Shown in pieces: positions 1 through 64,000 of a stretch of DNA of 64,000 nt. The position numbers and the translations under genes are program-made. Where the stretch lies: positions 260,709 through 324,708 of the forward strand of contig CAVPHS010000002.1 of the NCBI GenBank assembly GCA_963704805.1, in the 5' to 3' direction. The notes beneath the pieces are model-generated. The model was not told the origin of the DNA. It saw only the letters and a list, made by a program, of their open reading frames with translations, and searched no databases. This DNA is from an uncultured Gemmatimonadales bacterium (lineage in GTDB: Bacteria > Gemmatimonadota > Gemmatimonadetes > Gemmatimonadales > GWC2-71-9). Position 1 is the first letter of the stretch, and the number at the start of each line of letters is the position of its first letter.

Positions 1-951
1 CTGCGTTCCGGCCGGAATCCGCAGGACGACGCGTTTGCCGTCGAGCGTCTTCACCTTGATGCGGGAGCCGAGCAGGGCCTGGGCGATGTTGATCGGTACG
101 ACGCCGATCACATCCAGTCCCTCGCGCCGGAAGAAGCGATCGGGCGCCACGTGAATCACCACGATGAGATCGCCGCGGCCCTTAGGACCCTGATTCTTGA
201 GCCGCAGACGCGCGCCGTCTTCTACTCCCGCCGGAATATCGACATTGATGCGCTTCTCGACGCGCACCTCGCCGCTGCCCTGGCATGTCGGGCAGCGTTG
301 CGACGGAACGGTTCCCTTCCCGCGGCACACCGGGCACGGACGATTGACCGCGAAGCCACCCTGTCCAAAAGAGACCGTCCCACGACCCTTACACTCGGGG
401 CACGTATTGACGGTGGCCCCCTTTGCGGCGCCCGTGCCGCCGCACGTGGGACAGACTTCGGGCATGGCGAGCGTGATCGGCACGGAGCCGCCCAGCGCGG
501 CGACCCGGAACGGAATCGTGATGCTGGTCTCGACTTCTTCCGGTTCGGAATCGCGGCCCCCTCCTCCCCCCGTGCCCCGGCGGCCGAAGATCGACGAGAA
601 CAGATCCCCCAACCCGCCAAGATCGGAGATGTCGAAATCACCGCTGTCGTCCGCGCTGGGTCCTGCCGCCGGCGCGCCACGCCGCGCGCCGCGCTGTCCG
701 AACCCACCACCGCCGGGGCTCGCGAACGCCCCGTAGCGACGCAGCTGGTCGTACTTCTTCCGCTTCTCCTTGTCGCTCAATACATCGTGCGCCTCGCTGA
801 TTTCTTTGAAGCGCTCGGCGGCCTGCGGGTTGTTGGGATTCCGATCGGGATGGTACTGCTTGGCCAGGCGGCGAAAGGACTTCTTGATTTCGTCCGTCGT
901 GGCCGTCTCAGCGACTCCCAATGTCTGGTAGTAGTCGCGTTGTGCCGCCAT
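1..951 (-). CDS. dnaJ: Chaperone DnaJ, 3'-truncated by the window edge (317 codons present)
   Basis: The minus frame is open to position 1, so it is absent from the ORF track. My translation from ATG 951..949 reads MAAQRDYYQTLGVAETATTDEIKKSFRRLAKQYHPDRNP (J domain with HPD). A G/F-rich linker follows, then four CxxCxGxG repeats (CPTCGGTG, CPECKGRG, CPVCRGKG, CPTCQGSG). The ATG overlaps the grpE stop (TAATG). Confidence 0.92.
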   Translation of the reverse strand, partial: MAAQRDYYQTLGVAETATTDEIKKSFRRLAKQYHPDRNPNNPQAAERFKEISEAHDVLSDKEKRKKYDQLRRYGAFASPGGGGFGQRGARRGAPAAGPSADDSGDFDISDLGGLGDLFSSIFGRRGTGGGGGRDSEPEEVETSITIPFRVAALGGSVPITLAMPEVCPTCGGTGAAKGATVNTCPECKGRGTVSFGQGGFAVNRPCPVCRGKGTVPSQRCPTCQGSGEVRVEKRINVDIPAGVEDGARLRLKNQGPKGRGDLIVVIHVAPDRFFRREGLDVIGVVPINIAQALLGSRIKVKTLDGKRVVLRIPAGTQ

Positions 952-1517
952 TAATGGCCCTGCCAGGTGAGCACGATCACGCGCGCCGGCCGCAGCAGGG
1001 TGTCGCGCATCCTGTAGCCCGGTTGCACGACTTGGCCTACGGTGTGATCCAGCTCTGGTTTCGGCGCGGGCTGCGTGGTGACGGCTTCATGCAGATGGGG
1101 ATCGAATGGCACACCGGCCTCATCGATTCGCGTCACACCCGCGCCCTCGAGCTCCTTCCAAATCTTTCGCTCGACCAGGTCGACGCCCTCATGCAACGTC
1201 TTGGCGTCGGTTTCCGCTGGATCGATATGCGCAAAGCGCGACAGATCGTCGAGCGCGTCAGCGAGGCGCGAGACCAGCTCGGCCTGCGCACGCTGCCACG
1301 TCTCGGTTCGCTCCTTCGCGCTACGCTTGCGAAAGTTGTCGTACTCGGCAGCGAGCCGCAGATGCTTGTCCTTCCAGACGTCCACCTCCGACGGACCCGC
1401 TGGCGACGACGCCGGTGGCGCCGCCGGCTCAGTCGGAGTCGCGGCGACGACCGGTTCCTTCGTGCCCGGATCGAGCGACGGGACGGGCGGGGAATGCGGG
1501 TGACGTTTGTTGGTCAT
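951..1517 (-). CDS. grpE: Nucleotide exchange factor GrpE
   Basis: 188-aa ORF. It has the GrpE core LRLAAEYDNFRKRSAKE and the C-terminal FDPHLHEAV...VVQPGYRMRDTLLRPARV. It sits immediately upstream of dnaJ on the same strand. Confidence 0.95.
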   Translation of the reverse strand: MTNKRHPHSPPVPSLDPGTKEPVVAATPTEPAAPPASSPAGPSEVDVWKDKHLRLAAEYDNFRKRSAKERTETWQRAQAELVSRLADALDDLSRFAHIDPAETDAKTLHEGVDLVERKIWKELEGAGVTRIDEAGVPFDPHLHEAVTTQPAPKPELDHTVGQVVQPGYRMRDTLLRPARVIVLTWQGH

Positions 1518-1578
1518 GGGTTTGGAACTTTCAGTCTGACAACAAGATAAGCCCGCAAGACTCGGGAGGGAAACCCCG

Positions 1579-2349
1579 TTACTCGCTCGCCCGATTGGAC
1601 GCCAAAGAACGATGGGTACGGGCGAAGTCCATCACGTCGTCCACGACACGCTGCACGTTGAAAAGATCGTGCGGCAGGTCCGGATACCAATTGAGCCTGG
1701 CGCGAGCCGAAAGGCTTTCGGCCAGCCGCCGAGCGGCCTCCAGGTCGATCACGCGATCGGCGCCACCGAGCAGAAACAGCACGGGTCGCTCGATGCGCTG
1801 GGAATCGGCGAGCACTGCCCGCTGGGCCCATAGCAGCTCCGCGCGCGCGCCGGCGGTCATGTACTCGCTGCCCCGCCCGGTCGGCAGTGTCGGCCACAAG
1901 TCGGCGAGCTTCGCCGCGAGCCGTTTCCACGCGGGCGCCAGGACACGCGATGCCAGCCAGGGACCCGACACCACCGCAGCGGCCGGCGGCTCGCCTGGCT
2001 GCGTCTCGAGGTAACGCAGCACCACGAGCGCGCCGAAGCCATGGCCGACCAGAACCTGCGGCACATCGTGCCGTTGCCGCACCGCGCGGCGAAACGTCTG
2101 CAGGTCGCCGAGCAGCTGGCTGAAGCGTGACAGGTGGCCGCGCCGCCCGCCCGATCGCCCGTGACCGCGCTGATCGAGGAAATACGCCGCGAACCCGGCG
2201 GTCCTGAGCTGCATGCCCAGCGGCGTCCAGCGATCGGAGAGACCGGGAGGATACCAGTCGTGCAGAAACAGCACGGCGACATGGGGCTGCGCCGGTTCGT
2301 ACGCGTCGTAGATGAGCGGCGTCCCGTCGGGGGCATTGATGCGATTCAT
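1579..2349 (-). CDS. Alpha/beta-fold hydrolase (lysophospholipase / monoacylglycerol-lipase-like) with an atypical GHGFG elbow
   Basis: 256-aa ORF with the fold landmarks DQRGHGRSGG, the elbow VGHGFGALV, a late Asp (GGADRVID) and a late His (LPHDLF). It overlaps the cinA stop by 4 bp. Confidence 0.75.
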   Translation of the reverse strand: MNRINAPDGTPLIYDAYEPAQPHVAVLFLHDWYPPGLSDRWTPLGMQLRTAGFAAYFLDQRGHGRSGGRRGHLSRFSQLLGDLQTFRRAVRQRHDVPQVLVGHGFGALVVLRYLETQPGEPPAAAVVSGPWLASRVLAPAWKRLAAKLADLWPTLPTGRGSEYMTAGARAELLWAQRAVLADSQRIERPVLFLLGGADRVIDLEAARRLAESLSARARLNWYPDLPHDLFNVQRVVDDVMDFARTHRSLASNRASE

Positions 2350-3608
2350 GGACCGAGCTTGCCCACCAGCCGCCGCAGCAAGTCGAGGGCGGCCTGCGCG
2401 GCTCGCGCGCGAATCTCGGCACGATCTCCGAGAAACATGCGACGCAACGCGCGGGCGTCAGAGCCCACTCGCGCAGCGAGCCACACCGTGCCGACCGGTT
2501 TTTCCTGCGTGCCACCACCTGGACCGGCGATACCCGTGACGGCCAGCGCTGCGTCGACGCCGAATTGCCGCTGCGCGCCCGCGACCATCGCCGCCACGAC
2601 TTCCTCGGACACTGCGCCATGCGCTTTGATCAGTGCCGCTGGTACGCCAAGGAGCTCGTGTTTGACAGCGTCATCGTAGGCGACGATGCCGCCTGCGAAG
2701 ACGTCGGACGAGCCCGGCACGGCGGTGATCCTCCCGCCGAGCAGTCCGCCGGTGCACGACTCCGCGACCGCGAGCCGCAGCTGTCGCGCGCGCAGCAGCT
2801 CGAGAATGGTTGCCGCGAGATCGGTCTTGTCTTCCCCGTAGACGTGCTCGCCGGCGCGCTCCCGCAGCTGTGTCGCCGCGGTGGCGAGGCGGCGCTCGGC
2901 GTCCGTTTCAGGCAGTCTCCACGCCGTCAGCCGCAGATCGACGCCGTCGGTCGACGGGATATAGGCCAGCGTCAGGGGCACGATGTCGTCTTCGATCGCC
3001 CCGATCCGTTCTGCGAGCGCGGACTCGGCGATCCCGGTCGTCCGGACGGTCCGCGATTGGACCACGTGGCGCTCGCCGCGCTCGCGCTGCTGGCGCTGGA
3101 CGAGACGCGGCAACACCTCCTCGCCCAGCAGTCCACGCATTTCTGACGGGACGCCCGGCAGCATCACCACCACACGACCGCGCGAATCCTCGACCCAGAG
3201 CCCCGGAGCCGTTCCTCGCGGATTCGGCAGCACGGTCGCGCCCTGCGGCACCTCGGCCTGTGTCCGGTTCGAAGCGGGCATCGGTCGTCCCAGCCTCTGA
3301 AACCGCGCTTCGAGCGACTGGAGAATGTCTGCGCGGAGCTCCAGCGGCTTGCCGAACAGCGTCGCGACCTCCCGTTTCGTCATATCGTCGCGCGTCGGGC
3401 CAAGGCCGCCCGTAGTGACGACGAAACCGGTCCGGTCGAGCGCCTCTGCCACCGCCGCGCGAATCGCGTCCGGGCGGTCGGGGACCGAGCTGTGCCGCAC
3501 CACTTCCACACCCGCGCCCGCCAGCGCGCGCCCCAGCTCGGCGGCGTTCGTGTCGGGCGTAAGACCCAGCAGCAGCTCGGTGCCGATGGTGACGACCTCG
3601 AGCTTCAC
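2346..3608 (-). CDS. cinA: CinA family protein (MoCF-binding domain + PncC-type NMN amidohydrolase)
   Basis: The ORF track gives 2346..3725, but its first 39 codons overlap pgsA. GTG at 3608 yields VKLEVVTIGTELLLG, the canonical CinA N-terminus, and makes a GTGA overlap with the pgsA stop. The C-terminal half contains LAVAESCTGGLLG and GTVW motifs. Confidence 0.85.
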   Translation of the reverse strand: MKLEVVTIGTELLLGLTPDTNAAELGRALAGAGVEVVRHSSVPDRPDAIRAAVAEALDRTGFVVTTGGLGPTRDDMTKREVATLFGKPLELRADILQSLEARFQRLGRPMPASNRTQAEVPQGATVLPNPRGTAPGLWVEDSRGRVVVMLPGVPSEMRGLLGEEVLPRLVQRQQRERGERHVVQSRTVRTTGIAESALAERIGAIEDDIVPLTLAYIPSTDGVDLRLTAWRLPETDAERRLATAATQLRERAGEHVYGEDKTDLAATILELLRARQLRLAVAESCTGGLLGGRITAVPGSSDVFAGGIVAYDDAVKHELLGVPAALIKAHGAVSEEVVAAMVAGAQRQFGVDAALAVTGIAGPGGGTQEKPVGTVWLAARVGSDARALRRMFLGDRAEIRARAAQAALDLLRRLVGKLGP

Positions 3609-4276
3609 TTGCCGACTTTGAGGAGAGCCCGGTAGCGGTAGAGGTAGACGAGCAGCGAATACACGGTCAACACGATGGCGCCCGCGAGCGTCACCGACAC
3701 GAACCAGCCGTGGAACTGATCCCAATAGTTCCGATATGTGCCGACGAGGTGCATCTCGGCGATCGCGTCCTTCCAGGCGAACCAGGCGATCGTCGCGCCG
3801 ATGAAAATGTTCTGCACTACGGCTTTCAGCTTTCCCGCCCCCACCGCGGGGATCACGATGCCGCGTCGCTTCGCGAAAAAGCGAAACACCGTGATCAAAA
3901 CCTCACGTCCCACGAGCAGCAGCGCGACCCAAACCGGCAGGCTGCCCCACCACGGGATGCGATAGTCGACGAGGATGGTCGGATGCCGCGTGATCCAGAA
4001 GATCGGAATCAGGGTGGCGAAGAGCAGCAGCTTATCCGCGATCGGGTCGAGCAGGATGCCGAGCTCGCTGGTCGTGCCGTAGCGTCGGGCCAGATAGCCA
4101 TCGACGAGATCCGAAAAGGCGGCGATCAGGAACACGACAAAGGCAATGACTTTCGGCCAATACCCTTGAATGAACGGCAGGAGCGCGATCACGGGCGTGA
4201 GGCTGATGCGCGCCAGCGTGATCATGTTCGGCACCGTCCACCGAAACGGAGGAAGCCGCGAAGAGGCCCCCGCCAT
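3605..4276 (-). CDS. pgsA: CDP-diacylglycerol--glycerol-3-phosphate 3-phosphatidyltransferase
   Basis: 223-aa multi-pass membrane ORF carrying the CDP-alcohol phosphatidyltransferase motif DLVDGYLARRYGTTSELGILLDPIADKLL. Confidence 0.9.
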   Translation of the reverse strand: MAGASSRLPPFRWTVPNMITLARISLTPVIALLPFIQGYWPKVIAFVVFLIAAFSDLVDGYLARRYGTTSELGILLDPIADKLLLFATLIPIFWITRHPTILVDYRIPWWGSLPVWVALLLVGREVLITVFRFFAKRRGIVIPAVGAGKLKAVVQNIFIGATIAWFAWKDAIAEMHLVGTYRNYWDQFHGWFVSVTLAGAIVLTVYSLLVYLYRYRALLKVGK

Positions 4277-4950
4277 CAGCTCAACGTCTTGAGTACCAGC
4301 TTACTGACCGCCTTGAGGGTATCGAATACCCCATCCCCGCGCACCGCTACCGCCTCGTGGTAGGCCGCGCGACCAACCCAGTCCCCGCCGACCTTTTCGA
4401 TGAGGTTCTCGCCCGGATGAGAGGGGTCGGGCGTCACCTTTTGCCGTGCGCCGTCTTCGACGGGCCACCCGGGATTCAGGGCGGCCTGCAGGTCCTTGAT
4501 GGGCGCCGCGTTCGGTAGATCGCGCTTGTTGTACTGAATCACAAACGGGATTTTGGTCAGATCGTAGCCGTACTCGGACATGTTGTCGTACAAATTCTGC
4601 ATCGATTCCACGTTGGCTTCCATGCGCTCGATTTGGCTGTCGGCGACGAAGACGATACCGTCGACACCCTTGAGAATGAGCTTGCGGCTCGCGTTGTAGT
4701 ACACCTGACCGGGCACGGTGTAGAGATGGAACCGCGTCTTGAAGCCGCGGATCGTGCCGAGGTCGACCGGGAGGAAGTCGAAGAACAGCGTCCGCTCGGT
4801 CTCGGTCGCGAGCGAGATCATCTTGCCGCGGGTGTTGGGGGAGACCTTCCCGTAAATGTGCTCGAGGTTCGTCGTCTTGCCGCCGAGCCCGGGGCCGTAG
4901 TAGACGAGCTTGCAGTTGATCTCGCGGGACGCGTAGTTGATCATCGACAT
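4276..4950 (-). CDS. mglA: Ras-like polarity GTPase MglA (with an internal insertion)
   Basis: 224-aa [49 protein letters not shown] and VIQYNKRDL are near-identical in layout to Myxococcus MglA as I recall it. Its stop shares ATGA with the pgsA start. Confidence 0.9.
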
Positions 4951-4965
4951 GGGCGCGTCCCTGCC

Positions 4966-5451
4966 TTATCCGAAGAGTTTGTCAATTTCGTCCTCTGCCC
5001 CTTCGAGCAGCCCTTTTTCCTGCGCCTGACCCGTGCCCACCCGATTGAACATCGTTTCGAAGACCTTGTTCAGCTCTCCGACGACGGTTTTCGCCTTCAG
5101 TTTTACGAGTCCCAGTGTGGCGCGCTGATCGAAGAGCACGACGAGAATGACCCGCTTCGCCACGTCCGCGAGATACATCGACTCGCGCTCGCCCTGATGC
5201 ACCAGCGACGCGAACTCCTCCTCGCCGATCATCTTGGCGAGCTGATCATTCGCGCTGAAGTCCGCGGCGGTCAGTGAGGCAAAGGCGGTGGGATCGAACT
5301 GCGGGGCTTCCCCGACGGTGGCGACGAGCTGGCCATTGCGATCAACGAGCAACGCACAGCGGGCGTTCGAATCGCGCAGGAACGCCTGCAGCCGCGTCTG
5401 GATTTGCTTGAAGTCGTTCTCGTTGAAGGACCAGCTAGCGGCTCCGGCCAA
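4966..5451 (-). CDS. mglB: Roadblock/LC7-domain GTPase-activating protein MglB
   Basis: The ORF track extends to 5922, but that extension overlaps recR and is Arg-rich nonsense. In-frame TTG at 5451 lies behind GAGGAGAGAGAGGG. It gives MAGAASWSFNENDFKQIQ...LLVDRNGQLVATVG...ILVVLFDQRATLGLVKLK, collinear with MglB. Confidence 0.78.
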   Translation of the reverse strand: MAGAASWSFNENDFKQIQTRLQAFLRDSNARCALLVDRNGQLVATVGEAPQFDPTAFASLTAADFSANDQLAKMIGEEEFASLVHQGERESMYLADVAKRVILVVLFDQRATLGLVKLKAKTVVGELNKVFETMFNRVGTGQAQEKGLLEGAEDEIDKLFG

Positions 5452-5474
5452 TGCTTCCCTCTCTCTCCTCGAGG

Positions 5475-6089
5475 TCAGTCGGTCTCGGACATGTCGCGCC
5501 GTGCCGCGAGCGCTTGAGCGATGGTCACCGCGTCGGCGTACTCCAGGTCGCCGCCAACCGGCAATCCGCGCGCGATGCGTGTGACCCGAATCCCGCCATT
5601 GCCCCCGTGTGGCTTCAGCACCTGCTGGAGGTAGGTAGCCGTCGCCTCCCCTTCCATTGAGGGATTCGTTGCGACGATAACCTCGCGTACCTCCGAGCCG
5701 TTGGCCAGCCGGGCGAGCAACCGGTCCACGTGCAGCTCGTCCGGACCGATGCCGTCGAGCGGCGAAAGGCGGCCGCCCAGCACGTGATAGAGCCCACGAT
5801 ACCGGCCGGCGCGCTCGATGGCGCTGACGTCGCCCGCTTCCTCGACCACACAAAGCAGGGTGGCATCGCGCCGCGGGTCGGTGCAAATCGGGCACGGATC
5901 GACGTCCGCCAGATTGCCGCACTTACCGCACGCCACGACCTGACCCCGCACGCGACGGATGGCCTCCGCCAGTCGCTCGGCGGCCTCCGCGGGCTGCTTC
6001 AGCAAATGGAACGTGAGTCGTTGGGCCGTCTTACGCCCGATGCCGGGGAGCTTGGCCAGCTCCGCCACAAGCTCCTCAATGGCGGACAC
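5475..6089 (-). CDS. recR: Recombination protein RecR
   Basis: 204-aa ORF with an HhH N-terminus (LPGIGRKTAQRL), a Cys4 finger (CGKCGNLADVDPCPIC) and Toprim motifs (LLCVVEE ... VIVATNPSMEGEATA). Confidence 0.95.
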   Translation of the reverse strand: MSAIEELVAELAKLPGIGRKTAQRLTFHLLKQPAEAAERLAEAIRRVRGQVVACGKCGNLADVDPCPICTDPRRDATLLCVVEEAGDVSAIERAGRYRGLYHVLGGRLSPLDGIGPDELHVDRLLARLANGSEVREVIVATNPSMEGEATATYLQQVLKPHGGNGGIRVTRIARGLPVGGDLEYADAVTIAQALAARRDMSETD

Positions 6090-6104
6090 GGGGGGAGCCG
6101 CGGC

Positions 6105-6425
6105 CTAGAGCGGCGGCAGCTGGAACGGGAACGGCAGTCCCGACGCCAGCTTCCGCACCTCGGCCTGATACAGCTCGGCTGCGCGTTTTTGCGCCTCCGC
6201 GACTGCGGCGAGCACGAGATCCTCGAGCATCTCGACATCGCCCTGGCTGACCGCCTGCGGGTCGATTCTGATGGCGCGAATGTGCCCGCGCCCGTCGACG
6301 GTGGCTTGCACCATGCCCCCGCCGGCAGAAACCGTCAGGGTCTGTTGCGCCAACTGGGTCTGGATCTCGGTAAGCCGCCCCTGCATCTGTTGGGAGAGCT
6401 GGAGCAGGCTAGATAAATCCGCCAT
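6105..6425 (-). CDS. ybaB: Nucleoid-associated protein YbaB/EbfC
   Basis: 106-aa ORF. The pattern MQ..L.E.Q..L......SAGGGMVQATVDGRGHIRAIRIDP and its position between dnaX and recR are the classic synteny. Confidence 0.9.
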   Translation of the reverse strand: MADLSSLLQLSQQMQGRLTEIQTQLAQQTLTVSAGGGMVQATVDGRGHIRAIRIDPQAVSQGDVEMLEDLVLAAVAEAQKRAAELYQAEVRKLASGLPFPFQLPPL

Positions 6426-6461
6426 ATATCGAAAGTTACCCCTCGGGGGAACGTTAGCAAG

Positions 6462-8126
6462 CTATTCGAGAAGCTCCAAATCTAATGCGTCCACAGCGGC
6501 GCTGAGGGTCGGGTCTTTAGCGCGCAAACTCTTCAGCCGCTCGGCCGCCGCCCGCTCCTCGGTCATGCGTTCCAACCCCGATCCCCCCCCTCCCCCCCCG
6601 CCCCCGCCCCGGCCCCCGCGAGCCTCGGCGCCACCGCCTCCGATTTTCACCCGCGGAGCTTCACTGATGAACCGACCAATCGCTTGCGCGATGGTGTCGC
6701 GTTGCCGCTCGAGTCCTTCCGCATGTCCGTCGTTGCCAGGCCGCACGGTAATGATGCGCCCATCGACGGCGACGACTTCTGCTTCCGCAAGCAGACTGCC
6801 CAGCAGGGGAGTCTTGGCGCGAGCGTCGGCGACGACGGCGGCCCAGACGGAGCGGACGTTCTCGACGGTGGGCTCGAGCTTCTGACCGGTCGGCGAGAGA
6901 GGCGGCGGCGAGAGAGGCGGCGGCGATTTAAGCGCCGGCGATTTAAGCGGCGGTGAAGGGGCGGCGACCGTACCCGTCCCCCGTCCCCCTTCCCCCTTCC
7001 CAAGTGCTTCAATCACCTCCGACAGCTCGACCGTCCGATCCAGCATGGTCCAGCGCAGGAGCAAAAGCTCGACGAGGAGCCGTTGATTCGCACTGCGACT
7101 GAGCCGCTCCTCGGATTCGCCGAGGATCGTCAGCAGTCGTACCACATCCGACGGCGGCAGCTGTGCGGCATACTCGCGGACTACGGCCATGAGGCCTTCG
7201 GTCAGGCCTTCCGGCTGGCCACCGACTCCCACGAGCAGCAGCGCGCGCAAAGTCTCACCCGCCCCGTTCACGAACTCGCCGAGATCCGCGCCGGCTTCGA
7301 CAAGGCGCTCGATGAGCGGGAAGATCGCGCCCGGATCGTGCTCGACGATCGCGCGTAGCATTTCGCCGTACAGCTCGTCGGGAATGAGACCGAGCACCTC
7401 GCGCACGCGCGCGGCGGTCACCGGCCCCTCCCCGAACGACAGCACCTGATCGAGCAGCGACAGCGCATCCCGCATACCGCCGTTGGCGCTCTTCGCGATG
7501 AGATGCAGCGCATCGTCCTCGACCTGCAGACCCTCGGCTTTCGCCACGTCCTTGAGTCGAGCAACGATGGCGTGTGGCCCGATGCGCCGGAAATCGAAGC
7601 GCTGCAGCCGCGACAGAATCGGGGCCGCCGTGTTGGCGATTTTCTGCGGCTCAGTGGTGGCGAAGACGAAGACCACGCGCGGCGGCGGCTCTTCGAGAAT
7701 CTTGAGCAGCGCATTCCACGCTTCGCGCGTGAGCATATGCGCTTCGTCCACGATGTACACCTTGGAACCGCTCTCCGTACTGGCCGCGTACATGGCGCGC
7801 TCGCGCAGATCGCGGGCATCGTCGACGCCACGGTTGGAGGCGGCGTCCAGCTCGACGACATCGAGGTTCGCGGCTCCGGTCCAGATGCGTCGGCACGAAT
7901 CGCAGACACCGCACGGCTCGCCCGCCGCCGAGCGTTTCTCGCAGTTCAGGGCCATCGCCAGGATGCGGGCGGCGGTGGTTTTTCCGACGCCGCGTGGACC
8001 GGCGAAGAGGTAGCCGTGGGCCACGCGGCCGTGGGCGACGGCGCCACGCAGTGCGGCGGCGACATGGTTCTGGACAATCAGGTCGGCGAATTGCTTGGGC
8101 CGGTACTTGCGAGCAAGCGCAATCAT
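6462..8126 (-). CDS. dnaX: DNA polymerase III subunit gamma/tau
   Basis: 554-aa ORF with Walker A GPRGVGKTT, a Zn module CGVCDSC, Walker B VYIVDEAHML and sensor motifs. The low-complexity tau linker contains 15-bp DNA repeats. Confidence 0.95.
   Translation of the reverse strand: MIALARKYRPKQFADLIVQNHVAAALRGAVAHGRVAHGYLFAGPRGVGKTTAARILAMALNCEKRSAAGEPCGVCDSCRRIWTGAANLDVVELDAASNRGVDDARDLRERAMYAASTESGSKVYIVDEAHMLTREAWNALLKILEEPPPRVVFVFATTEPQKIANTAAPILSRLQRFDFRRIGPHAIVARLKDVAKAEGLQVEDDALHLIAKSANGGMRDALSLLDQVLSFGEGPVTAARVREVLGLIPDELYGEMLRAIVEHDPGAIFPLIERLVEAGADLGEFVNGAGETLRALLLVGVGGQPEGLTEGLMAVVREYAAQLPPSDVVRLLTILGESEERLSRSANQRLLVELLLLRWTMLDRTVELSEVIEALGKGEGGRGTGTVAAPSPPLKSPALKSPPPLSPPPLSPTGQKLEPTVENVRSVWAAVVADARAKTPLLGSLLAEAEVVAVDGRIITVRPGNDGHAEGLERQRDTIAQAIGRFISEAPRVKIGGGGAEARGGRGGGGGGGGGSGLERMTEERAAAERLKSLRAKDPTLSAAVDALDLELLE
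6891..6950. repeat. Four tandem 15-bp units inside the dnaX linker
   Basis: cggcgagagaggcgg occurs twice (6891..6920). Then cggcgatttaagcgc and cggcgatttaagcgg follow (6921..6950). Together they encode PLKSPALKSPPPLSPPPLSP. Confidence 0.9.
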
Positions 8127-8199
8127 GGAGGGGAATCTACTCCCTGTTTACCGCCGTGCGTCTGTCTCCGGTTTCCGGTTTACCGTTGACACGTAAAAT

Positions 8200-8296
8200 G
8201 CCCCAGGCACCCCGCAACGAATCCCGACATCGTTTAGCGCTGCTCCCTGCGGGGGCCTGACGCGGTTCACGAGCGGAAAGCCTGCGGACCTGGGGC
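8200..8296 (-). ncRNA. ffs: Signal recognition particle RNA (small/4.5S type)
   Basis: The minus-strand RNA is GCCCCAGGUCCGCAGG...GUCAGGCCCC(CGCA)GGGAGCAGC...UGCGGGGUGCCUGGGGC. The 5' GCCCCAGG pairs with the 3' CCUGGGGC. The conserved domain-IV motifs GUCAGG and AGCAGC flank a short hairpin, and the RNA ends in AUUUU. It lies directly upstream of dnaX-ybaB-recR, the classic synteny. Ends are accurate to about 3 nt. Confidence 0.85.
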
Positions 8297-8302
8297 GTGT
8301 GA

Positions 8303-8332
8303 AATGTACAATGTCCAATGATCAATGATCAA
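8303..8332 (-). promoter_or_regulatory. Candidate sigma70-type promoter of ffs
   Basis: On the minus strand, TTGATC (8332..8327) is followed by an 18-nt spacer and TACATT (8308..8303). The predicted RNA 5' end (8296) lies 7 nt further downstream. Confidence 0.4.
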
Positions 8333-8358
8333 TGATCATTGGACATTGATCCTTGATC
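8311..8358. repeat. AT-rich heptad array (AATGATC x3, ATTGGAC, ATTGATC, CTTGATC) with an embedded 14-bp-arm palindrome
   Basis: The arms ATGTCCAATGATCA (8311..8324) and TGATCATTGGACAT (8333..8346) are perfect inverted repeats. The 7-bp periodicity runs over 8317..8358, and there are five GATC sites within 39 bp. Confidence 0.85.
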
Positions 8359-8368
8359 ATTCGGCCCG

Positions 8369-10093
8369 TCAGGGCCGCCGGCATCCCGACTGCTCGAAGT
8401 TGCTCTCAACCGAATCGACCGATGCGTACATCGCCTGATCCCGCAGCGCGCGTCGCTGATCGAAGTTCGTCATGCGCGCCCGCCGTTCCGCGTTGTACGT
8501 CGTCCACAGGCCCTCGATCGCGACGAGCCCACTCGCGAGGCCACCGCAATCGAGCCGCCCACTCCCAAACAGCTCCGCACGATCGCGATAGTTGCGCACG
8601 GCGCTCGACAGCGAGTCGCTCAGGCGATCGAAACGCGCAAACGGCGACGCGGGGGCGGGGGGGGCCGGGGGCGCGGAGGGGGGGCTTGAGGAATCGGCGC
8701 TGGCGGCGGCAGCTGCGCCGGCGCAGTGACGGCCGGCGGAGCCGGCGGTGGTGTACGAGGGGGTACGGGGCTCGGCGGGCGGGTCGGGCGCGCGCTGCCA
8801 AGACGCGAAACCAACTTCTTGGCGCGATCCAGCAGCCCGGCCCACGGCGGCGGCACACCAGGATTCCGCAGCGCGAAGTACCAGTAGCCTCCTGCCCCGA
8901 TGCCGAGCGATCAGCAGCAAGACCGCCAAGCGACGTAGCCAGCGGCCGGTGCCCTTGCGCCGCCGCGCGCGACGCACGGCCCTGGGCGTTGGAGTTCCCT
9001 CCAGCAGCTGGAACGGTTGTGTCGGTGTCCGCCGCGGCTCTCGCGGTGGCTCGATGACCGGCGGCGGCGCCGAAGCCACGGACTCTGGCGTGACCGTCCA
9101 CGGCAACGTATCCGGCCGGGGCGGCGCGGGCGGCGGCTCCTCGGATCGCTCATCGGCAGGTGAGACAAACACGGGCTCTGAGGGCCGGCGTTTCTCGACA
9201 CGCGGCGGCGCAGGTGGCGGTGGCGGCTCGGGTTTGGGCGCTGGGGCCGGCTCATCGTCGGCACTCGAGCGGATGACGGGAATGTCATCCGCGCTCGAGC
9301 GCATGATGCGGAATCCCTTGTCACCAACAGGCGGGGGCGGGGGCGCGGGCCGCGGCGGTGCTGGAGCCTCGGGCTCCTCCTCAGGCTCCTCTGCTTTAGG
9401 GGGAGGCGGCGGCGGCGCAGGCTTGGCGGGCTTCGGCCCGGTCAACGTCGGCCCGTAGGCCTTGTAATTCCTCCACGTGATGAACGAGCGCTTCTTTCCA
9501 TCCGGTTTGATCGAATCGGGCTGCAGCAGCTCGTAGAACGCAACGGGTAGCTTGTGCCAATCGGTGCTTTGGCTCGCGCGAAAGAAGCGGCCCGTCACCC
9601 CGCCCGCTTCTGCCGCGACGAGAACCGCCACGTGCCACGGCTCGGTGAAGAACTTGCCGTGCGTCTCGACGTCGTGCGCGGTGAGGAACCCTCCCTGCCC
9701 CGGATGGCTGTGGTACCAGCCGAGCAACGAGGCTGATGCCTTCTTGAGCTGTTCCTGCATCCGATCCCACAGCCGCGACACGACGACCTCCGTCTTGTCG
9801 CCGTAAATCGGCTGGCTGAGCTTGAGCGTCTTGTCGATGACCGTGTAGAGGACGCCGGCTTCCGGGTCGCGGTAGACGTCGCCGATCAGGAATCCGAAGA
9901 TCGCCTGCGTGGGTGAGCTCTTGAGATGGTCCTGGAGCGCGATGACGGCTTCCTGCTGGAAAAAGATCGGATATGGCGAGCGGGTCGATGGGCGTCCCGG
10001 TGCCGTGGTCCCCGGCGCGGCGGGCGGATTCCACAGGATCGCCCGATCGAGCGGCATCGGCTGGAGCTTGGGCTCGGGACGGCTTCCGCTCAT
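8369..10093 (-). CDS. MPN/JAB-domain protein with Pro-rich linker, membrane segment and a C-terminal domain of unknown function
   Basis: 574-aa ORF. It carries a JAMM-like motif GWYHSHPGQGGFLTAHD (HxH-x7-T-x2-D) at nt 9671..9712. Long PPPP/APAP tracts follow. The C-terminal ~90 aa are non-repetitive (FARFDRLSDSLSSAVRNYRDRAELF...). The central part may be mis-framed (see findings). Confidence 0.7.
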   Translation of the reverse strand: MSGSRPEPKLQPMPLDRAILWNPPAAPGTTAPGRPSTRSPYPIFFQQEAVIALQDHLKSSPTQAIFGFLIGDVYRDPEAGVLYTVIDKTLKLSQPIYGDKTEVVVSRLWDRMQEQLKKASASLLGWYHSHPGQGGFLTAHDVETHGKFFTEPWHVAVLVAAEAGGVTGRFFRASQSTDWHKLPVAFYELLQPDSIKPDGKKRSFITWRNYKAYGPTLTGPKPAKPAPPPPPPKAEEPEEEPEAPAPPRPAPPPPPVGDKGFRIMRSSADDIPVIRSSADDEPAPAPKPEPPPPPAPPRVEKRRPSEPVFVSPADERSEEPPPAPPRPDTLPWTVTPESVASAPPPVIEPPREPRRTPTQPFQLLEGTPTPRAVRRARRRKGTGRWLRRLAVLLLIARHRGRRLLVLRAAESWCAAAVGRAAGSRQEVGFASWQRAPDPPAEPRTPSYTTAGSAGRHCAGAAAAASADSSSPPSAPPAPPAPASPFARFDRLSDSLSSAVRNYRDRAELFGSGRLDCGGLASGLVAIEGLWTTYNAERRARMTNFDQRRALRDQAMYASVDSVESNFEQSGCRRP

Positions 10094-11126
10094 CGCAACG
10101 TCGCTCCGATGATCTGCGCCGCGCGCTCGACATCGGCGCGCGTGACGTCGAGATGGGTGACGGCGCGCAACCGCCGCGGGCCAAACGGCTCGACCCGTAC
10201 CCCGGCCTGCGTGAGTCGCTGCGCCGCCGCCTCGGCCGTGTCACCGTCGCGTAGCAAGTCGAGCATCACGATGTTCGTCTCCGGCGTGATCAGCCTGAGT
10301 GTCTTGCTGTCGGAGAGCAGCTCGGCGAATCGCTGCGCGTTGGCGTGATCTTCACCGAGACGATCGAGATTGTGGTCGAGCGCATAGAGCGCCGCGGCGG
10401 CGAGGATACCGGACTGGCGCATGCCGCCGCCCAGGCGCCGGCGAATCTCCCGGGCACGCGGCCGTCGTGCCGCCGGGACGCCGAGGCACGATCCCACTGG
10501 ACAACCCAGTCCCTTGGACACACTGACCATGACCGTGTCGGCGCCGCGGGCGAGCCGCGCCGGCGGCACTCCCTGGGCGACGGCGGCATTCCACAATCGT
10601 GCGCCGTCGAGGTGCACGGCCAGCCCGGCCTCGTGTGCCGCGCGCGTGACACTGTCGTACGCCGCGGCCGGCAACACCTTGCCGCCTGCCGCATTGTGCG
10701 TGTTCTCGATCGCGAGGGCAGTGATGCGCGGTACATGCGGCGACGCGGGTCGCAGCGCGGCGCGCACCAGGTCCGGTGTGAGCAGGCCGTCGGGCGTGGT
10801 GATCGGGCGGATCTGCGCGCCTGATAACGCGGCAATACCAGCCATCTCGTAGTGCACCAGGTGCGCAGTGGCTTCCAGCAGCACTTCGGTGCCGTGTTCG
10901 GCCACCAGCCAGATACCGGTCTGATTGGCCTGGGTCCCGGACGGAAAAAAGAGCGCGTCTTCGGTGCCGATCAGCTGGGCGATGCGCTCCTCGAGCCGGC
11001 GGGTCGTCGGATCGCCGTCGAGCACGTCGTCGCCGACTTCCGCTTCCGCCATGGCACGCCGCATCCCGGCCGACGGCCTGGTGACGGTGTCGGACCGGAG
11101 ATCGATCGGGGGGAGGGGGGAGTCAT
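10090..11126 (-). CDS. ltaE: Low-specificity L-threonine aldolase; the 5' end is apparently frame-disrupted in a C6-T-C6 tract
   Basis: The ORF-track part (10090..11064) begins MRRAMAEAEVGDDVLDGDPT...FFPSGTQANQ. The same frame continues upstream as IDLRSDTVTRPSAG, the conserved family N-terminus, but has no start codon before an in-frame stop. ATG 11126..11124 overlaps the yihY stop (ATGA) and is 1 nt out of frame. Confidence 0.8.
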
Positions 11127-11959
11127 CCGAGGCGCACGCGTTGCAGGCGACGCATGCGCATCAGGTCGTAGGTCTCCGCTATCTCGCCACCCAGCAGAAA
11201 GACGTAGGCCGTGTAGTAGATCCACAAAATGAACAGCAGGAAGGCGGCCAGGTTCGCGTCCGACGCCAGGCGGTCGAACGTCACGAAGCGTGCGACGTAG
11301 AGCGCATAGAGCCGCTTGGCGATTTCGAATGCGACCGCGCAGAACAGCGAGGCGACCAGCCCGGTGCGCCAGTAGATCCGGCGGCTCGGCAGAAACTTGA
11401 AAATCACGAAAAACAGCAGGGTACTGAAGACGAGCGGCAAGAACTGTCCCGTCAGCCCGCCGGCCGTCGAGGCGAACGCGTTCGCGAGGAACAACGCGCC
11501 GGCGACGAATACCATGGCGAGATCCATCAGCTTGGCGACGGGCCAGGGTCGATTCTCCTCCGTATCGAAGACCTCGTTCAGAGCCGCGCGCAGACCCCCG
11601 AACATACGAGTCGAAAACCACAGGAACAGGGGCGCGGCCAGCACCGTGAGGTGACCGCGGCGGGCGATGAGGTCACCCAGCTCTCGCTCGATGAAGCCGA
11701 ACGTGCCGGTCTCCCCACCGCCCGACTCGGGGAGGAAGCGCTGCAGAAGCTCGTGGATGTCCAGCTGATGGATGGCGAGCTGGTATTGCGCCAGATGTCC
11801 GACGACGGCGAGGACGAGACCGACGAAGGGAATCGTCGTGAGCAGAATGTCGAACGACAGAGCGCCGGCGAGAAAGGGAATGTTGTCTTCGAAGGCCGCC
11901 TCGAGCGTGCGCCGGACGACACCGGTGACGGTGCGGTGCCAGCCGCCTTCACCGTTCAC
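11123..11959 (-). CDS. YihY/BrkB (ribonuclease BN-like) family membrane protein
   Basis: 278-aa multi-pass ORF with the family-like motifs FLAGALSFDILLTTIPF and YYTAYVFLLGGEIAETY. Confidence 0.8.
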   Translation of the reverse strand: MNGEGGWHRTVTGVVRRTLEAAFEDNIPFLAGALSFDILLTTIPFVGLVLAVVGHLAQYQLAIHQLDIHELLQRFLPESGGGETGTFGFIERELGDLIARRGHLTVLAAPLFLWFSTRMFGGLRAALNEVFDTEENRPWPVAKLMDLAMVFVAGALFLANAFASTAGGLTGQFLPLVFSTLLFFVIFKFLPSRRIYWRTGLVASLFCAVAFEIAKRLYALYVARFVTFDRLASDANLAAFLLFILWIYYTAYVFLLGGEIAETYDLMRMRRLQRVRLG

Positions 11960-12324
11960 GCGAGCGGCTCGTCCTCCTCCTCCGGCGCGGGCGTAGCGGG
12001 ACGCGGGGCCCTACGGCGCCGCCGCGCCGCCTCGAGCCGGCGCCGCAGCTGCTCGCGTGTCGCGAGCTCCGGCTCTTCCTCCTCCCCCTCCTGGTCCTCG
12101 GCGTCGGCCCCTGCCTCCTCCTCTGCTTCCTGCAGCAGGCCGCGCACTTCGTCGACTTTCTCCTCAGCCAGCTCCTTCAGATTCCGCAGGCCCTTCGTCA
12201 CCTTGCGGCGCGTCGCCTCGCCCCGCTCGGTGGGGGCAAACACGAACCCCGCCACCGCGCCGAGCACGATACCGAACAGGAACGCGCCAAACCCTCCCCC
12301 GCCTCCCCCGCCACGGTCGCTCAT
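11956..12324 (-). CDS. YtxH-domain protein
   Basis: 122-aa ORF. The N-terminal GFGAFLFGIVLGAVAGFVFAPTERGEATRRKV matches the YtxH pattern (Gly-zipper helix + FAP..G.ETR). The tail is acidic coiled-coil. Confidence 0.7.
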   Translation of the reverse strand: MSDRGGGGGGGFGAFLFGIVLGAVAGFVFAPTERGEATRRKVTKGLRNLKELAEEKVDEVRGLLQEAEEEAGADAEDQEGEEEEPELATREQLRRRLEAARRRRRAPRPATPAPEEEDEPLA

Positions 12325-13690
12325 TCACCGGCCTCCGCGTCGTCCGGCGCCGCCACCAGCGCCGCGCGGGGCGCTGCGTGGGACGCGAGCTTCGGTTTCA
12401 CGTAGCGGTCGGTCACCGCGCGCGTCCCCTTCACGCGCAGCTGCTCGAACAGAAACGCGAACGTCTTCTCGAGATCCGCGCCGATCGCGGCGCGCACGTC
12501 GGCCGGCAGATCCCAGAAGCGGCGCTTGAAGGGGCCGATCGCTTTCTTGCGGCTCTTGTAGATGAACTGCTCCTCGGTGTCGCCCTTCTTCCACTCGTCT
12601 TTCGCTTCGGTCTTCACCCACTCGTTCACCTCGCGCCGCAGGTCCTTCGGCAACGCGGGGTGGTCCATGACGATCGTCTGGAAGTTGGTCGCCAGGTGGA
12701 TCTCGATCGCTTCGCACTGCGGGAACTGCGAGAACGCCTCGGGGGGAAGTGTGGACGCGCCGTGCTGCACCGCGCCCCCCAGGCCGTACCGCTTGCGGGC
12801 CTCCTGCGACAGCGCTTTCAGCGCGGCGAGGTCGAGCTGCACTTTCGCGATCGACCCGTCGGGCAACACGACGCCCCCGTGACTCGTGCCGGTCTGCACG
12901 GAGATCTTGGAGATGCCCGCCGCCGTTCCGCGCGCTTTCAGCGTGCGGTTGTACCCCTGCATGAACGCCTCCAGCTCGTGCACGTCGCTGTTTTTCCGCC
13001 CACCTCGCCGATCTCGGCGCCGACGGACACGGTGACGTCGTCGGGCTCGCGCTCGCGAATGAACCGCGTGAGCTCGGCGGCACGCTCGTAGTTGGTGCGC
13101 TGCTGCTCGTCGAGATTGGGTTTGGAGAGATCGACGAGCGTGGAGGTGTCGATGTCGATGTTGTAGAAGCCGGCATGCAGCTCTTCTTCGATCAGCGCCC
13201 GCAGCGCCTTCAGCTCGGTTTCCGGATCGGCGGCGTATTTCTTCGCGTTGACCTGGACGTGATCGCCCTGGATGAACAGGGGGCCGGTGAAGCCCTCCCG
13301 CAGCGCGGCTGCCGTCATTACCGCGACGTACTCGGCGGGGCGCTGATCGGTGTATGCGATCTCGCTGCGCGCGATCTCACAAATGATCGCTCCCGCATCG
13401 AGCCGGAGCGCGGCGCGGAAGATCGCGCGGCCCGAGTCGTAGGACATGATGCGGACGTTCATGGCGGGCGTCGTGAACGCCGGGACCTCGCCGCGGCCGC
13501 GCGCCATGTACAGGTCGTGAATCGACGCGGCGCGAACGCCGGCCCGCTGGCCGATCTCCCACAACAGCCAGCGCGCGCGCGTCTTCGCGTCTTCGTTCCC
13601 GAACACCGCCTCGCGCACCAGCGCGTCCATCGCGGCGCTCTGCCGTACTGCCGGATCATCGAACTGTTTCAGGGTCGCTTCCAGTGTCAC
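12321..13690 (-). pseudogene. fba: Class II fructose-bisphosphate aldolase split into two ORFs by a 1-nt deficit in an A5 (plus-strand T5) run
   Basis: ORFs 12938..13690 and 12321..12983 are collinear halves: ...FIQGDHVQV...VSVGAEIGEVGGK | (N)SDVHELEAFMQGYN...VQTGTSHGG...AVQHGASTLP. With A6 instead of A5 at 12991..12995, the reading GGK-NSDVHELEAF is restored. Confidence 0.88.
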
Positions 13691-13712
13691 GAGGACCTCC
13701 TGGCGGCGGAAT

Positions 13713-14495
13713 CTACGCCCCGGCTAGGTCGATAACCAGTCCGTCATACGCGGGCGCAATCGTGGCCGGCAGCATGGCGGCGAGCGCGACATGCGTGAAC
13801 TCGTGCGTCAGATGCGTGAAGTACGTGCGACGCGCGCCGACCCGTTGCGCGGCGGCCACCGCTTCCGAAATGGACAGATGCAACGGGTGGGGGCGCGACA
13901 GCAGCGCGCTGAGCACCAGCACGTCGAGACCCTGCAGGGCACCGATCACGCTGTCGGGAATCGTCTTCACGTCCGTCAGGTACGCCAGGGGACCGACGCG
14001 ATAGCCGAGCACCGGCTGTTGCCCGTGCGGTAACGCGAGCGGCAGGACCGCGATGCCGGCGATCGCGATGGGGACACCCGGCTCGAGCACGTGTGGGGCG
14101 AGCTCCGGTGTGGTGGCGCCCGCGGGAACGACGAATGTCGGATCGAAGATGTAGGGGAATTTGCCGGCGAGCTCCGTCATCGTGTCGCGGGAGGCGAACG
14201 CGGGCAGCGCCGTTCTCTGGCGCATCGACAACGCGCGCAGATCGTCGATGCCGTGCACATGATCGGCATGCGCATGCGTGAACAGCACCGCATCGATGCG
14301 ATCAACGCCCGCGGCTACCAGCTGCAGCCGCAGCTCGGGTGGGGTGTCGATCAGCAAGCGTGCGTCGTGTGTCTCGATCAGCGCGGCGGTGCGTGTCCGG
14401 CGATCGCGCGGGTCAGGCGACGTGCAGGCGGCACAGCGACAGCCGATCTGCGGCACGCCGAAGGACGTGCCCGTGCCGAGCAGGGTCAACCGCAC
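13713..14495 (-). CDS. MBL-fold metallo-hydrolase (PhnP-like)
   Basis: The ORF track extends to 14672, overlapping pyk. GTG at 14495, 1 nt after the pyk stop, gives VRLTLLGTGTSFGVPQIGCRCAACTS...LFTHAHADHVHGIDDL (the HxHxDH motif). Confidence 0.8.
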   Translation of the reverse strand: MRLTLLGTGTSFGVPQIGCRCAACTSPDPRDRRTRTAALIETHDARLLIDTPPELRLQLVAAGVDRIDAVLFTHAHADHVHGIDDLRALSMRQRTALPAFASRDTMTELAGKFPYIFDPTFVVPAGATTPELAPHVLEPGVPIAIAGIAVLPLALPHGQQPVLGYRVGPLAYLTDVKTIPDSVIGALQGLDVLVLSALLSRPHPLHLSISEAVAAAQRVGARRTYFTHLTHEFTHVALAAMLPATIAPAYDGLVIDLAGA

Positions 14496-14496
14496 G

Positions 14497-15921
14497 TCAC
14501 ACCCGCTCGACTTTGATGAGATTGGTGCTGCCGGAGACCTCCCACGGCAATCCCGCGGTGACGACGATGCAATCACCGGGCTTCGCCAGGCCGCGTTTGG
14601 GGATGAGGCCGCGCACGACCTCGAGCATGGCGTCGTATCCGGGAACGCGATCGACGAGGACCGGCACCACACCCCAGACGAGCGCCAGCTGGTGATAGGT
14701 CGTCTTGACCGTCGTGACCGCGAGGATGGGCACCGGTGGACGGAGCGCCGCCACTTTGCGCGCCGTGAACCCCCCCTGCGTCAAGGTGACGATGAGCGGC
14801 GTCTTCAGCATGCGCGCGACGGCGGCCGTGCCCCAGGCGATCGCGTCCTCGGTGGCGACGCCGTCGGCGGCGGTGCGGCGCTCCTCGCGAAGGCGCAGCG
14901 GATGCCGCTCCATCTCGCGGATGATCCGGTCCATCGCCTGCACCGCGGCCACCGGATACTGCCCCACGGCGGTTTCGGCCGACAGCATCACGGCGTCGGT
15001 CCCGTCGAGAATCGCGTTGGCGACGTCCGAGGCCTCCGCGCGCGTGGGACGCGGCGCGTGCACCATCGACTCGAGCATCTGCGTCGCCGTGATGACGGGC
15101 TTGCCCTGATGGTTCGCCTCGCTGATCAGCCGCTTCTGCACGAGCGGCACCTGCTCGAACGGCAGCTCGACCCCGAGATCGCCGCGCGCCACCATGACGG
15201 CATCCGACACGGCGACGATTTTCTCGAGATTGTCGAGCGCAGTCGCCTTTTCGATCTTGGCGACGAGCTTGGTCGTCGGATCGACGAGCTTGCGCAGCTC
15301 CCCGATGTCTTCCGGACGCCGCACAAACGAGAGTGCGAGGTAGTCGACGCCGATCTTCATCGCGTGGTCGACGTCCTCACGATCCTTGTCGGTGAGTGCC
15401 GGCGCCGAGACCTGCACGCCCGGGAGGTTCATTCCCTTGTGCGCCGTCAGAATCCCGCCATCCACCACGCGGGCCCGCACCCGCGGTGGAGTGACACCCG
15501 TAACCTCGACCGACAGCAGCCCGTCGTTCAGCAGGATCCGCGAGCCGACCTTTGCGTCATTGGCAAGGCCATCGTACGTGGTTGGCAGCTCGTCAGCGCG
15601 AGCGACGTCGTCGGGCGCAAAGACGACCTCTTGTCCCCGCGTGAGCTCGCGCGGAGCAGGGAGGTCGCCCACCCGGATGCGGGGTCCCTGCAGATCGAGG
15701 AGCACCGCGATCGGCAATCCACTCTTCTCGGCGACCTTGCGGGCGGTCGCGATCCATTCGGCACGGAGCTCGGGCGTCCCGTGCGAGGCGTTGATCCGCA
15801 CCACGTTCGTTCCCGCCTGGATGAGCGCCGTGATGGCCGCTGCATTGCCGGTCGCCGGGCCGAGCGTCGCGACGATTTTGGTCTTCCGAATTGGGGCAGC
15901 GCTATTGGATTGGTTATCCAC
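14497..15921 (-). CDS. pyk: Pyruvate kinase
   Basis: 474-aa ORF with KTKIVATLGPAT, MVARGDLGVELP and TQMLESM motifs. Confidence 0.95.
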   Translation of the reverse strand: MDNQSNSAAPIRKTKIVATLGPATGNAAAITALIQAGTNVVRINASHGTPELRAEWIATARKVAEKSGLPIAVLLDLQGPRIRVGDLPAPRELTRGQEVVFAPDDVARADELPTTYDGLANDAKVGSRILLNDGLLSVEVTGVTPPRVRARVVDGGILTAHKGMNLPGVQVSAPALTDKDREDVDHAMKIGVDYLALSFVRRPEDIGELRKLVDPTTKLVAKIEKATALDNLEKIVAVSDAVMVARGDLGVELPFEQVPLVQKRLISEANHQGKPVITATQMLESMVHAPRPTRAEASDVANAILDGTDAVMLSAETAVGQYPVAAVQAMDRIIREMERHPLRLREERRTAADGVATEDAIAWGTAAVARMLKTPLIVTLTQGGFTARKVAALRPPVPILAVTTVKTTYHQLALVWGVVPVLVDRVPGYDAMLEVVRGLIPKRGLAKPGDCIVVTAGLPWEVSGSTNLIKVERV

Positions 15922-16132
15922 AAATTCCGGTGGGGTTCGAGATGTGGAAAAGTGGCTGCCTGAAACGTGCGGCGTCTGGGCTCATACAAGCGACAGTTGC
16001 TGCGGCGGCGTAGAAGCGAATGCGTTGAAAGACAAGCGTCTAACCGAAATTGGTGAAGTAATGCGTGAGGCGACACCGTCGACGGGATGGCGTGTCACGC
16101 TCTGCATAAAGATTCGCACATCCGTATACACC

Positions 16133-16630
16133 TCAGCGGACGACCTCAAGTGACTTTTGTGCGAGGCGTTGGCGCAGCTCCTGGAGCACGTGAATCGTGC
16201 GTGCCATCGCGGAAGCCGGCATGCCCTCGATGGTGCGGGCGGCGAGGCGTCGCTCGAGCTGCCCCACACGCAGCAGCACCTCCAGACCGTGCCGCGTCAG
16301 CGTCACACGGACGCCACGATCATCGTCGGGGTCGGTGGTGGTCTCGACTAGCCCCTTCGCCTCGAGCCGCTGGATAAACGTCGTAGCGGCCGCCCGCGAA
16401 ACGCCCAGCTCGCGCGCCACATCGCTCGGCCTCGCCCCGTCGGGCCCACCCAGATCCACGGCAGCCATCACCGCGTGCGCGCGCTGCGACAGGCCAAAAG
16501 TCTTGTAGGCCCTGTCGCCGGCCCGCTCGATCGCCTGCTGGGCGGCGATGACGGCGTCAGTGAGCTGCAGGGCCAGTTCGGAGCGGTCGGACATTGCCGT
16601 CAGCCGTCTGCCTTCAGCCGTCTGCAACAT
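16133..16630 (-). CDS. MarR-family transcriptional regulator
   Basis: 165-aa ORF. The winged HTH reads RPSDVARELGVSRAAATTFIQRLEAKGLVETTTDPDDDRGVRVTLTRHG. The start may instead be the internal M at 16594. Confidence 0.85.
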   Translation of the reverse strand: MLQTAEGRRLTAMSDRSELALQLTDAVIAAQQAIERAGDRAYKTFGLSQRAHAVMAAVDLGGPDGARPSDVARELGVSRAAATTFIQRLEAKGLVETTTDPDDDRGVRVTLTRHGLEVLLRVGQLERRLAARTIEGMPASAMARTIHVLQELRQRLAQKSLEVVR

Positions 16631-16653
16631 GTTAACATGTTGATAGTTAACAT
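16625..16653. promoter_or_regulatory. Candidate MarR operator: 18-bp perfect palindrome plus an extra half-site
   Basis: CAACATGTTAACATGTTG (16625..16642) overlaps the marR ATG (16630..16628). GTTAACAT recurs at 16646..16653. The element sits in an AT-rich island. Confidence 0.5.
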
Positions 16654-16708
16654 ACTAAATAAATCCAGGTCCGCAAGTACTGGGGTTTTCAGGCCGCCGA
16701 CGGCTCGC

Positions 16709-17095
16709 TCAACACGTTTCCGACCAGTCCACCTTCGATTCCCGCTTGCAGCGCGCGCATGTGAGGGAGTCCGGTTTGCCTTTGAAGTCCTGCCGCTCCT
16801 GGCACTGCGGGCAGACGGCGTAGGTGGTCGTCACGTTCTCCCCTTCCCTGCCGCCGAGAGTGGGTCGGAGAACTCCCGTCCGAACGACGATGCTCCAGCG
16901 GTCCGGCGGCACGTCGCGCACGGCGACGTCGATGCGGCTCACGCGCACCGGGCGTTTGCGCACCTCGATCACGACTTTGCCGTCCGTGGTTTCTTCGATG
17001 ATGGGATACCAGGCCCCGCGCCGCAGCACGTCGGCGACGTTGTCGAGGCATCGTGCCCAACCAAGGGGGCGAGTGGAAACCATGTCCGGGCCCAA
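16709..17095 (-). CDS. Uncharacterised protein with a C-terminal CPxC...CxRC zinc ribbon (paralogue 1)
   Basis: 128-aa ORF. It shares GWAR, LRRGAWYP, PP(D/E)RW(S/T)IV, TYAVCPxC..RQ and CxRC..(D/A)W blocks with ORF 17847..18236. Confidence 0.65.
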   Translation of the reverse strand: MGPDMVSTRPLGWARCLDNVADVLRRGAWYPIIEETTDGKVVIEVRKRPVRVSRIDVAVRDVPPDRWSIVVRTGVLRPTLGGREGENVTTTYAVCPQCQERQDFKGKPDSLTCARCKRESKVDWSETC

Positions 17096-17121
17096 TGTAG
17101 CACGTCAGGCTAGATTTCGTT

Positions 17122-17700
17122 ATGCGCACCATCGGCACGATCACCCGGTTACAGATTCAGCGAGGGTCACTCAAGTCGGGCGAGAAACCCACGCGCCAGT
17201 ATGACCCCGCTCCACTACTCGCGGTCCCCAAATTGAACATCGCGCCGGACGGCGCTCTCGGCGCCCGCGACGGCGGCGAGTGGATCGTCGACGTCCACCA
17301 CCGCGCCCACCCGCTCACCAAGAACGAAGACGGGCAGCACGGCATCTCGCTCGGCTTCACCACGCACTACGACGCGATGCGCGAGCACTTCGGCGATCGC
17401 ATCGAGCTGGGATGCGCGGGCGAAAACATCATCGCGACCACCAACAAGCGGTTTACCTACGATGAGCTGGCGGCCGGCGTCGCGATCCTGGCCCCCGACG
17501 GCACACTGCGCGTCCGGCTTCGCGTTCTCCAGGTCGCACATCCGTGCAAACCGTTCACGGGGTGGGCGCTCGGCAAGCAAGTCGAGCCAACGGAGCTGAA
17601 AAAGCACCTCCAGTTTCTCGACAATGGAATGAGGGGGTTTTACTGCGTTGGTGAAGGGACGGGCACGGTCTCGCTGGGTGATTCGATTGCGATTCCTTAG
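17122..17700 (+). CDS. MOSC-like beta-barrel domain protein (tentative)
   Basis: 192-aa ORF. GCAGENIIATT and HPCKPF resemble the MOSC GENL and conserved-Cys regions. The assignment is from motif recall only. Confidence 0.55.
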   Translation: MRTIGTITRLQIQRGSLKSGEKPTRQYDPAPLLAVPKLNIAPDGALGARDGGEWIVDVHHRAHPLTKNEDGQHGISLGFTTHYDAMREHFGDRIELGCAGENIIATTNKRFTYDELAAGVAILAPDGTLRVRLRVLQVAHPCKPFTGWALGKQVEPTELKKHLQFLDNGMRGFYCVGEGTGTVSLGDSIAIP

Positions 17701-17705
17701 GACAG

Positions 17706-17828
17706 GCAACGACTAGGCCACAGACGCAGCAGCGGGCCGCAGGCAATAGGAAACGGGACAACCCTCGCGAGGATTGTCCCGTTGACTATTTTCGGTTTAC
17801 CGCGGCGCGTCTGCGGCCTAGTCGTTGC
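17706..17828. repeat. 123-bp nested inverted-repeat element (22-bp terminal arms with 1 mismatch, plus an inner 10-bp stem enclosing the palindrome CCTCGCGAGG)
   Basis: The left arm gcaacgactaggccacagacgc (17706..17727) pairs with the right arm gcgtctgcggcctagtcgttgc (17807..17828). The inner stem is aacgggacaa (17752..17761) / ttgtcccgtt (17774..17783). It lies between convergent genes. Confidence 0.8.
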
Positions 17829-17846
17829 AGGTCCGCGCTGTTGTTC

Positions 17847-18236
17847 TTATGAAAGCTCGTCCCACGCCATCGCCGCCGACTTGTGGCAGCGCGTGCACGC
17901 CATGTCGTTCGTCCGCGCGTCGATGCCCTGGCGATGCCGGCAACTCGGGCACACCGCGTACGTGAGTGGAAACGGCCGTCCCAGTCGCTCGATCATGCGC
18001 GGCTCGCATTGCACGATCGTCCACCGCTCCGGCGGATGATACCGGATTTCCAGAAAGCGGCGGTCGACCGGGATGTTGTGCCGGTTCACGTCGAGGACGA
18101 CGATGTTGCTCGAGGAAATGCGCACGACGGGATACCATGCGCCACGACGCAGTGTATGCGCGCCGGCGGGACCGACGCGGGCCCAGCCTTTGACCTGCAT
18201 CTTCGTGGGAGCGATTTGCCGCGGGGCAGTTTCCAT
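17847..18236 (-). CDS. Uncharacterised protein with a C-terminal CPxC...CxRC zinc ribbon (paralogue 2)
   Basis: 129-aa ORF, collinear with 16709..17095 (see that entry). It lies 71 bp downstream of the corrected nrdJ stop. Confidence 0.65.
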   Translation of the reverse strand: METAPRQIAPTKMQVKGWARVGPAGAHTLRRGAWYPVVRISSSNIVVLDVNRHNIPVDRRFLEIRYHPPERWTIVQCEPRMIERLGRPFPLTYAVCPSCRHRQGIDARTNDMACTRCHKSAAMAWDELS

Positions 18237-18307
18237 GACTTTAACACTACCCTCGCGCGCAAGGGCCGGTCGTGACTGGAGTCACAACCGACACGGTCGC
18301 GGCTGGA

Positions 18308-20787
18308 TCAGCCGCATTCCGAAAACCCGCAAACGTGACATTTCGCACATCCCTCGATGAACGCCAACTGCGAGCCACAATCCGGGCACGCACCGATGAA
18401 GTCTTGCTCCGGGCGGCGGGTCCCGAGGAGCGCCGCATCGCCGGCGGGGCCGCGCACGACCTCCGTCGGCGCGGCTGCGGCTGCCCCCCCCCCCCACCCA
18501 TGCTCAGCTCCTGCTGCACGCCCTGCTTCTCCTGCATCCATTTCTCGATCGCGATACCGATCGCGTCGGGCACCGACATCACCTTGTTCGGTCCGAGACC
18601 CACGGCGCGGTCGGAGGAGATCCCGCGCAGCTGGCGGTAGATCTCGGGCAGCGGCACGCCCGAGCGGAGCGCGAGCGAGATCAACCGCCCGATCGCCTCG
18701 ACGTCGGCCATCAGCGCGCCCCCCGCCTTGCCCAGGGACATGAAGACCTCGAACGGCTGCCCCTTGTCGTCCTCGGTGATCGTCACGTACATCGTGCCGA
18801 GCGGCGACTCGATGCGTCGAGTGGAGCCCTTGAGGAGGTCGGGGCGCGAGCGCTTGGCGCGACGCTGCAGGTTCTCCGCCTCCACGTCGTGCAACCGCTC
18901 CTTGGTCAGGTGCAGCTCGGTCTCGAGCTCAGCGATGCGGCTGAGTGCTTCGGTGAGGGCATCCTTCCCTGCCGGAGTACCGGTGCCGACTCCCTCCTGC
19001 ACCTTTTTCGCGGTCGAGCCGGTGGAGAGCACCTGGTTCTCGCGCGCCCCGTCGCGATAGACCGTCACGCCCTTGCAGCCGAGCTGGTAGGCGTAGCGAT
19101 AGATCTGCTCGACGTTCTCCTCGGTCGCGTCGTGCGCGAAGTTGCAGGTCTTGGAGATCGCCGAGTCGGTGAAGTCCTGGAACGCGGCCTGCATCTGGAT
19201 GTGCCACTCGGGCGTCACGTCGTGCGCCGTCACGAACACGCGCTGCCATTTCTGGGGCACGGCGTCGAAATGAATGTGGCCGGCTGCGGCGATCTGCTTC
19301 ATCAAGTCGTCCGAGTACCAGCCCTCGCGCCTGGCGATCGCGACGAAGTCCTCGTTCACGTCGGGCATCAGGACGCCCGCCTGATTGCGCATGAACGCAA
19401 CCGCGAACAGCGGCTCGATCCCCGACGAGCAGCCCGCGATGATCGAGATCGTCCCGGTCGGCGCGACGGTCGTCAGGTTACAGTTGCGCAGCTTCCGCAT
19501 CGGCCGGATCCGCTCACCGTTCGCGTTCCGCGCGCACGTCGCGTCAGGACCCCAAATCGAGCGCTCCCATTCGGCAAAGGTGCCGCGCTGCGCCGCGAGC
19601 TTCTCGGACGCGACCTTCGATTCCTCGTCGATGAATTGCATCAGCGTACGGCCAAGCGTGACGCCGGTCTCGGAGTCGTAGGGGATGCCGAGCCGCACCA
19701 GCAGGTCGGCCCACCCCATGATCCCGAGCCCGATCCGGCGGATTCGCTTCGCCAGATCGTCGATCTCGGCCAGGGGGTATTTGTTGGCGTCGATGACGTT
19801 GTCGAGGAAGTGCGTGCAGAGGTGTACGGCGGTGCGCAGGCCGTCCCAGTCGACATCCCCGTTCTTGACGAACAGGCCGACGTTGATCGAGCCGAGGTTG
19901 CACACGTCGTACGACAGCAGCGGCTGCTCGCCACAGGGGTTCGTGGCCTCGTAGCTGCCGAGGTGCGGCACGGGGTTGTAATGATTGGCGCGGTCGATGT
20001 AGAACACGCCGGGCTCGCCCGTCTTCCAGGCGCCGTGCACGATCTGCTTGAACACGTCGCGCGCGTCGAGCTGGCCCACCACCTTGCCGGTGCGCGGGTG
20101 GATCAAGTCGTACGACGTCCCCGCCGCGAGCGCCAGCATGAAGGCATCCGTTACAGCGACCGAAATGTTGAAATTCGTGACCTGCGTGAGGTCATCCTTG
20201 CAGTGGATGAAGTCGAGGACGTCGGGGTGATCGACGCGCAGAATCCCCATGTTGGCGCCGCGGCGCGTGCCGCCTTGCTTCACGACGTCGGTCGACGCGT
20301 CGTACAGCTTCATGAAGGACACCGGGCCCGAAGCGACGCCCATCGTGGAGCGCACGACGTCATTCTTGGGCCGCAGCCGCGAGAACGAGAACCCCGTCCC
20401 GCCCCCGGACTGATGCACGAGCGCCATGGCGCGCAGCGTGTCGTAGATGCCCGAGCGCCCGTTGGAGAGCGCGTCTTCCACTGGAAGCACGAAGCAGGCG
20501 GACAGCTGGCCAAGGGGACGGCCGGCGTTCATCAGGGTCGGCGAGTTCGGCATCCACACCCGGGTCGCCATCAGCTCGTAAAACGTCTCGGCGAGGCTCT
20601 CGACGGCGCGAGTGGAGGCGCCGTAGGTCTTGTCGGGCGCCGCGATGGTGCGGGCCACCCTCCAGAACAGGTCCTGCGGACGCTCGACGGGCTTGCCCTG
20701 ATCGTCCTTCACGAGATACCGGCGCTCGAGGACGGTCAGGGCGTTATTGCTCAAATCGAGAGGCGTACTAGGGGTGGAAGTAGTCAT
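18308..20787 (-). pseudogene. nrdJ: Class II (adenosylcobalamin-dependent) ribonucleotide reductase; the C-terminal Cys-rich tail is out of frame because of a G12 run
   Basis: The 846-aa ORF (18247..20787) is NrdJ-like throughout (LERRYL, NPCGEQPL, TVAPTGTISI). After ...SMGGGGG it turns into Arg/Pro nonsense. The frame one nt earlier reads AAAAAPTEVV...CPDCGSQLAFIEGCAKCHVCGFSECG* (stop at 18308). Confidence 0.9.
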
Positions 20788-20970
20788 TCGAGCTCGTCCC
20801 TTGACGGTAGAGCGTCACAAGACTTGTGGCGCAAACGGTGAAAGTTAGCGTGGCCGCAGGCCAACTCAAAGCGACGGCGATAACGCGTGGAGGGTCAAGG
20901 TAGAGTTGCCACTGAACCGGGGCAAGACTCGGGACTAATCAGATCGCGACTCACACTCCGAGTATTCACA

Positions 20971-21522
20971 TCACAAAGTTGGTCGCTCGAGCGGAAACGT
21001 CCCGCGACGATGTCGCTCGGCTTCCGCGACGTAGTGCTCCCACGTCCCCGTGATGCGCGCGCGCAGACCCGCGTCGACGTGACGCACGACACGCGCGGGC
21101 ACTCCCATCACCAGCGACCCGGGCGGGACCCGCATCCCCTCGGGAACCACCGCGCCCGCGGCGATCACGCTTCCCGTTCCCACGTGCACGTCGTTGAGCA
21201 GGATGGACCCCATCCCGATCAGACACTCGTCTTCCACAATACAGGCGTGCAGGATGACCCGGTGCCCCACTCCCACGCGCGCGCCGATCAGGGCGGGCTT
21301 TCCTTCATCAACATGCACGATCGTCGCGTCCTGCAGGTTGGTCGCTTCGCCGACCACGATGGGCGCCATGTCGCCCCGCAGCACCGCCTGGTACCAGACG
21401 CTGGAGCGCGGGCCGAGGGTGACATCGCCGAGCACGACCGCGCCGGGCGCGATGAACGCCGTGGGGTGGATCTTGGGCGTGAGGATTACTGCCGCGCCGG
21501 CTGGAACGGCCACTGCACCCAC
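20971..21522 (-). CDS. Gamma-class carbonic anhydrase-like / hexapeptide-repeat protein
   Basis: 183-aa ORF with left-handed beta-helix repeats (IAPGAVVLGDVTLGPRSSVWYQAVLRGD...IGARVGVGHRVILHACIV). The start is uncertain: ATG 21522 overlaps the upstream kinase gene by 37 bp. Confidence 0.85.
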   Translation of the reverse strand: MGAVAVPAGAAVILTPKIHPTAFIAPGAVVLGDVTLGPRSSVWYQAVLRGDMAPIVVGEATNLQDATIVHVDEGKPALIGARVGVGHRVILHACIVEDECLIGMGSILLNDVHVGTGSVIAAGAVVPEGMRVPPGSLVMGVPARVVRHVDAGLRARITGTWEHYVAEAERHRRGTFPLERPTL

Positions 21523-23399
21523 GCTTCGGTCGGCTCACCGTTCTTCTGAGCCGGATTCCAGCGCAGGTGCCTTGCCATATCGAGGGCGTCGTTGTTGAAG
21601 GTTTCCACATTCGAGGGCACGAACACGCGCGCTTCCAGCGTGGTGCCCTCGCGCGAGACTTTCACGAGCAGGATGGCTTGTCGCGGAAAGATCGGAGCGT
21701 CCGGAGACACAGCGATGAGCGTGGGCGACAGCGGCACGGGACGACTGTCGAAACAGAGATTGTCCTGGTTGTACGCCGGTCCGAATTGATCGCAGGGGCC
21801 GGCGGCGTCCTCGCCGTTGCTCTCCATGACCACGCGCATCGTGAACGTTTGACCCGGGGTGATCGTCACCTGGTGGTCGTAGGTCAGGTAGCCCGCAGCC
21901 CGCACCGTCAGACGATGAACTCCGGACGGGAGGTCGACCTGGTTGCCGCTGACCGGCTGACCCTCGATAGCGACGCGCGCCCCGCGCGGCAGCCCCTGCA
22001 GCACCAATCGCCCTGGGGGACCAGAGGGGGGCGGCGGCGGTGGACCGACGATCGCGGTGCGACTGGTATCGACCCGGGGCGTGTCGACCGCCACGGCGGC
22101 GCCAGCAGAATCACGGTGGGCGGCAGTATCCCTCGGGGTCGCGAGCGTCGAATCGGGGCGCAGTGCGTCACTGCCTTTCGCGAAGATCAGGCCCTGCTTG
22201 TACGCGTAGAACCCACCGCCCCCGAACACCGCCCCTACGATGAGGAGCCAGAGCAAGAGACCCGCCAGGACAGAGCGACGGGGCTGTGCCGCGGCAACAG
22301 CGGGAGCGGCGCCGGGGGGGGTACTGCTGCCACCGGGGACCTGTGGACGCGTCCCCGTCGCGCGCGGCAGTGGCGTGGTGGGCGCCGACGCGAGGCGCGC
22401 GCCGGCCATCGCCGGCAGCGCCTGCGTCGCGTCGGTCGTGAACGTCACGGAGCGGCTACCCTCCAGCACGCCGATCAATTCGTCGGCGTTTTGGAAACGC
22501 TGCGCTGGTGTCTTCGCCATCATCTTCCGAATGATTTCGAACAGCGTCCGCTTCTCGGGACTGTCGAGCGGCGGCGTGGGGACCTCCTCCATGATGTGCT
22601 TGTAGCCGATTGAGAAGGAATCCTCACCGTCGAACGGCACGCTGCCCGTGAGACATTGATAGGCAACGACGCCGAGCGAATAGATGTCGCTGCGGCCGTC
22701 CAGCGGCTGCGCCTTGGCCTGCTCGGGACTCATGTAATGGGGCGTCCCGATCGACATCCCGGTGCCCGTGAGCTTGCCACCCGACACCGCCTTCGCGATC
22801 CCGAAGTCGGTCACCACCGCGTGCCCGTGCTCGTCGAACATGATGTTGTCGGGCTTGATGTCGCGATGGACGATTTCCTTCTTGTGCGCGTACGACAGTG
22901 CGCGGGAAACCTCGGCGAGGATGCGGCGGATTTCGAGCGGCGGCAGGGTACCGCGGGTCGCGAGGATACTCGACAGCGGTTTGCCGCGCAGGAACTTCAT
23001 GACGAAGTAGATGATGCGGCCCGATTTGCCGACGCGGTAAATCGGAATGATGTTGGGATGCTCAAGCTTCGCCGACGTGCGGGCTTCGCGCTGGAAGCGC
23101 TCGACGAACTCCCGGTCGAACGCGAGTGAGAAGGGCAGCACTTTGATGGCGACTTCGCGGTCGAGCTGTTTCTCCGTCGCCTTGAAGACGATCGCCATGC
23201 CGCCGCGGCCGAGCTCCTCGAGGATTTCGTATTCCTCGCTGAGCTCCTGGCGCACCATGTCGATTTCCGAGATGTCCGGCGCGTCGGCGCCCGGCCCTCC
23301 GCGGACGCCGGTCGGCGTCGTGACGGTCAGGTCGAGGCCGCAGGAATCGCAGAACTTCGCGGTATCCTTATTCTGGGTGCCGCAGCGGGAGCAATACAA
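21486..23399 (-). CDS. Ser/Thr protein kinase with N-terminal zinc ribbon, TM helix, PEGA domain and a TonB-C-like C-terminus
   Basis: 637-aa ORF. It has MYCSRCGTQNKDTAKFCDSCG and Hanks kinase motifs (AIKVL, HRDIKPDNIM, DFGIAK, SPEQA). The TM helix is LAGLLLWLLIVGAVFGGGGFYAY and the PEGA-like segment is LVLQGLPRGARVAIEG...VHRLTVRAAGY. The C-terminal ~80 aa are TonB-C-like. Confidence 0.9.
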   Translation of the reverse strand: MYCSRCGTQNKDTAKFCDSCGLDLTVTTPTGVRGGPGADAPDISEIDMVRQELSEEYEILEELGRGGMAIVFKATEKQLDREVAIKVLPFSLAFDREFVERFQREARTSAKLEHPNIIPIYRVGKSGRIIYFVMKFLRGKPLSSILATRGTLPPLEIRRILAEVSRALSYAHKKEIVHRDIKPDNIMFDEHGHAVVTDFGIAKAVSGGKLTGTGMSIGTPHYMSPEQAKAQPLDGRSDIYSLGVVAYQCLTGSVPFDGEDSFSIGYKHIMEEVPTPPLDSPEKRTLFEIIRKMMAKTPAQRFQNADELIGVLEGSRSVTFTTDATQALPAMAGARLASAPTTPLPRATGTRPQVPGGSSTPPGAAPAVAAAQPRRSVLAGLLLWLLIVGAVFGGGGFYAYKQGLIFAKGSDALRPDSTLATPRDTAAHRDSAGAAVAVDTPRVDTSRTAIVGPPPPPPSGPPGRLVLQGLPRGARVAIEGQPVSGNQVDLPSGVHRLTVRAAGYLTYDHQVTITPGQTFTMRVVMESNGEDAAGPCDQFGPAYNQDNLCFDSRPVPLSPTLIAVSPDAPIFPRQAILLVKVSREGTTLEARVFVPSNVETFNNDALDMARHLRWNPAQKNGEPTEAWVQWPFQPARQ

Positions 23400-23456
23400 T
23401 CCGGTCTCCGAGGGAACCGGGCTAACATAGGTTTCGCCCCCAGCAGGGTCAACAGA

Positions 23457-25682
23457 CTAGCGATCGACGACTTGGAAACGCTCGGTTCGCGTAACGGTCG
23501 TTCTTGTCGCCGGATCGGCAATCGTGACCACCAGGCGATAGCTCCCTTTCGCGACGTCACGCAATTCGATGCCGCGCTGCACGCGGGTCACGGGCCCGTC
23601 GGAGGGCGCATCGAACTCGAGCAGCACCGGTGAGCGGCCGCCACCGAACAGCCGGCCGATGGCACTGAACAACGATCGCCCGCCTTCGCGCTCCAGGCGT
23701 ACGACCGTGTGATAGGCCGCGCCGCGCGCGAGTCCGTAGATCTCGTAATACAGATTCACGCCGCTGCCCTGCGGGAAGCGCTGCAGCGGGTTGAGTCGCA
23801 CGGTGTCGCCGGCCGCCGTGTGCCAGACGAGCCCCGAGCCGTCGCGTCCCACGACGACGTCGCTCACCGAGAAACGACGCGGATCGAGCGAGTCGACGCG
23901 CGCATCGTGCGTGACGAGATCACCGGCGCCGCCATCCAGCGTCGTGACGAGCAAACGATAGACGTACCGGCCCGTCGGCACCGGCAGCGCGATCCGGCCG
24001 GTCAGGTAATCGGGATGGCGCAGCGGCTGGCGCGCGGTGAACACGCGCAGCGTGTCGTGCTGCGCGACGACGTGGCCCGTGGAGTCGGCCACAATCAACC
24101 GAAACAGCAGCGGATAGCGCAGCCCGCCCGCGGCCTCCGCCGGCGCCGCCGAGAGACGCTCACCAGGAATCGCGAAGACCACATGGAGCAGTTGCCCGCC
24201 ACCTCCCAGGGTATCGCTCGTTTCCTCCCCCGTCTCGAACTCGCTCGCCACAATGTCCATCGGCAGGTCGAAATGGCGTGTGTAGCTGTCGCTCGTCGTT
24301 CCCGTGAGGATGTCGAGCCGGCCATGCGCACGCTCCGTGGCGAGCTCCGTGCCGACGGGCCGATGACTCGCGGCCACCCGCGTATAGATCGCGCCGAAGT
24401 TATGGCGCGAGGCGTAGAGGTCGGCGACCTGCGCATCCAGCACCGTGCCCGCGCGCATCCCTCGGCTGAATCCGAGGACATCGACCAGGCTCTCGACCAG
24501 CTTGTAGTCGCTCACATCGTCGCGCGCCACGAAGTGGAACACCAAGTCTCCCGCAGGACGACGGTACAACCAGCTCTCGTTTGGCTCGACATCGGTCTGG
24601 ACGAAGAGTGCGCGCCGGTCCGGCTCTCCATGCCGCAGGTAGATGATGCCGCGATCGTCGAACTCCGCTTGCGCGGAGCGGTAGCGCTCGGTGACGTCAT
24701 AGTGACGATGGCGGCTGACGAGACGAAAATCGTGGCGGGCCTGGAACCAGCGGCGGTAGTGCTCGGCGAGCCGCTCGCCCACATCGCGCGCGTCCACCGC
24801 GTCGCGCTTGCCCCAGAACTCGGCGAGCCATGCGGCGCGCGCGCCCGGGGTCGAGAGCGCGTCGAATGCCCTGAGCTCGGCGGAATCCGCGATCCACGAG
24901 AGGTCGAGACGGTAGAGCGCCACAGCCGCGGGTGAGCGTGCAACGCGCGCGCCGGTGAAGTACGCGGTCCAGCCGTCCTGAGGCCGGCGCGCAAGGTAGG
25001 AGGTGCGCGCGACTTCCAGAAAGCCGATTCCCGAATCCCCCGCGAGGTCGACATAGGCGCGGAACGCGGCCAGCGCCGAGTCGGTCTCCCCCGCCTCACG
25101 TTCGACGCGGCCGCGGACCAGCTGCACATCCGGGTGGTGTCCCGCCGGTGAGGCCGCCGCCATCCGGACGGCACTCAGCGCGACATCGAGCCGCGGGCGG
25201 ATGCGCTGTGTCAGGGCGGTGTTCGCGAGATCGACGACGGCGGATGCGAAAGAGGGATCGGCCTCAGTCGCCCGCGCAAACGCCTTCGCGGCTTTGGAGA
25301 GATAATCCTTGCCGAGCATCTGTTTCAGGTTTTCGACCGCGATCGCGCTGGCCTCGCCCACGGCCAGCTCGGACAGTCCCTGCCCATACCACGCATAGGG
25401 CCAGTCGGGTCGCAGCTCGCCCGCCCACTGAAATTCCCCGGCTGCGTCGTCGTAGTGCGATTTGTCTTTCGTGAGCTCGCCCAGCCGGTACGCGATGAAT
25501 CCGAGCCGCAGGTGAATGAGGGGATCGTCGCGATTCTGCTTGGCGACCGCGACCGTCGCGGTCTCGAGCCGCTTCAGCGAAACACTGTCCTCGACCTGGC
25601 TCAGCGAGTCGCGCAACGACTCCAGAGTGGCGCGATCAGCGGGAGCCTGAACCAGGGCGGCGAGGATGAGCAGCACAGCCAT
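23457..25682 (-). CDS. GWxTD-domain-like secreted protein with an N-terminal TPR-like region (tentative family)
   Basis: 741-aa ORF with a signal-like N-terminus MAVLLILAALVQAPA. EFWGKRD...EFDDRGIIYLRHGEP...ESWLY resembles the GWxTD domain layout. Confidence 0.6.
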   Translation of the reverse strand: MAVLLILAALVQAPADRATLESLRDSLSQVEDSVSLKRLETATVAVAKQNRDDPLIHLRLGFIAYRLGELTKDKSHYDDAAGEFQWAGELRPDWPYAWYGQGLSELAVGEASAIAVENLKQMLGKDYLSKAAKAFARATEADPSFASAVVDLANTALTQRIRPRLDVALSAVRMAAASPAGHHPDVQLVRGRVEREAGETDSALAAFRAYVDLAGDSGIGFLEVARTSYLARRPQDGWTAYFTGARVARSPAAVALYRLDLSWIADSAELRAFDALSTPGARAAWLAEFWGKRDAVDARDVGERLAEHYRRWFQARHDFRLVSRHRHYDVTERYRSAQAEFDDRGIIYLRHGEPDRRALFVQTDVEPNESWLYRRPAGDLVFHFVARDDVSDYKLVESLVDVLGFSRGMRAGTVLDAQVADLYASRHNFGAIYTRVAASHRPVGTELATERAHGRLDILTGTTSDSYTRHFDLPMDIVASEFETGEETSDTLGGGGQLLHVVFAIPGERLSAAPAEAAGGLRYPLLFRLIVADSTGHVVAQHDTLRVFTARQPLRHPDYLTGRIALPVPTGRYVYRLLVTTLDGGAGDLVTHDARVDSLDPRRFSVSDVVVGRDGSGLVWHTAAGDTVRLNPLQRFPQGSGVNLYYEIYGLARGAAYHTVVRLEREGGRSLFSAIGRLFGGGRSPVLLEFDAPSDGPVTRVQRGIELRDVAKGSYRLVVTIADPATRTTVTRTERFQVVDR

Positions 25683-25730
25683 ACTGCTGGATTATAAGCT
25701 CGGTGGGGAGGGTCCAGCTTGCGGGGTGCG

Positions 25731-28547
25731 TTAGAAGTCGGCGGCAAAGGCGCCGTACACCTGGGCCGATCCCGTGGCCGGCTGCGCGACGCCCACGCGC
25801 ACCCGGAGCGGCAGATCGTAGCTCACGGTCACATCGCCAACGAGCTCGGCGCCGAAGGAGCGGAGGCGGTGGAGCTGGGCCGGCGCACCAGGATTCCAGG
25901 CGTCGCCGAGATCACCAAACACGGCGAGGGAAAACTTGTCCCCGCCAAACGGCAGGTGACCGAGCGATTTGCCGACGAGAGCGAGGGGCACGCGATACTC
26001 GACCGTGGCCGTTGCCGCGCGACGCCCTGTGACCGCCCCCGGCGCATAGCCGCGCACCGGAAACGAGCGGAACGTGCCGATCGTCTGCGCAAACGCCAGC
26101 TGCGCGGCGCCCGAGGACACACCCCCGACGGAGAGGTGATCGGGTAACGGCCCGTCCATCGCACCGATCGCCAGGCGAGCCGCGACGACAGGATATGCGA
26201 ATCCGATCCGCGGGCCGAATCGCAGATAGAAATTGCCCCGGGCGCGCACCTCGTTTAGCCAGCGGGACGTTCCCTGCTCGCCGCGATAGCGGTACAGAAA
26301 GCTCGCCGACGCGCCGTCCTGCAGCGACATCGCGAGCGGCGCCGACACCGCCGATCCAAAGGAAAGACTCGCCGTGCCGCCAACCAGGTCGTTCGAGCGG
26401 CAACCGGTACAGATGTCGGCAAGCGCGGTGTCGGGCTCGGAGACGTATCTCCTTCCTTCATATTCGGCGGCGACACGCAACGAAACGAAGCTGCGCCAGC
26501 GGTGGGCCAGGAAGGTGGCGCCGATGCCGGCATCGCGCTGCTCCCGGGACACCACGTGGCCGGTGCTGTCGATGCCGATCAGCGTCCAGTGATTCGAGAT
26601 GGAGAAGTCGAGCGTCGGATCGCCCAGCGCATTGCTCAACGCGAACAGCGACCCCTCCGCGCGCAGCGGCGCACCCCCCCCCGATACGAGCGCGGTGGCG
26701 AAATAGGCGTAGCGACCTACCGCGTCACCGCCCGCGGTGCCGGCGCCGACGAAGCGGCCTGCGGCGGCGGCATCGAGCCACAGCGGAATCCAGAAATACG
26801 GACGCAACGACGGCCAGGACGCGTACCCTGTTTCCCGCACCGCGACACGGGGCGCGGAATCGAAGGGCGTCGTGGCCGCCATCGCGTCAGGGGGTCGCGG
26901 TGACGCGAGCGGCGCGACCGCGCGCAGCTCCCAGCCCTGAGGCCCAAGCGTCGTGAAAAGAATCCGTCCGTCGGCGAGTACGGCGGGTGAGCGTGCGCCG
27001 AGCGGCTCCGCGGTGATCCGGCTGATGCCACCTTCTTCGTTCCAAAGGTGGATCTGCGGAAAGCCGCCGGCATCCGTGACGAACAACACGCCACCCAGCC
27101 CCCAAACGGGGTCGGCCACGATGTCGGCTGGCGGGCTGATGGCCGACAGCGATTGTGGCAGCCCTGCGCGCCAGCGCACCAGCTGCCACTGTCCATTCTG
27201 GTGACGAGGAGCGACGACCCAGCGGCCGTCCGGCGACGGTACGACGTCGCCCCACGTCGCACCCGGCAGATCGATGACGGGCGCCGAGAGCAGCGGAGCC
27301 ACCGCGGGGGCAATGCCGCCGTCGCCGAGCTTGAGCGCAACGAGCGCGCCGCCGCCACTGCGCGGCTCGAGCAGGCGCGCGGAGTCGGTCATGCGTGTCC
27401 AGTCTCCGCCCGGCGACCAGCGCCACAGATCACTGCGCACTGTCCAGCGATCGGTGAACTCGAGCTGCGCAACGATCAGGGTGTCGCCCAACCAGTCGTA
27501 ACTGACCTGGCCGTTGACGCGGTGGGAGCGCTGCACTGTCCCGCTCCGCGCGTCGACGACGCGCAGATGGCGTGCGTCACGGCCGTCATCGTAGACATAG
27601 GCGACGCTGCCGCCGTCCGGCGACACGCGCGGCACGGGCTCGGTGCGGAGCTGGCCGGCAATGAGCCGGCTCTGTGTGGCCGACTCGTTCGGGGCGGATG
27701 GGGTGGCGGGGAGCGCTGCCGCTGCGATCGCGCCCTGCCATGTCTCAAACAACGACCGCGGCGCGCCGACACCTTTGAGCGGCCGGCCAACGCGGAACGG
27801 GATCAGCTGGCCGGCCGTCCGCTCCGCGTACCGTGGGACGAGCGAATCGCCCGCAGTTTGCGAGACGTATTCCCAAAACCGGCTGCCGTACGCATAGGGG
27901 GTGATTCCGTCGGCCCAGCGCGTGAAGAGGAGCGCATCGTACGGCGAGCGGGCTTCGCTGGCGAGCGCGTCCGCGCCGACCGCCTGCCGGTGAAAGCTCC
28001 CCTCCGCACGCCCGCCCATTGTGAAGCGAGACTCGTAATAGGTGGCAATTCCTTCGGTCACCCAGCTTGGCTGGTACTGATTGGGAAACAGGCCGGGGAG
28101 CCGGCCGAATACGGTTTGCAGCGCGCTCCAAATTCCGCGCGTTCGATCGAGATGAAAGACGTGCGTCAGCTCGTGCACGATGACGAGTCGCTGCCAGCTG
28201 TCGTAGCTCTGGAGCGCGGGATCGGTGCTGGGCGGGACGAGCAGGATGGTGAAGCGGTTGGAGGGATAGGTCGACGTAAATCCGTTGGCCGCGTCGAAGT
28301 CGTCGGACACCGTCAGGTCCACGATGCCGCGTGGTGGATGGAGCTCGGTCGACAGTAATCGGTACGCGCGTTCGGCTTCCCTCGCGGCTTCGAGCGCTTG
28401 CGCGTGATTGGCGGGGCGGAAGTGGACGCGGAAATGCTCGGTATGTAACGTGCGCCAACTGCCTGACGGATTCACTTGAGCGGCGGCGGGGGTGGCAAGC
28501 AGAAGGGCAAGCAACAACGTGCGTGGTGCGTGGTGCGTGGGCATCAC
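25731..28547 (-). CDS. Outer-membrane fusion protein: HExxH metallopeptidase-like region + PD40/TolB-like propeller repeats + Omp85-type C-terminal beta-barrel
   Basis: 938-aa ORF. The signal peptide is MMPTHHAPRTLLLALLLATPAAAQ. VIVHELTHVFH is present. SPDG-type repeats include VSPDGGSVAYVY and PSPDGRWVV. The C-terminus VRGYAPGAV...EYRVPL...FGDLGDAW...GAFAADF ends in an aromatic residue, as in beta-barrel OMPs. Confidence 0.7.
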   Translation of the reverse strand: MMPTHHAPRTLLLALLLATPAAAQVNPSGSWRTLHTEHFRVHFRPANHAQALEAAREAERAYRLLSTELHPPRGIVDLTVSDDFDAANGFTSTYPSNRFTILLVPPSTDPALQSYDSWQRLVIVHELTHVFHLDRTRGIWSALQTVFGRLPGLFPNQYQPSWVTEGIATYYESRFTMGGRAEGSFHRQAVGADALASEARSPYDALLFTRWADGITPYAYGSRFWEYVSQTAGDSLVPRYAERTAGQLIPFRVGRPLKGVGAPRSLFETWQGAIAAAALPATPSAPNESATQSRLIAGQLRTEPVPRVSPDGGSVAYVYDDGRDARHLRVVDARSGTVQRSHRVNGQVSYDWLGDTLIVAQLEFTDRWTVRSDLWRWSPGGDWTRMTDSARLLEPRSGGGALVALKLGDGGIAPAVAPLLSAPVIDLPGATWGDVVPSPDGRWVVAPRHQNGQWQLVRWRAGLPQSLSAISPPADIVADPVWGLGGVLFVTDAGGFPQIHLWNEEGGISRITAEPLGARSPAVLADGRILFTTLGPQGWELRAVAPLASPRPPDAMAATTPFDSAPRVAVRETGYASWPSLRPYFWIPLWLDAAAAGRFVGAGTAGGDAVGRYAYFATALVSGGGAPLRAEGSLFALSNALGDPTLDFSISNHWTLIGIDSTGHVVSREQRDAGIGATFLAHRWRSFVSLRVAAEYEGRRYVSEPDTALADICTGCRSNDLVGGTASLSFGSAVSAPLAMSLQDGASASFLYRYRGEQGTSRWLNEVRARGNFYLRFGPRIGFAYPVVAARLAIGAMDGPLPDHLSVGGVSSGAAQLAFAQTIGTFRSFPVRGYAPGAVTGRRAATATVEYRVPLALVGKSLGHLPFGGDKFSLAVFGDLGDAWNPGAPAQLHRLRSFGAELVGDVTVSYDLPLRVRVGVAQPATGSAQVYGAFAADF

Positions 28548-30409
28548 CGCGCCATCTCTCGCAGAAAATCTTCGATCCCTTTCGCGACGCCACGCGCATA
28601 CCGCAGCCGGCCTTCAGGACTCGCGAGCAGCGCTTCCTGCTCCGGGACCATCATGAACAAGCCTTCGGTCAGCGCCGAAGGCATCCACGGGTCCCGCACC
28701 AGCGCGTAGTCCCCGCGCCCCATGCCGAGGTCGCGCGCGCCGAGCTCGGTCACGAGCGCGCGGTCGAGCGCGCGCGCCAGCGCGGCGCTGCGTGGGTGGA
28801 AGTAGTAGACACTGGTGCCGTTGTTGACGAATGGGTTCACGCCATCCGGGAGCGCGTTGGCGTGAATCGAGACCAGTACGTCGGCATCGTGTCGCTCGGC
28901 GAACTGTGTCCTCGGAAAGAGGTCGATCGGTGTGGAGTCGGTGCGCGTGAGCAGCACGGTGGCGCCGCGCTGCTCGAGCAGCGTTTTCGCCTGCTGCGCG
29001 ACAGCCAGCGTCGCGACGGGCTCCCACAATCCCGACGGTCCTTTGGCACCGAGGGGCGGGTGGCCGGGGTCGAGGACAATGGTACGGCCGGCCAGCGGCC
29101 GGCGGGAATCGATCACCGGCGGCCGGCGAATTTCGAGCACGAGATCGCGAGCGCTCCAGCGCGCGCGGTAGCCCCAGACATGCCCGGACAGCGTGAGCGT
29201 GATCGTCACCTCGTCGCTCGTCGGCTGGGCATAGCTCATCCGCGTCACGTAGGGATCGGTGCCGCCGTGTTGCATCCAGTTGATGTCCGACGCGACGCCG
29301 TACAATCGCAGCGTCAGGCTGCGCTCTTCTTCTTCGACCTTGAACGGCACGCGCGCCGGCAGGGACACGTGAAGTACGAGCGAGCGCGTGCCCGCGACGA
29401 GCCGCACGGAGCCCACGTTGCCGCCAGGCGGCGGCGTCCCTGCCGCGAGCGGCACGACGTCGCTCGAGTTCACCCACGCCACCGCGCCACGCGACAGCTG
29501 CAGCCGCGTTTGGCTGCTCCAACGGCCGCTGGCGACCGCCGTGGTGCCAAGGGGGAAGAACCAGTTGTAGGTGCCGTACGGAACGGCCTTACCGACGGTC
29601 AAGCTGTCGGACTTCCCGGTGTGCGCGGTGTCATCGTTCAGGACCACGACCGCCGGATGACTGCGATCGATGGTGTCGACCACGAGAGGCCAGACGGCGC
29701 GCGCGGTGTCCGTTCCTACGATCGCTTCCACGATCGCGTCGCACAGCGGTTGCGCCGGAAGCCAGGCGACGTAGCGGTCGGCGGCCGGTGGAAGCCGATA
29801 GGCCGTGGTATCCGTGCCGAACGCGCGGACCCCCCACGCCGGCTCTTCGGGCAACGTATCCGGCACGAGCCACACGGCATCCTTCTGCCCCTCCATGCGC
29901 AGGCGGACGCGCGCGCCGGGTGTGGCGCGAACCGACAGCCGAATCCCCTCTCCCGCCGGGAAGGCCAATGAATCGGTCGGCGTGAAGCTCGTCGTGTCGA
30001 TCCAGGCGGCGGCGCCTGGCAGTGGACGAAACAGCTGCGCGACCGGTGCGACGAACGTCGTCTCGCGTTGCTCTGCTCCCGTGCCGGCGCGTGCGACGAT
30101 GCGAAACCGCGCCATGCTCAATAAGTCCGGCTGCAGCGGCACCCACGCCAGCCAGCTGCCACTCGCGTGCACCGTCACCGGACGGTCATTGACCGTGAGC
30201 GCGACATCGCCGCGCCCCCGTCCTACGCTGCCGAAAATGAAGGATGAGTCCTGGGCCTGAATCGCCTCGGCCGTGTCGGGATAGACGACGGTGATGTGAA
30301 GGGAGTCACGAACGGATGATGGAGATGGGGGACTGGAGACGGGGGACGGGGCTCGCGCTGCGCAGCCCAATGTTGCCGCGACAAAAAGCGCGGCACAAAC
30401 GAGTCGCAT
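28544..30409 (-). CDS. N-acetylmuramoyl-L-alanine amidase (Amidase_3) lipoprotein with a large N-terminal domain
   Basis: The ORF track extends to 30856. ATG at 30409 gives the lipoprotein signal MRLVCAALFVAATLGCA. The C-terminal domain reads IVLDPGHPPLGAKGP...LVSIHANA...GTSVYYF...ALTEGLFM. Confidence 0.85.
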   Translation of the reverse strand: MRLVCAALFVAATLGCAARAPSPVSSPPSPSSVRDSLHITVVYPDTAEAIQAQDSSFIFGSVGRGRGDVALTVNDRPVTVHASGSWLAWVPLQPDLLSMARFRIVARAGTGAEQRETTFVAPVAQLFRPLPGAAAWIDTTSFTPTDSLAFPAGEGIRLSVRATPGARVRLRMEGQKDAVWLVPDTLPEEPAWGVRAFGTDTTAYRLPPAADRYVAWLPAQPLCDAIVEAIVGTDTARAVWPLVVDTIDRSHPAVVVLNDDTAHTGKSDSLTVGKAVPYGTYNWFFPLGTTAVASGRWSSQTRLQLSRGAVAWVNSSDVVPLAAGTPPPGGNVGSVRLVAGTRSLVLHVSLPARVPFKVEEEERSLTLRLYGVASDINWMQHGGTDPYVTRMSYAQPTSDEVTITLTLSGHVWGYRARWSARDLVLEIRRPPVIDSRRPLAGRTIVLDPGHPPLGAKGPSGLWEPVATLAVAQQAKTLLEQRGATVLLTRTDSTPIDLFPRTQFAERHDADVLVSIHANALPDGVNPFVNNGTSVYYFHPRSAALARALDRALVTELGARDLGMGRGDYALVRDPWMPSALTEGLFMMVPEQEALLASPEGRLRYARGVAKGIEDFLREMAR

Positions 30410-30454
30410 GTGGCGCAAGCTAGCGGTCGACAATAGATTGGGCCACCTGACTTT

Positions 30455-31417
30455 ATGAGCTCCTCTCTGAACGCGTGTCAATATTGCGGCCGGAAAAACG
30501 AGGCCAGCGCGCAATTCTGCTCCGACTGCGGCAAGCCGCTCACCAAGGCCGCCGCGATGCGGGCCGCTGTCGCGGCGGGAGGTGGTGGCGGGGGCGGCAT
30601 GGTGCGCACCAGCGACCCGCCGGGCGCCGCGGGGACGGCGGACGCGGCGTGCCCCGTCTGCGGTCATGTCCCCCTTTCCGCTCCCCCCGGCGCGGTCCAG
30701 GCTGGTCGTGACAGCCACGACAGACGGTCGAGTTCCGATAGACGCGCCAATTACTCCCTCACATTGATTCTGGTTTCCGAAATGGCCGCCGAACTGGGGC
30801 GGTTCGAGCGCAAGCAGGCGACCACGACCATTGGCAGAACCGACGGCGATCTTCAATTTCCCGACGATTCATTTCTCTCGCCGCTGCACGCCAAGATCTC
30901 GTGGGAAGAGGGGCGCCTCGAAGTCCGCGATCTGGGAAGCCGCAACGGCACCTGGGTTTTTCTGGACGCGCCGTATCGACTGACCGACGGCGACCTCATT
31001 CTCATCGGATCGCAGGTGCTGCGGTTTCGGCGGCTGGGCTACCCCGGCCCCCACGCGACCGAAGCCGACTCCACCAAGCGCATGGGCAGCATGGTGCCCA
31101 GCGCCGACATCGCCAGTCTCACGCAGCTCCGCGCCGACGGCAGCTCGCGTGACGTCATTCAGCTCTCGCCGGGGCGCGATGTCCATATCGGCCGCGAGCG
31201 CGGTGACTGGATTTTTCCCTACGATCCGTCGATGAGCGCGCAGCATGCGACCGTGCGGTCCGAAGACGCGGACTTCGTGCTGGTGGATGACCACAGCCGC
31301 AATGGCGTCGCGATCGCGGCGCGCGGCGCGATGCCGCTGCAGCATGGCTCGCGCATCATGGTCGGCGACAAACTGCTCCGCCTCGAGCTTCCCGGAGGTG
31401 GAGGCGGGGCACCCTGA
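30455..31417 (+). CDS. Zinc-ribbon protein with two FHA domains
   Basis: 320-aa ORF. The zinc ribbon is CQYCGRKNEASAQFCSDCG. FHA1 reads TTIGRTDGDLQFPDDSFLSPLHAKI...RDLGSRNGTWV. FHA2 reads VHIGRERGDWIFPYDPSMSAQHATV...DDHSRNGV. Confidence 0.85.
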   Translation: MSSSLNACQYCGRKNEASAQFCSDCGKPLTKAAAMRAAVAAGGGGGGGMVRTSDPPGAAGTADAACPVCGHVPLSAPPGAVQAGRDSHDRRSSSDRRANYSLTLILVSEMAAELGRFERKQATTTIGRTDGDLQFPDDSFLSPLHAKISWEEGRLEVRDLGSRNGTWVFLDAPYRLTDGDLILIGSQVLRFRRLGYPGPHATEADSTKRMGSMVPSADIASLTQLRADGSSRDVIQLSPGRDVHIGRERGDWIFPYDPSMSAQHATVRSEDADFVLVDDHSRNGVAIAARGAMPLQHGSRIMVGDKLLRLELPGGGGGAP

Positions 31418-32457
31418 TGGCCATGTTCGGACGCTCGCCCAAGATCCGCGTCGAGGTCTTCGCGAAGACCGATCTGGGCCGTACGCGCGACCATAACGAG
31501 GACCGCTACCTCGTCGCCGATCTCACGCGTAAGTCCTCCTCGCTGCAGCCCGACGTGCGCCAGCACGACGTCGGCCCGCGCGGCACGCTGCTCGTCGTCG
31601 CCGACGGTATGGGAGGCGCGGCGGCCGGGGAGCTGGCGAGCCAGATGGCGACCGATACGATCTACGCGCATCTCGAAAAAACATGGAACGCGGAAGACGA
31701 GGCGACGCCGCAGCGCTTTGCCTACCGGCTCAAGGAAGCGGTCGAGGTCGCCAACGCGAGCATTCACGCGCACGCCAAAGCACACCCCGAAGTCCGCGGC
31801 ATGGGCACGACGACGACCGCTGCCGGGGTGCTGAACGATCACCTCTATCTGACGCAGGTCGGCGACAGTCGCGCGTACCTGATTCGCGGCGGCGAGGCAC
31901 ACCAGATCACCAAGGATCAGTCGCTCATGCAGCGGCTCGTCGAAGCAGGCGAGCTGACGGAAGAGGAGGCCGCGCACAGCGAACGTCGCAACATCATCCT
32001 CCAGGCGCTCGGCCCCGATGCCAAGGTGAAGGTGGATCTCACGCACCAGGAGCTACGCCGCGGCGATATCCTCGTGCTCTGCTCCGACGGGCTGTCGGGA
32101 CAAGTAAAGAAGGAGGAGATCGCGAAGATCGTCGCCTCCGCGCCTGACCTCGCGGCCGCCTGCGACCAGCTCGTGGCGCTCGCCAATGCGCGCGGCGGTC
32201 CCGACAACATCACGGTCGTCGTGGCGCGGTTCGACGGGGACGGCCTGCGCTACTCCGGCAGCGGGCCGAGCGAGGATGTGGGCCATCAGATTTACCCGCT
32301 GATCGATACCGAGACGAGCACCGAGCCCGTCCCTATATATAAAGGAAGCCGCCCGCCCGTCCCGAACAAGGAGAACCGCAGCCGCACGCGCACGCTCGTG
32401 CTCGTCGCCGTCGCGGTCCTCGCCGCTCTCGCCTGGTACCTCACGCGACAGCAGTGA
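31417..32457 (+). CDS. PP2C-family Ser/Thr phosphatase with a C-terminal TM anchor
   Basis: 346-aa ORF with TDLGRTRDHNEDR, VADGMGG, GTTTTAA and DNITVVV motifs. The C-terminal helix is TLVLVAVAVLAALAWYL. Its ATG overlaps the upstream stop (ATGA-type junction). Confidence 0.9.
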   Translation: MAMFGRSPKIRVEVFAKTDLGRTRDHNEDRYLVADLTRKSSSLQPDVRQHDVGPRGTLLVVADGMGGAAAGELASQMATDTIYAHLEKTWNAEDEATPQRFAYRLKEAVEVANASIHAHAKAHPEVRGMGTTTTAAGVLNDHLYLTQVGDSRAYLIRGGEAHQITKDQSLMQRLVEAGELTEEEAAHSERRNIILQALGPDAKVKVDLTHQELRRGDILVLCSDGLSGQVKKEEIAKIVASAPDLAAACDQLVALANARGGPDNITVVVARFDGDGLRYSGSGPSEDVGHQIYPLIDTETSTEPVPIYKGSRPPVPNKENRSRTRTLVLVAVAVLAALAWYLTRQQ

Positions 32458-33782
32458 AAGCCCAGTTCACGTTTCTCTCTGGGGCCCGCGCGGGACAGAT
32501 CGAAGCCTTCCGCAAGGGTTACATCGGCCTCGGTCGCCATCCCCTGTCGGACGTGCGCTTCGACGCCGAGCGCGATCTCGATGTCTCATCACGTCACGCG
32601 GCGATCGTTCGCAGAGCCGATGGCTTCGTGCTCCAGGATCTCGGCAGTCGCAACGGGACCTTCGTGAATGGCCGGCAGATCAGCGCCGAAACCGAGCTGC
32701 ACAGCGGTGACGTGATTGGGTTCGGCGCCGGCGGCCCGGCCCTCGAGTTCCAGATCATCGATGTCGAGGGCGATGCTCCAGTGACGGGCGTGGCGCAGCC
32801 ACGCGAGCTCGTCCGCGCGGCGCCGCGGCATAGCACCGGAATGCGCATCGCCGCCGAGGTCGCGCGGCAAACCGCACAGCTGCGCCGCACGACCAAGATT
32901 CTGATCGTGGTCCTGCTTATCGCCGCCACTGGCTTCACGTGGGTGCAGTGGGATGGCCGGCGTCGCGCGCGCGAGGCCGACACCCTCTATCGCACCGAGC
33001 TGCAGGGTGTGCGTGACGCGCTGCGAGGCTCACTGGAGGAGACCGGGCGCCTGCGGCGCGAGCTCGAGGCTGCGACGGGCAATGCCGCATCGGTATCGCA
33101 GCTGCGCGCCCAGTTGGACTCCGCCGAGCGCCGCCAGCGCGCGATCGCGACGGTCGATTTCCGCGCGATCTCGCACAAGAATCAGGACGCCGTCGCCATC
33201 GTCCTGGTGGAGTTCAGCAACGGTGAGCGATTCAGCGGCACGGCGTTCAGCGTGGACTCGCTGGGGACGATGGTCACCAACAAGCACGTCCTCATCGGGG
33301 ACGACGGCACCAAGAGTCCCAGACGGATCGGCGTCATCTTCTCGGGCAGCACCCAGTTCTGGCGCGGGCAGATGCTTGGCGTTGCACCGGATGCCGACAT
33401 CGGCGTGTTCCGGGTCTTGATCAAGGGCGTCACACCCCAGGTCGTGGCTCTCGCGCGCGATCGCGGGGGGCTCGAGCGGGGCGATCCCGTCGCGATCCTC
33501 GGCTATCCACTCGGGTTCGACCTGCCGATGGACGCCCAGGGCGGCCAACCAATCGCCGACCCGACGCTGACGGTGGGGGCCGTGAGCAAGGCGTTGTCAT
33601 CGGTCGTGCAAGTGGACGCCTACGGTGCGCCAGGATCGTCGGGCAGCCCCATCTTCGATCGTGAGGGACGGGTGATTGCTGTACTTTATGGTGGTGAGCG
33701 AGAATCAAACGGGAAGATCATTTTCGGGGTGCCTGCGTATCTTGCTGCGGATTACTTGAAGAGCCTCAACCTCCCCCACTAG
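32454..33782 (+). CDS. FHA domain - TM helix - trypsin-like (S1) serine protease fusion
   Basis: 442-aa ORF. The FHA domain reads IGLGRHPLSDVRFDAERDLDVSSRHAAI...QDLGSRNGTFVNG. The TM helix is ILIVVLLIAATGFTWV. The protease part has GTAFSV...VTNKHV (His) and GAPGSSGSPIF (Ser). Confidence 0.85.
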   Translation: MKAQFTFLSGARAGQIEAFRKGYIGLGRHPLSDVRFDAERDLDVSSRHAAIVRRADGFVLQDLGSRNGTFVNGRQISAETELHSGDVIGFGAGGPALEFQIIDVEGDAPVTGVAQPRELVRAAPRHSTGMRIAAEVARQTAQLRRTTKILIVVLLIAATGFTWVQWDGRRRAREADTLYRTELQGVRDALRGSLEETGRLRRELEAATGNAASVSQLRAQLDSAERRQRAIATVDFRAISHKNQDAVAIVLVEFSNGERFSGTAFSVDSLGTMVTNKHVLIGDDGTKSPRRIGVIFSGSTQFWRGQMLGVAPDADIGVFRVLIKGVTPQVVALARDRGGLERGDPVAILGYPLGFDLPMDAQGGQPIADPTLTVGAVSKALSSVVQVDAYGAPGSSGSPIFDREGRVIAVLYGGERESNGKIIFGVPAYLAADYLKSLNLPH

Positions 33783-33783
33783 C

Positions 33784-34869
33784 TCATTCGTGACGGGGAT
33801 CCCACACGGCCACCCCGACCCGCGAATCCGCCGTTCCATAATAGAGGAACCACCGGCCTTTGAACGGCACGAGTGCCTCCACAAACGTCGTGCCCGCCGC
33901 GTACTGCCCTGTGCGCTCGTAGGGCTCCGTGGGTTTGATGAATGCCGTATCGGACCGCGCCAGGAGTTTGAGTGGGTTGGCGGGATCGAACAACGCCTGC
34001 CCCGCGCTGTAGGCGCGGGTCGCGCTGTCTCCCGCGTTGTAGAGCACAACGATCCCCGCCGGTGTGATCAGCGCCGGGGGGCCCGCCTCGACGAGCCACG
34101 AATCGAAGCCACGGGCGCGTGGCGCGAGCGCCGCAATCGCGTTTCCCGCTGAGTCCTCCACCGGCGTCCAGTCGAGCAGGTTGTCGGACGTCGCGAGCCG
34201 GATCGTCGGAACACCCCAATACATCCAGAACTTTCCGTTGACACGCGTCGCAATGATCCGCTCGCCCTCGACGCGACTGAGAATCGCGCCCGACTTCGAT
34301 TCACTGCGCAAATACGTGCCACTCGAGGCATGCGCGAATGCCGGCCCGTGTTTCGTCCAGGTGATCAGGTCTCGCGATGTGGCCACGGCGAGTCGCGGGA
34401 CGTCCCGGTTCCATTGTGTGTACGTGAGGATGTAGGTGCCGTCTTCCGATTCGACGATACGGGGATCCTCCACGCCGCCGGGCCATTCGTTCTGGCGTTG
34501 CGCGTCCGTGTCAGGATAGAGCACCGGTGTGGCGCGCCGCGTGAAATGCAAGCCATCGCTGCTCTCCGCCAGGCCGATGCGCGACGTATGGCCGCCGATC
34601 TGCTGCGCCCCACTCGCATCTTCGGCGCGATAGAGCAGCATGACCTTCCCCTCGCGCAAGAGCGCCGCGGGATTGAAGGTCGCGTACGCCTCCCACGCCA
34701 CGAGGCTGTCGTTCATCGGTGAGTGAAATCGCGCGGCCGGGTTAGGGGTGACGACCGGATTGACCTGGGCGGGCTTGGTAAACGGGCCAAGCATCCAGAA
34801 GTCGTGCCTCGGGCGTCCAACACAGGCTAGAGCCAGCAGCAGCAGCGCGAGACGTTTGGTCGCCTTCAC
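33784..34869 (-). CDS. GH130-family glycoside phosphorylase/hydrolase (secreted)
   Basis: 361-aa ORF with a signal peptide. Motifs include YATFNPAALL, SRIGLAESSDGLHF and WPGGVEDPRIV. Confidence 0.78.
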   Translation of the reverse strand: MKATKRLALLLLALACVGRPRHDFWMLGPFTKPAQVNPVVTPNPAARFHSPMNDSLVAWEAYATFNPAALLREGKVMLLYRAEDASGAQQIGGHTSRIGLAESSDGLHFTRRATPVLYPDTDAQRQNEWPGGVEDPRIVESEDGTYILTYTQWNRDVPRLAVATSRDLITWTKHGPAFAHASSGTYLRSESKSGAILSRVEGERIIATRVNGKFWMYWGVPTIRLATSDNLLDWTPVEDSAGNAIAALAPRARGFDSWLVEAGPPALITPAGIVVLYNAGDSATRAYSAGQALFDPANPLKLLARSDTAFIKPTEPYERTGQYAAGTTFVEALVPFKGRWFLYYGTADSRVGVAVWDPRHE

Positions 34870-36680
34870 TAGCGAATCGGTGTCGGTGAGCTGAGCCCTG
34901 AGACGCCATTCTCATCGAAGCTCTCGATCGCTACCCAGTACCCCTGCCCCACCGTCAACGCGCGCAGCTCGAGCGTCGTCCCCTGATCGGCAAAGCGCTG
35001 GTAGGTCTCGTACAGCTTGGCTGGAGCGATTCCCCACCGCACGTTGTACCCGACGACACCGCGCACTGGCCGCCAGCTGATGACGGCATTGCGCTGATCG
35101 GTCTGGCGTCGCGCGTCGAGGCCGGCGGGCGTCGAGGGCCGCGATCCACCTCCGTTGCCGAAGACGCGGATGTCGCTGATCGCGAGGTTCGCGGCGCCGA
35201 CGTGAATGTGCTCGTACCGCACAAACCGGCCGCGGACCGAGGACGCCAACTCGAGGTAGGCATTGGGCCGATCGCGCTTTTCACTGGAGAGATCCGCGAT
35301 ATTCGTCCACTGACGACCGTCAATCGATGACTGAAGACGAAACTGCGTGTACACCGTCGAATCCGTCCCGTACAGTCCCGATTTGTAATCGGCGTAGTTG
35401 ACCTGAATCGCCTTGAGGTCGTACACGCGGCCGAGGTCGAGCGTCAGCCACTCGCCGGGCTTGTTTTCCCTTGCGACCCAGAACGTGCGCGGATTCTCGT
35501 CGGTGACGTTCTTCACCGGGAAGGTATCGAGCGTCGAGGACGCCGTGACCGCCTTGCGGTAGGAGAGCAGCATCCAGCCGGTAAACAGCTCGTCGCTCTT
35601 CTGCCACGCCTTGGTCGGCAGCCAGTGCGGAAAATCGCCGAAGCGGGTGTCGACGTACATCTGGCCGTCCGCATCGAAGCCGGCGGGGTGCAGCCCGATG
35701 CGGCGCTCGAAATTCCAGTTCACGGCAACCCACGGCGTCCCCGTATTCCACCAGTTGCCATACACGTCCTGGAACGTGTTGCCGTGTCCGGCGCCCTGCA
35801 CAAATCCGCCGGGTTTGTACGCGACCGGATTGTACGGCGCGTACGTGAACGGGCCGAGGGGGTCGTCGGCCGTGTAGACGCCGTTCGCGTAGACGTTGTA
35901 CTCGGTCCCCGGCGCGCCGTACTGCAGGTAGTAGCGTCCCCGGTACTTCGTCATCCAGGCGCCTTCAATGAACGGCTTGATCGTGGCGCGATGATCCTGG
36001 CCGAAGCGCTCCCAGCCGTGGTGCTCGGGGTCGAGACCGAACAACCACTTGGGCGTGCCTTTGTATTCCAGCTGCTTGCTCTTGTCGAGCTCGATGACGT
36101 GCAGCGGGTAGGCGTTCGACGAATTCCAATAGAGAAACCAGCGCTCCGTGTCGGGATCGTGGAAGAAGGCCGGGTCCCACGGCCCCGGCTGCACCGAGTC
36201 GGGTTTGGCGAGTGAGTCCGCTTCCCGCGCGCGCGCCATAGGCAGCCACGGCAACAGCCGGTTGTAGAAGTCGACGCGTCCCGACGCGGCGTCGGTGAGC
36301 AGCAGAATCGGCAGCGGGCTCGTGGTGCTGGGCAGCAGATAAATCGTGTCGCGCACCGCCAACGCGGCCGGCGCCACGATGTCATTGATGGGCCAGCGCG
36401 ACGGCGTGATGTGACGCCACGTGCCGAGGTCCGGCGATTCCCAATAGCCGTCGCCGATGGTCTCGAAGAGGTAGTACTTGCCGCGCTGGACGACGATGAC
36501 CGGGTCGGCGCCGGAGCGGTACGAGATGCCCTGGTTCTTCTGCTCGAAGTTGTAGCGGTAGTCGATGTCGATCGGATTGGCGTACGTGCGCTGGCGTGGT
36601 GTTTGGGCGGAAGCCGTGGCAGCGAGCACGGAGCAAAGAGCAACGAGCAGTTTATGGAAGCGCGTACGCGACATATGCAT
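34869..36680 (-). CDS. GH43-like glycoside hydrolase with F5/8-type-C (discoidin) and FN3-like C-terminal domains
   Basis: The ORF track gives 613 aa. I chose start M at 36680 (MHMSRTRFHKLLVALCSVLAATASA) to avoid overlap with the upstream gene. Motifs: SGADPVIVV, FIEGAWMTKYRGRYYLQY, ENPRTFWVA...WLTLDLG and ISWRPVRGVVGYNVRW. Confidence 0.75.
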   Translation of the reverse strand: MHMSRTRFHKLLVALCSVLAATASAQTPRQRTYANPIDIDYRYNFEQKNQGISYRSGADPVIVVQRGKYYLFETIGDGYWESPDLGTWRHITPSRWPINDIVAPAALAVRDTIYLLPSTTSPLPILLLTDAASGRVDFYNRLLPWLPMARAREADSLAKPDSVQPGPWDPAFFHDPDTERWFLYWNSSNAYPLHVIELDKSKQLEYKGTPKWLFGLDPEHHGWERFGQDHRATIKPFIEGAWMTKYRGRYYLQYGAPGTEYNVYANGVYTADDPLGPFTYAPYNPVAYKPGGFVQGAGHGNTFQDVYGNWWNTGTPWVAVNWNFERRIGLHPAGFDADGQMYVDTRFGDFPHWLPTKAWQKSDELFTGWMLLSYRKAVTASSTLDTFPVKNVTDENPRTFWVARENKPGEWLTLDLGRVYDLKAIQVNYADYKSGLYGTDSTVYTQFRLQSSIDGRQWTNIADLSSEKRDRPNAYLELASSVRGRFVRYEHIHVGAANLAISDIRVFGNGGGSRPSTPAGLDARRQTDQRNAVISWRPVRGVVGYNVRWGIAPAKLYETYQRFADQGTTLELRALTVGQGYWVAIESFDENGVSGLSSPTPIR

Positions 36681-38730
36681 CACTCGATTTTGAGCCGAGC
36701 TTCCCGCCACCCGCCGCGACGACGACGAACTGTTTCCCCGCTACCGCAAAAGTACTTGGCGTCGCGTAGCCTGGTGCGGGCAGGATAGTCTCCCACAACA
36801 GGCGCCCGGTCTTCTTGTCGAACGCCCGGAACTTCGCGTCCTGGGTCGCGGCGATGAACAGCAATCCGCCGGCCGTGACGATCGGTCCGCCGTACTGCTC
36901 GGTCCCGGTGATCGGGACGCCACGCGCCGTCAGCTCCGGAAACTCACCGAGCGGGATTCTCCAGCGATAGTCGCCCGTGTTGAGATCGATCGCGCTCAAC
37001 GTGCCCCACGGCGGTTTTATCGCCGGGTAGCCGTTCGAGTCTTTCCAGCGCTCGTAGCCGACGAATTCATAGGCCGATGTCCGCTGCACTCCGTGTGACA
37101 CAGTATCGCCCGCAGGCACACTGTAGCCGAGGTACATGAGCAACGCGCGGCGCTCAGTTCCCCGCAGGTTGGCGAATGAGGGCATGAACCCGCGACCCCC
37201 GTCCAGAATGTCTGTCACCGTCTCGAGCGGCAGTCGGTCGGGAATCCCGATGAGCGACGGGGCGCGGTCCCGGCCGCGGCGGTCGAGTCCGTGGCAGCCC
37301 GCGCATGCGGCCGCGTAGACGGCGGCGCCCGAGCGAGGCCTGGCCGTCGCGGGCGGGATGCTCGCCGACTCGCGCATCGCGGCAATCCAGGGAACGTCAC
37401 TCGCATTCACGTAGATCACGCCGTCCGGGTCGACCGCCGCGCCGCCCCACTCCCCGCCCCCGTCGAAGCCAGGCAGGACGACCGTTCCCTGCCGGCTGGG
37501 CGGCATGAAGAGCGATCCGCGCTTGAGCGAGCCGAACCGCTTTACGTCGGTGACATCGGATTCGCCAATCGCCTGGCGTGCGAACGGTATCGGCTTGAGT
37601 GGAAATGGCTGCGTCGGCCACGCGCGCTCGCCCGGCAGATCGGACGCGGGGACCGGCCGTTCCTCGATCGGAAAGAGCGGCTTCCCCGTCTCGCGCTCGA
37701 ACAAGAAAACGAATCCGCTCTTCGTGATCTGTGCGACGGCGTCGATGCGCGAGGGATGACGCGTCAGCGTGACGAGATTCGGCGCGGCGGGGAGATCGCG
37801 GTCCCACAGATCGTGGTGCACGGTCTGGAAGTGCCACAGCCGCTTGCCCGTCGCCGCATCGAGGGCGAGGAGCGTGTTCGCGAACAGATTGGCGCCGGCG
37901 CGGTCCGCGCCGTAGAAATCGGGCGTCGCCGACCCTGTCGGCACGTACACGATGCCGCGCCGCACGTCGACCGTCATCCCGGCCCACGAATTTGCGCCCC
38001 CCGCTGTTCGCCACGCCTCGACTGGCCATGTGTCGTAGCCGAATTCTCCAGGCCGCGGAATGGTGTGAAAGCTCCACCGCAGCGCGCCCGTTCGCACGTC
38101 ATAGGCGCGGACATCACCCGGCGCGGAGCCTTCCTCCTCCCCCACCCGTGTCCCCTGGATGAGCAGATCCTTGTAAATGACGCCAGGCGTCGTGGCGACG
38201 AGATAGGCATCGCCGATGTCGCGCCCGAGGCCTGCCGCGAGATCGACGGAGCCGGAATCGCCGAATGTCTCGATCGGCCGTCCCGTCGTCGCGTCGAGCG
38301 CATAGAGGTGACGGCCGGCGGTGAAAAGAATCCGTCGATCGTCACCCTTGGACCAGTAAACGACGCCGCGATTGACATGGTTGAAAGCGGTGCGTGGTGC
38401 GTAGTGCGTGGTGCGGGGGTCGAATTTCCAGATCAGTGTACCCTTGCCGGCATGCAGCGCGATCACGGCAAGAGCGGGCGTCGTCGTGTAGAGGATTCCG
38501 TTCACCACGATCGGCGTTGCCTGGATCTCGCCGTGACCGTCCGCGGGCAGATCGCCGGTGTGATACGTCCACGCCACGCGCAGCTGCGCGACGTTCTGCG
38601 TGTTGATCTGGTCGAGTGTGGAGTAGCGGGTGTTGCCGGGATCGCCGCCGGTGACGCGCCAGTCGCCCGGGGGGGGCGAGGATGGACTCGTCGCGCAGGC
38701 AGCGACGAGGAGGAGCACGGCGAGTCTCAA
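36652..38730 (-). CDS. PQQ-dependent (quinoprotein) dehydrogenase with an inserted c-type cytochrome domain
   Basis: 692-aa ORF. The N-terminus reads GGDPGNTRYSTLDQINTQNVAQLRVAWTY. Propeller W-motifs run throughout. A haem site CAGCHG lies inside the propeller region, and propeller sequence resumes after it (GTLSAIDLNTGDYRWR). Confidence 0.85.
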   Translation of the reverse strand: MRLAVLLLVAACATSPSSPPPGDWRVTGGDPGNTRYSTLDQINTQNVAQLRVAWTYHTGDLPADGHGEIQATPIVVNGILYTTTPALAVIALHAGKGTLIWKFDPRTTHYAPRTAFNHVNRGVVYWSKGDDRRILFTAGRHLYALDATTGRPIETFGDSGSVDLAAGLGRDIGDAYLVATTPGVIYKDLLIQGTRVGEEEGSAPGDVRAYDVRTGALRWSFHTIPRPGEFGYDTWPVEAWRTAGGANSWAGMTVDVRRGIVYVPTGSATPDFYGADRAGANLFANTLLALDAATGKRLWHFQTVHHDLWDRDLPAAPNLVTLTRHPSRIDAVAQITKSGFVFLFERETGKPLFPIEERPVPASDLPGERAWPTQPFPLKPIPFARQAIGESDVTDVKRFGSLKRGSLFMPPSRQGTVVLPGFDGGGEWGGAAVDPDGVIYVNASDVPWIAAMRESASIPPATARPRSGAAVYAAACAGCHGLDRRGRDRAPSLIGIPDRLPLETVTDILDGGRGFMPSFANLRGTERRALLMYLGYSVPAGDTVSHGVQRTSAYEFVGYERWKDSNGYPAIKPPWGTLSAIDLNTGDYRWRIPLGEFPELTARGVPITGTEQYGGPIVTAGGLLFIAATQDAKFRAFDKKTGRLLWETILPAPGYATPSTFAVAGKQFVVVAAGGGKLGSKSSDAYVAYALP

Positions 38731-39167
38731 CCTACACGGCGCTCGTCACGATACTTCACGAACACGGTGCGGTTCGGTCGCTGCGGACCGAGCGTCGTCA
38801 TGCCGAGTTTGCCGGCGATCGCGCGCGCCGCCTCGTTGGTGTCGTCGATGCAGGCGATGACGCGGTCGAGCTTGGCCGTGTTGAATGCCCAATCGAGCGC
38901 CAGTTGGCAGGCCTGCTTCGCCATCCCGCGTGTTTGCACCTCCGAGCGCATCGCGCACACCAGCTCGAAGTCGTTCGCATCGGTGGCCTGTGATTTGAGC
39001 AATCCCGCGAAGCCGAGCGGCACCGCCCCTTCCATCACGGCGAAGAGGTGGTGCGCCTGGCGCGCCTCCGGGCCTGGCAACGTGCCGATGGACTCCCACA
39101 CGTCATCCTGCAGCTGCAGGGAGTTGAGGAGCGCGGTGTGCGAATCGTTCAGCGGCCGAAGTTCCAT
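38727..39167 (-). CDS. GNAT-family N-acetyltransferase
   Basis: 146-aa ORF. RGMAKQACQLALDWAF...IDDTNEAARAIAGKLGM resembles the acetyl-CoA-binding core. Confidence 0.8.
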   Translation of the reverse strand: MELRPLNDSHTALLNSLQLQDDVWESIGTLPGPEARQAHHLFAVMEGAVPLGFAGLLKSQATDANDFELVCAMRSEVQTRGMAKQACQLALDWAFNTAKLDRVIACIDDTNEAARAIAGKLGMTTLGPQRPNRTVFVKYRDERRVG

Positions 39168-39985
39168 TACTTGAATCCTTGAGCATTCAACCAGTTATAG
39201 AATGCGTCGATCCAGTGATCGCTGCTGGTGCCCTGTTGCTTGAGACCGAAGCCGTGCCCACCCTTGCTGAAAATATGAACCTCCGGCGCGTTGCCCGCTT
39301 TGGTCAGCGCGTCCTGAAACCTGACCACGTAGTCGCGCGCCACAGGATCATCCTGCGCCCACGCGAGGAATGTGGGCGGGAGCTTTGCCGGAATCACCGG
39401 CATCTTCCCGAACGGGGCCCCGTAGATCAACGCCGCAAAGCTCGGCCGCGCGGCACTGTCCGGCTGCAGCAGGACGCCGCTCGTAACCATCGCCCCCGCC
39501 GAGAATCCTATGAAACCGATCCTGTCGGGAGTGAGCCCCCATTCGCCGGCCCGTTGCCGGACGACCTTGAGCGCCTGGATTCCGTCCGCGATGCCGTAGC
39601 GGCCGGCCGTATCCATATCCATGGACGGAATACCTTCCCCCACCTTTTCGACGATGCGGTACTTGAGCACGAAGGCGGCGATCCCTTTTTCCTGGAGCCA
39701 CCGTGCCAACGGGTTGCCCTCGAGGTCGATGGCGAGCGCCACAAAGGCGCCGCCCGGCGCGATGATGACGCCGGTGCCGGTCGCTTTGGATTTCTCGGGG
39801 AGATACGCCGTCAACGTCGGGGTGACGACGTTGAAGATGACGGTGCCGATGGGGGTGTTCTCGATGACCCGCTCTTGCTGCTTCCACCCTTCCGAGCCGG
39901 GAGCCGGGCCGGGCCACACGTTGAAGGTTTGGCCTTGCGCCGTACCTAACGCGACGAGCGTGGCGACCGCCACGACGCCGAGCAC
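39167..39985 (-). CDS. Secreted alpha/beta hydrolase (esterase/lipase-type)
   Basis: The ORF track extends to 40162, which would overlap the divergent gene at 40082. I chose in-frame GTG at 39985 as a provisional start (signal-like LGVVAVATLVALGTAQG). Motifs: IIAPGGAF, GFIGFSAGA (GxSxG) and GGHGF. Confidence 0.7.
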   Translation of the reverse strand: MLGVVAVATLVALGTAQGQTFNVWPGPAPGSEGWKQQERVIENTPIGTVIFNVVTPTLTAYLPEKSKATGTGVIIAPGGAFVALAIDLEGNPLARWLQEKGIAAFVLKYRIVEKVGEGIPSMDMDTAGRYGIADGIQALKVVRQRAGEWGLTPDRIGFIGFSAGAMVTSGVLLQPDSAARPSFAALIYGAPFGKMPVIPAKLPPTFLAWAQDDPVARDYVVRFQDALTKAGNAPEVHIFSKGGHGFGLKQQGTSSDHWIDAFYNWLNAQGFK

Positions 39986-40081
39986 GCGCAGCGCGCCCCA
40001 AACGTCATACTCCCTTGGGTCGGTTGACGTAATGCCCTCCTGGTGCGTAGGGTAAGATAAGCCGGTACAAGTGAGGTCGTC

Positions 40082-40837
40082 ATGACTGGTCTTCGCCTGG
40101 TGAGGGCTCTGCTGCTCACCGCAACCGCGATCACGGTGATCGCGCCACCGTCGCATGCGCAACGCGCTGGCGACGGTTTCTTATTTCATGCACCGTCGGG
40201 CTCGTGGACATTCCGGGGCGGGGTCGCAACTGCTACGGGAAACAGCGATATCTTCGCGGACGTGACGGATCAGCTCACTGTCGATCGCTCCGACTTTAGC
40301 TCGCCCACATTCGGTACAGCCTTGGCCATCAGCGTGTCGGCGCGGAATGACATCGTGCTCGACATCAGCTACGCGACTGTCAGCCGGACGTCCGAGTTCC
40401 GCGATTGGGTCGACAACAACGATCAGCCGATCCAGCAGGAGACGTCGCTCCGCCGCATCCCGATCACGCTCGGGTTCCGGCACTACATCACCCCCCGCGG
40501 GCGGCCGATCGGCCAGTTCGCCTGGATCCCGGCTCGGCGCGCCCTGTACGCCACCGTCGGCGGCGGCATGATGGAGTACAAGTTCCACCAGGTGGGCGAC
40601 TTCATCGATTTCACCTCGCTTAATGTCTTCCACGACGAATTCGTATCCCAGGCGTGGACACCGGTCGTCCATGCGGCCCTCGGCCTCGACCTCGCGCTCG
40701 GCAGCTTCACGATGGTGACGACCGAGGCTCGCTACAGCTACGCGAGAGGGCCAATGAGCGCCGATTTCGTCGACTTCAACAACATCGATCTGTCCGGTTT
40801 GTCGGTGACGGCGGGCCTGACGTTCCGCCTCTATTAA
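40082..40837 (+). CDS. Putative outer-membrane beta-barrel protein
   Basis: 251-aa ORF with the signal peptide MTGLRLVRALLLTATAITVIAPPSHAQ. It shows alternating-hydrophobic beta-strand patterning and ends GLSVTAGLTFRLY. Confidence 0.5.
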   Translation: MTGLRLVRALLLTATAITVIAPPSHAQRAGDGFLFHAPSGSWTFRGGVATATGNSDIFADVTDQLTVDRSDFSSPTFGTALAISVSARNDIVLDISYATVSRTSEFRDWVDNNDQPIQQETSLRRIPITLGFRHYITPRGRPIGQFAWIPARRALYATVGGGMMEYKFHQVGDFIDFTSLNVFHDEFVSQAWTPVVHAALGLDLALGSFTMVTTEARYSYARGPMSADFVDFNNIDLSGLSVTAGLTFRLY

Positions 40838-40848
40838 GGAAGGCGCGT

Positions 40849-42060
40849 ATGCGAATCCCAATTCCAACATTGCTGGTCGCGGCCGCGCTCCTCGCCATCG
40901 GAACGCCCCCTCCGGCAGAGGCACAGAACACCACGGTCGACTCGCGCTGGATTGCGTACATCGGGTGCTGGAAGCTGATCGGTCCCCGGCAGACCCTGGC
41001 CTGCGTCGTGCCCGCCGCGAACAGCGGAGCCGTCGATCTCGTGACCATTGAAAACAGCGAGGTCGTCAAGGCGGAACAGATTGTCGCCGGTGGCCGGCGT
41101 CTCGAGACGGCCCATGGTGAATGCACCGGTTGGCAAAGCGCCGAGTGGTCGGCAGTCAGCGATCGACTGTATCTGCATTCGGAGGAGAGTTGCCCCGGTT
41201 GGGGCACGCGCACCGGGAGCGGCGTCCTTGCGCTGACGCGCGAGGGACAACTGCTGTACATCCAGGGCAGCACCGTCGGATTGAAAACCGGCGTGCATGT
41301 GCAGCGCTATCGCGAGATCACGGACAGTCTCGCATTGCCGAGCGAGGTCCAGGACGCGCTGGACGCGCTGCAACTCGATCTCACCGCGGTAAGCCAGGCC
41401 CGCGCCACTGCGAAGGCGCCGTTGGCACTCGAGGATCTGGCCGAAGCCTCACGCCAAGTCGACCTGGACGTGGTAGAGGCGTGGCTGGTCGAGCGCGGCT
41501 CATCGTTTAACCTCGACGGTAAGCGGTTGGTCTCGCTCGCCAAAGCCGGCATACCCTCCAGGATCACCGATCTCATGATCGCGTTGTCCTATCCCGGTGT
41601 CTTCGCGATCGACGCCGCCGCGCACCGCGGTGAACGGCGCGGCGACACCACCCTGGCGTACGGCTCAGGAGCGCCGATGTACCCGGTGAGCTCCTCGTAC
41701 GGCAGCTGCGGACTGGAGTATCTGCCGTTCTCCTACGACTCGTACTACTGCGACGGCTTTGGGTTTGGATATCCGTACGGGTACGGGTACGACTACTATC
41801 AGCACAATTATCCGGTCATCATCATCTTCACCGGTTCGAGTGGCGGCGGTGGTGGGGGGGGGCCAAGCGAGTCCCGTTCTCACGGCCGCGTGATCCACGG
41901 CCGCGGCTATCAGGAAGGCCCGGGCGCGAACGCAGACGTGGCTCGGTGGGGTGAGCCGCGCTCCTCGTCGTCCACTGGATCAAGCTCCGGTGCCGCCGCC
42001 GCGCCGCCCGCGTCGAGCTCATCTTCTGGAGAGCAGCGCACCGCGAAGCCGCGGCCCTAA
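40849..42060 (+). CDS. Secreted hypothetical protein with a Tyr/Gly-rich segment and a Gly/Ser-rich tail
   Basis: The ORF track starts at 40654, inside the upstream gene. ATG at 40849 lies 5 nt after AAGGAAGG and gives the signal peptide MRIPIPTLLVAAALLAIGTPPPAEAQ. The C-terminal region contains YYCDGFGFGYPYGYGYDYYQHNY. Confidence 0.6.
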   Translation: MRIPIPTLLVAAALLAIGTPPPAEAQNTTVDSRWIAYIGCWKLIGPRQTLACVVPAANSGAVDLVTIENSEVVKAEQIVAGGRRLETAHGECTGWQSAEWSAVSDRLYLHSEESCPGWGTRTGSGVLALTREGQLLYIQGSTVGLKTGVHVQRYREITDSLALPSEVQDALDALQLDLTAVSQARATAKAPLALEDLAEASRQVDLDVVEAWLVERGSSFNLDGKRLVSLAKAGIPSRITDLMIALSYPGVFAIDAAAHRGERRGDTTLAYGSGAPMYPVSSSYGSCGLEYLPFSYDSYYCDGFGFGYPYGYGYDYYQHNYPVIIIFTGSSGGGGGGGPSESRSHGRVIHGRGYQEGPGANADVARWGEPRSSSSTGSSSGAAAAPPASSSSSGEQRTAKPRP

Positions 42061-42109
42061 ACGGACGGCCGGACGGTCGGTTGAACTGCGGTTGAGATGC
42101 GCCGATTAG

Positions 42110-42295
42110 CCTTCGGGCACGAATGCGTATGAACGGCTCGAGGCTTGGCAGGCGGCGCACCAATTTGTCCTCGCCATCTATCGCACGACCCGCGCGTTCC
42201 CAACCGAGGAACGCTTCGGGCTGCGTGATCAGATGGGGCGTTTGACGTGGGGTCTGTATGCTTCGATGCGCCGAGCAGCCGATCGCGCAGGATAG
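42110..42295 (+). pseudogene. Decayed remnant of a four-helix-bundle (23S rRNA intervening-sequence protein family) gene
   Basis: The frame after TAG (42107..42109) reads PSGTNAYERLEAWQAAHQFVLAIYRTTRAFPTEERFGLRDQM[GRLTWGLYASM]RRAADRAG*. This matches the family N-terminal pattern (E.L.AWQ.A..L...IY..T..FP..E.FGL..Q.RRAA). It has no start codon and only about half the usual length. Confidence 0.5.
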
Positions 42296-42299
42296 CCAC

Positions 42300-42331
42300 G
42301 GCCGTCCGACCGTCGCGGCCGTCCGACCGTC
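42300..42331. repeat. Direct 15-bp repeat GGCCGTCCGACCGTC x2 (2-nt spacer), with an inverted partner at 42061..42080
   Basis: The two units are at 42300..42314 and 42317..42331. The reverse complement of 42061..42080 (CCGACCGTCCGGCCGTCCGT) matches the repeat junction at 19 positions with one 1-nt bulge. Confidence 0.85.
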
Positions 42332-42340
42332 AGAAGTGAA

Positions 42341-43855
42341 TCACGGCGTCGCCGAGTTGCTCACGAACGCCAGTCGCCGGCCGTCCGGCGACCACGACGG
42401 AACGTTGATCGTTCCCTGACCACCGTACAGATAGGCGATGACTCGCGCCGGTCCACCACCGACGGGCATCAATCGCAGCAGCACGTGCTTGTAGAACGGA
42501 TGATCGTCCGGCGCGACGTCCGGACCAAAGGCGAGATACACGATCCATTTGCCGTCTGGCGAAATGTGCGGGAACCAGTTGTTGAAGCCGTCGTTCGTGA
42601 TCTGCTCCTGGGCGGTCCCATCGGGTCGCATCCGCCAGATCTGCATCCGTCCACTGCGCGACGAGTTGAAGTAGATGTAGGTGCCGTCGGGCGTGTACTC
42701 CGGTCCGTCATCGAGGCCCGGCGCGGTGGTGAGGCGGATCTCGTCGCCTCCGCTCGCGGAGATCTTGTAAATGTCCAGCGAGTCGTTGCGCTCGCCCACA
42801 TAGACCAGCCACCGGCCATCGGGTGACCAACCGTGCAGGTACGATGGTCCTTTGGCGGTGATGCGGGTTGGGGTGCCGCCGGTCGCCGCGAGCGTGTAGA
42901 CAATCGACGCCCCGCTGTCCTCCACCGCATGGTGACTGATGCCCAGCCTCCGGCCGTCAAACGACAGCACGTGGTCATTGTTGTTGCGCGTCGCAAACCC
43001 TGTGTTGATCGCTGCGGCCGAGCGCGTCGAGAGATCGAAGCGGAAGAGGCGTCCCTCTTGCGCGTAAATGAGGGCCTTGCCGTCGCGAGTCCAGTTGGGC
43101 GCCTGAAACGATCCGCCGTACTGGTGCACAATCGTCGCGTGCCCCGTCGTAACGTCGAGAACTTCGAGGTTCGAGCCGAGGTAATCGCGGTAGGCGACGA
43201 AGTCTCGCTGCGCGGGCGTCGTGATGCGGACGTTGCTGAACGTGGCCCGCTCCGTGACCGTGTCGTTGTGCGCGCACACGAACACGCCGACGTAGACGGT
43301 ATCGGGGAGTGCGACGTCGGCGAGTCGCTGTGTGACGAGCGTGTCACCGAATTGCGCCACCGACATGAAGTACGCACCATCGCGCCGCTCGAGCTGGATG
43401 ACCGCGTCGGCGTTGGGAAGGCTGTCGGCCGACTTCGCCTCCTCCGTCATGGCGCCGGTCTGCCGCCGGAACTGGAGCGACATCAAGCCGTTGCCGTGCA
43501 ACGCCGCGGTGACGTGCGCGCTGCCGGGATCAAGTGATGGACGAATGGTCCAGCCGATCTTGCGATGCTCCTCCACGCCCGCGCCGATGAAGCGCGCCCG
43601 CGTGGAGAGGATGAAGTTGCCGGTGAGCCGTTTCCAGACGAAATGAAAATCGTCGCGGGAGTCCCACATGTTCTGACCCGACCCCGTAATCTGGTACGTC
43701 TGCGACTGGGGGTCGTACGACGCGGAACCTCTTGCCCGCCCGACGTCCGTGTGCGTCGCAAAGACGCCGACCGGACTCTGAGCGCTGAGGACTTCGCCGC
43801 AGACGGCGGCAGTTAGCACGAGCGCGCGCAGGCTGCGGCGCGGTGAAAAATTCAT
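42341..43855 (-). CDS. Secreted protein: N-terminal lectin/ConA-like region + TolB-like PD40 beta-propeller
   Basis: 504-aa ORF with a signal peptide. PD40 repeats include WSPDGRWLVYV, YTPDGTYIYF, ISPDGKWIVY and WSPDGRRLAF. Confidence 0.75.
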   Translation of the reverse strand: MNFSPRRSLRALVLTAAVCGEVLSAQSPVGVFATHTDVGRARGSASYDPQSQTYQITGSGQNMWDSRDDFHFVWKRLTGNFILSTRARFIGAGVEEHRKIGWTIRPSLDPGSAHVTAALHGNGLMSLQFRRQTGAMTEEAKSADSLPNADAVIQLERRDGAYFMSVAQFGDTLVTQRLADVALPDTVYVGVFVCAHNDTVTERATFSNVRITTPAQRDFVAYRDYLGSNLEVLDVTTGHATIVHQYGGSFQAPNWTRDGKALIYAQEGRLFRFDLSTRSAAAINTGFATRNNNDHVLSFDGRRLGISHHAVEDSGASIVYTLAATGGTPTRITAKGPSYLHGWSPDGRWLVYVGERNDSLDIYKISASGGDEIRLTTAPGLDDGPEYTPDGTYIYFNSSRSGRMQIWRMRPDGTAQEQITNDGFNNWFPHISPDGKWIVYLAFGPDVAPDDHPFYKHVLLRLMPVGGGPARVIAYLYGGQGTINVPSWSPDGRRLAFVSNSATP

Positions 43856-43863
43856 TCCCTAAT

Positions 43864-44304
43864 CTACGCGCGAGGTCGGGCCCCCGGGCCGCGCACCGCA
43901 GCCTCGTATGCCTCGCGCATGAACTGCACGATCCGTGCGTCAATATCGGAGGGGTTCGTGAGCCGGAAGTGCACGCCGTATCCGAGGCGCCCGTAATCCT
44001 CGATGCGGTGCACACGTGGATGCTTCACTCGGCGTCGTAACCATAGGCCCGCATCCAGCCACTGCGCCCGCACCACCGCTCCTGCAAACCGAACCCGGGA
44101 CTGAATCACGATCCGCGTCTTTTGCGCATACACCGTCACGGGACCGCACGCGCGGGCAATTGCGACCCAGCGCCGAAATGTCGCGCGCAGCACCGGCGGC
44201 TTCCCCGTGAAATGGCGCGCCAGCGGGAAGCGCCCGCACGAATGCCAGAGGTTCCGAGTCACGAACCGATGACCGCACTTGGGGCAACGCCAGAGGGGGG
44301 GCAT
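43864..44304 (-). CDS. Small conserved protein with an N-terminal CxxC...HxC motif (DUF5655-like, tentative)
   Basis: The ORF track 5' extension to 44904 overlaps the GH53 gene. ATG at 44304 gives 146 aa starting MPPLWRCPKCGHRFVTRNLWHSCG. Confidence 0.55.
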   Translation of the reverse strand: MPPLWRCPKCGHRFVTRNLWHSCGRFPLARHFTGKPPVLRATFRRWVAIARACGPVTVYAQKTRIVIQSRVRFAGAVVRAQWLDAGLWLRRRVKHPRVHRIEDYGRLGYGVHFRLTNPSDIDARIVQFMREAYEAAVRGPGARPRA

Positions 44305-44312
44305 TGATCGGC

Positions 44313-45413
44313 TCACGGAGAGAACGCAGCGGCAGTCGGCAGGATGGTCCCCGTGGAGTCGAACAACGCCAGCGAGCCACCGCCGAAGACGAACAGGCCC
44401 GGCACGGCAATCGCCTCGGGGTACCACCACAGAACACCGGCACCGTGATCGCCGCTCGTGCGCCTGACGAGGGCAACGAGATCGCCGAGGAAATGCGCCT
44501 GCCCCGCCGGCGAGGCGGCCCAGGCCATAGCGGCGGTATCGCCCACCATGGACTCCCACCCGCCGGCACGCCACGGATAAGAGGTTTCGACGACGACGAT
44601 GTCCTTGTCGTAGCGCCGCGCCGTAGCGTCCAGGTTCAAGGCCAGGCGGCTCAACGAGCCGTGCCACCACGGGTAGTAGCTCAGTCCGATAAGGTCGAAC
44701 GGGACGGCCGATGCCTCGATGTGATCGAAGAACCACAGTGTGCCGGCTGCGCTGCCGCCCAATGAGTAATGCAGCATGATCCGGACGGAGTCGGTGGCGT
44801 CGAGTGAGTCGCGCACGCCGCGGATCCCCGCTTTCAGGAGCCGCGTGAATTGATCCCATTGTGTCGGCGTGTCGTACGATCCGCCCACGCGACCGAGCGG
44901 CCACAGCACACCAGCGTCGATTTCATTGCCGATCTGCACGATATCGGGAAGCGCCCCGGCATGCTTCAACTGCGCCACGGCGTCGGCGGTGTAGGTCTCG
45001 ACGCGCTGTTCCAGAGAATCGAACGGAAGTCCGGCCCAGGCGGCGGGGATCGTCTGGTGGCCGGGATCGGCCCAGGTGTCGGAGTAATGGATATCCAGCA
45101 GCAGCCTGGCGCCGCTCGCCTTGACGCGCGCCGCCAAGACAAGCGTGTAGGGCAAATCGTTGACCTGGACGTCGGAATCGTTGGGAGTCACGAACAGCCG
45201 CAGCCGGAACGTGTTCGCGCCGTGCGACCGGAGAATCGCAATCGCATCCCGTGCCTGACCGCCGTCGCGGAATACACCGCCAGCGTCTTCGATTCGCGCC
45301 AGGGCCGAGATGTCGCCACCCAGGAACATCGAGGCAACCGGCCGTGCCGCCGGCTCCGAGGGCGCTCCGCACCCGCAGGCCACCGTCAGGACGAGCGGTA
45401 GCCACGGACGCAT
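44313..45413 (-). CDS. GH53 arabinogalactan endo-beta-1,4-galactanase (lipoprotein)
   Basis: The start at 45413 (MRPWLPLVLTVACGC) shares its A with the upstream stop. Motifs: GGDISALARIEDAGGVF, VQIGNEIDAG and VVVETSYPW. Confidence 0.8.
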   Translation of the reverse strand: MRPWLPLVLTVACGCGAPSEPAARPVASMFLGGDISALARIEDAGGVFRDGGQARDAIAILRSHGANTFRLRLFVTPNDSDVQVNDLPYTLVLAARVKASGARLLLDIHYSDTWADPGHQTIPAAWAGLPFDSLEQRVETYTADAVAQLKHAGALPDIVQIGNEIDAGVLWPLGRVGGSYDTPTQWDQFTRLLKAGIRGVRDSLDATDSVRIMLHYSLGGSAAGTLWFFDHIEASAVPFDLIGLSYYPWWHGSLSRLALNLDATARRYDKDIVVVETSYPWRAGGWESMVGDTAAMAWAASPAGQAHFLGDLVALVRRTSGDHGAGVLWWYPEAIAVPGLFVFGGGSLALFDSTGTILPTAAAFSP

Positions 45414-46330
45414 CACAGGCCGAGAGCCTCGAGCCACGCGTTGCGCAGCGCCTCGAGTGACGTCCCCGCAGCGGCCTCGAGGTCCGTCACCCATGTGCCC
45501 CCGGGAATGTGGGGGAACGCCGCCACCACCGCGCGCACGCCGACGCGGTCGACGACGTACTTCGTGAACGACTGACTGCAGGCGTAGAACACTGGGGCGA
45601 CCTCGGCGCGCTCGGTCGTGAAGAGCGCTCCGAGACGCCCCGGGCGACCGACTCTCTCCAGGATCTCAGCACGTCGCGGACTCTGCGCGAGTCGCGCGGC
45701 GCATGTGCTGTCGACCTTGGCAAGCCCGCCGATCGCGAACACGTCCCCCTCGTGGAATCCTGTGGCGCTCGCCGTCGCCTGTGCGAGGTAGTCCGGGAAG
45801 CCTTCGTTGAGCCACTGGGGGAACCGCCCCGCGGCGTGTTCCCCTGCGATGCTGTCTGCATACTCGAAGGGCGAGAACGGCGCGGGCGGCGCGAGCAGCT
45901 CGTGGGCGGCTTCGTGGAGATACGGCGCGCCGCCCGAGCGCACGCGCGTGAGCGAAATGAACACGGCGCCCGCGCCGCTCGCGTGGGAGACGAAGCGGCC
46001 AGGACTCAGATAGAACGTGATCGGACGCTGACCGATGCGCTGCCACGCGTGCGCCCCGCCCATGAGCCCGCGCAATGCGGCGAGGCTCGTCGCGAGTGAG
46101 TCCACGAACGAGGCAAGCCAGCGGGCATCGAGGGAGTCGGGCGGCGCCCAGACGATCAATTGAGCGCCGGTATAGGCGCGACCGTGCGCTGTCAGAAATG
46201 CAACGCGCGCGGAATCGTCGCTGTCCCAATCAAGCGGCGCGGCTGTCGCTGGGGGAGGAGGCGTTTGCGCGCGGAGCGCCGGCGCGGCGAGGGCGAGGAG
46301 GCAGGCAAGGAGCCACACCGTACGAGTCAC
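45413..46330 (-). CDS. Secreted hypothetical protein with an HExxH motif
   Basis: ORF 45413..46399. GTG at 46330 gives a signal-like VTRTVWLLACLLALAAPALRAQ. APYLHEAAHELL is the only recognisable motif. Confidence 0.5.
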   Translation of the reverse strand: MTRTVWLLACLLALAAPALRAQTPPPPATAAPLDWDSDDSARVAFLTAHGRAYTGAQLIVWAPPDSLDARWLASFVDSLATSLAALRGLMGGAHAWQRIGQRPITFYLSPGRFVSHASGAGAVFISLTRVRSGGAPYLHEAAHELLAPPAPFSPFEYADSIAGEHAAGRFPQWLNEGFPDYLAQATASATGFHEGDVFAIGGLAKVDSTCAARLAQSPRRAEILERVGRPGRLGALFTTERAEVAPVFYACSQSFTKYVVDRVGVRAVVAAFPHIPGGTWVTDLEAAAGTSLEALRNAWLEALGL

Positions 46331-46434
46331 AAACGCAATTCTATCACAGACGACGGGCACCGTCAGCTTCAGGCCCAGGGCGCAGGTGCTCCCGGTCACA
46401 TCCCGGCTACCCTTCGCGAACCATCCTCCCTGTC

Positions 46435-47382
46435 ATGCGAGGCTTGCTCGTCGTCCTCGTGGCCCTCGGGGCTTGCACTGCCGGAGCGACCGACCCTGTA
46501 AATCTCGAGGGGTTGGGTCCCGGCGCGAGCCTGGGCGGCCGGCGCCTTTTCCCCGACAACAACCCGTGGAACACGCCGGTGGATCAGGCGCCCGTGGATT
46601 CGAATTCGGACGCCCTGATCGCCAGCATCGGCCTCACCACCACGCTCCATCCGGACTTCGGCGCGAACTACGGCGGGGGGCCCTTCGGTATTCCCTACGT
46701 CGTCGTGGCGGGCAGTACACCGGGCGTCGGTGTCACCTTCGACTACGCCGACGAGAGCGACCCCGGGCCCTATCCGATACCCCGCGACGCGCCGATCGAG
46801 GGCGGGGCCGCGAGCAGCGGCGACCGTCACGTGCTCGTCGTGGATCGCGACCACTGGCTTCTGTACGAGTTGTTCGCCGCCTATCCCGTCCCGGGGTCCA
46901 GCGCCTGGACGGCGGGATCGGGTGCCGTGTTCGATCTCTCGTCGAACGCGCTGCGCCCCGCGGGCTGGACGTCGGCCGACGCGGCCGGCCTGCCGATCCT
47001 GCCGGGCCTGGTGCGCTACGACGAAGTGGTGGACCTGGGAGAGATCCGCCACGCGCTGCGGTTCACCGTCCGCTACTCCCGCCGGGCTTATGTGGATCCC
47101 GCCCGGCATTGGGCGAGCAACGACACGAGCGCGACGCGACCGCCCATGGGGATGCGCGTGCGGCTCAAGGGGAGTTACGACATCTCGGGTTTTCCGCCGA
47201 GCGCCCGCGTGATCCTGCAAGCGCTCAAGACCTACGGCATGTTGGTGGCGGACAACGGCGGCAATTGGTTCATCTCGGGCGCGCCCGATGCCCGCTGGAA
47301 TGACGCCGAGCTGAACACGCTCAAGACTGTGCCGGGCAGCGCCTTCGAAGTGGTCCGCATGACGGGCGTCGTAACGCAATAA
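46435..47382 (+). CDS. Lipoprotein of unknown function
   Basis: The ORF track starts at 46075, antisense to the neighbouring gene. ATG at 46435 gives MRGLLVVLVALGACTAG (lipobox). The remaining 300 aa are non-repetitive and I recognise no family. Confidence 0.6.
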   Translation: MRGLLVVLVALGACTAGATDPVNLEGLGPGASLGGRRLFPDNNPWNTPVDQAPVDSNSDALIASIGLTTTLHPDFGANYGGGPFGIPYVVVAGSTPGVGVTFDYADESDPGPYPIPRDAPIEGGAASSGDRHVLVVDRDHWLLYELFAAYPVPGSSAWTAGSGAVFDLSSNALRPAGWTSADAAGLPILPGLVRYDEVVDLGEIRHALRFTVRYSRRAYVDPARHWASNDTSATRPPMGMRVRLKGSYDISGFPPSARVILQALKTYGMLVADNGGNWFISGAPDARWNDAELNTLKTVPGSAFEVVRMTGVVTQ

Positions 47383-47502
47383 CTCCTGCACGTCGGGCCA
47401 TCGCCGCGCGTCGTCGGAACACGGATGTCTCGCACGCGAGACAGTCACCCGGGAGAACCGACCGCCGTTCGGCGCGGCACGTGTCATGCCCCACGCGGCG
47501 CC

Positions 47503-48054
47503 GTGCGCGCGTCTTTCCCGCTGCTGTGCCTGGGGCTGCTCGCCATGCCACGTCCGGCATCGTGCTCTCAGGGACGCCTCGCGCCGGGAGCACGTGTCAG
47601 GCTCGACGTCCCAAGCGCAGGCCGCCGATACACTGGCACATTTGTGGCGCTAGAGTCCGACACCTTGGTGATGGTGGAGGATGAGCAAGCGCCCGGACTG
47701 AGGCTCATCGTTCCTGCCGACTCGATCGCCTTGCTCGAAGTACGCGGCGAGCGATCGATGACCCTGGAAGGCGCTGGCCTGGGCCTCCTTGGTGGGACAT
47801 TCCTCGCCCTCGTTGCCACGCCCGATTGTGAAGACGAAAACGGAGAGTCCACGGTGCTGGCGTGTCTCGCCTACAAAGTGTCCCCCGACCTCGATACCCG
47901 CCTTAAGGTCTTCGGCCTGGTCGGAACTCTGGTAGGAGTCATCGCGGGCTCGGAGACCAAGACCCACACGTGGCTCCCCGTGCATCTGAATGGGCTGGAC
48001 ATTCACGCGGCGCCGGACGGCGGGATTGCGCTAGGGCTGAGGATTTCCTTCTAG
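47503..48054 (+). CDS. Hypothetical exported/membrane protein
   Basis: ORF 47425..48054. GTG at 47503 gives VRASFPLLCLGLLAM... I recognise no motifs. Coding status rests only on ORF length and the signal-like N-terminus. Confidence 0.4.
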   Translation: MRASFPLLCLGLLAMPRPASCSQGRLAPGARVRLDVPSAGRRYTGTFVALESDTLVMVEDEQAPGLRLIVPADSIALLEVRGERSMTLEGAGLGLLGGTFLALVATPDCEDENGESTVLACLAYKVSPDLDTRLKVFGLVGTLVGVIAGSETKTHTWLPVHLNGLDIHAAPDGGIALGLRISF

Positions 48055-48069
48055 CGAATCGAAGCTGCT

Positions 48070-50721
48070 TCAGCGAGCGATGATCTGGCGCACGTTCCAC
48101 CCGCTCACGATCACCTGCGGCGGCGCGCCGCCCAGGTCGCGCACTCGGTACGTGGCGGTGACAACGCGTGTCTCCCCCGGCAAGAGCGACAGGTAGTTGT
48201 CCTCCCAGAGCACCGGCAACGCCTCCTGGTCGCCGCGGCCGGTGACCTGCAGTCGCATGAAGAACGCGATGGACCGGCCGGGGTTGCTCAGCGTCACGCG
48301 TGCCTCGCCCGTGTTCGCGCGGCTGCTGAAGCGCGCGGTCGCGTTCACCGCGGCCGCGGGCATGTCCCTGAGCGACGTGAAATCCGCGTACGACTTTACT
48401 GGTGTCATGTACCACGTCGATGTATCCGCCAACACTTCGGGACGCGTCGAAAGCCAGTAGAAGTTGGTGCTGAGAGGGCGTCCGTCGGCGCTCGTCAGTC
48501 GGAGGTCGACGAAATACGCGGCTCCGCCCGGTACGCCCGTGGGCTCCGGAAGGACGAAGACACGCATACTGCTGTCGGGAGGCAGGTCGAGCACGGTGTC
48601 GCGCGCGAATCGCTCCGAGCCGTCGAGTCCGAGGATGCGGGCCCGCAGGTGCACGCCGCGCACCGCCGTGCGGGCCGCGCTGCTGTTCACCACGGCCACC
48701 GTGCGGTCGTCGTAGGAGAACAGCACGTGCACGGGCTCGTTGGCCTTCTTGGCTCCGAAGTAGCCGCCCGCCGGCAGCAGGTACCAGTCGAACAGGTGCC
48801 AGTAGATCGAGGGCCACGCGTTGTTGAACATCCACTGAATCACCCCGGTGGAAACGTATTGATTGCGCCGGTACGCCTCGAACATCGCCCGCTCACCTTC
48901 GTACGTCATAAGCTGTGAAGTGACGGTGTAATCCTCGATGCTCGTCGGCGCGCCGTAGCGCGTCGTCAGCGCGGTGTCGAACCGGTCGAGCAAGTGCGCG
49001 AACTGCCCGCCGGCCGCGTGAAAGAGCCATACACTGTCCGGCGGCCAGGTGAGGTCGCGCGCGGGAATCATGCGGCGCATGCTCTCGATCGGCGGTACCG
49101 CGGCGCCGGGGCTTGTCTCGGTGTTGTACGCCCATGCCCCGCCGTGCGTGCTGTCCTGCAGCCAGTACGACGGCGGCACCCAATCGTACGGCCCCGTCAT
49201 CTTGACGCCGCTCGCCCCGCTCACGTCGGTGGGCTTGGCGCTGGCCGAGGAGATCGTCGGGTTGGGCCAGGCCTCCTGCCGCTCGATATCGAGATACATC
49301 TTCTCGACGTCCGCCGGCGGCGGGTTGTCGCTGCCGTTCAGCCAGACGAGCGCGCTGGGACGGCCACGCAGCCGGCGGATCTGATCGCGCAGCGACGCCG
49401 CCGCGACGGCGTGCTGCTCCGGCCCCCACTTCGCCCACTGCTCCCAGGCGCTGCAGCATACCCATCCGGTCATCACGAGCACGCCCAAGCTGTCGGTCTG
49501 GTGCCAGAAGCGGTCGTCCTCGTAATTGCCTTCGAGCCGAATGGTGTTGAGGTGCAGGTCGAGCGCGTAGCGGAGCTGGGCGTCCTGCCGTTCCGGCTGC
49601 GGGCGGAAGAACATGTCGGGCGCCCAGCCGCCGCCGCGGATCAGGATGCGGCGGCCGTTCACGCGGAAGAGGAGCCCGCCCCCGCCGTGCGGCGTCGCTT
49701 CCGACGTGATCTCACGGATGCCGAAGCGCAGCGCCTGACGGTCCGACACCTGCGCGCCGATCAAGAATTCGAGTGTCAGGTCGTAGAGCGCGGGGCTAGT
49801 CCCGCCGAGCTCCGCGGGCCACCACAGCCGCGGGTTCGCGATGCGCAGCTGTGGGAAGCTGTCGGGCGTGAAGCGTACGAACGCGCTGTCGTGCGGCGCC
49901 AGGGTGACGAGCCGGCTGAAGACGATGTCTCCGATCCGGCCGCGCAGCGTCCCCGTGACCGCGCGCGCGGTGAGGTTGCGGAGATCCGTCACGACCGTCA
50001 GCTCCGCGCTCTTCAGGGTCGTCGTGTCGACGCGGCTCACGACTGCCGGATCGCGCACGACAACATCGTCGCTCGCGCTCAGATACACGGGCTGCCAGAG
50101 ACCCATGTTCTTGTCCGGTGGCGATGGGTTCCAGTCGACCCACGTCGTCTGCAGGTCCGGCGGAGTGGGCGCAAAGACCTGAACGGCCAAGACGTTCGGT
50201 CCGGACGACCGCACTGCAGCGGTGATGTCGAGCTCGTAGCGCCGATACGTGCCGGCCACGCTGGCGGAATCCTCTAGGCGGCGACCGTTCAGCCAGATGT
50301 TCGCGCGATAGTTGATCCCGTCGAAGTGCAGCGCGACGCGCCGGTTGCGCATCGCCGCAGGCAGCTGGAAGGTCGTGCGATACCACCAGGGCACGGCGAA
50401 GGGGCTCTGCGGCTCCATCGGCCGGCGCACGAAGTTCACGCCGATCGGGTAGGTCATTCCGGGCAGCGCGCGCAGGTTCATGCCGAAGAACGGATCGGCG
50501 TAGACGCCGTCGTCGACGAGCGTGCCCACCACGGTCGACGGCACGCTCGCGCGATACCAGCCGGTCGGATCATAGGTGGGCGACGAGATCCTCGCGCCGT
50601 CCACACCCGCACTCGCCGACGACGCGAGGAGCCAGCCGGCGTGCAGGACCTGCCGGTCCTGCGCCCGGGCGTCGGCGGCGGCCACGAGAAGGAGAAAGAG
50701 GAGCGCCGAGATCCGCGTCAC
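48070..50721 (-). CDS. GH2-family glycoside hydrolase (beta-mannosidase / exo-beta-glucosaminidase-like)
   Basis: 883-aa ORF with a signal peptide. The GH2 layout includes WYRTTF, FDGINYRANIWLNG and NTIRLEGNYEDDRFWHQTDSLGVLVMTGW. Confidence 0.85.
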   Translation of the reverse strand: MTRISALLFLLLVAAADARAQDRQVLHAGWLLASSASAGVDGARISSPTYDPTGWYRASVPSTVVGTLVDDGVYADPFFGMNLRALPGMTYPIGVNFVRRPMEPQSPFAVPWWYRTTFQLPAAMRNRRVALHFDGINYRANIWLNGRRLEDSASVAGTYRRYELDITAAVRSSGPNVLAVQVFAPTPPDLQTTWVDWNPSPPDKNMGLWQPVYLSASDDVVVRDPAVVSRVDTTTLKSAELTVVTDLRNLTARAVTGTLRGRIGDIVFSRLVTLAPHDSAFVRFTPDSFPQLRIANPRLWWPAELGGTSPALYDLTLEFLIGAQVSDRQALRFGIREITSEATPHGGGGLLFRVNGRRILIRGGGWAPDMFFRPQPERQDAQLRYALDLHLNTIRLEGNYEDDRFWHQTDSLGVLVMTGWVCCSAWEQWAKWGPEQHAVAAASLRDQIRRLRGRPSALVWLNGSDNPPPADVEKMYLDIERQEAWPNPTISSASAKPTDVSGASGVKMTGPYDWVPPSYWLQDSTHGGAWAYNTETSPGAAVPPIESMRRMIPARDLTWPPDSVWLFHAAGGQFAHLLDRFDTALTTRYGAPTSIEDYTVTSQLMTYEGERAMFEAYRRNQYVSTGVIQWMFNNAWPSIYWHLFDWYLLPAGGYFGAKKANEPVHVLFSYDDRTVAVVNSSAARTAVRGVHLRARILGLDGSERFARDTVLDLPPDSSMRVFVLPEPTGVPGGAAYFVDLRLTSADGRPLSTNFYWLSTRPEVLADTSTWYMTPVKSYADFTSLRDMPAAAVNATARFSSRANTGEARVTLSNPGRSIAFFMRLQVTGRGDQEALPVLWEDNYLSLLPGETRVVTATYRVRDLGGAPPQVIVSGWNVRQIIAR

Positions 50722-52805
50722 GAAGTCACCCGGCCTCGCAACACGGTGATGGAGGCTGGCGGGAGGGTGAACGTAGACGGTGGCACCGGCAGAAGAGTCG
50801 CGACCGGCGGATGGTCAGGATCGGGATGACTGTTCGGTCCATCGTTAATCCACACATACTGTTCGCTGCCGAAGGTAACGAACGTAACCGGCCCGGAGAA
50901 GGACGCACTCCGTTTGGTCTTCGCGTCATCAAACACGACCCGTACGCTGTGCGTGTTGGTTGAATCGCGATTGACCAGCATCAGAGACCAGTTTCCGTCG
51001 GGACGATGCACCGCATACGACGTCACCAGGCGATTGCCGCCCGAGTCATTGATATCGGTGGAGCTGGGGAACATTTGATGGAGGCCGGCGCGGTGCTGCA
51101 CCCACTCCAGGTTGATCATGTGAGCGGCCCAGTAGGTCGACGTATATCCCTTGATCTCGTAGGTCTCGTCGGAAACGAAGTTCGACCACGTGGCCCAGCC
51201 CAGACAGGTGTTCCGCACACCCTGCGGCTGAATCGGCGAGTGATAGAAAGCGGCGCCTCCGCCTTCCAAGAACGAGCCGATGTTATCAGCCAGCCACAGG
51301 CCCCCGAAGATCGTGGTCATCGGTCCGGTCAAGCTCCATGAAACATGACTCTCGGTCACGATCAGCGGGACATTTTTCGGCACGCCGTCATCGCGCCACA
51401 CCTGCAGGATGTGCTTCATCAACCGCGGCTCACTGTAGAGACTCTTCCAGGTGATGTCGCAGGGCTCGAACGGATAGTGTTCGAAGGAGACGAAGGCGAG
51501 GTCGGACAGCCGGCCGCGAGCCTTGAGGTAGTCGACAAAGCGGCCCATCCACGACGTGCGGCCCTGCGCGTCGGGCCACACGCGGATGTCTTCGTTGACG
51601 CCCTCGAAGATCGGCCCGCCCAGCTTGAGCTTCGGGTCGATCTTGTGCAAGGCCCTAGCCCACTGCAGGTAGAGCGCGGCGTAGTCTTCCGGCATGGCGT
51701 GCTTGCCATCGGGCTCTTCTCCCAACTCGACGTACCCGATGGCATAGCCGCGCTTCTCGATATAGGCGATCTGCGCCGCGGCGTCGTCGGGCGTCCCGTA
51801 GAGCATGGCGACCGGAATCATGGCCGGCAGGTTGTTGGTCAGTCCGCTGGTGAAGAACAAGTCGAAGCCGGTGTGCTGGTAGCCGCCACCGTCGTTGACA
51901 TCCTCGGCGGCATGCCAGGGATCGATGGACGAGACAGCATACGTGGTGGCCCGCTCGTCGGGAGTCTTGGTCACTTCGAGGAAAGCGCCGCTCGTATCGA
52001 GCGTGCCCGCGGCAATGTGCTGCATGGCGTACCCCACACAATTCCGCACGTCGCCTGGCCCATGGTCATCGCAGGTGTTGGAAGACTCCGTCATCAGAAT
52101 CCGCAGGTACCGGGTGGGGACTGGACGGTCCGTCACCTGCACCGTGACGGTTCCACCCTGCGCGTTCTTCAGTGCACCTTTGGGAAAGACCTTCCATTCC
52201 CCTTTGGGTCCTCCATCGAAGTCGAGTGCATTCGTGCCCACCCAATACTCCACCTGGTAGGTCGTCGCATACGGGCTCGCCCAGGCGATGCGCACCGCGC
52301 CCACGGGCTTCTCCCCCTTCAAGTCAACGATCACCCACTGCGGTAGCAGAGCATCCCTTTCGCCTGTGAACGCTTTTGTCAGATATGGATTGCTTTTCCA
52401 ATAGGTCAGGTTCGGACCCTGGATCGGCCGATCGCCGCTGGTCGCAAAGCCGCGGTGCGGTAGCGCATAGGCGAGGATGTAGCGAATGGGTTCCTTGAGG
52501 TCGGTGCTGCCGGTGAAGTATCCGCTGTGATGGGCGGGATCGCTCCAGGTGCCGTTCTCCGTCCAATGCCAGGCAGCCATCCGGAGCTCAGTGTTGATGC
52601 GGTAGGTGATCGGTCCCCAGCCGGCTGAGAGCGCCTCCTGGATGATATGCGGCGTGTACACCTTGTTGATGTCCGCGCGCGAGAGGACATCAATCGAACT
52701 GCCGAGCGCGTTGTCGGGATCGAACGCGTTGATGGCATGGCCCGGTGTCGCATCGACGCGAACGGTTTGGGTCAAAAAGAACAATGCGAGCAAGCCTTCA
52801 TTCAT
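50718..52805 (-). CDS. Discoidin-domain protein with a clan GH-A-like (beta/alpha)8 region
   Basis: 695-aa ORF. The discoidin-like part reads PQWVIVDLKGEKPVGAVRIAW...YQVEYW...RYLRILM. YVELGEEPDG resembles the clan-A (G)NEP acid/base motif with N replaced by E. Confidence 0.65.
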   Translation of the reverse strand: MNEGLLALFFLTQTVRVDATPGHAINAFDPDNALGSSIDVLSRADINKVYTPHIIQEALSAGWGPITYRINTELRMAAWHWTENGTWSDPAHHSGYFTGSTDLKEPIRYILAYALPHRGFATSGDRPIQGPNLTYWKSNPYLTKAFTGERDALLPQWVIVDLKGEKPVGAVRIAWASPYATTYQVEYWVGTNALDFDGGPKGEWKVFPKGALKNAQGGTVTVQVTDRPVPTRYLRILMTESSNTCDDHGPGDVRNCVGYAMQHIAAGTLDTSGAFLEVTKTPDERATTYAVSSIDPWHAAEDVNDGGGYQHTGFDLFFTSGLTNNLPAMIPVAMLYGTPDDAAAQIAYIEKRGYAIGYVELGEEPDGKHAMPEDYAALYLQWARALHKIDPKLKLGGPIFEGVNEDIRVWPDAQGRTSWMGRFVDYLKARGRLSDLAFVSFEHYPFEPCDITWKSLYSEPRLMKHILQVWRDDGVPKNVPLIVTESHVSWSLTGPMTTIFGGLWLADNIGSFLEGGGAAFYHSPIQPQGVRNTCLGWATWSNFVSDETYEIKGYTSTYWAAHMINLEWVQHRAGLHQMFPSSTDINDSGGNRLVTSYAVHRPDGNWSLMLVNRDSTNTHSVRVVFDDAKTKRSASFSGPVTFVTFGSEQYVWINDGPNSHPDPDHPPVATLLPVPPSTFTLPPASITVLRGRVTS

Positions 52806-52837
52806 TGAACACCTCGCTCATTGAACACCTCGCTCAT
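52806..52837. repeat. Perfect 16-bp tandem duplication abutting the start codon of gene 50718..52805
   Basis: tgaacacctcgctcat occurs twice (52806..52821 and 52822..52837). On the coding strand each unit is ATGAGCGAGGTGTTCA, followed by the gene's own ATG. Confidence 0.9.
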
Positions 52838-52924
52838 GTGCCCCTGGGCTGCCGTCCCGTCCCCCAAGCGTGGCGTCCTGCCGCTTGTCGGCCACTCCCT
52901 TAGCCTGCAACTTAGCCGGCTTCT

Positions 52925-54616
52925 ATGGCACTGCTGCGCAGCCTGATCCCCGCGCTCCAGTGGCTGCGGGGTTACCAGAAGGACTGGCTCCGCGCCGACG
53001 TCACGGGAGGCCTCACCGCCGCGGCAGTTGTCATCCCCAAGGCCATGGCGTACGCCGCCATCGCGGGCCTCCCGCTGCAGGTGGGCCTGTACACGGCGTT
53101 CGTGCCGATGGTGATCTACGCGGTGTTGGGAACGTCGCGGGCGCTCAGTGTCAGCACGACCACCACGATCGCGATCCTCGTGGGCGCCGAGCTGCGGGAA
53201 TTGCTGCCGGGCGGCGGCCCGGCGGAGCTGGTCACCGCGGCGGCGGCGCTGGCGCTGCTGGTGGGCGTCATGCTGGTCGTGGCCGGCGTGCTGCGATTCG
53301 GCTTCGTGGCAAACTTCATCTCCGAGCCCGTGCTCATCGGGTTCAAGGCCGCGATCGCGCTCGTCATCACCGTCGATCAGATCCCCAAGCTGCTCGGGTT
53401 TCACATCACCAAGGCAGGCTTCTTCCGCGACGTCCTCTCGGTCGTCCAGCACGTGCCACAGACCTCATTGGTCACGCTCGCCATGGCGGTCGCGCTGTTC
53501 GTGCTGATCTTCGCGCTGGAGCGGTTCGTGCCCCGGGCCCCGGCGCCGCTCGTCGCCATCGCCCTCGCGATCGCTGCATCGAGCCTGTTGGGCCTGACGC
53601 AAGCCGGCGTGGAAACGGTTGGCGCTGTCCCGCGTGGGCTCCCGCACTACACCCCGCCGGCGTCGCTGGATCTGTTCGTGAAGCTGTGGCCCGCCGCGGC
53701 CGGGATTGCGCTGATGAGTTTTACCGAGACCGTCGCCGCGGCGCGGGCGTTCCGAGGTCGCGGTGAGCCGCCGCTCGTTCCCAATCAGGAGCTCTTCGCC
53801 CTTGGGCTCGCGAACGTGGGGGGTGGTCTGTTCAGCGCTATGCCGGCGGGGGGCGGGACGTCACAGACCGCCGTCAACAGCCGGGCCGGCGCGCGCTCCC
53901 AGATTGCCGGACTGGTCACGGCCCTGATGGCACTCGCGACGCTGCTCCTGTTGGCACCCGTAATCGCGCTGATGCCGCAGGTGGCCCTCGCCGCGGTCGT
54001 AGTCGCCTACTCGGTGGAGCTCGTCAAACCGGCGGACTTCCGGGAGATCCGGCGCACCCGGCGGTCGGAATTCCGCTGGGCAGCCATCGCGGTCCTGGGG
54101 GTCCTGCTGCTCGGCACCTTGAAGGGAATCATCGTCGCGGTGATCGCGTCGCTGCTCGAGCTCGCGTACGATGCGTACAACCCGCCGGTCTACGCGGTCG
54201 GCCGCAAGCGCGGCACCAGCGTGTTTCGCCCGCTGTCGCCGGAGCACCCGGACGATGAGACGTGGCCGGGCCTGCTGCTCCTGCGGACCGAGGGCCGGGT
54301 GTTCTTTGCCAACGCCCAGCGGGTGGGCGACCGGATGTGGCCGCTGATCGATGGCACGCGGCCCCCCCCGTCCGTCGTGGTCATCGACGGCAGCGCCATC
54401 ATCGACATCGAGTACACGGCGCTCAAGATGCTCACGGAGGGGGAGGAGAAGTTGCGCGACCGTGGGGCCACACTCTGGCTCGCGGGGCTGAACCCGGAGG
54501 TGCTCACCATGGTCCGGAAATCCACATTGGGAAACGTGCTCGGCCCCGCGCGACTGTTCGCCAATCTCGATACCGCCGTCGCTGCCTACCTCAAAACTCC
54601 TCGGGGACGAACTTGA
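52925..54616 (+). CDS. SulP-family anion transporter with a C-terminal STAS domain
   Basis: 563-aa ORF with the SulP N-terminus WLRGYQKDWLRADVTGGLTAAAVVIPKAMAYA. It has multiple TM segments, and the STAS-like tail reads VVIDGSAIIDIEYTALKML. Confidence 0.9.
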   Translation: MALLRSLIPALQWLRGYQKDWLRADVTGGLTAAAVVIPKAMAYAAIAGLPLQVGLYTAFVPMVIYAVLGTSRALSVSTTTTIAILVGAELRELLPGGGPAELVTAAAALALLVGVMLVVAGVLRFGFVANFISEPVLIGFKAAIALVITVDQIPKLLGFHITKAGFFRDVLSVVQHVPQTSLVTLAMAVALFVLIFALERFVPRAPAPLVAIALAIAASSLLGLTQAGVETVGAVPRGLPHYTPPASLDLFVKLWPAAAGIALMSFTETVAAARAFRGRGEPPLVPNQELFALGLANVGGGLFSAMPAGGGTSQTAVNSRAGARSQIAGLVTALMALATLLLLAPVIALMPQVALAAVVVAYSVELVKPADFREIRRTRRSEFRWAAIAVLGVLLLGTLKGIIVAVIASLLELAYDAYNPPVYAVGRKRGTSVFRPLSPEHPDDETWPGLLLLRTEGRVFFANAQRVGDRMWPLIDGTRPPPSVVVIDGSAIIDIEYTALKMLTEGEEKLRDRGATLWLAGLNPEVLTMVRKSTLGNVLGPARLFANLDTAVAAYLKTPRGRT

Positions 54617-55424
54617 AGGGGTAGTCGGGCTCCTCGTACCCATCCGGCTTCCCCCGCTTGGGCAACTTCACAGCTTCGCGCGGCACTTTCTTGTAGGGAA
54701 TCTGGCTGAGCAGATGGGTGATCAAATTGAGGCGCGCCCGCCGCTTGTCGTCGGACTTCACCACGTACCACGGCGCCCATGCGGTGTCGGTCGCCTTGAA
54801 CATGTCGTCCCGCGCTCGCGAGTAGTCGTACCACTTGCCGTACGATTCGAGATCCATGGGCGAGAGCTTCCAGATCTTGCGCCCGTCGTCGATCCGTGAT
54901 TCGAGGCGGCGGGTTTGCTCTTCCATGCTCACCTCGAGCCAGTACTTGAGCAGGATGATGCCGGACTCCACGATGATCTTTTCCATGGCCGGCGCCAATT
55001 GAAGGAAGCGCTCAACCTCCTCCTCGGTGCAGAACCCCATGACGCGCTCGACGCCGGCGCGGTTATACCAGGAGCGGTCCCAGATCACGATCTCGCCGGC
55101 TGCCGGCATGTGGGGCAGGTAGCGCTGGATATACATCTGGCTCTTCTCCCGCTCGGTGGGCGAGGGGAGTGCGATGACCCGGAACACTCGCGGGCTGACG
55201 CGCTCGGTGATCGCCTTGATCGTGCCGCCCTTGCCGGCGCCGTCACGCCCTTCGAACACGATACAGATCTTTTTGCCCTTGGCTTTCACCCATTCCTGGA
55301 CCTTCACGAGCTCGACGTGGAGCTTGGCCAGCTCCCTGTCGTATTCCTTCCCCGTCAGCTTGTTCTTGTCCTCGTGGTTCGAGTCCTTTGCGCGCTTCTT
55401 GTCACCCATGGGTTCTGTCCTCAT
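54591..55424 (-). CDS. ppk2: Polyphosphate kinase 2
   Basis: 277-aa ORF with FEGRDGAGKGGTI (Walker A), IWDRSWYNR and the PPK2 lid region. Confidence 0.9.
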   Translation of the reverse strand: MRTEPMGDKKRAKDSNHEDKNKLTGKEYDRELAKLHVELVKVQEWVKAKGKKICIVFEGRDGAGKGGTIKAITERVSPRVFRVIALPSPTEREKSQMYIQRYLPHMPAAGEIVIWDRSWYNRAGVERVMGFCTEEEVERFLQLAPAMEKIIVESGIILLKYWLEVSMEEQTRRLESRIDDGRKIWKLSPMDLESYGKWYDYSRARDDMFKATDTAWAPWYVVKSDDKRRARLNLITHLLSQIPYKKVPREAVKLPKRGKPDGYEEPDYPFKFVPEEF

Positions 55425-56956
55425 TGCGCTTTCACCGCCGCCTTGGTTGAGTCCCGGCGCTCCGTCTCCTCGACCACCAGCCGGTATGCGATGTAGTACT
55501 TGAAAATGTTGGCGACGTAGGTCACGGTCTCGCGCCCGATGCGCTCAGACGCGATCTGTTCCACGTTTCCAAACCAGACGTTGGGGTTGAGTCCGCGCTT
55601 CTCGGCTTCGCTCCGCAACTGGCGCACCCGACCCACCCCCGCGTTGTACGCCGCGAAGGTGAACAGCGCCTTGTTCAGGTCATCCATCGGCTCGTTCTCG
55701 AAGTACGCATCCCGCACTGAGCGCATGTGCTTGACGCCGGCGTGGATGTTCGGCTCGAGTTGTGTGATGTCGCCGACCTTCAGGAGCTTGCCGGTCTCCG
55801 GCATGATTTGCATGATGCCGATGGCACCGACCGGACTCCTGGCGTACTGATGGAGCCGGGACTCCTGGTACCCCTGCGCGGCCATCAGCAGGAAATCCAC
55901 GTTGTACCGGTTGCTGTACTTCCGAAAGAGCGCCACGACCGCCAGGAACGCCTTGCGCCCTGCCACCGACGTGGCGCTCTTCGCATACTTCGCGTTGACG
56001 AGGTAGTCTCGGTTGACCCGATCGCCAAAGGCCGTGCCCAACCCGTACTTCCCCATGAACGTGTTCAGCGCCGCGAGCAGGTGCGGGTTGTTCTTGCGGA
56101 CCGCGATCGCGAGCGTGCCGCCTGAGTGCAGCGTGATGCTGTCGTGGACGATGAGTTTCCGAAAGATCTTCTTCCAGAAGACGGCGAGATAGTCGTCGAC
56201 CACGACGGCCGGGATCAGGCCGGCGTTCACCATCTCGAGCAGGTCATCATCCTCCAGGTTCGGCGGGGCCTCCCGAATCACCACCGGCGGCCTGCCCTGG
56301 GATTTGAATAGCTCGTTGAGCGCGCGCAGGCTCTGGGCGTAGCCGCCAAATTCGCGCGCGAACACTTCTTTGCCCGACAGGTCCGCGATGGTGCTGATCG
56401 CCGGCGCGCCCCCCCTCGCCCCCCCCGCCCCCCCCGGGCCGGTGACCAGGATCTGGTGCACGTTCGTCCGGGTGGGATCGCTGAAGGCGACGTGCTGCTG
56501 CAGCTCGGGCGTCACCGGGATTTGGGCCGCGACCAGGTCCACCTTGCCGTCGATGAGCGCCGACAGCAGCATTTCGCGCGGCAGCGGCAGGAAGATGACG
56601 TGGATCTTGTTGCTGTTCCCGGTGCGGAAGTGTCGGTTGAGCCGTTCCTCCATGAGCTGGCCGTACTCGTACGCGATGCCGCGTGGCACGCCCTTGTCGA
56701 CGTAATAGAACGTGCGATTGAACGCCACCCCGATCCGCACGACTCGTCGCTGGACAACCTCGTCGAGGTCGCCGGTAAACGGCCTCAGCACCACCTCGCG
56801 CACCGAAGCCGGCAGCTGGGTTTCGAGGTCGGAGGGCGGGAGTGGAGCCTCGGCCTCCTCGACTGGCGGCGCCTGCTGCGCTGGCGGCTTGTCGCCACCG
56901 CACGCCGTGAGTGCCACCACGGCGCCAACGAGCAGAACAGCAACGAGTTTGGTCAC
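55421..56956 (-). CDS. mltF: MltF-like lytic transglycosylase (solute-binding-protein-like domain + SLT domain)
   Basis: ORF 55421..56998. GTG at 56956, 1 nt after the asd stop, gives the lipoprotein signal VTKLVAVLLVGAVVALTACGG. SLT motifs are AAQGYQESRL, GIMQIMP and AAYNAG. Confidence 0.8.
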   Translation of the reverse strand: MTKLVAVLLVGAVVALTACGGDKPPAQQAPPVEEAEAPLPPSDLETQLPASVREVVLRPFTGDLDEVVQRRVVRIGVAFNRTFYYVDKGVPRGIAYEYGQLMEERLNRHFRTGNSNKIHVIFLPLPREMLLSALIDGKVDLVAAQIPVTPELQQHVAFSDPTRTNVHQILVTGPGGAGGARGGAPAISTIADLSGKEVFAREFGGYAQSLRALNELFKSQGRPPVVIREAPPNLEDDDLLEMVNAGLIPAVVVDDYLAVFWKKIFRKLIVHDSITLHSGGTLAIAVRKNNPHLLAALNTFMGKYGLGTAFGDRVNRDYLVNAKYAKSATSVAGRKAFLAVVALFRKYSNRYNVDFLLMAAQGYQESRLHQYARSPVGAIGIMQIMPETGKLLKVGDITQLEPNIHAGVKHMRSVRDAYFENEPMDDLNKALFTFAAYNAGVGRVRQLRSEAEKRGLNPNVWFGNVEQIASERIGRETVTYVANIFKYYIAYRLVVEETERRDSTKAAVKAQ

Positions 56957-56957
56957 C

Positions 56958-58010
56958 TCAGCCTTTGAGGTAGCCTCGAGCGAGCAGCAGCTCGGCATTC
57001 AGAATGGCCGCGCCCGCGGCCCCGCGGATGGTGTTGTGGCTCAAAGCAACGAAGCGGTGACCCATCACGGCGTCGGGGGCGAGGCGCCCCACGGTCACGC
57101 TCATTCCTCGCCCCGCCTCGCGGTCGAGCCGGGGTTGGGGACGATCGGGTTCGTTGCGTACCACGATCGGTCGCTCCGGGGCGCTGGGCAGCTTGAGCTG
57201 CTGGGGCGGACCGGTGAACGTCGCAAACGCCTCGCGCAGCTCCGCCAGATCGGCGGAACTGCGCAGCTTCACGCGCAGGGCCGCGAGGTGCCCGTCCACC
57301 ACGTTTACACGGTGACATTGCGCGCTCACGCTGAAAGTGGCAGGCGTCACCCGCCCTCCCCCATCGCCCAACGTCCCGAGGATCTTTCTCGTCTCGCGGG
57401 CGATCTTTTCCTCTTCTTCGGCGATGAAGGGAATGACGTTGTCGGTGATGTCGAGCGCTGCGACGCCCGGGTAGCCGGCACCGGAAATCGCTTGCAGGGT
57501 CGTGGCGACCACGGCTTCCACCCCGAATCGAACCGACAGTGGTGCCAAAGCGAGCGCGATCATCACAGTCGAGCAGTTCGGGTTGGCGACGATGAAGCCG
57601 CCCCCTGTCTCTTTGCACGCGTCCAGTAATCCCAGCTGCTCGGAATTGACTTCCGGGATCAGCAACGGCACCGCGTCGTCCATGCGATGGGGCGATGAGT
57701 TGGTCAGCACCGGGTAGCCAGCGCGGGCGAAGCGCGTCTCGATCTCTCCCGCGATATCCGACGGCAGGCTCGAGAACACGAGATCACAATCGAGCGGCGG
57801 TTCGGGTGCCTGGACCACAAGGTCGGCAACGCCGGCAGGCACGGCGCCCGGGAGCCGCCAGGTGGACGCTGTGGCGTACGGCTTGCCTTGCGACCGATCG
57901 GAGGCAGCAACGGCCGTGACTACAAACTGCGGGTGATGCTCGAGCAGTTGGAGAAACCGCTGCCCCACCGTGCCCGTGGCGCCGAGGATCCCTACGCGTA
58001 TGCGTGCCAT
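56958..58010 (-). CDS. asd: Aspartate-semialdehyde dehydrogenase
   Basis: 350-aa ORF with GILGATGTVGQRF and NPNCSTV (active-site Cys) motifs. Confidence 0.95.
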   Translation of the reverse strand: MARIRVGILGATGTVGQRFLQLLEHHPQFVVTAVAASDRSQGKPYATASTWRLPGAVPAGVADLVVQAPEPPLDCDLVFSSLPSDIAGEIETRFARAGYPVLTNSSPHRMDDAVPLLIPEVNSEQLGLLDACKETGGGFIVANPNCSTVMIALALAPLSVRFGVEAVVATTLQAISGAGYPGVAALDITDNVIPFIAEEEEKIARETRKILGTLGDGGGRVTPATFSVSAQCHRVNVVDGHLAALRVKLRSSADLAELREAFATFTGPPQQLKLPSAPERPIVVRNEPDRPQPRLDREAGRGMSVTVGRLAPDAVMGHRFVALSHNTIRGAAGAAILNAELLLARGYLKG

Positions 58011-58124
58011 CGCCCGCTCCTTGACGCCGCTGTGGCCCGACGTGACTATTGAACATACAGCCGATCAGCTCGTGGTGATTTGCCGCGTATTGCCGCCACG
58101 TAAAACAAAGTGCTAAAAAGCGAC

Positions 58125-58164
58125 CGCCCGCGGCGTGACATTGCGCGGGCGTTTCTGTTCTTTC
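58125..58164 (+). terminator. Intrinsic-terminator-like hairpin in the thrB leader (candidate attenuator)
   Basis: An 8-bp perfect GC stem, CGCCCGCG (58125..58132) / CGCGGGCG (58144..58151), encloses an 11-nt loop and is followed by TTTCTGTTCTTTC. It ends 19 nt before the thrB ATG, and there is no co-directional upstream gene. Confidence 0.5.
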
Positions 58165-58182
58165 GAGGTGCTAGGGCCACCG

Positions 58183-59091
58183 ATGCGCGCGACGGTAACA
58201 GTGCGGGTCCCAGGCTCGACGTCCAATCTGGGCGCCGGATTCGACTGCGTTGGCATCGCGGTGGACCGCTGGCTCCGCGTCACGGCTCGGCTCGCTCCTG
58301 GTGCAGCCGGAATGGAGCGGCGGGGAACCCTGCAGGCGCTCGACACGCCACTCGAGCACGATCTGCTGTTTCGCGGCTTCGCCGCCGCCTGTGACCGCGC
58401 CGGACAAGAAGTTCCCAAAGACGTTGCTTTCCTCGCGGACTCAGGAATCCCGGTCGCGCGAGGGCTTGGCTCGTCGGCAGCGGCGGTCGTGGCAGGAGCC
58501 GTCGCCGCCACGGAGTTGCTCTCTCTCCAGCTCGATCGCGCCGCAATCACGACCCTATGCACCGAGATCGAGGGACACCCCGACAACGTCGCCCCGATGG
58601 TGCACGGCGGTGCGACGCTCGCGGTGTCCACCCCCGATGGCCTGGTGGTGTCGCCACTCGTGGTGCACCCGTCCCTGGCCCTGGTGTTCGCGATCCCGGA
58701 TTTCTCGATCGAAACGAAGCGTGCCCGCGCCGTACTGCCGGCCGCGTTAGCGTATTCCCATGCGGTGCAGGCGGCGGCCAGGAGCGCAGCCCTGGTGCAG
58801 GGATTGGCGCAGGGAGACCCGCGGCTGCTCGCGGCGGGCTTGGACGACGTGTTGCACGTGCCGTTTCGACGGTCGCTGGTCGTTGGTTACGACGCGGTGA
58901 CGTCCGCTGCGCGTTCCGCCGGCGCCTACGGCGCGACGCTGTCCGGCTCCGGACCCACGCTCGTGGCCGTCGCGCCCATCGGCCGCACCGACGCCGTGGC
59001 GGTGGCCATGGTTCGCGCCTGGCGCGACTGCGGTATCGTGGCCGAGCCCTTCCATGTCGCTCGACCGGCGGGTGGGTATGAGACGGACTAG
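58183..59091 (+). CDS. thrB: Homoserine kinase
   Basis: The ORF track starts at 58135. ATG at 58183 gives MRATVTVRVPGSTSNLGAGFDC. The GHMP motif is PVARGLGSSAAA. Confidence 0.9.
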   Translation: MRATVTVRVPGSTSNLGAGFDCVGIAVDRWLRVTARLAPGAAGMERRGTLQALDTPLEHDLLFRGFAAACDRAGQEVPKDVAFLADSGIPVARGLGSSAAAVVAGAVAATELLSLQLDRAAITTLCTEIEGHPDNVAPMVHGGATLAVSTPDGLVVSPLVVHPSLALVFAIPDFSIETKRARAVLPAALAYSHAVQAAARSAALVQGLAQGDPRLLAAGLDDVLHVPFRRSLVVGYDAVTSAARSAGAYGATLSGSGPTLVAVAPIGRTDAVAVAMVRAWRDCGIVAEPFHVARPAGGYETD

Positions 59092-61624
59092 GCCCTCCTC
59101 CCGGCCCCCGCACATCCACAAGTTCGGTGGTGCGTCGCTCGCCGACGCCGCGAGCATGCGTCATGCGGCGACGATCGTCCTGCAGCAACCCGCGCCCAAG
59201 GTGGTGGTGATTTCGGCCATGGCCGGAGTCACCGACGCCCTGCTCGATGTCGCCGGCCGCGCGGCGCAGGGCGATGTGGAGTCGGTGCGCAGCGCTGCGC
59301 AAGCGCTACGGACAAAGCACACCGAAACGGCGCGAGCGCTCGTGCGCCGTGGCCCACGTTTGGACGCGCTGGTGCAAATGATCGATTCGGCGATCGCCGA
59401 GCTGGAGCAGCTCGCGGGTGGGCTCGGCGTCTTGCGCGAACTCACGCCGCGTACCGTTGATTACATCGTGGCGCGGGGCGAGCGACTCTCGGCCCAACTG
59501 TTCAGCGCCGCGCTCAGCGAAGCGGGGTGCCAGGTCGCATACGTCGATGCCACCGAGGTCATCCAGACCGACGGGATGTTCGGCCGCGCCGCCCCGGACC
59601 TCGGACGGACCGACCGGAGCGCGCGCCGCGTGCTCGCGCCCCTGCTCGCGCAGGGCACCGTCCCCGTGGTACCAGGATTCCTCGGCGCCACTCCGGAAGG
59701 GCAGGTCGCCACGTTGGGACGGGGCGGATCGGATCTCACGGCAACGTTGCTCGCGCGCGCGCTCGGGGCGCAGGAGGTGTCGCTCTGGAAGGATGTGCCG
59801 GGCCTGCTCACCGCCGATCCGCGGATCGTCCCCGACGCGCGGGTCGTGCCCCAAGTCCACGTGCGCGAAGCGGCGGAGCTCGCCTACTACGGCGCCAAGG
59901 TGCTGCATCCCCGAGCGCTGATCCCGATAATCAAGCGGAAGGTCGCGATTCGGATCCGCCCGTTCGCCGACCCTGCCTCATTGGGAACGGAGATCTCGCA
60001 GCGACGCACCCTGGAGCAGTATCCGGTGAAGGCGCTGTCAGCGATCCCGGGGCAGGCGCTGCTCACGGTCGCCGGCAACGGCATGCTCGGTGTCCCCGGC
60101 ATCGCGGCACGCACGTTCGAAGCGGTGCACCGCGAAGGAATCTCGGTCTCGCTCATCACGCAGGCCTCGTCAGAGCATTCCATCTGCTTCAGCGTGCCTG
60201 CCGAGAGCGCGACACGCGCGCGCAAGAGTCTGGAGGAAACCTTTCGCCCCGAATTGGCGCGACAGGAGATCGACAGCGTTGAAGTCCAGACCGGCCTGGC
60301 CACGCTTGTGGTGGTCGGGCTGGGCATGGCCGGCACGCCGGGCATCGCGGCGCGCGTGTTCTCGGCCCTGGCGGAGGCGGGGATCAACGTGATTGCCACC
60401 GCGCAGGGGTCCTCCGAGCTCAATCTCTCCCTGATGGTGGATGCCAAGGACGCGGCGCGGGCGCAACGCGCCGTCCACGCTGCGTTCCAGCTTTCGAAGA
60501 TCGGCGGGGGCGCGGTGATGCACCCGGAGCGCAGCGACGTCGTGTTGCTGGGGTTCGGGCAGATCGGCCGGGCGCTCGCGCCCATGATCGCCAAGGTGAA
60601 GCGGGACGGCCTTACACTGCGCATCGTCGGAGTGATCGATCGGAGCGGCCTGATATTCGACGCGCGCGGCCTGTCGCCCCGGCGGCTGGCAGCGCTTGGC
60701 GCAGCGAAGGCCAAGGGCACTCCCCTCGCCAAAGCCGTTGGCGCCCGCCGCGCGAGCGCCGCCGAGGCGGTCGAGTTCATCGCGCGCCACGCGCTCGCCA
60801 ACCCGATCCTCGTGGACCTGACTGCCGATGACACCACCAAAACACTCACGAGCGCGCTCAGCGCCGGCATGCACGTCGTCCTCGCCAACAAACGGCCCGT
60901 CACCACGCACAAGCGGCACTATGACGCGTTGCGCACGGCAGCGCAGGCGCACGGACGTGGTCTGTTGTTCGAGGCGACCGTTGGCGCCGGTCTGCCGATC
61001 ATCGACACACACCAGAAGCTGATTGAGTCCGGCGATCGCGTCGCCAAGATCGAGGGGTGTCCCTCGGGCACGCTGGGCTACTTGTTCGGCGAGCTGGGCC
61101 GCGGCGCCTCATTCTCGGCGGCGCTGCGCGGCGCGATCGCGAAGGGCTACCCCGAGCCGGATCCGCGCGACGACCTGTCGGGCATGGATGTGGCCCGCAA
61201 GGCGTTGATCCTCGGTCGGCTGCTCGGCTTTGCAGGCGAGTTGGAAGACATCGCGGTCGAATCGCTGGTGCCGGCGGGAGCCGAGCGGCTCAGCCTCGAG
61301 AACTTCCTCGCCTCGCTCGAGCAGTTCGACGCCGCTTGGGCGCAGCGGGTGGCAGCGGCCCGCGCGCGCGGCGGTGTACTGCGCTACCGCGCGATCGTCA
61401 CGCCACGCCGCATCCGCGTCGGCCTCGTCGCCGTTCCCGCGTCGAGTCCCATGGCCGCACTCAACGGGACCGACAACCAGTTCATCTTCACCACACAGCG
61501 ATATCGCAACAACCCGCTGGTGATCACGGGGCCGGGCGCGGGACCGGCCGTGACGGCGGGCGGAATCCTGAACGACGTGCTGAAACTTGCGGGCGGGGGA
61601 GGTGGCGGGGGCGGGGCCGCATGA
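59078..61624 (+). CDS. thrA: Bifunctional aspartokinase / homoserine dehydrogenase
   Basis: ORF 59054..61624, with the start at either 59054 or 59078. It has HKFGGASL, ACT regions and a homoserine dehydrogenase part (VVLLGFGQIGR, GTLGYLF). Confidence 0.9.
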   Translation: MRRTRPSSRPPHIHKFGGASLADAASMRHAATIVLQQPAPKVVVISAMAGVTDALLDVAGRAAQGDVESVRSAAQALRTKHTETARALVRRGPRLDALVQMIDSAIAELEQLAGGLGVLRELTPRTVDYIVARGERLSAQLFSAALSEAGCQVAYVDATEVIQTDGMFGRAAPDLGRTDRSARRVLAPLLAQGTVPVVPGFLGATPEGQVATLGRGGSDLTATLLARALGAQEVSLWKDVPGLLTADPRIVPDARVVPQVHVREAAELAYYGAKVLHPRALIPIIKRKVAIRIRPFADPASLGTEISQRRTLEQYPVKALSAIPGQALLTVAGNGMLGVPGIAARTFEAVHREGISVSLITQASSEHSICFSVPAESATRARKSLEETFRPELARQEIDSVEVQTGLATLVVVGLGMAGTPGIAARVFSALAEAGINVIATAQGSSELNLSLMVDAKDAARAQRAVHAAFQLSKIGGGAVMHPERSDVVLLGFGQIGRALAPMIAKVKRDGLTLRIVGVIDRSGLIFDARGLSPRRLAALGAAKAKGTPLAKAVGARRASAAEAVEFIARHALANPILVDLTADDTTKTLTSALSAGMHVVLANKRPVTTHKRHYDALRTAAQAHGRGLLFEATVGAGLPIIDTHQKLIESGDRVAKIEGCPSGTLGYLFGELGRGASFSAALRGAIAKGYPEPDPRDDLSGMDVARKALILGRLLGFAGELEDIAVESLVPAGAERLSLENFLASLEQFDAAWAQRVAAARARGGVLRYRAIVTPRRIRVGLVAVPASSPMAALNGTDNQFIFTTQRYRNNPLVITGPGAGPAVTAGGILNDVLKLAGGGGGGGGAA

Positions 61625-62877
61625 GCAATCCAGTGCAGGTGTGCGCGGCGTGCGGCAACGAGAGCGCTGACACCGATCCGCATCCGCGGTGCGTGCGGTG
61701 TCACGGCCTGCTCGAGATCCGTCTTCCGCCCCCGCCGCAGCAAGGCAACGCGCTGCGCGCGCTGTTCGACGCGCGCCTCGCAGTGCGGCGCGGCCCGCTG
61801 GCTTCTGGTGTGTGGCGTTTTGCCGAGGTCGTGCTGCCCACCGCCGGCTCACACATCCTCTCGTATCCCGAGGGCAATACGCCCTTGTTGGCGAGCTCGG
61901 CCGTGGCCACATGGGTTGGCGCTGGCGAGCTGCTGCTCAAGCACGAAGGCCACAACCCAACGGGCTCGTTCAAGGACCGGGGAATGACCGTCGGCGTGAC
62001 TCAGGCGCGGCGCATCGGAGCCCGCGCCGTGGCGTGCGCGTCCACCGGCAACACCGCTGCCTCGCTCGCCGCCTATGCCGCGGTCGCGGGACTGCCCGCG
62101 CTCGTGCTGGTGCCCAAGGGTCAGATCGCGGCCGGCAAGCTGGCGCAGGCGCTCGCATACGGGGCGCGCACCCTGCTGGTGCGCGGCAACTTCGACGCGT
62201 GTCTCGAGCTGGCCGATCAAGCGAGCGAGCGGCTCGGCGTGTATCTGCTCAACTCCGTGAATCCATTCCGGCTCGAGGGCCAGAAGACGATCGTGCTGGA
62301 GCTGCTGCAACAGCTCGACTGGGAGCCACCCGATTGGATCGTGCTTCCGGCCGGCAATCTCGGGAATACGGCAGCGTTCGGAAAGGCGCTCGCCGAGGCG
62401 CGCGCGTGGGGCTTGATCGATCGCGTGCCCCCCCCCCGGCTCGCGGCCGTGCAGGCCGAAGGGGCCGCGCCGTTCGCGCTCAGCTTCCGCGAGAACTTCA
62501 GCCGGCCGCACCGCGTGACACCCCACACCGTCGCCACCGCGATCAACATCGGGAACCCGGTATCCTACCCGCGGGCCGTGCGCGCCATCCGTGACACCAA
62601 CGGGGTGGTCACGACCGTCAGCGACGACGCGATTCTCGAAGCCAAAGTGGTCGTGGACGGAGCGGGCATCGGGTGCGAGCCCGCGAGCGCGGCAGCGGTG
62701 GCCGGGGCGCGCCGCCTGGTTGGCGAAGGCGTGATCCGCGCGGGGGAACGAGTCGTGGCGGTGCTGACGGGTCACCTGCTGAAGGATCCCGAGTCGATCA
62801 CCCGACCCGATCATCCCAATCAACCCATCGAGATCGACGCGCAACTCGACGCCCTGGAGCGGGTGATGCGCGGCTAA
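61621..62877 (+). CDS. thrC: Threonine synthase (with an N-terminal Cys4 zinc-ribbon-like segment)
   Basis: The ORF track 5' extension lies inside thrA. ATG at 61621 overlaps the thrA stop (ATGA). The N-terminus is MSNPVQVCAACGNES...CVRCHG, and the PLP site is HNPTGSFKDRGMTV. Confidence 0.9.
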   Translation: MSNPVQVCAACGNESADTDPHPRCVRCHGLLEIRLPPPPQQGNALRALFDARLAVRRGPLASGVWRFAEVVLPTAGSHILSYPEGNTPLLASSAVATWVGAGELLLKHEGHNPTGSFKDRGMTVGVTQARRIGARAVACASTGNTAASLAAYAAVAGLPALVLVPKGQIAAGKLAQALAYGARTLLVRGNFDACLELADQASERLGVYLLNSVNPFRLEGQKTIVLELLQQLDWEPPDWIVLPAGNLGNTAAFGKALAEARAWGLIDRVPPPRLAAVQAEGAAPFALSFRENFSRPHRVTPHTVATAINIGNPVSYPRAVRAIRDTNGVVTTVSDDAILEAKVVVDGAGIGCEPASAAAVAGARRLVGEGVIRAGERVVAVLTGHLLKDPESITRPDHPNQPIEIDAQLDALERVMRG

Positions 62878-62925
62878 GCGGTGAAGCGGGACGCCATGAG
62901 CGGAATCATGTCAGGCTGCTGCCGC

Positions 62926-63318
62926 TTAGAAAATTGCCCGCCCCGGTGTGAGAACACGCAACACAGACAGCTGATTGAACCGCCGCTTATACTCGGCGAT
63001 GATCACCACAATCGCAGAGTCCGTCGCAGCTGAGGGTGCGGCGTGAACCACTTCGAGGACGTAGCTAGGCTCGTGACTAATACGCCCATCGGACGCCCGC
63101 CACTGACCCTCGGCGGCCCAGAACGTGAATCCGCTAGGGAGCCGAGAACTGACAACTTCTCGAACAAACACCGCCCAGACCGAATCCGTGACACCCAGCG
63201 TGTCGCCAATGTTGCGACCGAAATACAAGCGCTCGGTGACGATCGAGTCTGTCGCCGCGGACCGAAGCGCCGGTGCGCAGCCGCAAAGCAGGAAGAGGAG
63301 CGCAGCCTTCACATTCAC
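62926..63318 (-). CDS. Small lipoprotein (DUF3574-like, tentative)
   Basis: 130-aa ORF with the lipobox MNVKAALLFLLCGCA. The RLYFGRNIG region resembles my recollection of DUF3574. Confidence 0.55.
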   Translation of the reverse strand: MNVKAALLFLLCGCAPALRSAATDSIVTERLYFGRNIGDTLGVTDSVWAVFVREVVSSRLPSGFTFWAAEGQWRASDGRISHEPSYVLEVVHAAPSAATDSAIVVIIAEYKRRFNQLSVLRVLTPGRAIF

Positions 63319-63455
63319 AACGGAATTCTAGCGCACGGCGGTCGAAACCGCGTCCAGCGCCGATCCGTTCCGGAGACAGCAGTCCCGCCATGCGGTGATC
63401 CTCGAGCGGAAAGAGTGTAGCTTGGGGCGATCGGCCCTCTTGGCAAGGAGCGCTC

Positions 63456-64000
63456 ATGACGAGAACCCGGATTCCCTGGCACGTCACGGCCGTCCTCGTA
63501 GCCGCGACGAGTGCCGTGGTCGGCGTGATCTGGGACATCTCCTGGCACCGGACCATCGGGCGGGACACGTTCTGGACTCCCGCCCACATGGCCATCTACG
63601 CCAGCGGCGTGATCGCCGGTCTCACCTGCGGCTGGCTGGTCTTGAAGACCACTTTCGCCGGCAGCGAGGAGGAACGGGCCGCCGGCGTCTCGTTCTGGGG
63701 CTTCCGCGGCCCGCTCGGGGCCTGGCTCTGCATCTGGGGCGCGCTCGCGATGATCGTCTCCGCACCGTTCGACAACTGGTGGCACAACGCCTACGGTCTC
63801 GACGTCAAAGTGCTCTCGCCGCCGCACGTGATCCTGGCCCTTGGGTTCACCGGGATCCAGCTGGGGGCGATGCTGATGGTCCTCGCGTTGCAGAACCGCG
63901 CGGGTGCCGATGCCCGCCGCGCGTACGGCTGGCTGCTGGCCTACGGCTTCGGCATCCTGGTGCTCAACCTGTCCATCATGGGGTTCGAGCAGATCGGCTT
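63456..64000 (+). CDS. Multi-pass membrane protein of unknown function, 3'-truncated by the window edge
   Basis: It is not in the ORF track because there is no stop in the window. ATG at 63456 lies 5 nt after AAGGAG. My translation is MTRTRIPWHVTAVLVAATSAVVGVIWDISWHRTIGRDTFWTPAHMAIYASGVIAGL..., with several hydrophobic helices. Confidence 0.6.
   Translation, partial: MTRTRIPWHVTAVLVAATSAVVGVIWDISWHRTIGRDTFWTPAHMAIYASGVIAGLTCGWLVLKTTFAGSEEERAAGVSFWGFRGPLGAWLCIWGALAMIVSAPFDNWWHNAYGLDVKVLSPPHVILALGFTGIQLGAMLMVLALQNRAGADARRAYGWLLAYGFGILVLNLSIMGFEQIG

Follow-up and report, generated by a model that had tools for sequence, protein, structure and literature searches.

A single open reading frame in a 64,000-nucleotide stretch of Gemmatimonadales DNA (hereafter the window) encodes a protein predicted to combine a zinc metallopeptidase domain, a TolB-like propeller and an Omp85-type β-barrel. 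The most likely reading, to which we give a probability of roughly 0.55, is that of a periplasmic protease, anchored in the outer membrane, with a function in maintaining the envelope; in Gemmatimonadota it would serve cell-wall and outer-membrane remodelling. Omp85 proteins have a central part in building the outer membrane, and nearly all mechanistic knowledge of them comes from members that bear POTRA domains. A large subfamily has exchanged the POTRA arm for a TolB-type propeller and a peptidase that is, by sequence, evidently active; if its substrate and the side of the membrane on which it acts were known, further uses of the Omp85 barrel would become apparent. The architecture itself is not a new discovery. 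What is added here is, first, that the catalytic and barrel motifs are strictly conserved throughout the family and, second, that Gemmatimonadota have a conserved peptidoglycan amidase partner with predicted translational coupling, which provides a concrete and testable hypothesis.

The 938-codon frame of the original prediction was borne out and lies on the minus strand. Public annotation prefers the ATG start, and the annotated protein (P0001) is 100% identical over 937 aa. The gene is real, since a protein search returned >600 homologues and 394 matching stretches in a species-representative genome collection encode a relative. The signal peptide expected at the N-terminus is a typical Sec signal (MPTHHAPRTLLLALLLATPAAA followed by QV), and appears in the AF2 model as a helix of low confidence. 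When searched alone, the protein gave nothing significant against Pfam, NCBIfam or PDB sequences; its Pfam matches to Omp85 (E 0.017, 15.1 bits, cut-off 24) and PD40 (E 0.083) were both sub-threshold, so that the domain calls rested on family profiles and on the structure model. A profile of close homologues matched only TolB in the PDB (E 0.042), and the whole-protein AF2 model (pLDDT 75.5) had tricorn protease as its top Foldseek match. AF2, Foldseek and family profiles agree on a peptidase, a propeller and a barrel, the three parts that had been proposed (Table 1).

Table 1. Coordinates in the window of the protein, its domains and motifs, and the adjacent genes.
Feature	Position	Strand	Basis or remark
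Whole ORF	25731..28547	-	938 aa (GTG start) or 937 aa (ATG at 28544)
Stop codon TAA	25731-25733	-	
Sec signal peptide, aa 1-23 (VMPTHHAPRTLLLALLLATPAAA then QV)	28479..28547	-	Read from sequence
Gluzincin-fold zinc metallopeptidase domain, aa 24-285	27693..28478	-	Foldseek of domain model
HELTH, aa 125-129	28161..28175	-	Putative: two zinc ligands and catalytic Glu
EGIA, aa 165-168, in WVTEGIATYYE	28044..28055	-	E165, putative third zinc ligand
Six-bladed TolB/PD40-type β-propeller, aa 290-545	26913..27680	-	AF2, Foldseek, profile
Linker, 36 residues, aa 546-581	26805..26912	-	Predicted disordered
16-stranded Omp85-type β-barrel, aa 582-938	25734..26804	-	AF2, Foldseek, profile
VRGY, aa 831-834, loop L6 between β11 and β12	26046..26057	-	Hallmark Omp85 motif
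FGDLGD, aa 877-882, end of β13	25902..25919	-	(F/G)xDxG motif
Upstream gene, 629-aa probable lipoprotein (…AATLGC) with C-terminal Amidase_3	28544..30433	-	Pfam E 5e-31
Downstream gene, 741-aa TPR and GWxTD protein with hydrophobic N-terminus	23457..25682	-	48-bp gap

The peptidase domain is well conserved. The VIVHELTHVFH motif that had drawn attention to this region is present (aa 122-132), and H125, E126 and H129 are invariant among 130 full-length relatives with identities down to 23%, as are E165 and E172. HExxH followed by EGxA was found in 117 of 120 relatives. The counterpart of EGxA in M1 enzymes is WLNEGFA, where the Glu is a zinc ligand of the M1/gluzincin motif, and E165 would be the equivalent ligand here. 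The domain is also the most conserved of the three, with a mean identity to the target of 0.38 (propeller, 0.27; barrel, 0.29). The catalytic residues are under strict purifying selection, and the invariance of the five residues together with the conservation of the domain suggests that the peptidase is an active enzyme. The question whether the HExxH lies in a peptidase fold was answered by Foldseek, which matched the domain model with M9 collagenases (7z5u, E 5e-4, TM 0.50; 4ar1; 4ar9) and with the M1 aminopeptidases IRAP, ERAP1, LTA4H and F3; confidence in this model is moderate (pLDDT 66.5, TM ~0.5). As modelled, the HExxH, the downstream Glu and a thermolysin-like fold make the domain a gluzincin (clan MA(E)). 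It cannot be placed in a named family, because no family match was significant: an N-domain profile found no match among PDB sequences, and in Pfam searches with 27 N-domains all zincin matches were sub-threshold, with Peptidase_M1 in three of the 27 (best E 0.008). Membership of M1 or M9 was rejected in the same way, sequence matches to either, or to any Pfam peptidase family, being non-significant.

The propeller is modelled with higher confidence (pLDDT ~85-95), with 24 strands that we group as six four-stranded blades. The SPDG-type repeats reported earlier can be read in it (RVSPDGGS, VPSPDGRW, LADGRILF). Foldseek matched it with TolB and tricorn protease, and the family profile matched TolB chains (E 1e-30) as well as S9 enzymes in the PDB; in distant relatives both Omp85 and PD40 rise above the Pfam thresholds. 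No POTRA fold is present in the AF2 model or among the Foldseek matches of the N-domain, which are to peptidases only, and the disordered stretch of 36 residues between the propeller and β1 could not accommodate a POTRA domain. The C-terminal half of this linker (…RETGYASWPSL) is conserved among close relatives.

The C-terminal region had been described as ~300 aa of Omp85-like strands; the barrel, the FPVRGYAPG, EYRVPL and FGDLGDAW segments and the terminal Phe all stand, but the size is ~357 aa. That this region forms a 16-stranded Omp85-type barrel is predicted by AF2, Foldseek and the family profile alike. The strands of the model run between aa 582 and 935, with a long L4 that holds a short helix and a long L6, both positioned as in BamA. 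At a Foldseek probability of 1.00 the barrel matched D. radiodurans BamA (TMt 0.56) and the E. coli BamA barrel (~0.49), and also TamA, Sam50, Toc75, FhaC and CdiB, while the family profile matched BamA 8xnb (E 1.8e-6). Full-length relatives at ~28-31% identity scored above the threshold of Pfam Omp85 (PF01103), with 35.5 and 48.5 bits. At least 90% of the 130 relatives have R832 and G833 of L6, and [VIL]RG[YF] is found in 109 of 120; F877 and D879 of β13 are likewise conserved in at least 90%, and the C-terminal aromatic residue is also retained among relatives. In BamA structures the (F/G)xDxG motif of β13 pairs with L6. On its predicted barrel fold and on these L6 and β13 motifs, the protein belongs to the Omp85 superfamily.

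The architecture was at first thought to match no described protein, which does not hold: it was catalogued in 2014 by Heinz and Lithgow, who defined a ‘WD40-like’ or ‘WD40-Omp85’ subfamily of the Omp85/TpsB superfamily (PMC4104836, Tables S2 and S3). Members combine PF07676 with PF01103 (Table S2), and the Phyre2 results in Table S3 give for each a BamA/TamA barrel match, a TolB match and a ‘best aminopeptidase hit’; the templates were BamA 4k3b, TamA 4c00 and TolB 2w8b, and for the peptidase included 1z5h, 3qnf, 4kxd and collagenase 4ar1/4ar9 (PMC4104836). The main text of that work treats the propeller alone, as a ‘BamA-BamB fusion’, and the peptidase appears only in the supplementary table (PMC4104836). 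The same order of parts, from peptidase-like region through TolB-like PD40 propeller to Omp85 barrel without POTRA, is seen in our protein, and its independently obtained structural neighbours (BamA, TamA, TolB, and M9 collagenases or M1 aminopeptidases) are those of Table S3 (PMC4104836). Matched by architecture and by the templates of its predicted structure, it is a member of this subfamily. The 2014 list comprises C1A6X2 and proteins from Vibrio, Rhodothermus, Salinibacter, Anaeromyxobacter and others, and does not hold the family member L8JBU7 of Photobacterium marinum (PMC4104836). A search with a Gemmatimonadaceae homologue returned no named Gemmatimonas aurantiaca orthologue. From UniProt accession ranges, we take C1A6X2 to be a protein of that species. 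The subfamily description was repeated in a 2024 paper. Of the condition set earlier as refuting novelty, that the architecture prove to be an annotated, characterised family, the first half applies; the family is annotated and catalogued, but no functional or experimental study of it was found in the literature searched (Omp85 with PD40 and related terms). The architecture is widespread: ~1,570 clusters at 50% identity reach E <= 1e-30, and members occur in hundreds of Gemmatimonadota species, in marine Gammaproteobacteria (including Oceanospirillales) and in Schekmanbacteria. Homology extends over the full length to gammaproteobacterial proteins of the same architecture (E 1e-63). Some databases label relatives ‘Protein TolB’ or ‘TolB family’. 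The TIGR02800 (TolB) model gives 17 bits (cut-off 343.15), with only the propeller aligned; this score and the different architecture mark these labels as over-annotations.

The genetic context of the family in Gemmatimonadota points to the cell wall. The product of the upstream gene has an N-acetylmuramoyl-L-alanine amidase domain, and the TGA stop of this gene overlaps the start of the target within cgcGGTGATGccc, by 4 bp with the GTG start and by 1 bp with the ATG. A 4-bp overlap between the two genes had been noted before with their order reversed; the overlap stands, but the amidase gene is the upstream one and its stop lies over the target start. Co-expression, proposed on the former reading, is still probable given the stop/start overlap, and the target is predicted to be translationally coupled to the amidase gene. 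Of 69 Gemmatimonadota loci, 56 have a lipoprotein Amidase_3 gene directly before the target, with target identities as low as 39%; the other 13 lack this adjacency. It is not adjacent in any of three distant loci (Pelagibaculum, a Schekmanbacteria MAG and one unplaced contig). The adjacency is lineage-specific, so that an ancestral role of the family in peptidoglycan need not be assumed. The TPR/GWxTD gene follows the target immediately in 24 of 61 loci and is thus an optional component of the cluster. In one distant genome MurQ-like and AnmK genes of peptidoglycan recycling belong to the cluster as well. The amidase, the target and the TPR/GWxTD protein, which are encoded consecutively, all have export signals. 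The target (~66% identity) evolves faster than its neighbours (amidase, ~80%; RNR, ~93%), which would also fit surface exposure. A promoter and terminator scan gave sites no more numerous than in shuffled controls, and the scan of neighbouring genes identified neither tol nor pal. The window encodes a second PD40/TolB-like protein at 42341..43855. Because the actinobacterial fhaA-pstP-pknB cluster offered an analogy, RodA or PBP genes were sought in the vicinity of the FHA/PP2C/kinase genes, and none was found; the genes next to these encode glycoside hydrolases and a PQQ dehydrogenase.

For family members in general, substrate and topology are what we infer. By homology with BamA topology, β1 should enter the membrane from the periplasm, so that the linker, propeller and peptidase would be suspended from the periplasmic side of the outer membrane. 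The barrel would then be mainly an anchor that may double as a docking site, and the propeller a platform for selecting substrates or binding partners. TolB employs its own propeller in such a manner, and a propeller gates the peptidase of tricorn, DPP-IV and acyl-peptide hydrolases. The peptidase itself would cleave unfolded polypeptides or peptides in the envelope. Because the gene is coupled to that of an outer-membrane lipoprotein peptidoglycan amidase, the role in Gemmatimonadota is most likely cell-wall and outer-membrane remodelling; there the peptidase could process stem peptides released by the amidase, or process or control the amidase. A bolder form of this reading, which we hold to be rather unlikely, makes the protein the outer-membrane half of a new remodelling module, in which a POTRA-less Omp85 barrel holds a propeller-gated zinc peptidase beneath the outer membrane, in a stoichiometric complex with the co-translated amidase; the peptidase would degrade the stem peptides that the amidase releases, or switch the amidase on or off by proteolysis. 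If true, position in the outer membrane would be coupled to septal or lateral peptidoglycan cleavage, much as NlpD/Tol-Pal controls AmiC or as the NlpI-Prc and LbcA-CtpA systems function. In a variant of this reading, the protein would be a new, POTRA-independent, self-exporting Omp85 system.

Three other explanations compete with that of a periplasmic remodelling protease. The protein might be a helper in the quality control or assembly of outer-membrane proteins, a self-contained analogue of BamA, BamB and a BepA-like protease, in which the barrel seam engages stalled or misassembled β-barrel substrates, the propeller scaffolds them and the peptidase degrades them. This is a tentative proposal to which we give limited credence. 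The barrel retains the hallmarks of BamA (L6 VRGY, β13 FxDxG and a 16-strand seam) without decay to a plain anchor, members in other phyla have no amidase gene beside them, the downstream gene encodes a TPR protein as do those of BamD and BepA, and complexes of BAM with the metalloprotease BepA are an established precedent. However, the POTRA domains with which BamA and TamA receive substrates are missing, the propeller is of the six-bladed TolB/PD40 type and not the eight-bladed BamB/PQQ type, the peptidase is not M48-like, and the synteny in Gemmatimonadota points to peptidoglycan and not to the biogenesis of outer-membrane proteins.

Less credible again is a type-V-like self-export, analogous to that of PlpD (type Vd), by which the barrel would move its own peptidase and propeller to the surface, where it would serve as a protease, exposed or set free, that might for instance scavenge peptides. 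Such an alternative for enzyme-Omp85 fusions was raised by Heinz and Lithgow (PMC4104836), yet the lumen of an L6-locked Omp85 barrel is normally closed (PMC4104836). PlpD is a precedent for an enzyme N-terminal to an Omp85-type barrel, but has POTRA between passenger and barrel where our protein has the linker only; the gene's coupling to that of a lipoprotein amidase of periplasmic type, and to genes of peptidoglycan recycling, favours a location in the periplasm, and no autocleavage site or passenger-like β-helix is indicated by the model or the alignment. The rapid divergence of the target relative to its flanking genes is compatible with export, and Gemmatimonadota and marine Oceanospirillales, which are organotrophs, could use surface peptidases. 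Least probable, and in our view very doubtful, is a non-catalytic tether, a TolB-like connector, fixed in the outer membrane, for partners associated with peptidoglycan, whose HExxH domain would be no more than a binding module. The homology of the propeller to TolB and the ‘TolB’ labels on relatives speak for it, as does the need of Amidase_3 enzymes in model organisms for non-catalytic metallopeptidase-like activators; this is how amidases are activated by degenerate LytM factors, NlpD and EnvC among them. A degenerate domain would not be expected to keep its catalytic H, E and H and the downstream E invariant in ~130 sequences to 23% identity, the fold is that of a gluzincin and not LytM/M23, and the window already encodes another PD40/TolB-like protein.

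Among known systems, the protein is like BamA and TamA in its 16 strands, L6 VRG(Y/F), β13 FxDxG, helix in L4 and C-terminal aromatic residue, and unlike them in carrying enzymatic and propeller domains in place of POTRA; with no POTRA N-terminal to the barrel and 12 bits from the NCBIfam BamA model (cut-off 1050), a canonical BamA/TamA identity was rejected. With TolB it shares the six-bladed PD40 propeller, with significant homology at the level of the family profile, but the propeller is covalently fixed to an outer-membrane barrel; identity with the TolB equivalog was rejected on the lack of its N-terminal α/β domain, the score below cut-off and the lack of tol/pal genes among the neighbours scanned. 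It resembles PlpD in having an enzyme domain ahead of an Omp85-type barrel, but PlpD has POTRA and an exported lipase passenger, while the present protein has an extra propeller; the missing patatin domain and POTRA also led to rejection of type Vd membership. The amidase coupling in Gemmatimonadota has no counterpart in the 2014 description, which gives no gene context (PMC4104836). The N-domain shares the catalytic fold and the HExxH…E logic of M1 and M9, with a spacing from HExxH to Glu of 35 residues rather than the 18 of M1, and with no GxMEN exopeptidase motif visible by eye upstream of HExxH in the target sequence. Finally, the combination of a PD40-type propeller with a peptidase recalls tricorn protease and the S9 enzymes DPP-IV and acyl-peptide hydrolase, though in another domain order and with a metallopeptidase rather than a serine peptidase.

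The 938-codon gene is carried on the minus strand as a single long open reading frame with a GTG start and ATG as codon 2; plus-strand coding of the same interval was rejected, its translation being full of stops. It is a real gene, and a protein search retrieved a public protein 100% identical to its product. The original prediction had the strand and gene order wrong: the amidase gene lies upstream, and its TGA stop overlaps the start of the gene studied here within GGTGATG, by 4 bp (GTG start) or 1 bp (ATG start, used by the public annotation). In this lineage the gene is translationally coupled to that of a lipoprotein peptidoglycan amidase. The predicted sequence features were all found, namely an N-terminal Sec-type signal read from the sequence (…LLLALLLATPAAA, with the cut before QV), VIVHELTHVFH at residues 122-132, SPDG-type repeats, and the C-terminal motifs FPVRGYAPG, EYRVPL and FGDLGDAW, the last residue being Phe. 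The product is an exported protein.

Taken alone, the sequence could not be assigned by Pfam, NCBIfam or PDB sequence searches (E 0.017 for Omp85, 0.083 for PD40, 0.0022 for TolB and 0.035 for BamA), and the domain calls therefore rely on family evidence. An AlphaFold2 model with 67 homologues as input (mean pLDDT 75.5) contains an α/β domain at residues 30-280 with HExxH inside a long helix, a β-propeller at residues 294-544 (pLDDT ~90), a disordered 36-residue linker, and 16 β-strands from residues 582 to 935. The 24 propeller strands would form six blades by our own grouping, and Foldseek against the PDB matched the propeller to TolB and tricorn protease. By sequence alone, a profile of the diverse family, built from 130 full-length relatives, matches TolB chains at E ~1e-30 and BamA (8xnb) at E 1.8e-6. 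Relatives of 28-31% identity exceed the Pfam thresholds for PD40 and also for Omp85, where they reach up to 48.5 bits. Model, Foldseek and profile agree with the three-part reading of the original prediction, including its peptidase fold and its C-terminal barrel; the suggested search for POTRA-like folds found none anywhere in the protein, either in the AlphaFold2 model or by Foldseek of the peptidase domain. The overall architecture, i.e. peptidase, propeller and Omp85 barrel without POTRA, can be held with high confidence.

The 16-stranded barrel matches D. radiodurans BamA (TMt 0.56) and E. coli BamA barrels (~0.49) in the PDB, as well as TamA, Sam50, Toc75, FhaC and CdiB. Its longest loop, L6, between β11 and β12, holds VRGY (831-834), and β13 ends with FGDLGD (877-882), the same layout of (V/I)RG(F/Y) and (F/G)xDxG motifs as in BamA, from which their functional roles are known. 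R832, G833, F877, D879 and F938 are kept in at least 90% of the 130 relatives; the domain is an Omp85 barrel in which the L6/β13 lock motifs are intact and the last residue is aromatic. L4, between β7 and β8, is long and has a short helix. This predicted extracellular loop carries a CxxC pair in ADICTGCRSND, of which C713 and C716 are invariant across 67 close homologues and may form a disulfide at the surface or bind a metal.

When the peptidase domain was modelled on its own (pLDDT 66.5), Foldseek returned gluzincins as its sole structural neighbours, both M9 collagenases (7z5u at E 5e-4 and TM 0.50, 4ar1, 4ar9) and M1 aminopeptidases (IRAP, ERAP1, LTA4H, PepN and F3). H125, E126, H129, E165 and E172 are invariant in 130 sequences, to as low as 23% identity. 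E165, within WVTEGIATYYE, which resembles the 'WLNEGFA' third-ligand motif of M1 aminopeptidases, is the putative third zinc ligand. Mean identity to the protein is highest in the peptidase (0.38), followed by the barrel (0.29) and the propeller (0.27). The gluzincin catalytic set is complete and strongly selected, and the peptidase is almost certainly active, since its catalytic residues are invariant and the domain is the best-conserved part. The domain could not be placed in any named peptidase family: the N-domain profile gave zero matches to PDB sequences, and Pfam on 27 N-domains gave sub-threshold matches only, with zincin families accounting for almost all of them (Peptidase_MA_2 in 8/27, DUF1570 in 6/27, BSP in 5/27, M1 in 3/27).

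More than 600 homologues were retrieved by protein search, all labelled 'hypothetical' or 'PD40 domain-containing', and every one with an organism name was from Gemmatimonadota. When one genome per species was scanned, 394 stretches encoded a relative; of the 80 best loci retained, almost all came from Gemmatimonadota MAGs. A profile search run exhaustively over 1.84 billion cluster representatives gave 1,574 clusters at E ≤ 1e-30; among the matches listed, 120 of 150 clusters reached 900 aa or more (up to ~1,100 aa), most of these aligning across nearly the whole profile. Full-length homologues outside the phylum (25-28% identity, E ~1e-60) occur in Candidatus Schekmanbacteria and Gammaproteobacteria, e.g. 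Pelagibaculum spongiae (WP_116687182, UniRef name 'Bacterial surface antigen (D15) domain-containing protein'), Photobacterium marinum (L8JBU7, 'WD40 repeat protein'), Isoalcanivorax pacificus, Marinospirillum, Thiomicrospira and Thalassolituus. Three relatives (P0390, P0452, P0497) are publicly named 'Protein TolB' or 'TolB family protein', labels that cover the propeller only and miss the peptidase and Omp85 barrel.

Features in the window
Feature	Position	Strand	Description
Peptidase-propeller-Omp85 gene	25731..28547	minus	938 codons
Predicted L4	~26388..26438	minus	residues 704-720
Amidase	28544..30433	minus	629-aa probable lipoprotein (…AATLGC), Amidase_3; directly upstream
TPR/GWxTD protein	23457..25682	minus	741 aa; 48 bp downstream; TIGR04514 E 2.4e-9
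Ser/Thr kinase	21486..23399	minus	N-terminal zinc ribbon; C-terminal PEGA + TonB_C
Zinc-ribbon/FHA protein, PP2C phosphatase, FHA-trypsin-like protease	30455..33782	plus	divergent from the operon
PD40/TolB-like propeller protein	42341..43855	minus	504 aa; PD40 E 2.6e-27
MltF-like lytic transglycosylase	55421..56998	minus	SBP_bac_3 + SLT; ~27 kb away

Of the 69 Gemmatimonadota loci whose upstream sequence was long enough, 56 have an Amidase_3 gene ending at the start of the homologue, an adjacency kept down to 39% identity between the homologue and the present protein. Phylum-wide, the amidase is the better conserved of the two (~80% vs ~66% identity); its N-terminal ~430 residues (~25-450) have no Pfam or NCBIfam match. 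Downstream, the TPR/GWxTD gene, whose GWxTD domain is of unknown function, follows in 24/61 loci (about 40% of syntenic loci), and the Ser/Thr kinase with PEGA and TonB_C follows directly in the remaining 37. The signalling set on both sides of the operon is syntenic across the phylum and resembles the actinobacterial FHA/PstP/Pkn cell-envelope cluster, with no RodA or PBP genes nearby. In a distant Gemmatimonadota genome (L081, GCA_963731365.1, 3370..11066) the order is MurQ-like (SIS/GKRP), AnmK, PP2C, Amidase_3, homologue and RNR, which places peptidoglycan-recycling (anhydro-MurNAc) genes beside the pair. Elsewhere in the window, the second propeller protein scores 115 bits against TIGR02800 TolB (cut-off 343), its adjoining ORFs have no NCBIfam match, and it may be either the true TolB-like protein of the lineage or a further propeller protein; the transglycosylase is another cell-wall enzyme.

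The best overall explanation, to which a probability of roughly 55% is given, is an outer-membrane-tethered periplasmic peptidase acting on envelope polypeptides or peptides. Because β1 begins on the periplasmic face in BamA-type barrels, the soluble domains would be periplasmic, tethered beneath the outer membrane. The propeller may select or dock substrates or partners, by analogy with TolB and propeller-gated peptidases, and the peptidase would cut envelope polypeptides or peptides; in Gemmatimonadota the substrate would most plausibly be either the partner amidase or the stem peptides that it frees. A specific link to peptidoglycan is proposed only tentatively. The amidase is not adjacent to the homologue in Pelagibaculum spongiae, one Schekmanbacteria MAG and one contig of unknown taxon, and the link is thus an association at the level of the lineage that does not extend to the family as a whole.

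As a rival reading, an outer-membrane protein quality-control device, resembling BAM plus BepA, is unlikely, and PlpD-like self-export, which would bring the protein to the surface, is quite improbable. A non-catalytic, TolB-like tether is disfavoured by the invariant catalytic residues and is very improbable.

C1A6X2, going by accession ranges, is presumably a Gemmatimonas aurantiaca protein. It is listed under 'WD40-like', one of the ten bacterial subfamilies into which Heinz & Lithgow (2014, PMC4104836) divide the Omp85/TpsB superfamily, and has matches to BamA 4k3b (100), TolB 2w8b (100) and collagenase 4ar9 (99). D0MEQ5, Q2RZZ9, B4UC98 and C9P4I2 are among the other UniProt entries listed there. 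By its architecture the present protein is a further member of this subfamily. The claim of an undescribed architecture in the original prediction therefore fails; in a 2024 paper (PMC11358297), too, 'divergent WD40 and peptidase domains' are named as features of some Omp85 subfamilies. As these papers list it and a literature search turned up no work on the function, structure or genetics of any WD40-like member, the architecture is catalogued but experimentally uncharacterised. What the analysis adds is that the catalytic and barrel motifs are conserved throughout the family and that in Gemmatimonadota the partnership with the amidase is conserved as well. WD40-like members have PF07676, with or without PF01103 (Table S2 of PMC4104836), and each has a BamA or TamA barrel match, a match to TolB (2w8b, 2ivz) and, as its 'best aminopeptidase hit', 1z5h, 3qnf, 4kxd or collagenase 4ar1/4ar9 (Table S3), the same templates as those recovered independently for the present protein.

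Follow-up and report, generated by a model that had tools for sequence, protein, structure and literature searches.

A Gemmatimonadota phosphothreonine operon, reduced by loss of its kinase gene, encodes an FHA domain joined across a membrane helix to an HtrA-like protease

Introduction

How could the phosphorylation of a threonine in the cytoplasm come to govern proteolysis on the other side of the inner membrane? The question is raised by three adjacent genes in a 64-kb stretch of DNA, analysed here at its full length and called the window. They encode a protein with a zinc ribbon and two FHA domains (ZnFHA2), a membrane-anchored PP2C phosphatase, and a protein in which an FHA domain, a transmembrane (TM) segment and a trypsin-like S1 protease follow one another. 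Modules of Hanks kinase, PP2C and FHA proteins are known to regulate secretion and the growth of the cell wall. FHA domains bind the sequence pT-x-x-[ILV], and Hanks kinases recruit FHA proteins through phosphothreonines in their juxtamembrane segments, as in the case of Mycobacterium tuberculosis PknB. To our knowledge, the FHA readers of such modules either serve as adaptors in the cytoplasm or form part of a secretion machine. In the present case the FHA domain is linked, through a membrane helix, to an HtrA-type protease that looks active, and its gene is firmly bound up with those of a kinase and a phosphatase.

Peptidoglycan hydrolases can be controlled by proteases in the periplasm: MarP-RipA, Prc/NlpI-MepS and CtpA are examples. 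We know of no HtrA-type enzyme for which a route from binding in the cytoplasm to changed protease activity in the periplasm has been established. Such a route would also open a first functional approach to how the envelope is regulated in the Gemmatimonadota, a common, little-studied soil phylum.

Here we report that the three genes derive, by reduction, from an operon of four genes that is typical of Gemmatimonadota, ZnFHA2-STK2-PP2C-FHA-TM-S1 protease. The operon and its amidase neighbourhood suggest, short of proof, that proteolysis at the cell wall is controlled from the inside of the cell to the outside.

Results

Gene layout

The three open reading frames lie on the forward strand. ZnFHA2 (30455..31417) has 320 amino acids (aa), the PP2C (31417..32457) 346 aa and the FHA-TM-S1 protease (32454..33782), which starts with GTG, 442 aa. 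The last base of the ZnFHA2 stop codon (TGA, 31415-31417) is the first base of the PP2C start codon (ATG, 31417-31419), and the GTG at 32454 overlaps the PP2C stop codon (TGA, 32455-32457). These overlaps, at 31417 and at 32454-32457, bear out the original prediction of three translationally coupled frames.

The operon is divergent from a gene for an Amidase_3 lipoprotein, an N-acetylmuramoyl-L-alanine amidase of 621 aa (28544..30409, reverse strand) whose N-terminal region of roughly 440 aa has a fold without assignment. With the amidase ATG at 30409, the spacer to the ZnFHA2 start measures 45 bp (30410..30454), just as had been predicted for the distance to the amidase gene pair. Its sequence is nearly invariant in relatives, and it is therefore presumed to be a common regulatory region; a sigma-70 consensus scan of the 45 bp gave no match. 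The second gene of the pair (25731..28547, reverse strand) encodes an exported protein of 938 aa with a HELTH motif and is probably co-transcribed with the amidase gene, because the two overlap by 4 bp. This protein has no Pfam match; its orthologue in one distant locus (L139) shows a faint PD40 and weak Tricorn_N matches.

The three proteins

Pfam and NCBIfam profiles agree with the domains originally assigned to all three proteins. ZnFHA2, predicted to be soluble, carries a double zinc ribbon (Zn-ribbon/DZR at aa 6-29, a second CPVCG at about aa 66-70) and two FHA domains (about aa 124-185 and 240-311; Pfam FHA, E = 5.9e-23). Both hold the phosphate-binding motifs GR, SxxH and SxNG, as GR, SPLH and SRNG in the first and GR, SAQH and SRNG in the second. 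The catalytic domain of the PP2C spans about aa 17-270 (PP2C_2, E = 8.4e-17), and the whole protein reaches 245.4 bits with the NCBIfam Stp1/IreP model (NF033484; cut-off 230). Its metal-binding motifs NED, DGMGG, DG and DN were read by eye from the translation. A linker, which contains the motif YPLIDTETSTEPVPIY at aa 293-308 (nt 32293-32340; present in 52 of 64 orthologues), leads to a C-terminal TM segment at aa 326-342 (nt 32392-32442).

The protease is predicted, as a monomer only and with a pLDDT of 87.9, to consist of an FHA domain (aa 1-102), a disordered linker (107-132), one long TM-bearing helix (130-206 or 130-246) and an HtrA/DegS-like domain (247-442). The Pfam matches fall at aa 26-91 (FHA, E = 1.9e-18) and 262-410 (Trypsin_2, E = 1.6e-17), and the single TM segment at about aa 146-166. 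The original prediction had placed the catalytic His in TNKHV and the Ser in GSSGSP. Alignment with M. tuberculosis HtrA1 completes the triad: His278 (nt 33285-33287), Asp315 in DADIG (33396-33398) and Ser396, the second Ser of GSSGSP (33639-33641), all align with the triad of that enzyme. Among 48 family members of 32-59% identity each residue of the triad is conserved in at least 90% of the sequences or in all of them, and residues R28, S45, H48 and N67 of the FHA domain are invariant or nearly so. One TM segment is found in 42 of the 48. Its N-terminal flank has a net charge of +3.1 and its C-terminal flank one of +1.0, and a signal peptide was not found. Together, the lone TM segment, a charge bias of the positive-inside kind and the lack of a signal peptide point to a cytoplasmic FHA domain and a periplasmic protease, the topology that had been proposed for this protein.

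What kind of protease is it? The top Foldseek matches of the domain are DegP, DegS-deltaPDZ and HtrA1 (target TM-score about 0.8, 20-23% identity), and HtrA-type NCBIfam models give 29-39 bits against cut-offs of 416-800. This resemblance to DegP, DegQ and HtrA speaks for a plainer role in general envelope quality control, in which a housekeeping protease is anchored in the inner membrane, its FHA domain is a mere tether near Ser/Thr kinases or a phospho-independent interaction module, and the amidase and recycling genes are neighbours by descent rather than partners. We consider this explanation unlikely. HtrA quality-control enzymes sense their substrates through PDZ domains, but Pfam finds none in this protease: the protein ends about 45 residues after Ser396, and in the structural model nothing follows the protease domain, which runs to aa 442. 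Nor would a mere tether explain why the phosphate-binding residues of the FHA domain are invariant.

Loss of the operon's own kinase

The locus has orthologues in 53 Gemmatimonadota genomes, and the family comprises 288 clusters at 50% identity (E <= 1e-30); the arrangement is not a chance one. The conservation of the three genes as a unit, on which the original prediction had been staked, holds. Yet the normal unit has four genes, and the prediction had missed the operon's own kinase. STK2, a Zn-ribbon Hanks kinase gene, normally lies between the ZnFHA2 and PP2C genes. Of 43 related Gemmatimonadota loci whose upstream DNA is long enough, 42 keep it, one of them (L005) assigned by eye. Down to 32-40% identity, the genes for STK2, PP2C and FHA-protease are without exception next to each other, and nearly every related locus has a ZnFHA2 orthologue in the corresponding place. 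STK2 was not found anywhere in the 64-kb window; the other three genes are orthologous to those of the operon and in the same order. The deletion is clean: at its junction (31412..31419, forward strand), which reads GGCACCCTGATGGCCATG, the ZnFHA2 stop codon now overlaps the PP2C ATG; in a relative, L002, a 1497-bp kinase gene sits between GGCACCATGA and AACTGATGGCTATG. The three-gene arrangement is therefore a derived, reduced state.

Other loci have lost the kinase too. In L055, a 91%-identical relative, STK2 is absent at a junction identical to that of the window; it is deleted in L056 as well and degraded in L001 to a remnant of about 72 codons. Such losses, together with the absence of downstream NagZ, AnmK and MurQ genes from the window, would fit a decaying relic: three genes that no longer form a working circuit and are on their way to becoming pseudogenes. 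We judge this improbable. All three frames are intact, with every catalytic and binding residue in place, and a second conserved kinase is still encoded nearby. The kinase-less layout has been kept in L055, where the PP2C is 98% identical to that of the window and dN/dS for the three genes is 0.19, 0.20 and 0.32. These ratios come from low dS values (0.04-0.09); they suggest purifying selection, and thus that the genes have probably stayed in use after the loss of STK2.

The neighbourhood

The STK2-PP2C-FHA-protease core usually stands back-to-back with Amidase_3 and is followed by the recycling genes NagZ, AnmK and MurQ. The three recycling genes lie downstream in L057-L061, L063, L064, L033, L034, L139 and L140; they were not found in the 64-kb window. 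The amidase gene is divergent from the operon in 29 of the 37 loci with enough DNA, and also in the distant loci L057, L058, L060, L064 and L139. In the other eight of the 37 it is absent from that position, which a housekeeping role for the protease would readily accommodate. So would the synteny of the whole region, from RNR, hexapeptide and kinase genes to the operon, across the order: conservation of the neighbourhood may reflect slow genome rearrangement. The quality-control explanation does not, however, account for the co-transcription of kinase and PP2C with the protease in every lineage, even where these genes have moved to a T6SS cluster. That they are kept together even there indicates that selection acts on the kinase-PP2C-protease triad as such.

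The T6SS-linked loci are L054 and L067, two distant ones in which the core directly follows tssK-tssL-tssM and the link to Amidase_3 is absent. They qualify the original contrast with T6SS arrangements, which holds for the window: tblastn found no TssM there, and no T6SS family came up when some 30 of the larger open reading frames were scanned with Pfam. Might the trio nonetheless be a threonine phosphorylation switch of the PpkA/PppA/Fha type for a T6SS encoded elsewhere in the genome? Besides L054 and L067, a weak match of the FHA domains to the TagH model would favour this, but we regard it as extremely unlikely. With TagH (TIGR03354) the scores of 54.5 and 28.4 bits fall far short of the cut-off, 120.25, so that TagH identity is rejected; no T6SS gene was found by these searches of the window or in any amidase-linked locus; and the word 'protease' appears nowhere in a 2026 review of T6SS accessory genes.

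The remaining kinase

Which kinase, then, could serve the operon? The original prediction pointed to one 7 kb away and saw in it the last part of a complete circuit. This gene (21486..23399, reverse strand) encodes a Zn-ribbon, a Pkinase domain, a juxtamembrane motif, a TM segment, PEGA and TonB_C. It does belong to a conserved neighbourhood, being found upstream on the reverse strand in at least 23 of the 32 loci whose DNA extends far enough, as well as in L139 and L140. It is the only Hanks kinase left in the window and scores 330 bits with the PknB_PASTA model (cut-off 450). Since STK2 is deleted, only this TonB_C-type kinase could feed the FHA domains here, and all parts of a circuit are present only if it replaces the lost STK2.

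Both kinases carry a juxtamembrane threonine in a setting that FHA domains might read. In STK2 the motif is [ED]-x-x-T-Q-[LV]-[LVI], with the Thr kept in 39 of 41 orthologues and L, V or I at +3 in 40 of 41. The TonB_C-type kinase has DATQALP at aa 323-329 (nt 22413-22433), and T-x-x-[LMI]-P recurs in all eight complete orthologues. Candidate docking motifs of this T-x-x-hydrophobic kind are short; the case for their function is their conservation inside otherwise variable linkers.

Docking at such a motif could also close a feedback loop, in which the FHA domain would bring the protease to an active kinase, the periplasmic sensor domain would be clipped, and the signal would be ended or locked, as in regulated shedding. 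Both kinases have periplasmic domains (TPR-like in STK2, PEGA/TonB_C in the other) beside their conserved threonines, the protease is always encoded with STK2, and one of the close structural matches, DegS, makes the site-1 cut in a membrane signalling protein. Even so, we find this distinctly unlikely: STK2 is gone from the lineage of the window while the protease remains under apparent purifying selection, and STK2 therefore cannot be its only substrate.

Discussion

The explanation that we favour, tentatively and with slightly less than even confidence, is that the trio is the kinase-less remainder of a four-gene operon for phosphothreonine signalling from the inside of the cell to the outside, onto cell-wall proteolysis. 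A membrane Hanks kinase would autophosphorylate the conserved juxtamembrane Thr of the STK2 or TonB_C-type motif. The cytoplasmic FHA domain of the protease would bind this phosphothreonine, and the two FHA domains of ZnFHA2 would bind it too, as scaffold or as competitor. Binding would localise the PDZ-less DegS-like domain on the periplasmic face and probably oligomerise it, through the long TM and coiled-coil helix; it is in this sense that we infer control of the protease by phosphothreonine. The protease would then cut cell-wall proteins. Its synteny makes the divergent amidase lipoprotein a candidate substrate or partner in the periplasm and, as a substrate, the prime one. The PP2C would reset the system, and the conserved TEPV motif of its linker may dock it to an FHA domain. 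With the cognate kinase and NagZ, AnmK and MurQ absent, the circuit in the window may work differently or only weakly.

If this mechanism is right, phosphorylation in the cytoplasm has a direct route to proteolysis in the periplasm. The natural deletion of STK2 also makes it possible to compare circuits that have their cognate kinase with circuits that have lost it. A broader proposal, which we rate as rather unlikely, is that FHA-TM-hydrolases are a general inside-to-outside device by which cytoplasmic Ser/Thr phosphorylation directly positions or switches on periplasmic cutters of the cell wall. The cutter would be a PDZ-less DegS-like protease processing the neighbouring amidase here and an FHA-TM-lytic transglycosylase next to a T6SS elsewhere. 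The kinase input would be exchangeable, given the loss of the cognate kinase in the window's lineage. Such a device would be a phosphorylation-driven counterpart of the control of amidases by FtsEX-EnvC.

Comparison with known systems

The actinobacterial FhaA/FhaB(FipA)-PstP-RodA-PbpA-PknA-PknB cluster likewise combines co-transcribed FHA proteins, a membrane PP2C, a Hanks kinase and a link to the cell wall, and in the PknB-CwlM-FhaA axis FHA domains read phosphothreonines made by the kinase. CwlM, an Amidase_3-family protein, belongs to this mycobacterial PknB-FhaA circuit. The window's amidase, in contrast, is an exported lipoprotein rather than a cytoplasmic kinase substrate, and the effector is a protease fused to an FHA domain. 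Membership of an FhaB/FipA-type cluster was rejected: the FhaB model gives 61 and 48.5 bits (cut-off 125), and Pfam scans of larger open reading frames of the window found no RodA, PBP or PASTA, in line with the original remark that RodA and PBP genes are lacking here.

The PpkA/TagE, PppA/TagG and Fha1/TagH proteins of T6SS follow the same logic of kinase, PP2C and FHA reader, and the likeness is limited to the distant members of the protease family encoded right after tssK-L-M. TagH, unlike the trio's protease, is cytoplasmic and has no protease domain. An analogy of purpose, though an analogy only, is offered by MarP (Rv3671c)-RipA, Prc/NlpI-MepS and CtpA/LbcA, in which the target is a cell-wall hydrolase and the enzyme acting on it a serine protease, membrane-anchored or periplasmic. 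None of MarP, Prc and CtpA is known to have a cytoplasmic phospho-reader or a co-encoded kinase and phosphatase, and the trio differs in this. The MarP family (NF033740) was rejected at 34.1 bits (cut-off 250), with one TM segment here against four N-terminal TM helices there.

The architecture itself has a precedent. FHA-FHA-Trypsin is listed for NP_811686.1 of Bacteroides thetaiotaomicron in a survey of serine proteases in prokaryotes from 2008, as a lone example without function or context (PMC2605481). Compared by architecture alone, that protein also has FHA N-terminal to a trypsin-like protease, but it has two FHA domains where the trio's protease has one.

The nearest relatives by structure are DegS, DegP and human HtrA1, which share the chymotrypsin fold and the His-Asp-Ser triad and are the best structural matches of the protease domain. 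DegS, moreover, is anchored in the inner membrane by one N-terminal TM segment with its protease in the periplasm, as is probable here. Fold and triad agree with the HtrA/DegP/DegS family (MEROPS S1C), whereas the one or more C-terminal PDZ domains typical of that family are missing. The trio's protease has an N-terminal extension of about 145 residues into the cytoplasm, with an FHA domain, and its input would be phosphothreonine in the cytoplasm rather than peptide C-termini in the periplasm.

Architecture of the three-gene module

Three coupled open reading frames on the + strand make up the module. ZnFHA2 (30455..31417) encodes 320 aa with a double zinc ribbon and two FHA domains. The PP2C gene (31417..32457) encodes 346 aa with a C-terminal transmembrane (TM) segment at aa 326-342; its product scores above the curated NCBIfam cut-off for Stp1/IreP (245 bits vs 230). 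The FHA-protease gene (32454..33782) encodes 442 aa with an FHA domain at aa 26-91, a hydrophobic segment at about aa 146-166 and a Trypsin_2 domain at aa 262-410. The last base of the ZnFHA2 stop codon (TGA, 31415-31417) is shared with the PP2C ATG at 31417, and the GTG start of the FHA-protease at 32454 overlaps the PP2C stop (TGA, 32455-32457). On the other side, the amidase gene (28544..30409, -) begins with an ATG at 30409, leaving a 45-bp spacer. These coordinates and overlaps, with the Pfam and NCBIfam matches, bear out the original prediction of three coupled genes with these architectures, divergent from an amidase gene across 45 bp.

The spacer (30410..30454) hardly varies among relatives that share only 70-80% identity at the protein level; its conserved blocks are ATGTGGCGCAAGCTAGC and GCAATAGATTGGGCCACCTnACTTTATG. 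It is probably a regulatory element of unknown type shared by the amidase and ZnFHA2 genes. A sigma-70 scan, uninformative for this phylum, returned no promoter-like site, including none in the spacer; a terminator scan, equally uninformative here, returned two terminator-like sites against 1.9 expected by chance.

The amidase gene itself overlaps by 4 bp with a gene (25731..28547, -) for a 938-aa exported protein that has no Pfam or NCBIfam match. This protein contains HELTH, an HExxH motif, at aa 125 and has FAADF at its C-terminus, and its orthologue in the related locus L139 gives faint PD40 and weak Tricorn_N matches; it may be a fusion of metalloprotease, beta-propeller and outer-membrane parts.

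The FHA-protease and its topology

Is the protease intact, and on which side of the membrane does it act? The catalytic residues proposed earlier, His in TNKHV and Ser in GSSGSP, stood up to alignment with Mycobacterium tuberculosis HtrA1: His278, Asp315 and Ser396 form a complete triad. Across 48 family members (32-59% identity), this triad and the phosphate-binding residues of the FHA domain (R28, S45, H48 and N67) are either invariant or conserved to at least 90%. An AlphaFold2 model built from the 48-sequence alignment (mean pLDDT 87.9) comprises an FHA sandwich (aa 1-102), a disordered linker (aa 107-132), a single long helix containing the TM segment (aa 130-206), two further helices (aa 211-246) and a two-barrel protease domain (aa 247-442). 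Foldseek searches of the PDB matched the protease domains of DegP, DegS-deltaPDZ, HtrA1, DegQ and AlgW, with target TM-scores of about 0.8 at 20-23% identity.

Several features support a topology with the FHA domain inside and the protease outside: one hydrophobic segment is found in 42 of the 48 family members, the net charge is +3.1 in its N-terminal flank and +1.0 in its C-terminal flank, the family has no N-terminal signal peptide, and phospho-Thr is, to our knowledge, made only in the cytoplasm. With its lipoprotein-type signal peptide, the amidase would be in the same compartment as the protease domain, the periplasm.

Loss of a kinase gene from a four-gene operon

Scanning one genome per species yielded 53 loci, all from Gemmatimonadota, onto which the window proteins were then mapped. 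An extra gene separates the 2xFHA and PP2C genes in 42 of the 43 loci with enough upstream DNA (locus L005 counted among them). It encodes STK2, which in the related locus L002 (7471..8967) is a 498-aa protein with an N-terminal zinc ribbon, a Hanks kinase domain, a TM segment and a periplasmic tail of about 110 aa. All neighbouring pairs in the four-gene operon of L002 overlap start-to-stop. The three genes of the window are a reduced form of this operon. By comparison with L002, STK2 has gone without trace: GGCACCC-TGATGGCCATG fuses the end of the 2xFHA gene to the junction at which, in L002, the kinase ends and PP2C starts. Two independent assemblies (L055 and L056) of a single 91%-identical relative have the three-gene form and the identical junction, so the loss is not an assembly error. 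Another candidate for a kinase-less locus, L141, was rejected as a contig end with indels.

The kinase gene has also decayed elsewhere. Between the 2xFHA and PP2C genes of locus L001 (8679..8964) lies a remnant of about 72 codons that has internal deletions and whose end is shifted; a zinc ribbon and an HRDLKPDN fragment survive in it. A neighbour-joining tree places L001 and the window with L055 in the same subclade, the other members of which retain STK2. The two decays are probably separate events, tentatively so because the tree was made without bootstrap.

With the kinase gone, the three remaining genes might be a decaying relic, a reading that we consider improbable. Their dN/dS values between the window and L055 are 0.19, 0.20 and 0.32, consistent with purifying selection that continued after the loss, with test power limited by low dS (0.04-0.09).

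The conserved neighbourhood

An Amidase_3 gene is divergent from the module in 29 of 37 loci with enough DNA. Beyond it often come genes for the 938-aa protein, a GWxTD/TPR protein or both, and then, on the conserved - strand side, genes for a Zn-ribbon-kinase-PEGA-TonB_C protein, a hexapeptide transferase and a ribonucleotide reductase (RNR). In the window the TonB_C-type kinase (21486..23399, -) has the unusual order zinc ribbon, Hanks kinase, TM, PEGA and TonB C-terminal domain. The 3' end of its gene overlaps the downstream hexapeptide-transferase gene (20971..21522, -) by 37 bp; the arrangement is similar in relatives such as locus L013. The class II RNR gene (18247..20787, -) appears to shift frame close to the 3' end, in a G-rich run near 18480-18520: the Cys-rich tail CPDCGSQLAFIEGCAKCHVCGFSECG is out of frame with the body, which continues into an Arg-rich tail. 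The frameshift could be a sequencing error or real.

Distant relatives (32-40% identity) were reached by scanning a 50%-identity cluster library, in which the FHA-protease family comprises 288 clusters at E <= 1e-30. A metagenome scan with a 12-sequence alignment contributed only the full-length relatives L059-L067; its search patterns included a generic FHA motif, and about 70 further loci were disregarded. Every match that came with a name is from Gemmatimonadota, which may partly reflect how the searches were seeded. STK2, PP2C and FHA-protease genes are adjacent in all the distant loci; the gene set thus stays a unit, in its kinase-containing form, down to this level of identity. Amidase_3 is usually divergent upstream, and genes for NagZ (GH3), AnmK and a SIS-domain protein, taken to be MurQ, converge from downstream; AnmK and MurQ function in peptidoglycan recycling. 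The two deepest amidase-linked loci (L057 and L058) lack ZnFHA2. In L054 and L067, the three genes come instead after tssK-tssL-tssM. Because adjacency is constant while the surroundings change, the selected unit is kinase, phosphatase and FHA-protease, and its usual company is genes of cell-wall hydrolysis and recycling. It is unlikely that the protease serves in general quality control and that its neighbours are incidental.

That the module is a T6SS switch, as the setting of L054 and L067 might invite, is highly improbable. In Pfam scans of roughly 30 of the larger ORFs of the window, no T6SS, RodA or PBP family appeared, in agreement with the original prediction, and tblastn against the window found no homologue of TssM, STK2, NagZ, AnmK or MurQ. 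Genes for ordinary metabolism and for glycoside hydrolases make up the rest; a single further cell-wall hydrolase was noticed, 22 kb away (55421..56998, -), an MltF-like protein with a solute-binding domain and an SLT lytic transglycosylase domain.

Two genes from the triad of L054, flanked by CsgG-like genes, lies a gene (10322..12049, -) for an FHA-TM-SLT protein, in which a cytoplasmic FHA domain is joined to a lytic transglycosylase. This protein points to a broader class of periplasmic hydrolases with FHA anchors.

Candidate docking motifs and a proposed mechanism

FHA domains prefer pT-x-x-[ILV]. Candidate docking sites that fit this pattern occur in both kinases and in PP2C. In STK2 the juxtamembrane segment is variable overall, yet one Thr in it is conserved in 39 of 41 orthologues, with L/V/I at +3 in 40 and E/D at -3 in 35. 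The TonB_C-type kinase reads D-A-T-Q-A-L-P at aa 323-329, and all eight complete orthologues have an equivalent T-x-x-[LMI]-P. The PP2C linker of the window (aa 293-308; 32293..32340) contains YPLIDTETSTEPVPIY; the form YPLIDTETSTEPVP[VI]Y or [ST]TEPVP[VI]Y, better conserved than the surrounding catalytic domain, occurs in 52 of 64 orthologues but not in the most distant ones.

The best reading, which we hold tentatively, is inside-to-outside phospho-Thr signalling. Kinase autophosphorylation would create sites at which the three FHA domains dock; docking would position, and probably oligomerise, a DegS-like protease on the periplasmic face; the protease would cut cell-wall proteins, the adjoining amidase being the prime candidate; and PP2C would reset the signalling. 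In this genome the input would come from the TonB_C-type kinase only. The protease might instead cleave kinase ectodomains, such as the tail of STK2, as feedback, which seems less probable still than a quality-control role.

Comparison with known systems

FHA-trypsin fusions are named as such by automatic annotation. The sole mention that we found in the literature is a one-line entry in a 2008 survey (PMC2605481) for a single FHA-FHA-Tryp protein of Bacteroides thetaiotaomicron; full-text searches found no functional or comparative study of FHA-protease fusions. A 2026 review of T6SS accessory genes does not use the word 'protease'. An unrelated conflict-systems paper names FHA as well as trypsin-like domains.

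The protease domain is HtrA-like, but no PDZ domain was found in the FHA-protease, and models of the HtrA, MarP, FhaB and TagH families score far below their cut-offs. Family models and the survey of the window likewise did not find the defining features of the actinobacterial FhaA/FhaB-PstP-PknB system or of the T6SS PpkA-PppA-Fha1 pathway. The module therefore belongs to neither, although it works in a manner like both.
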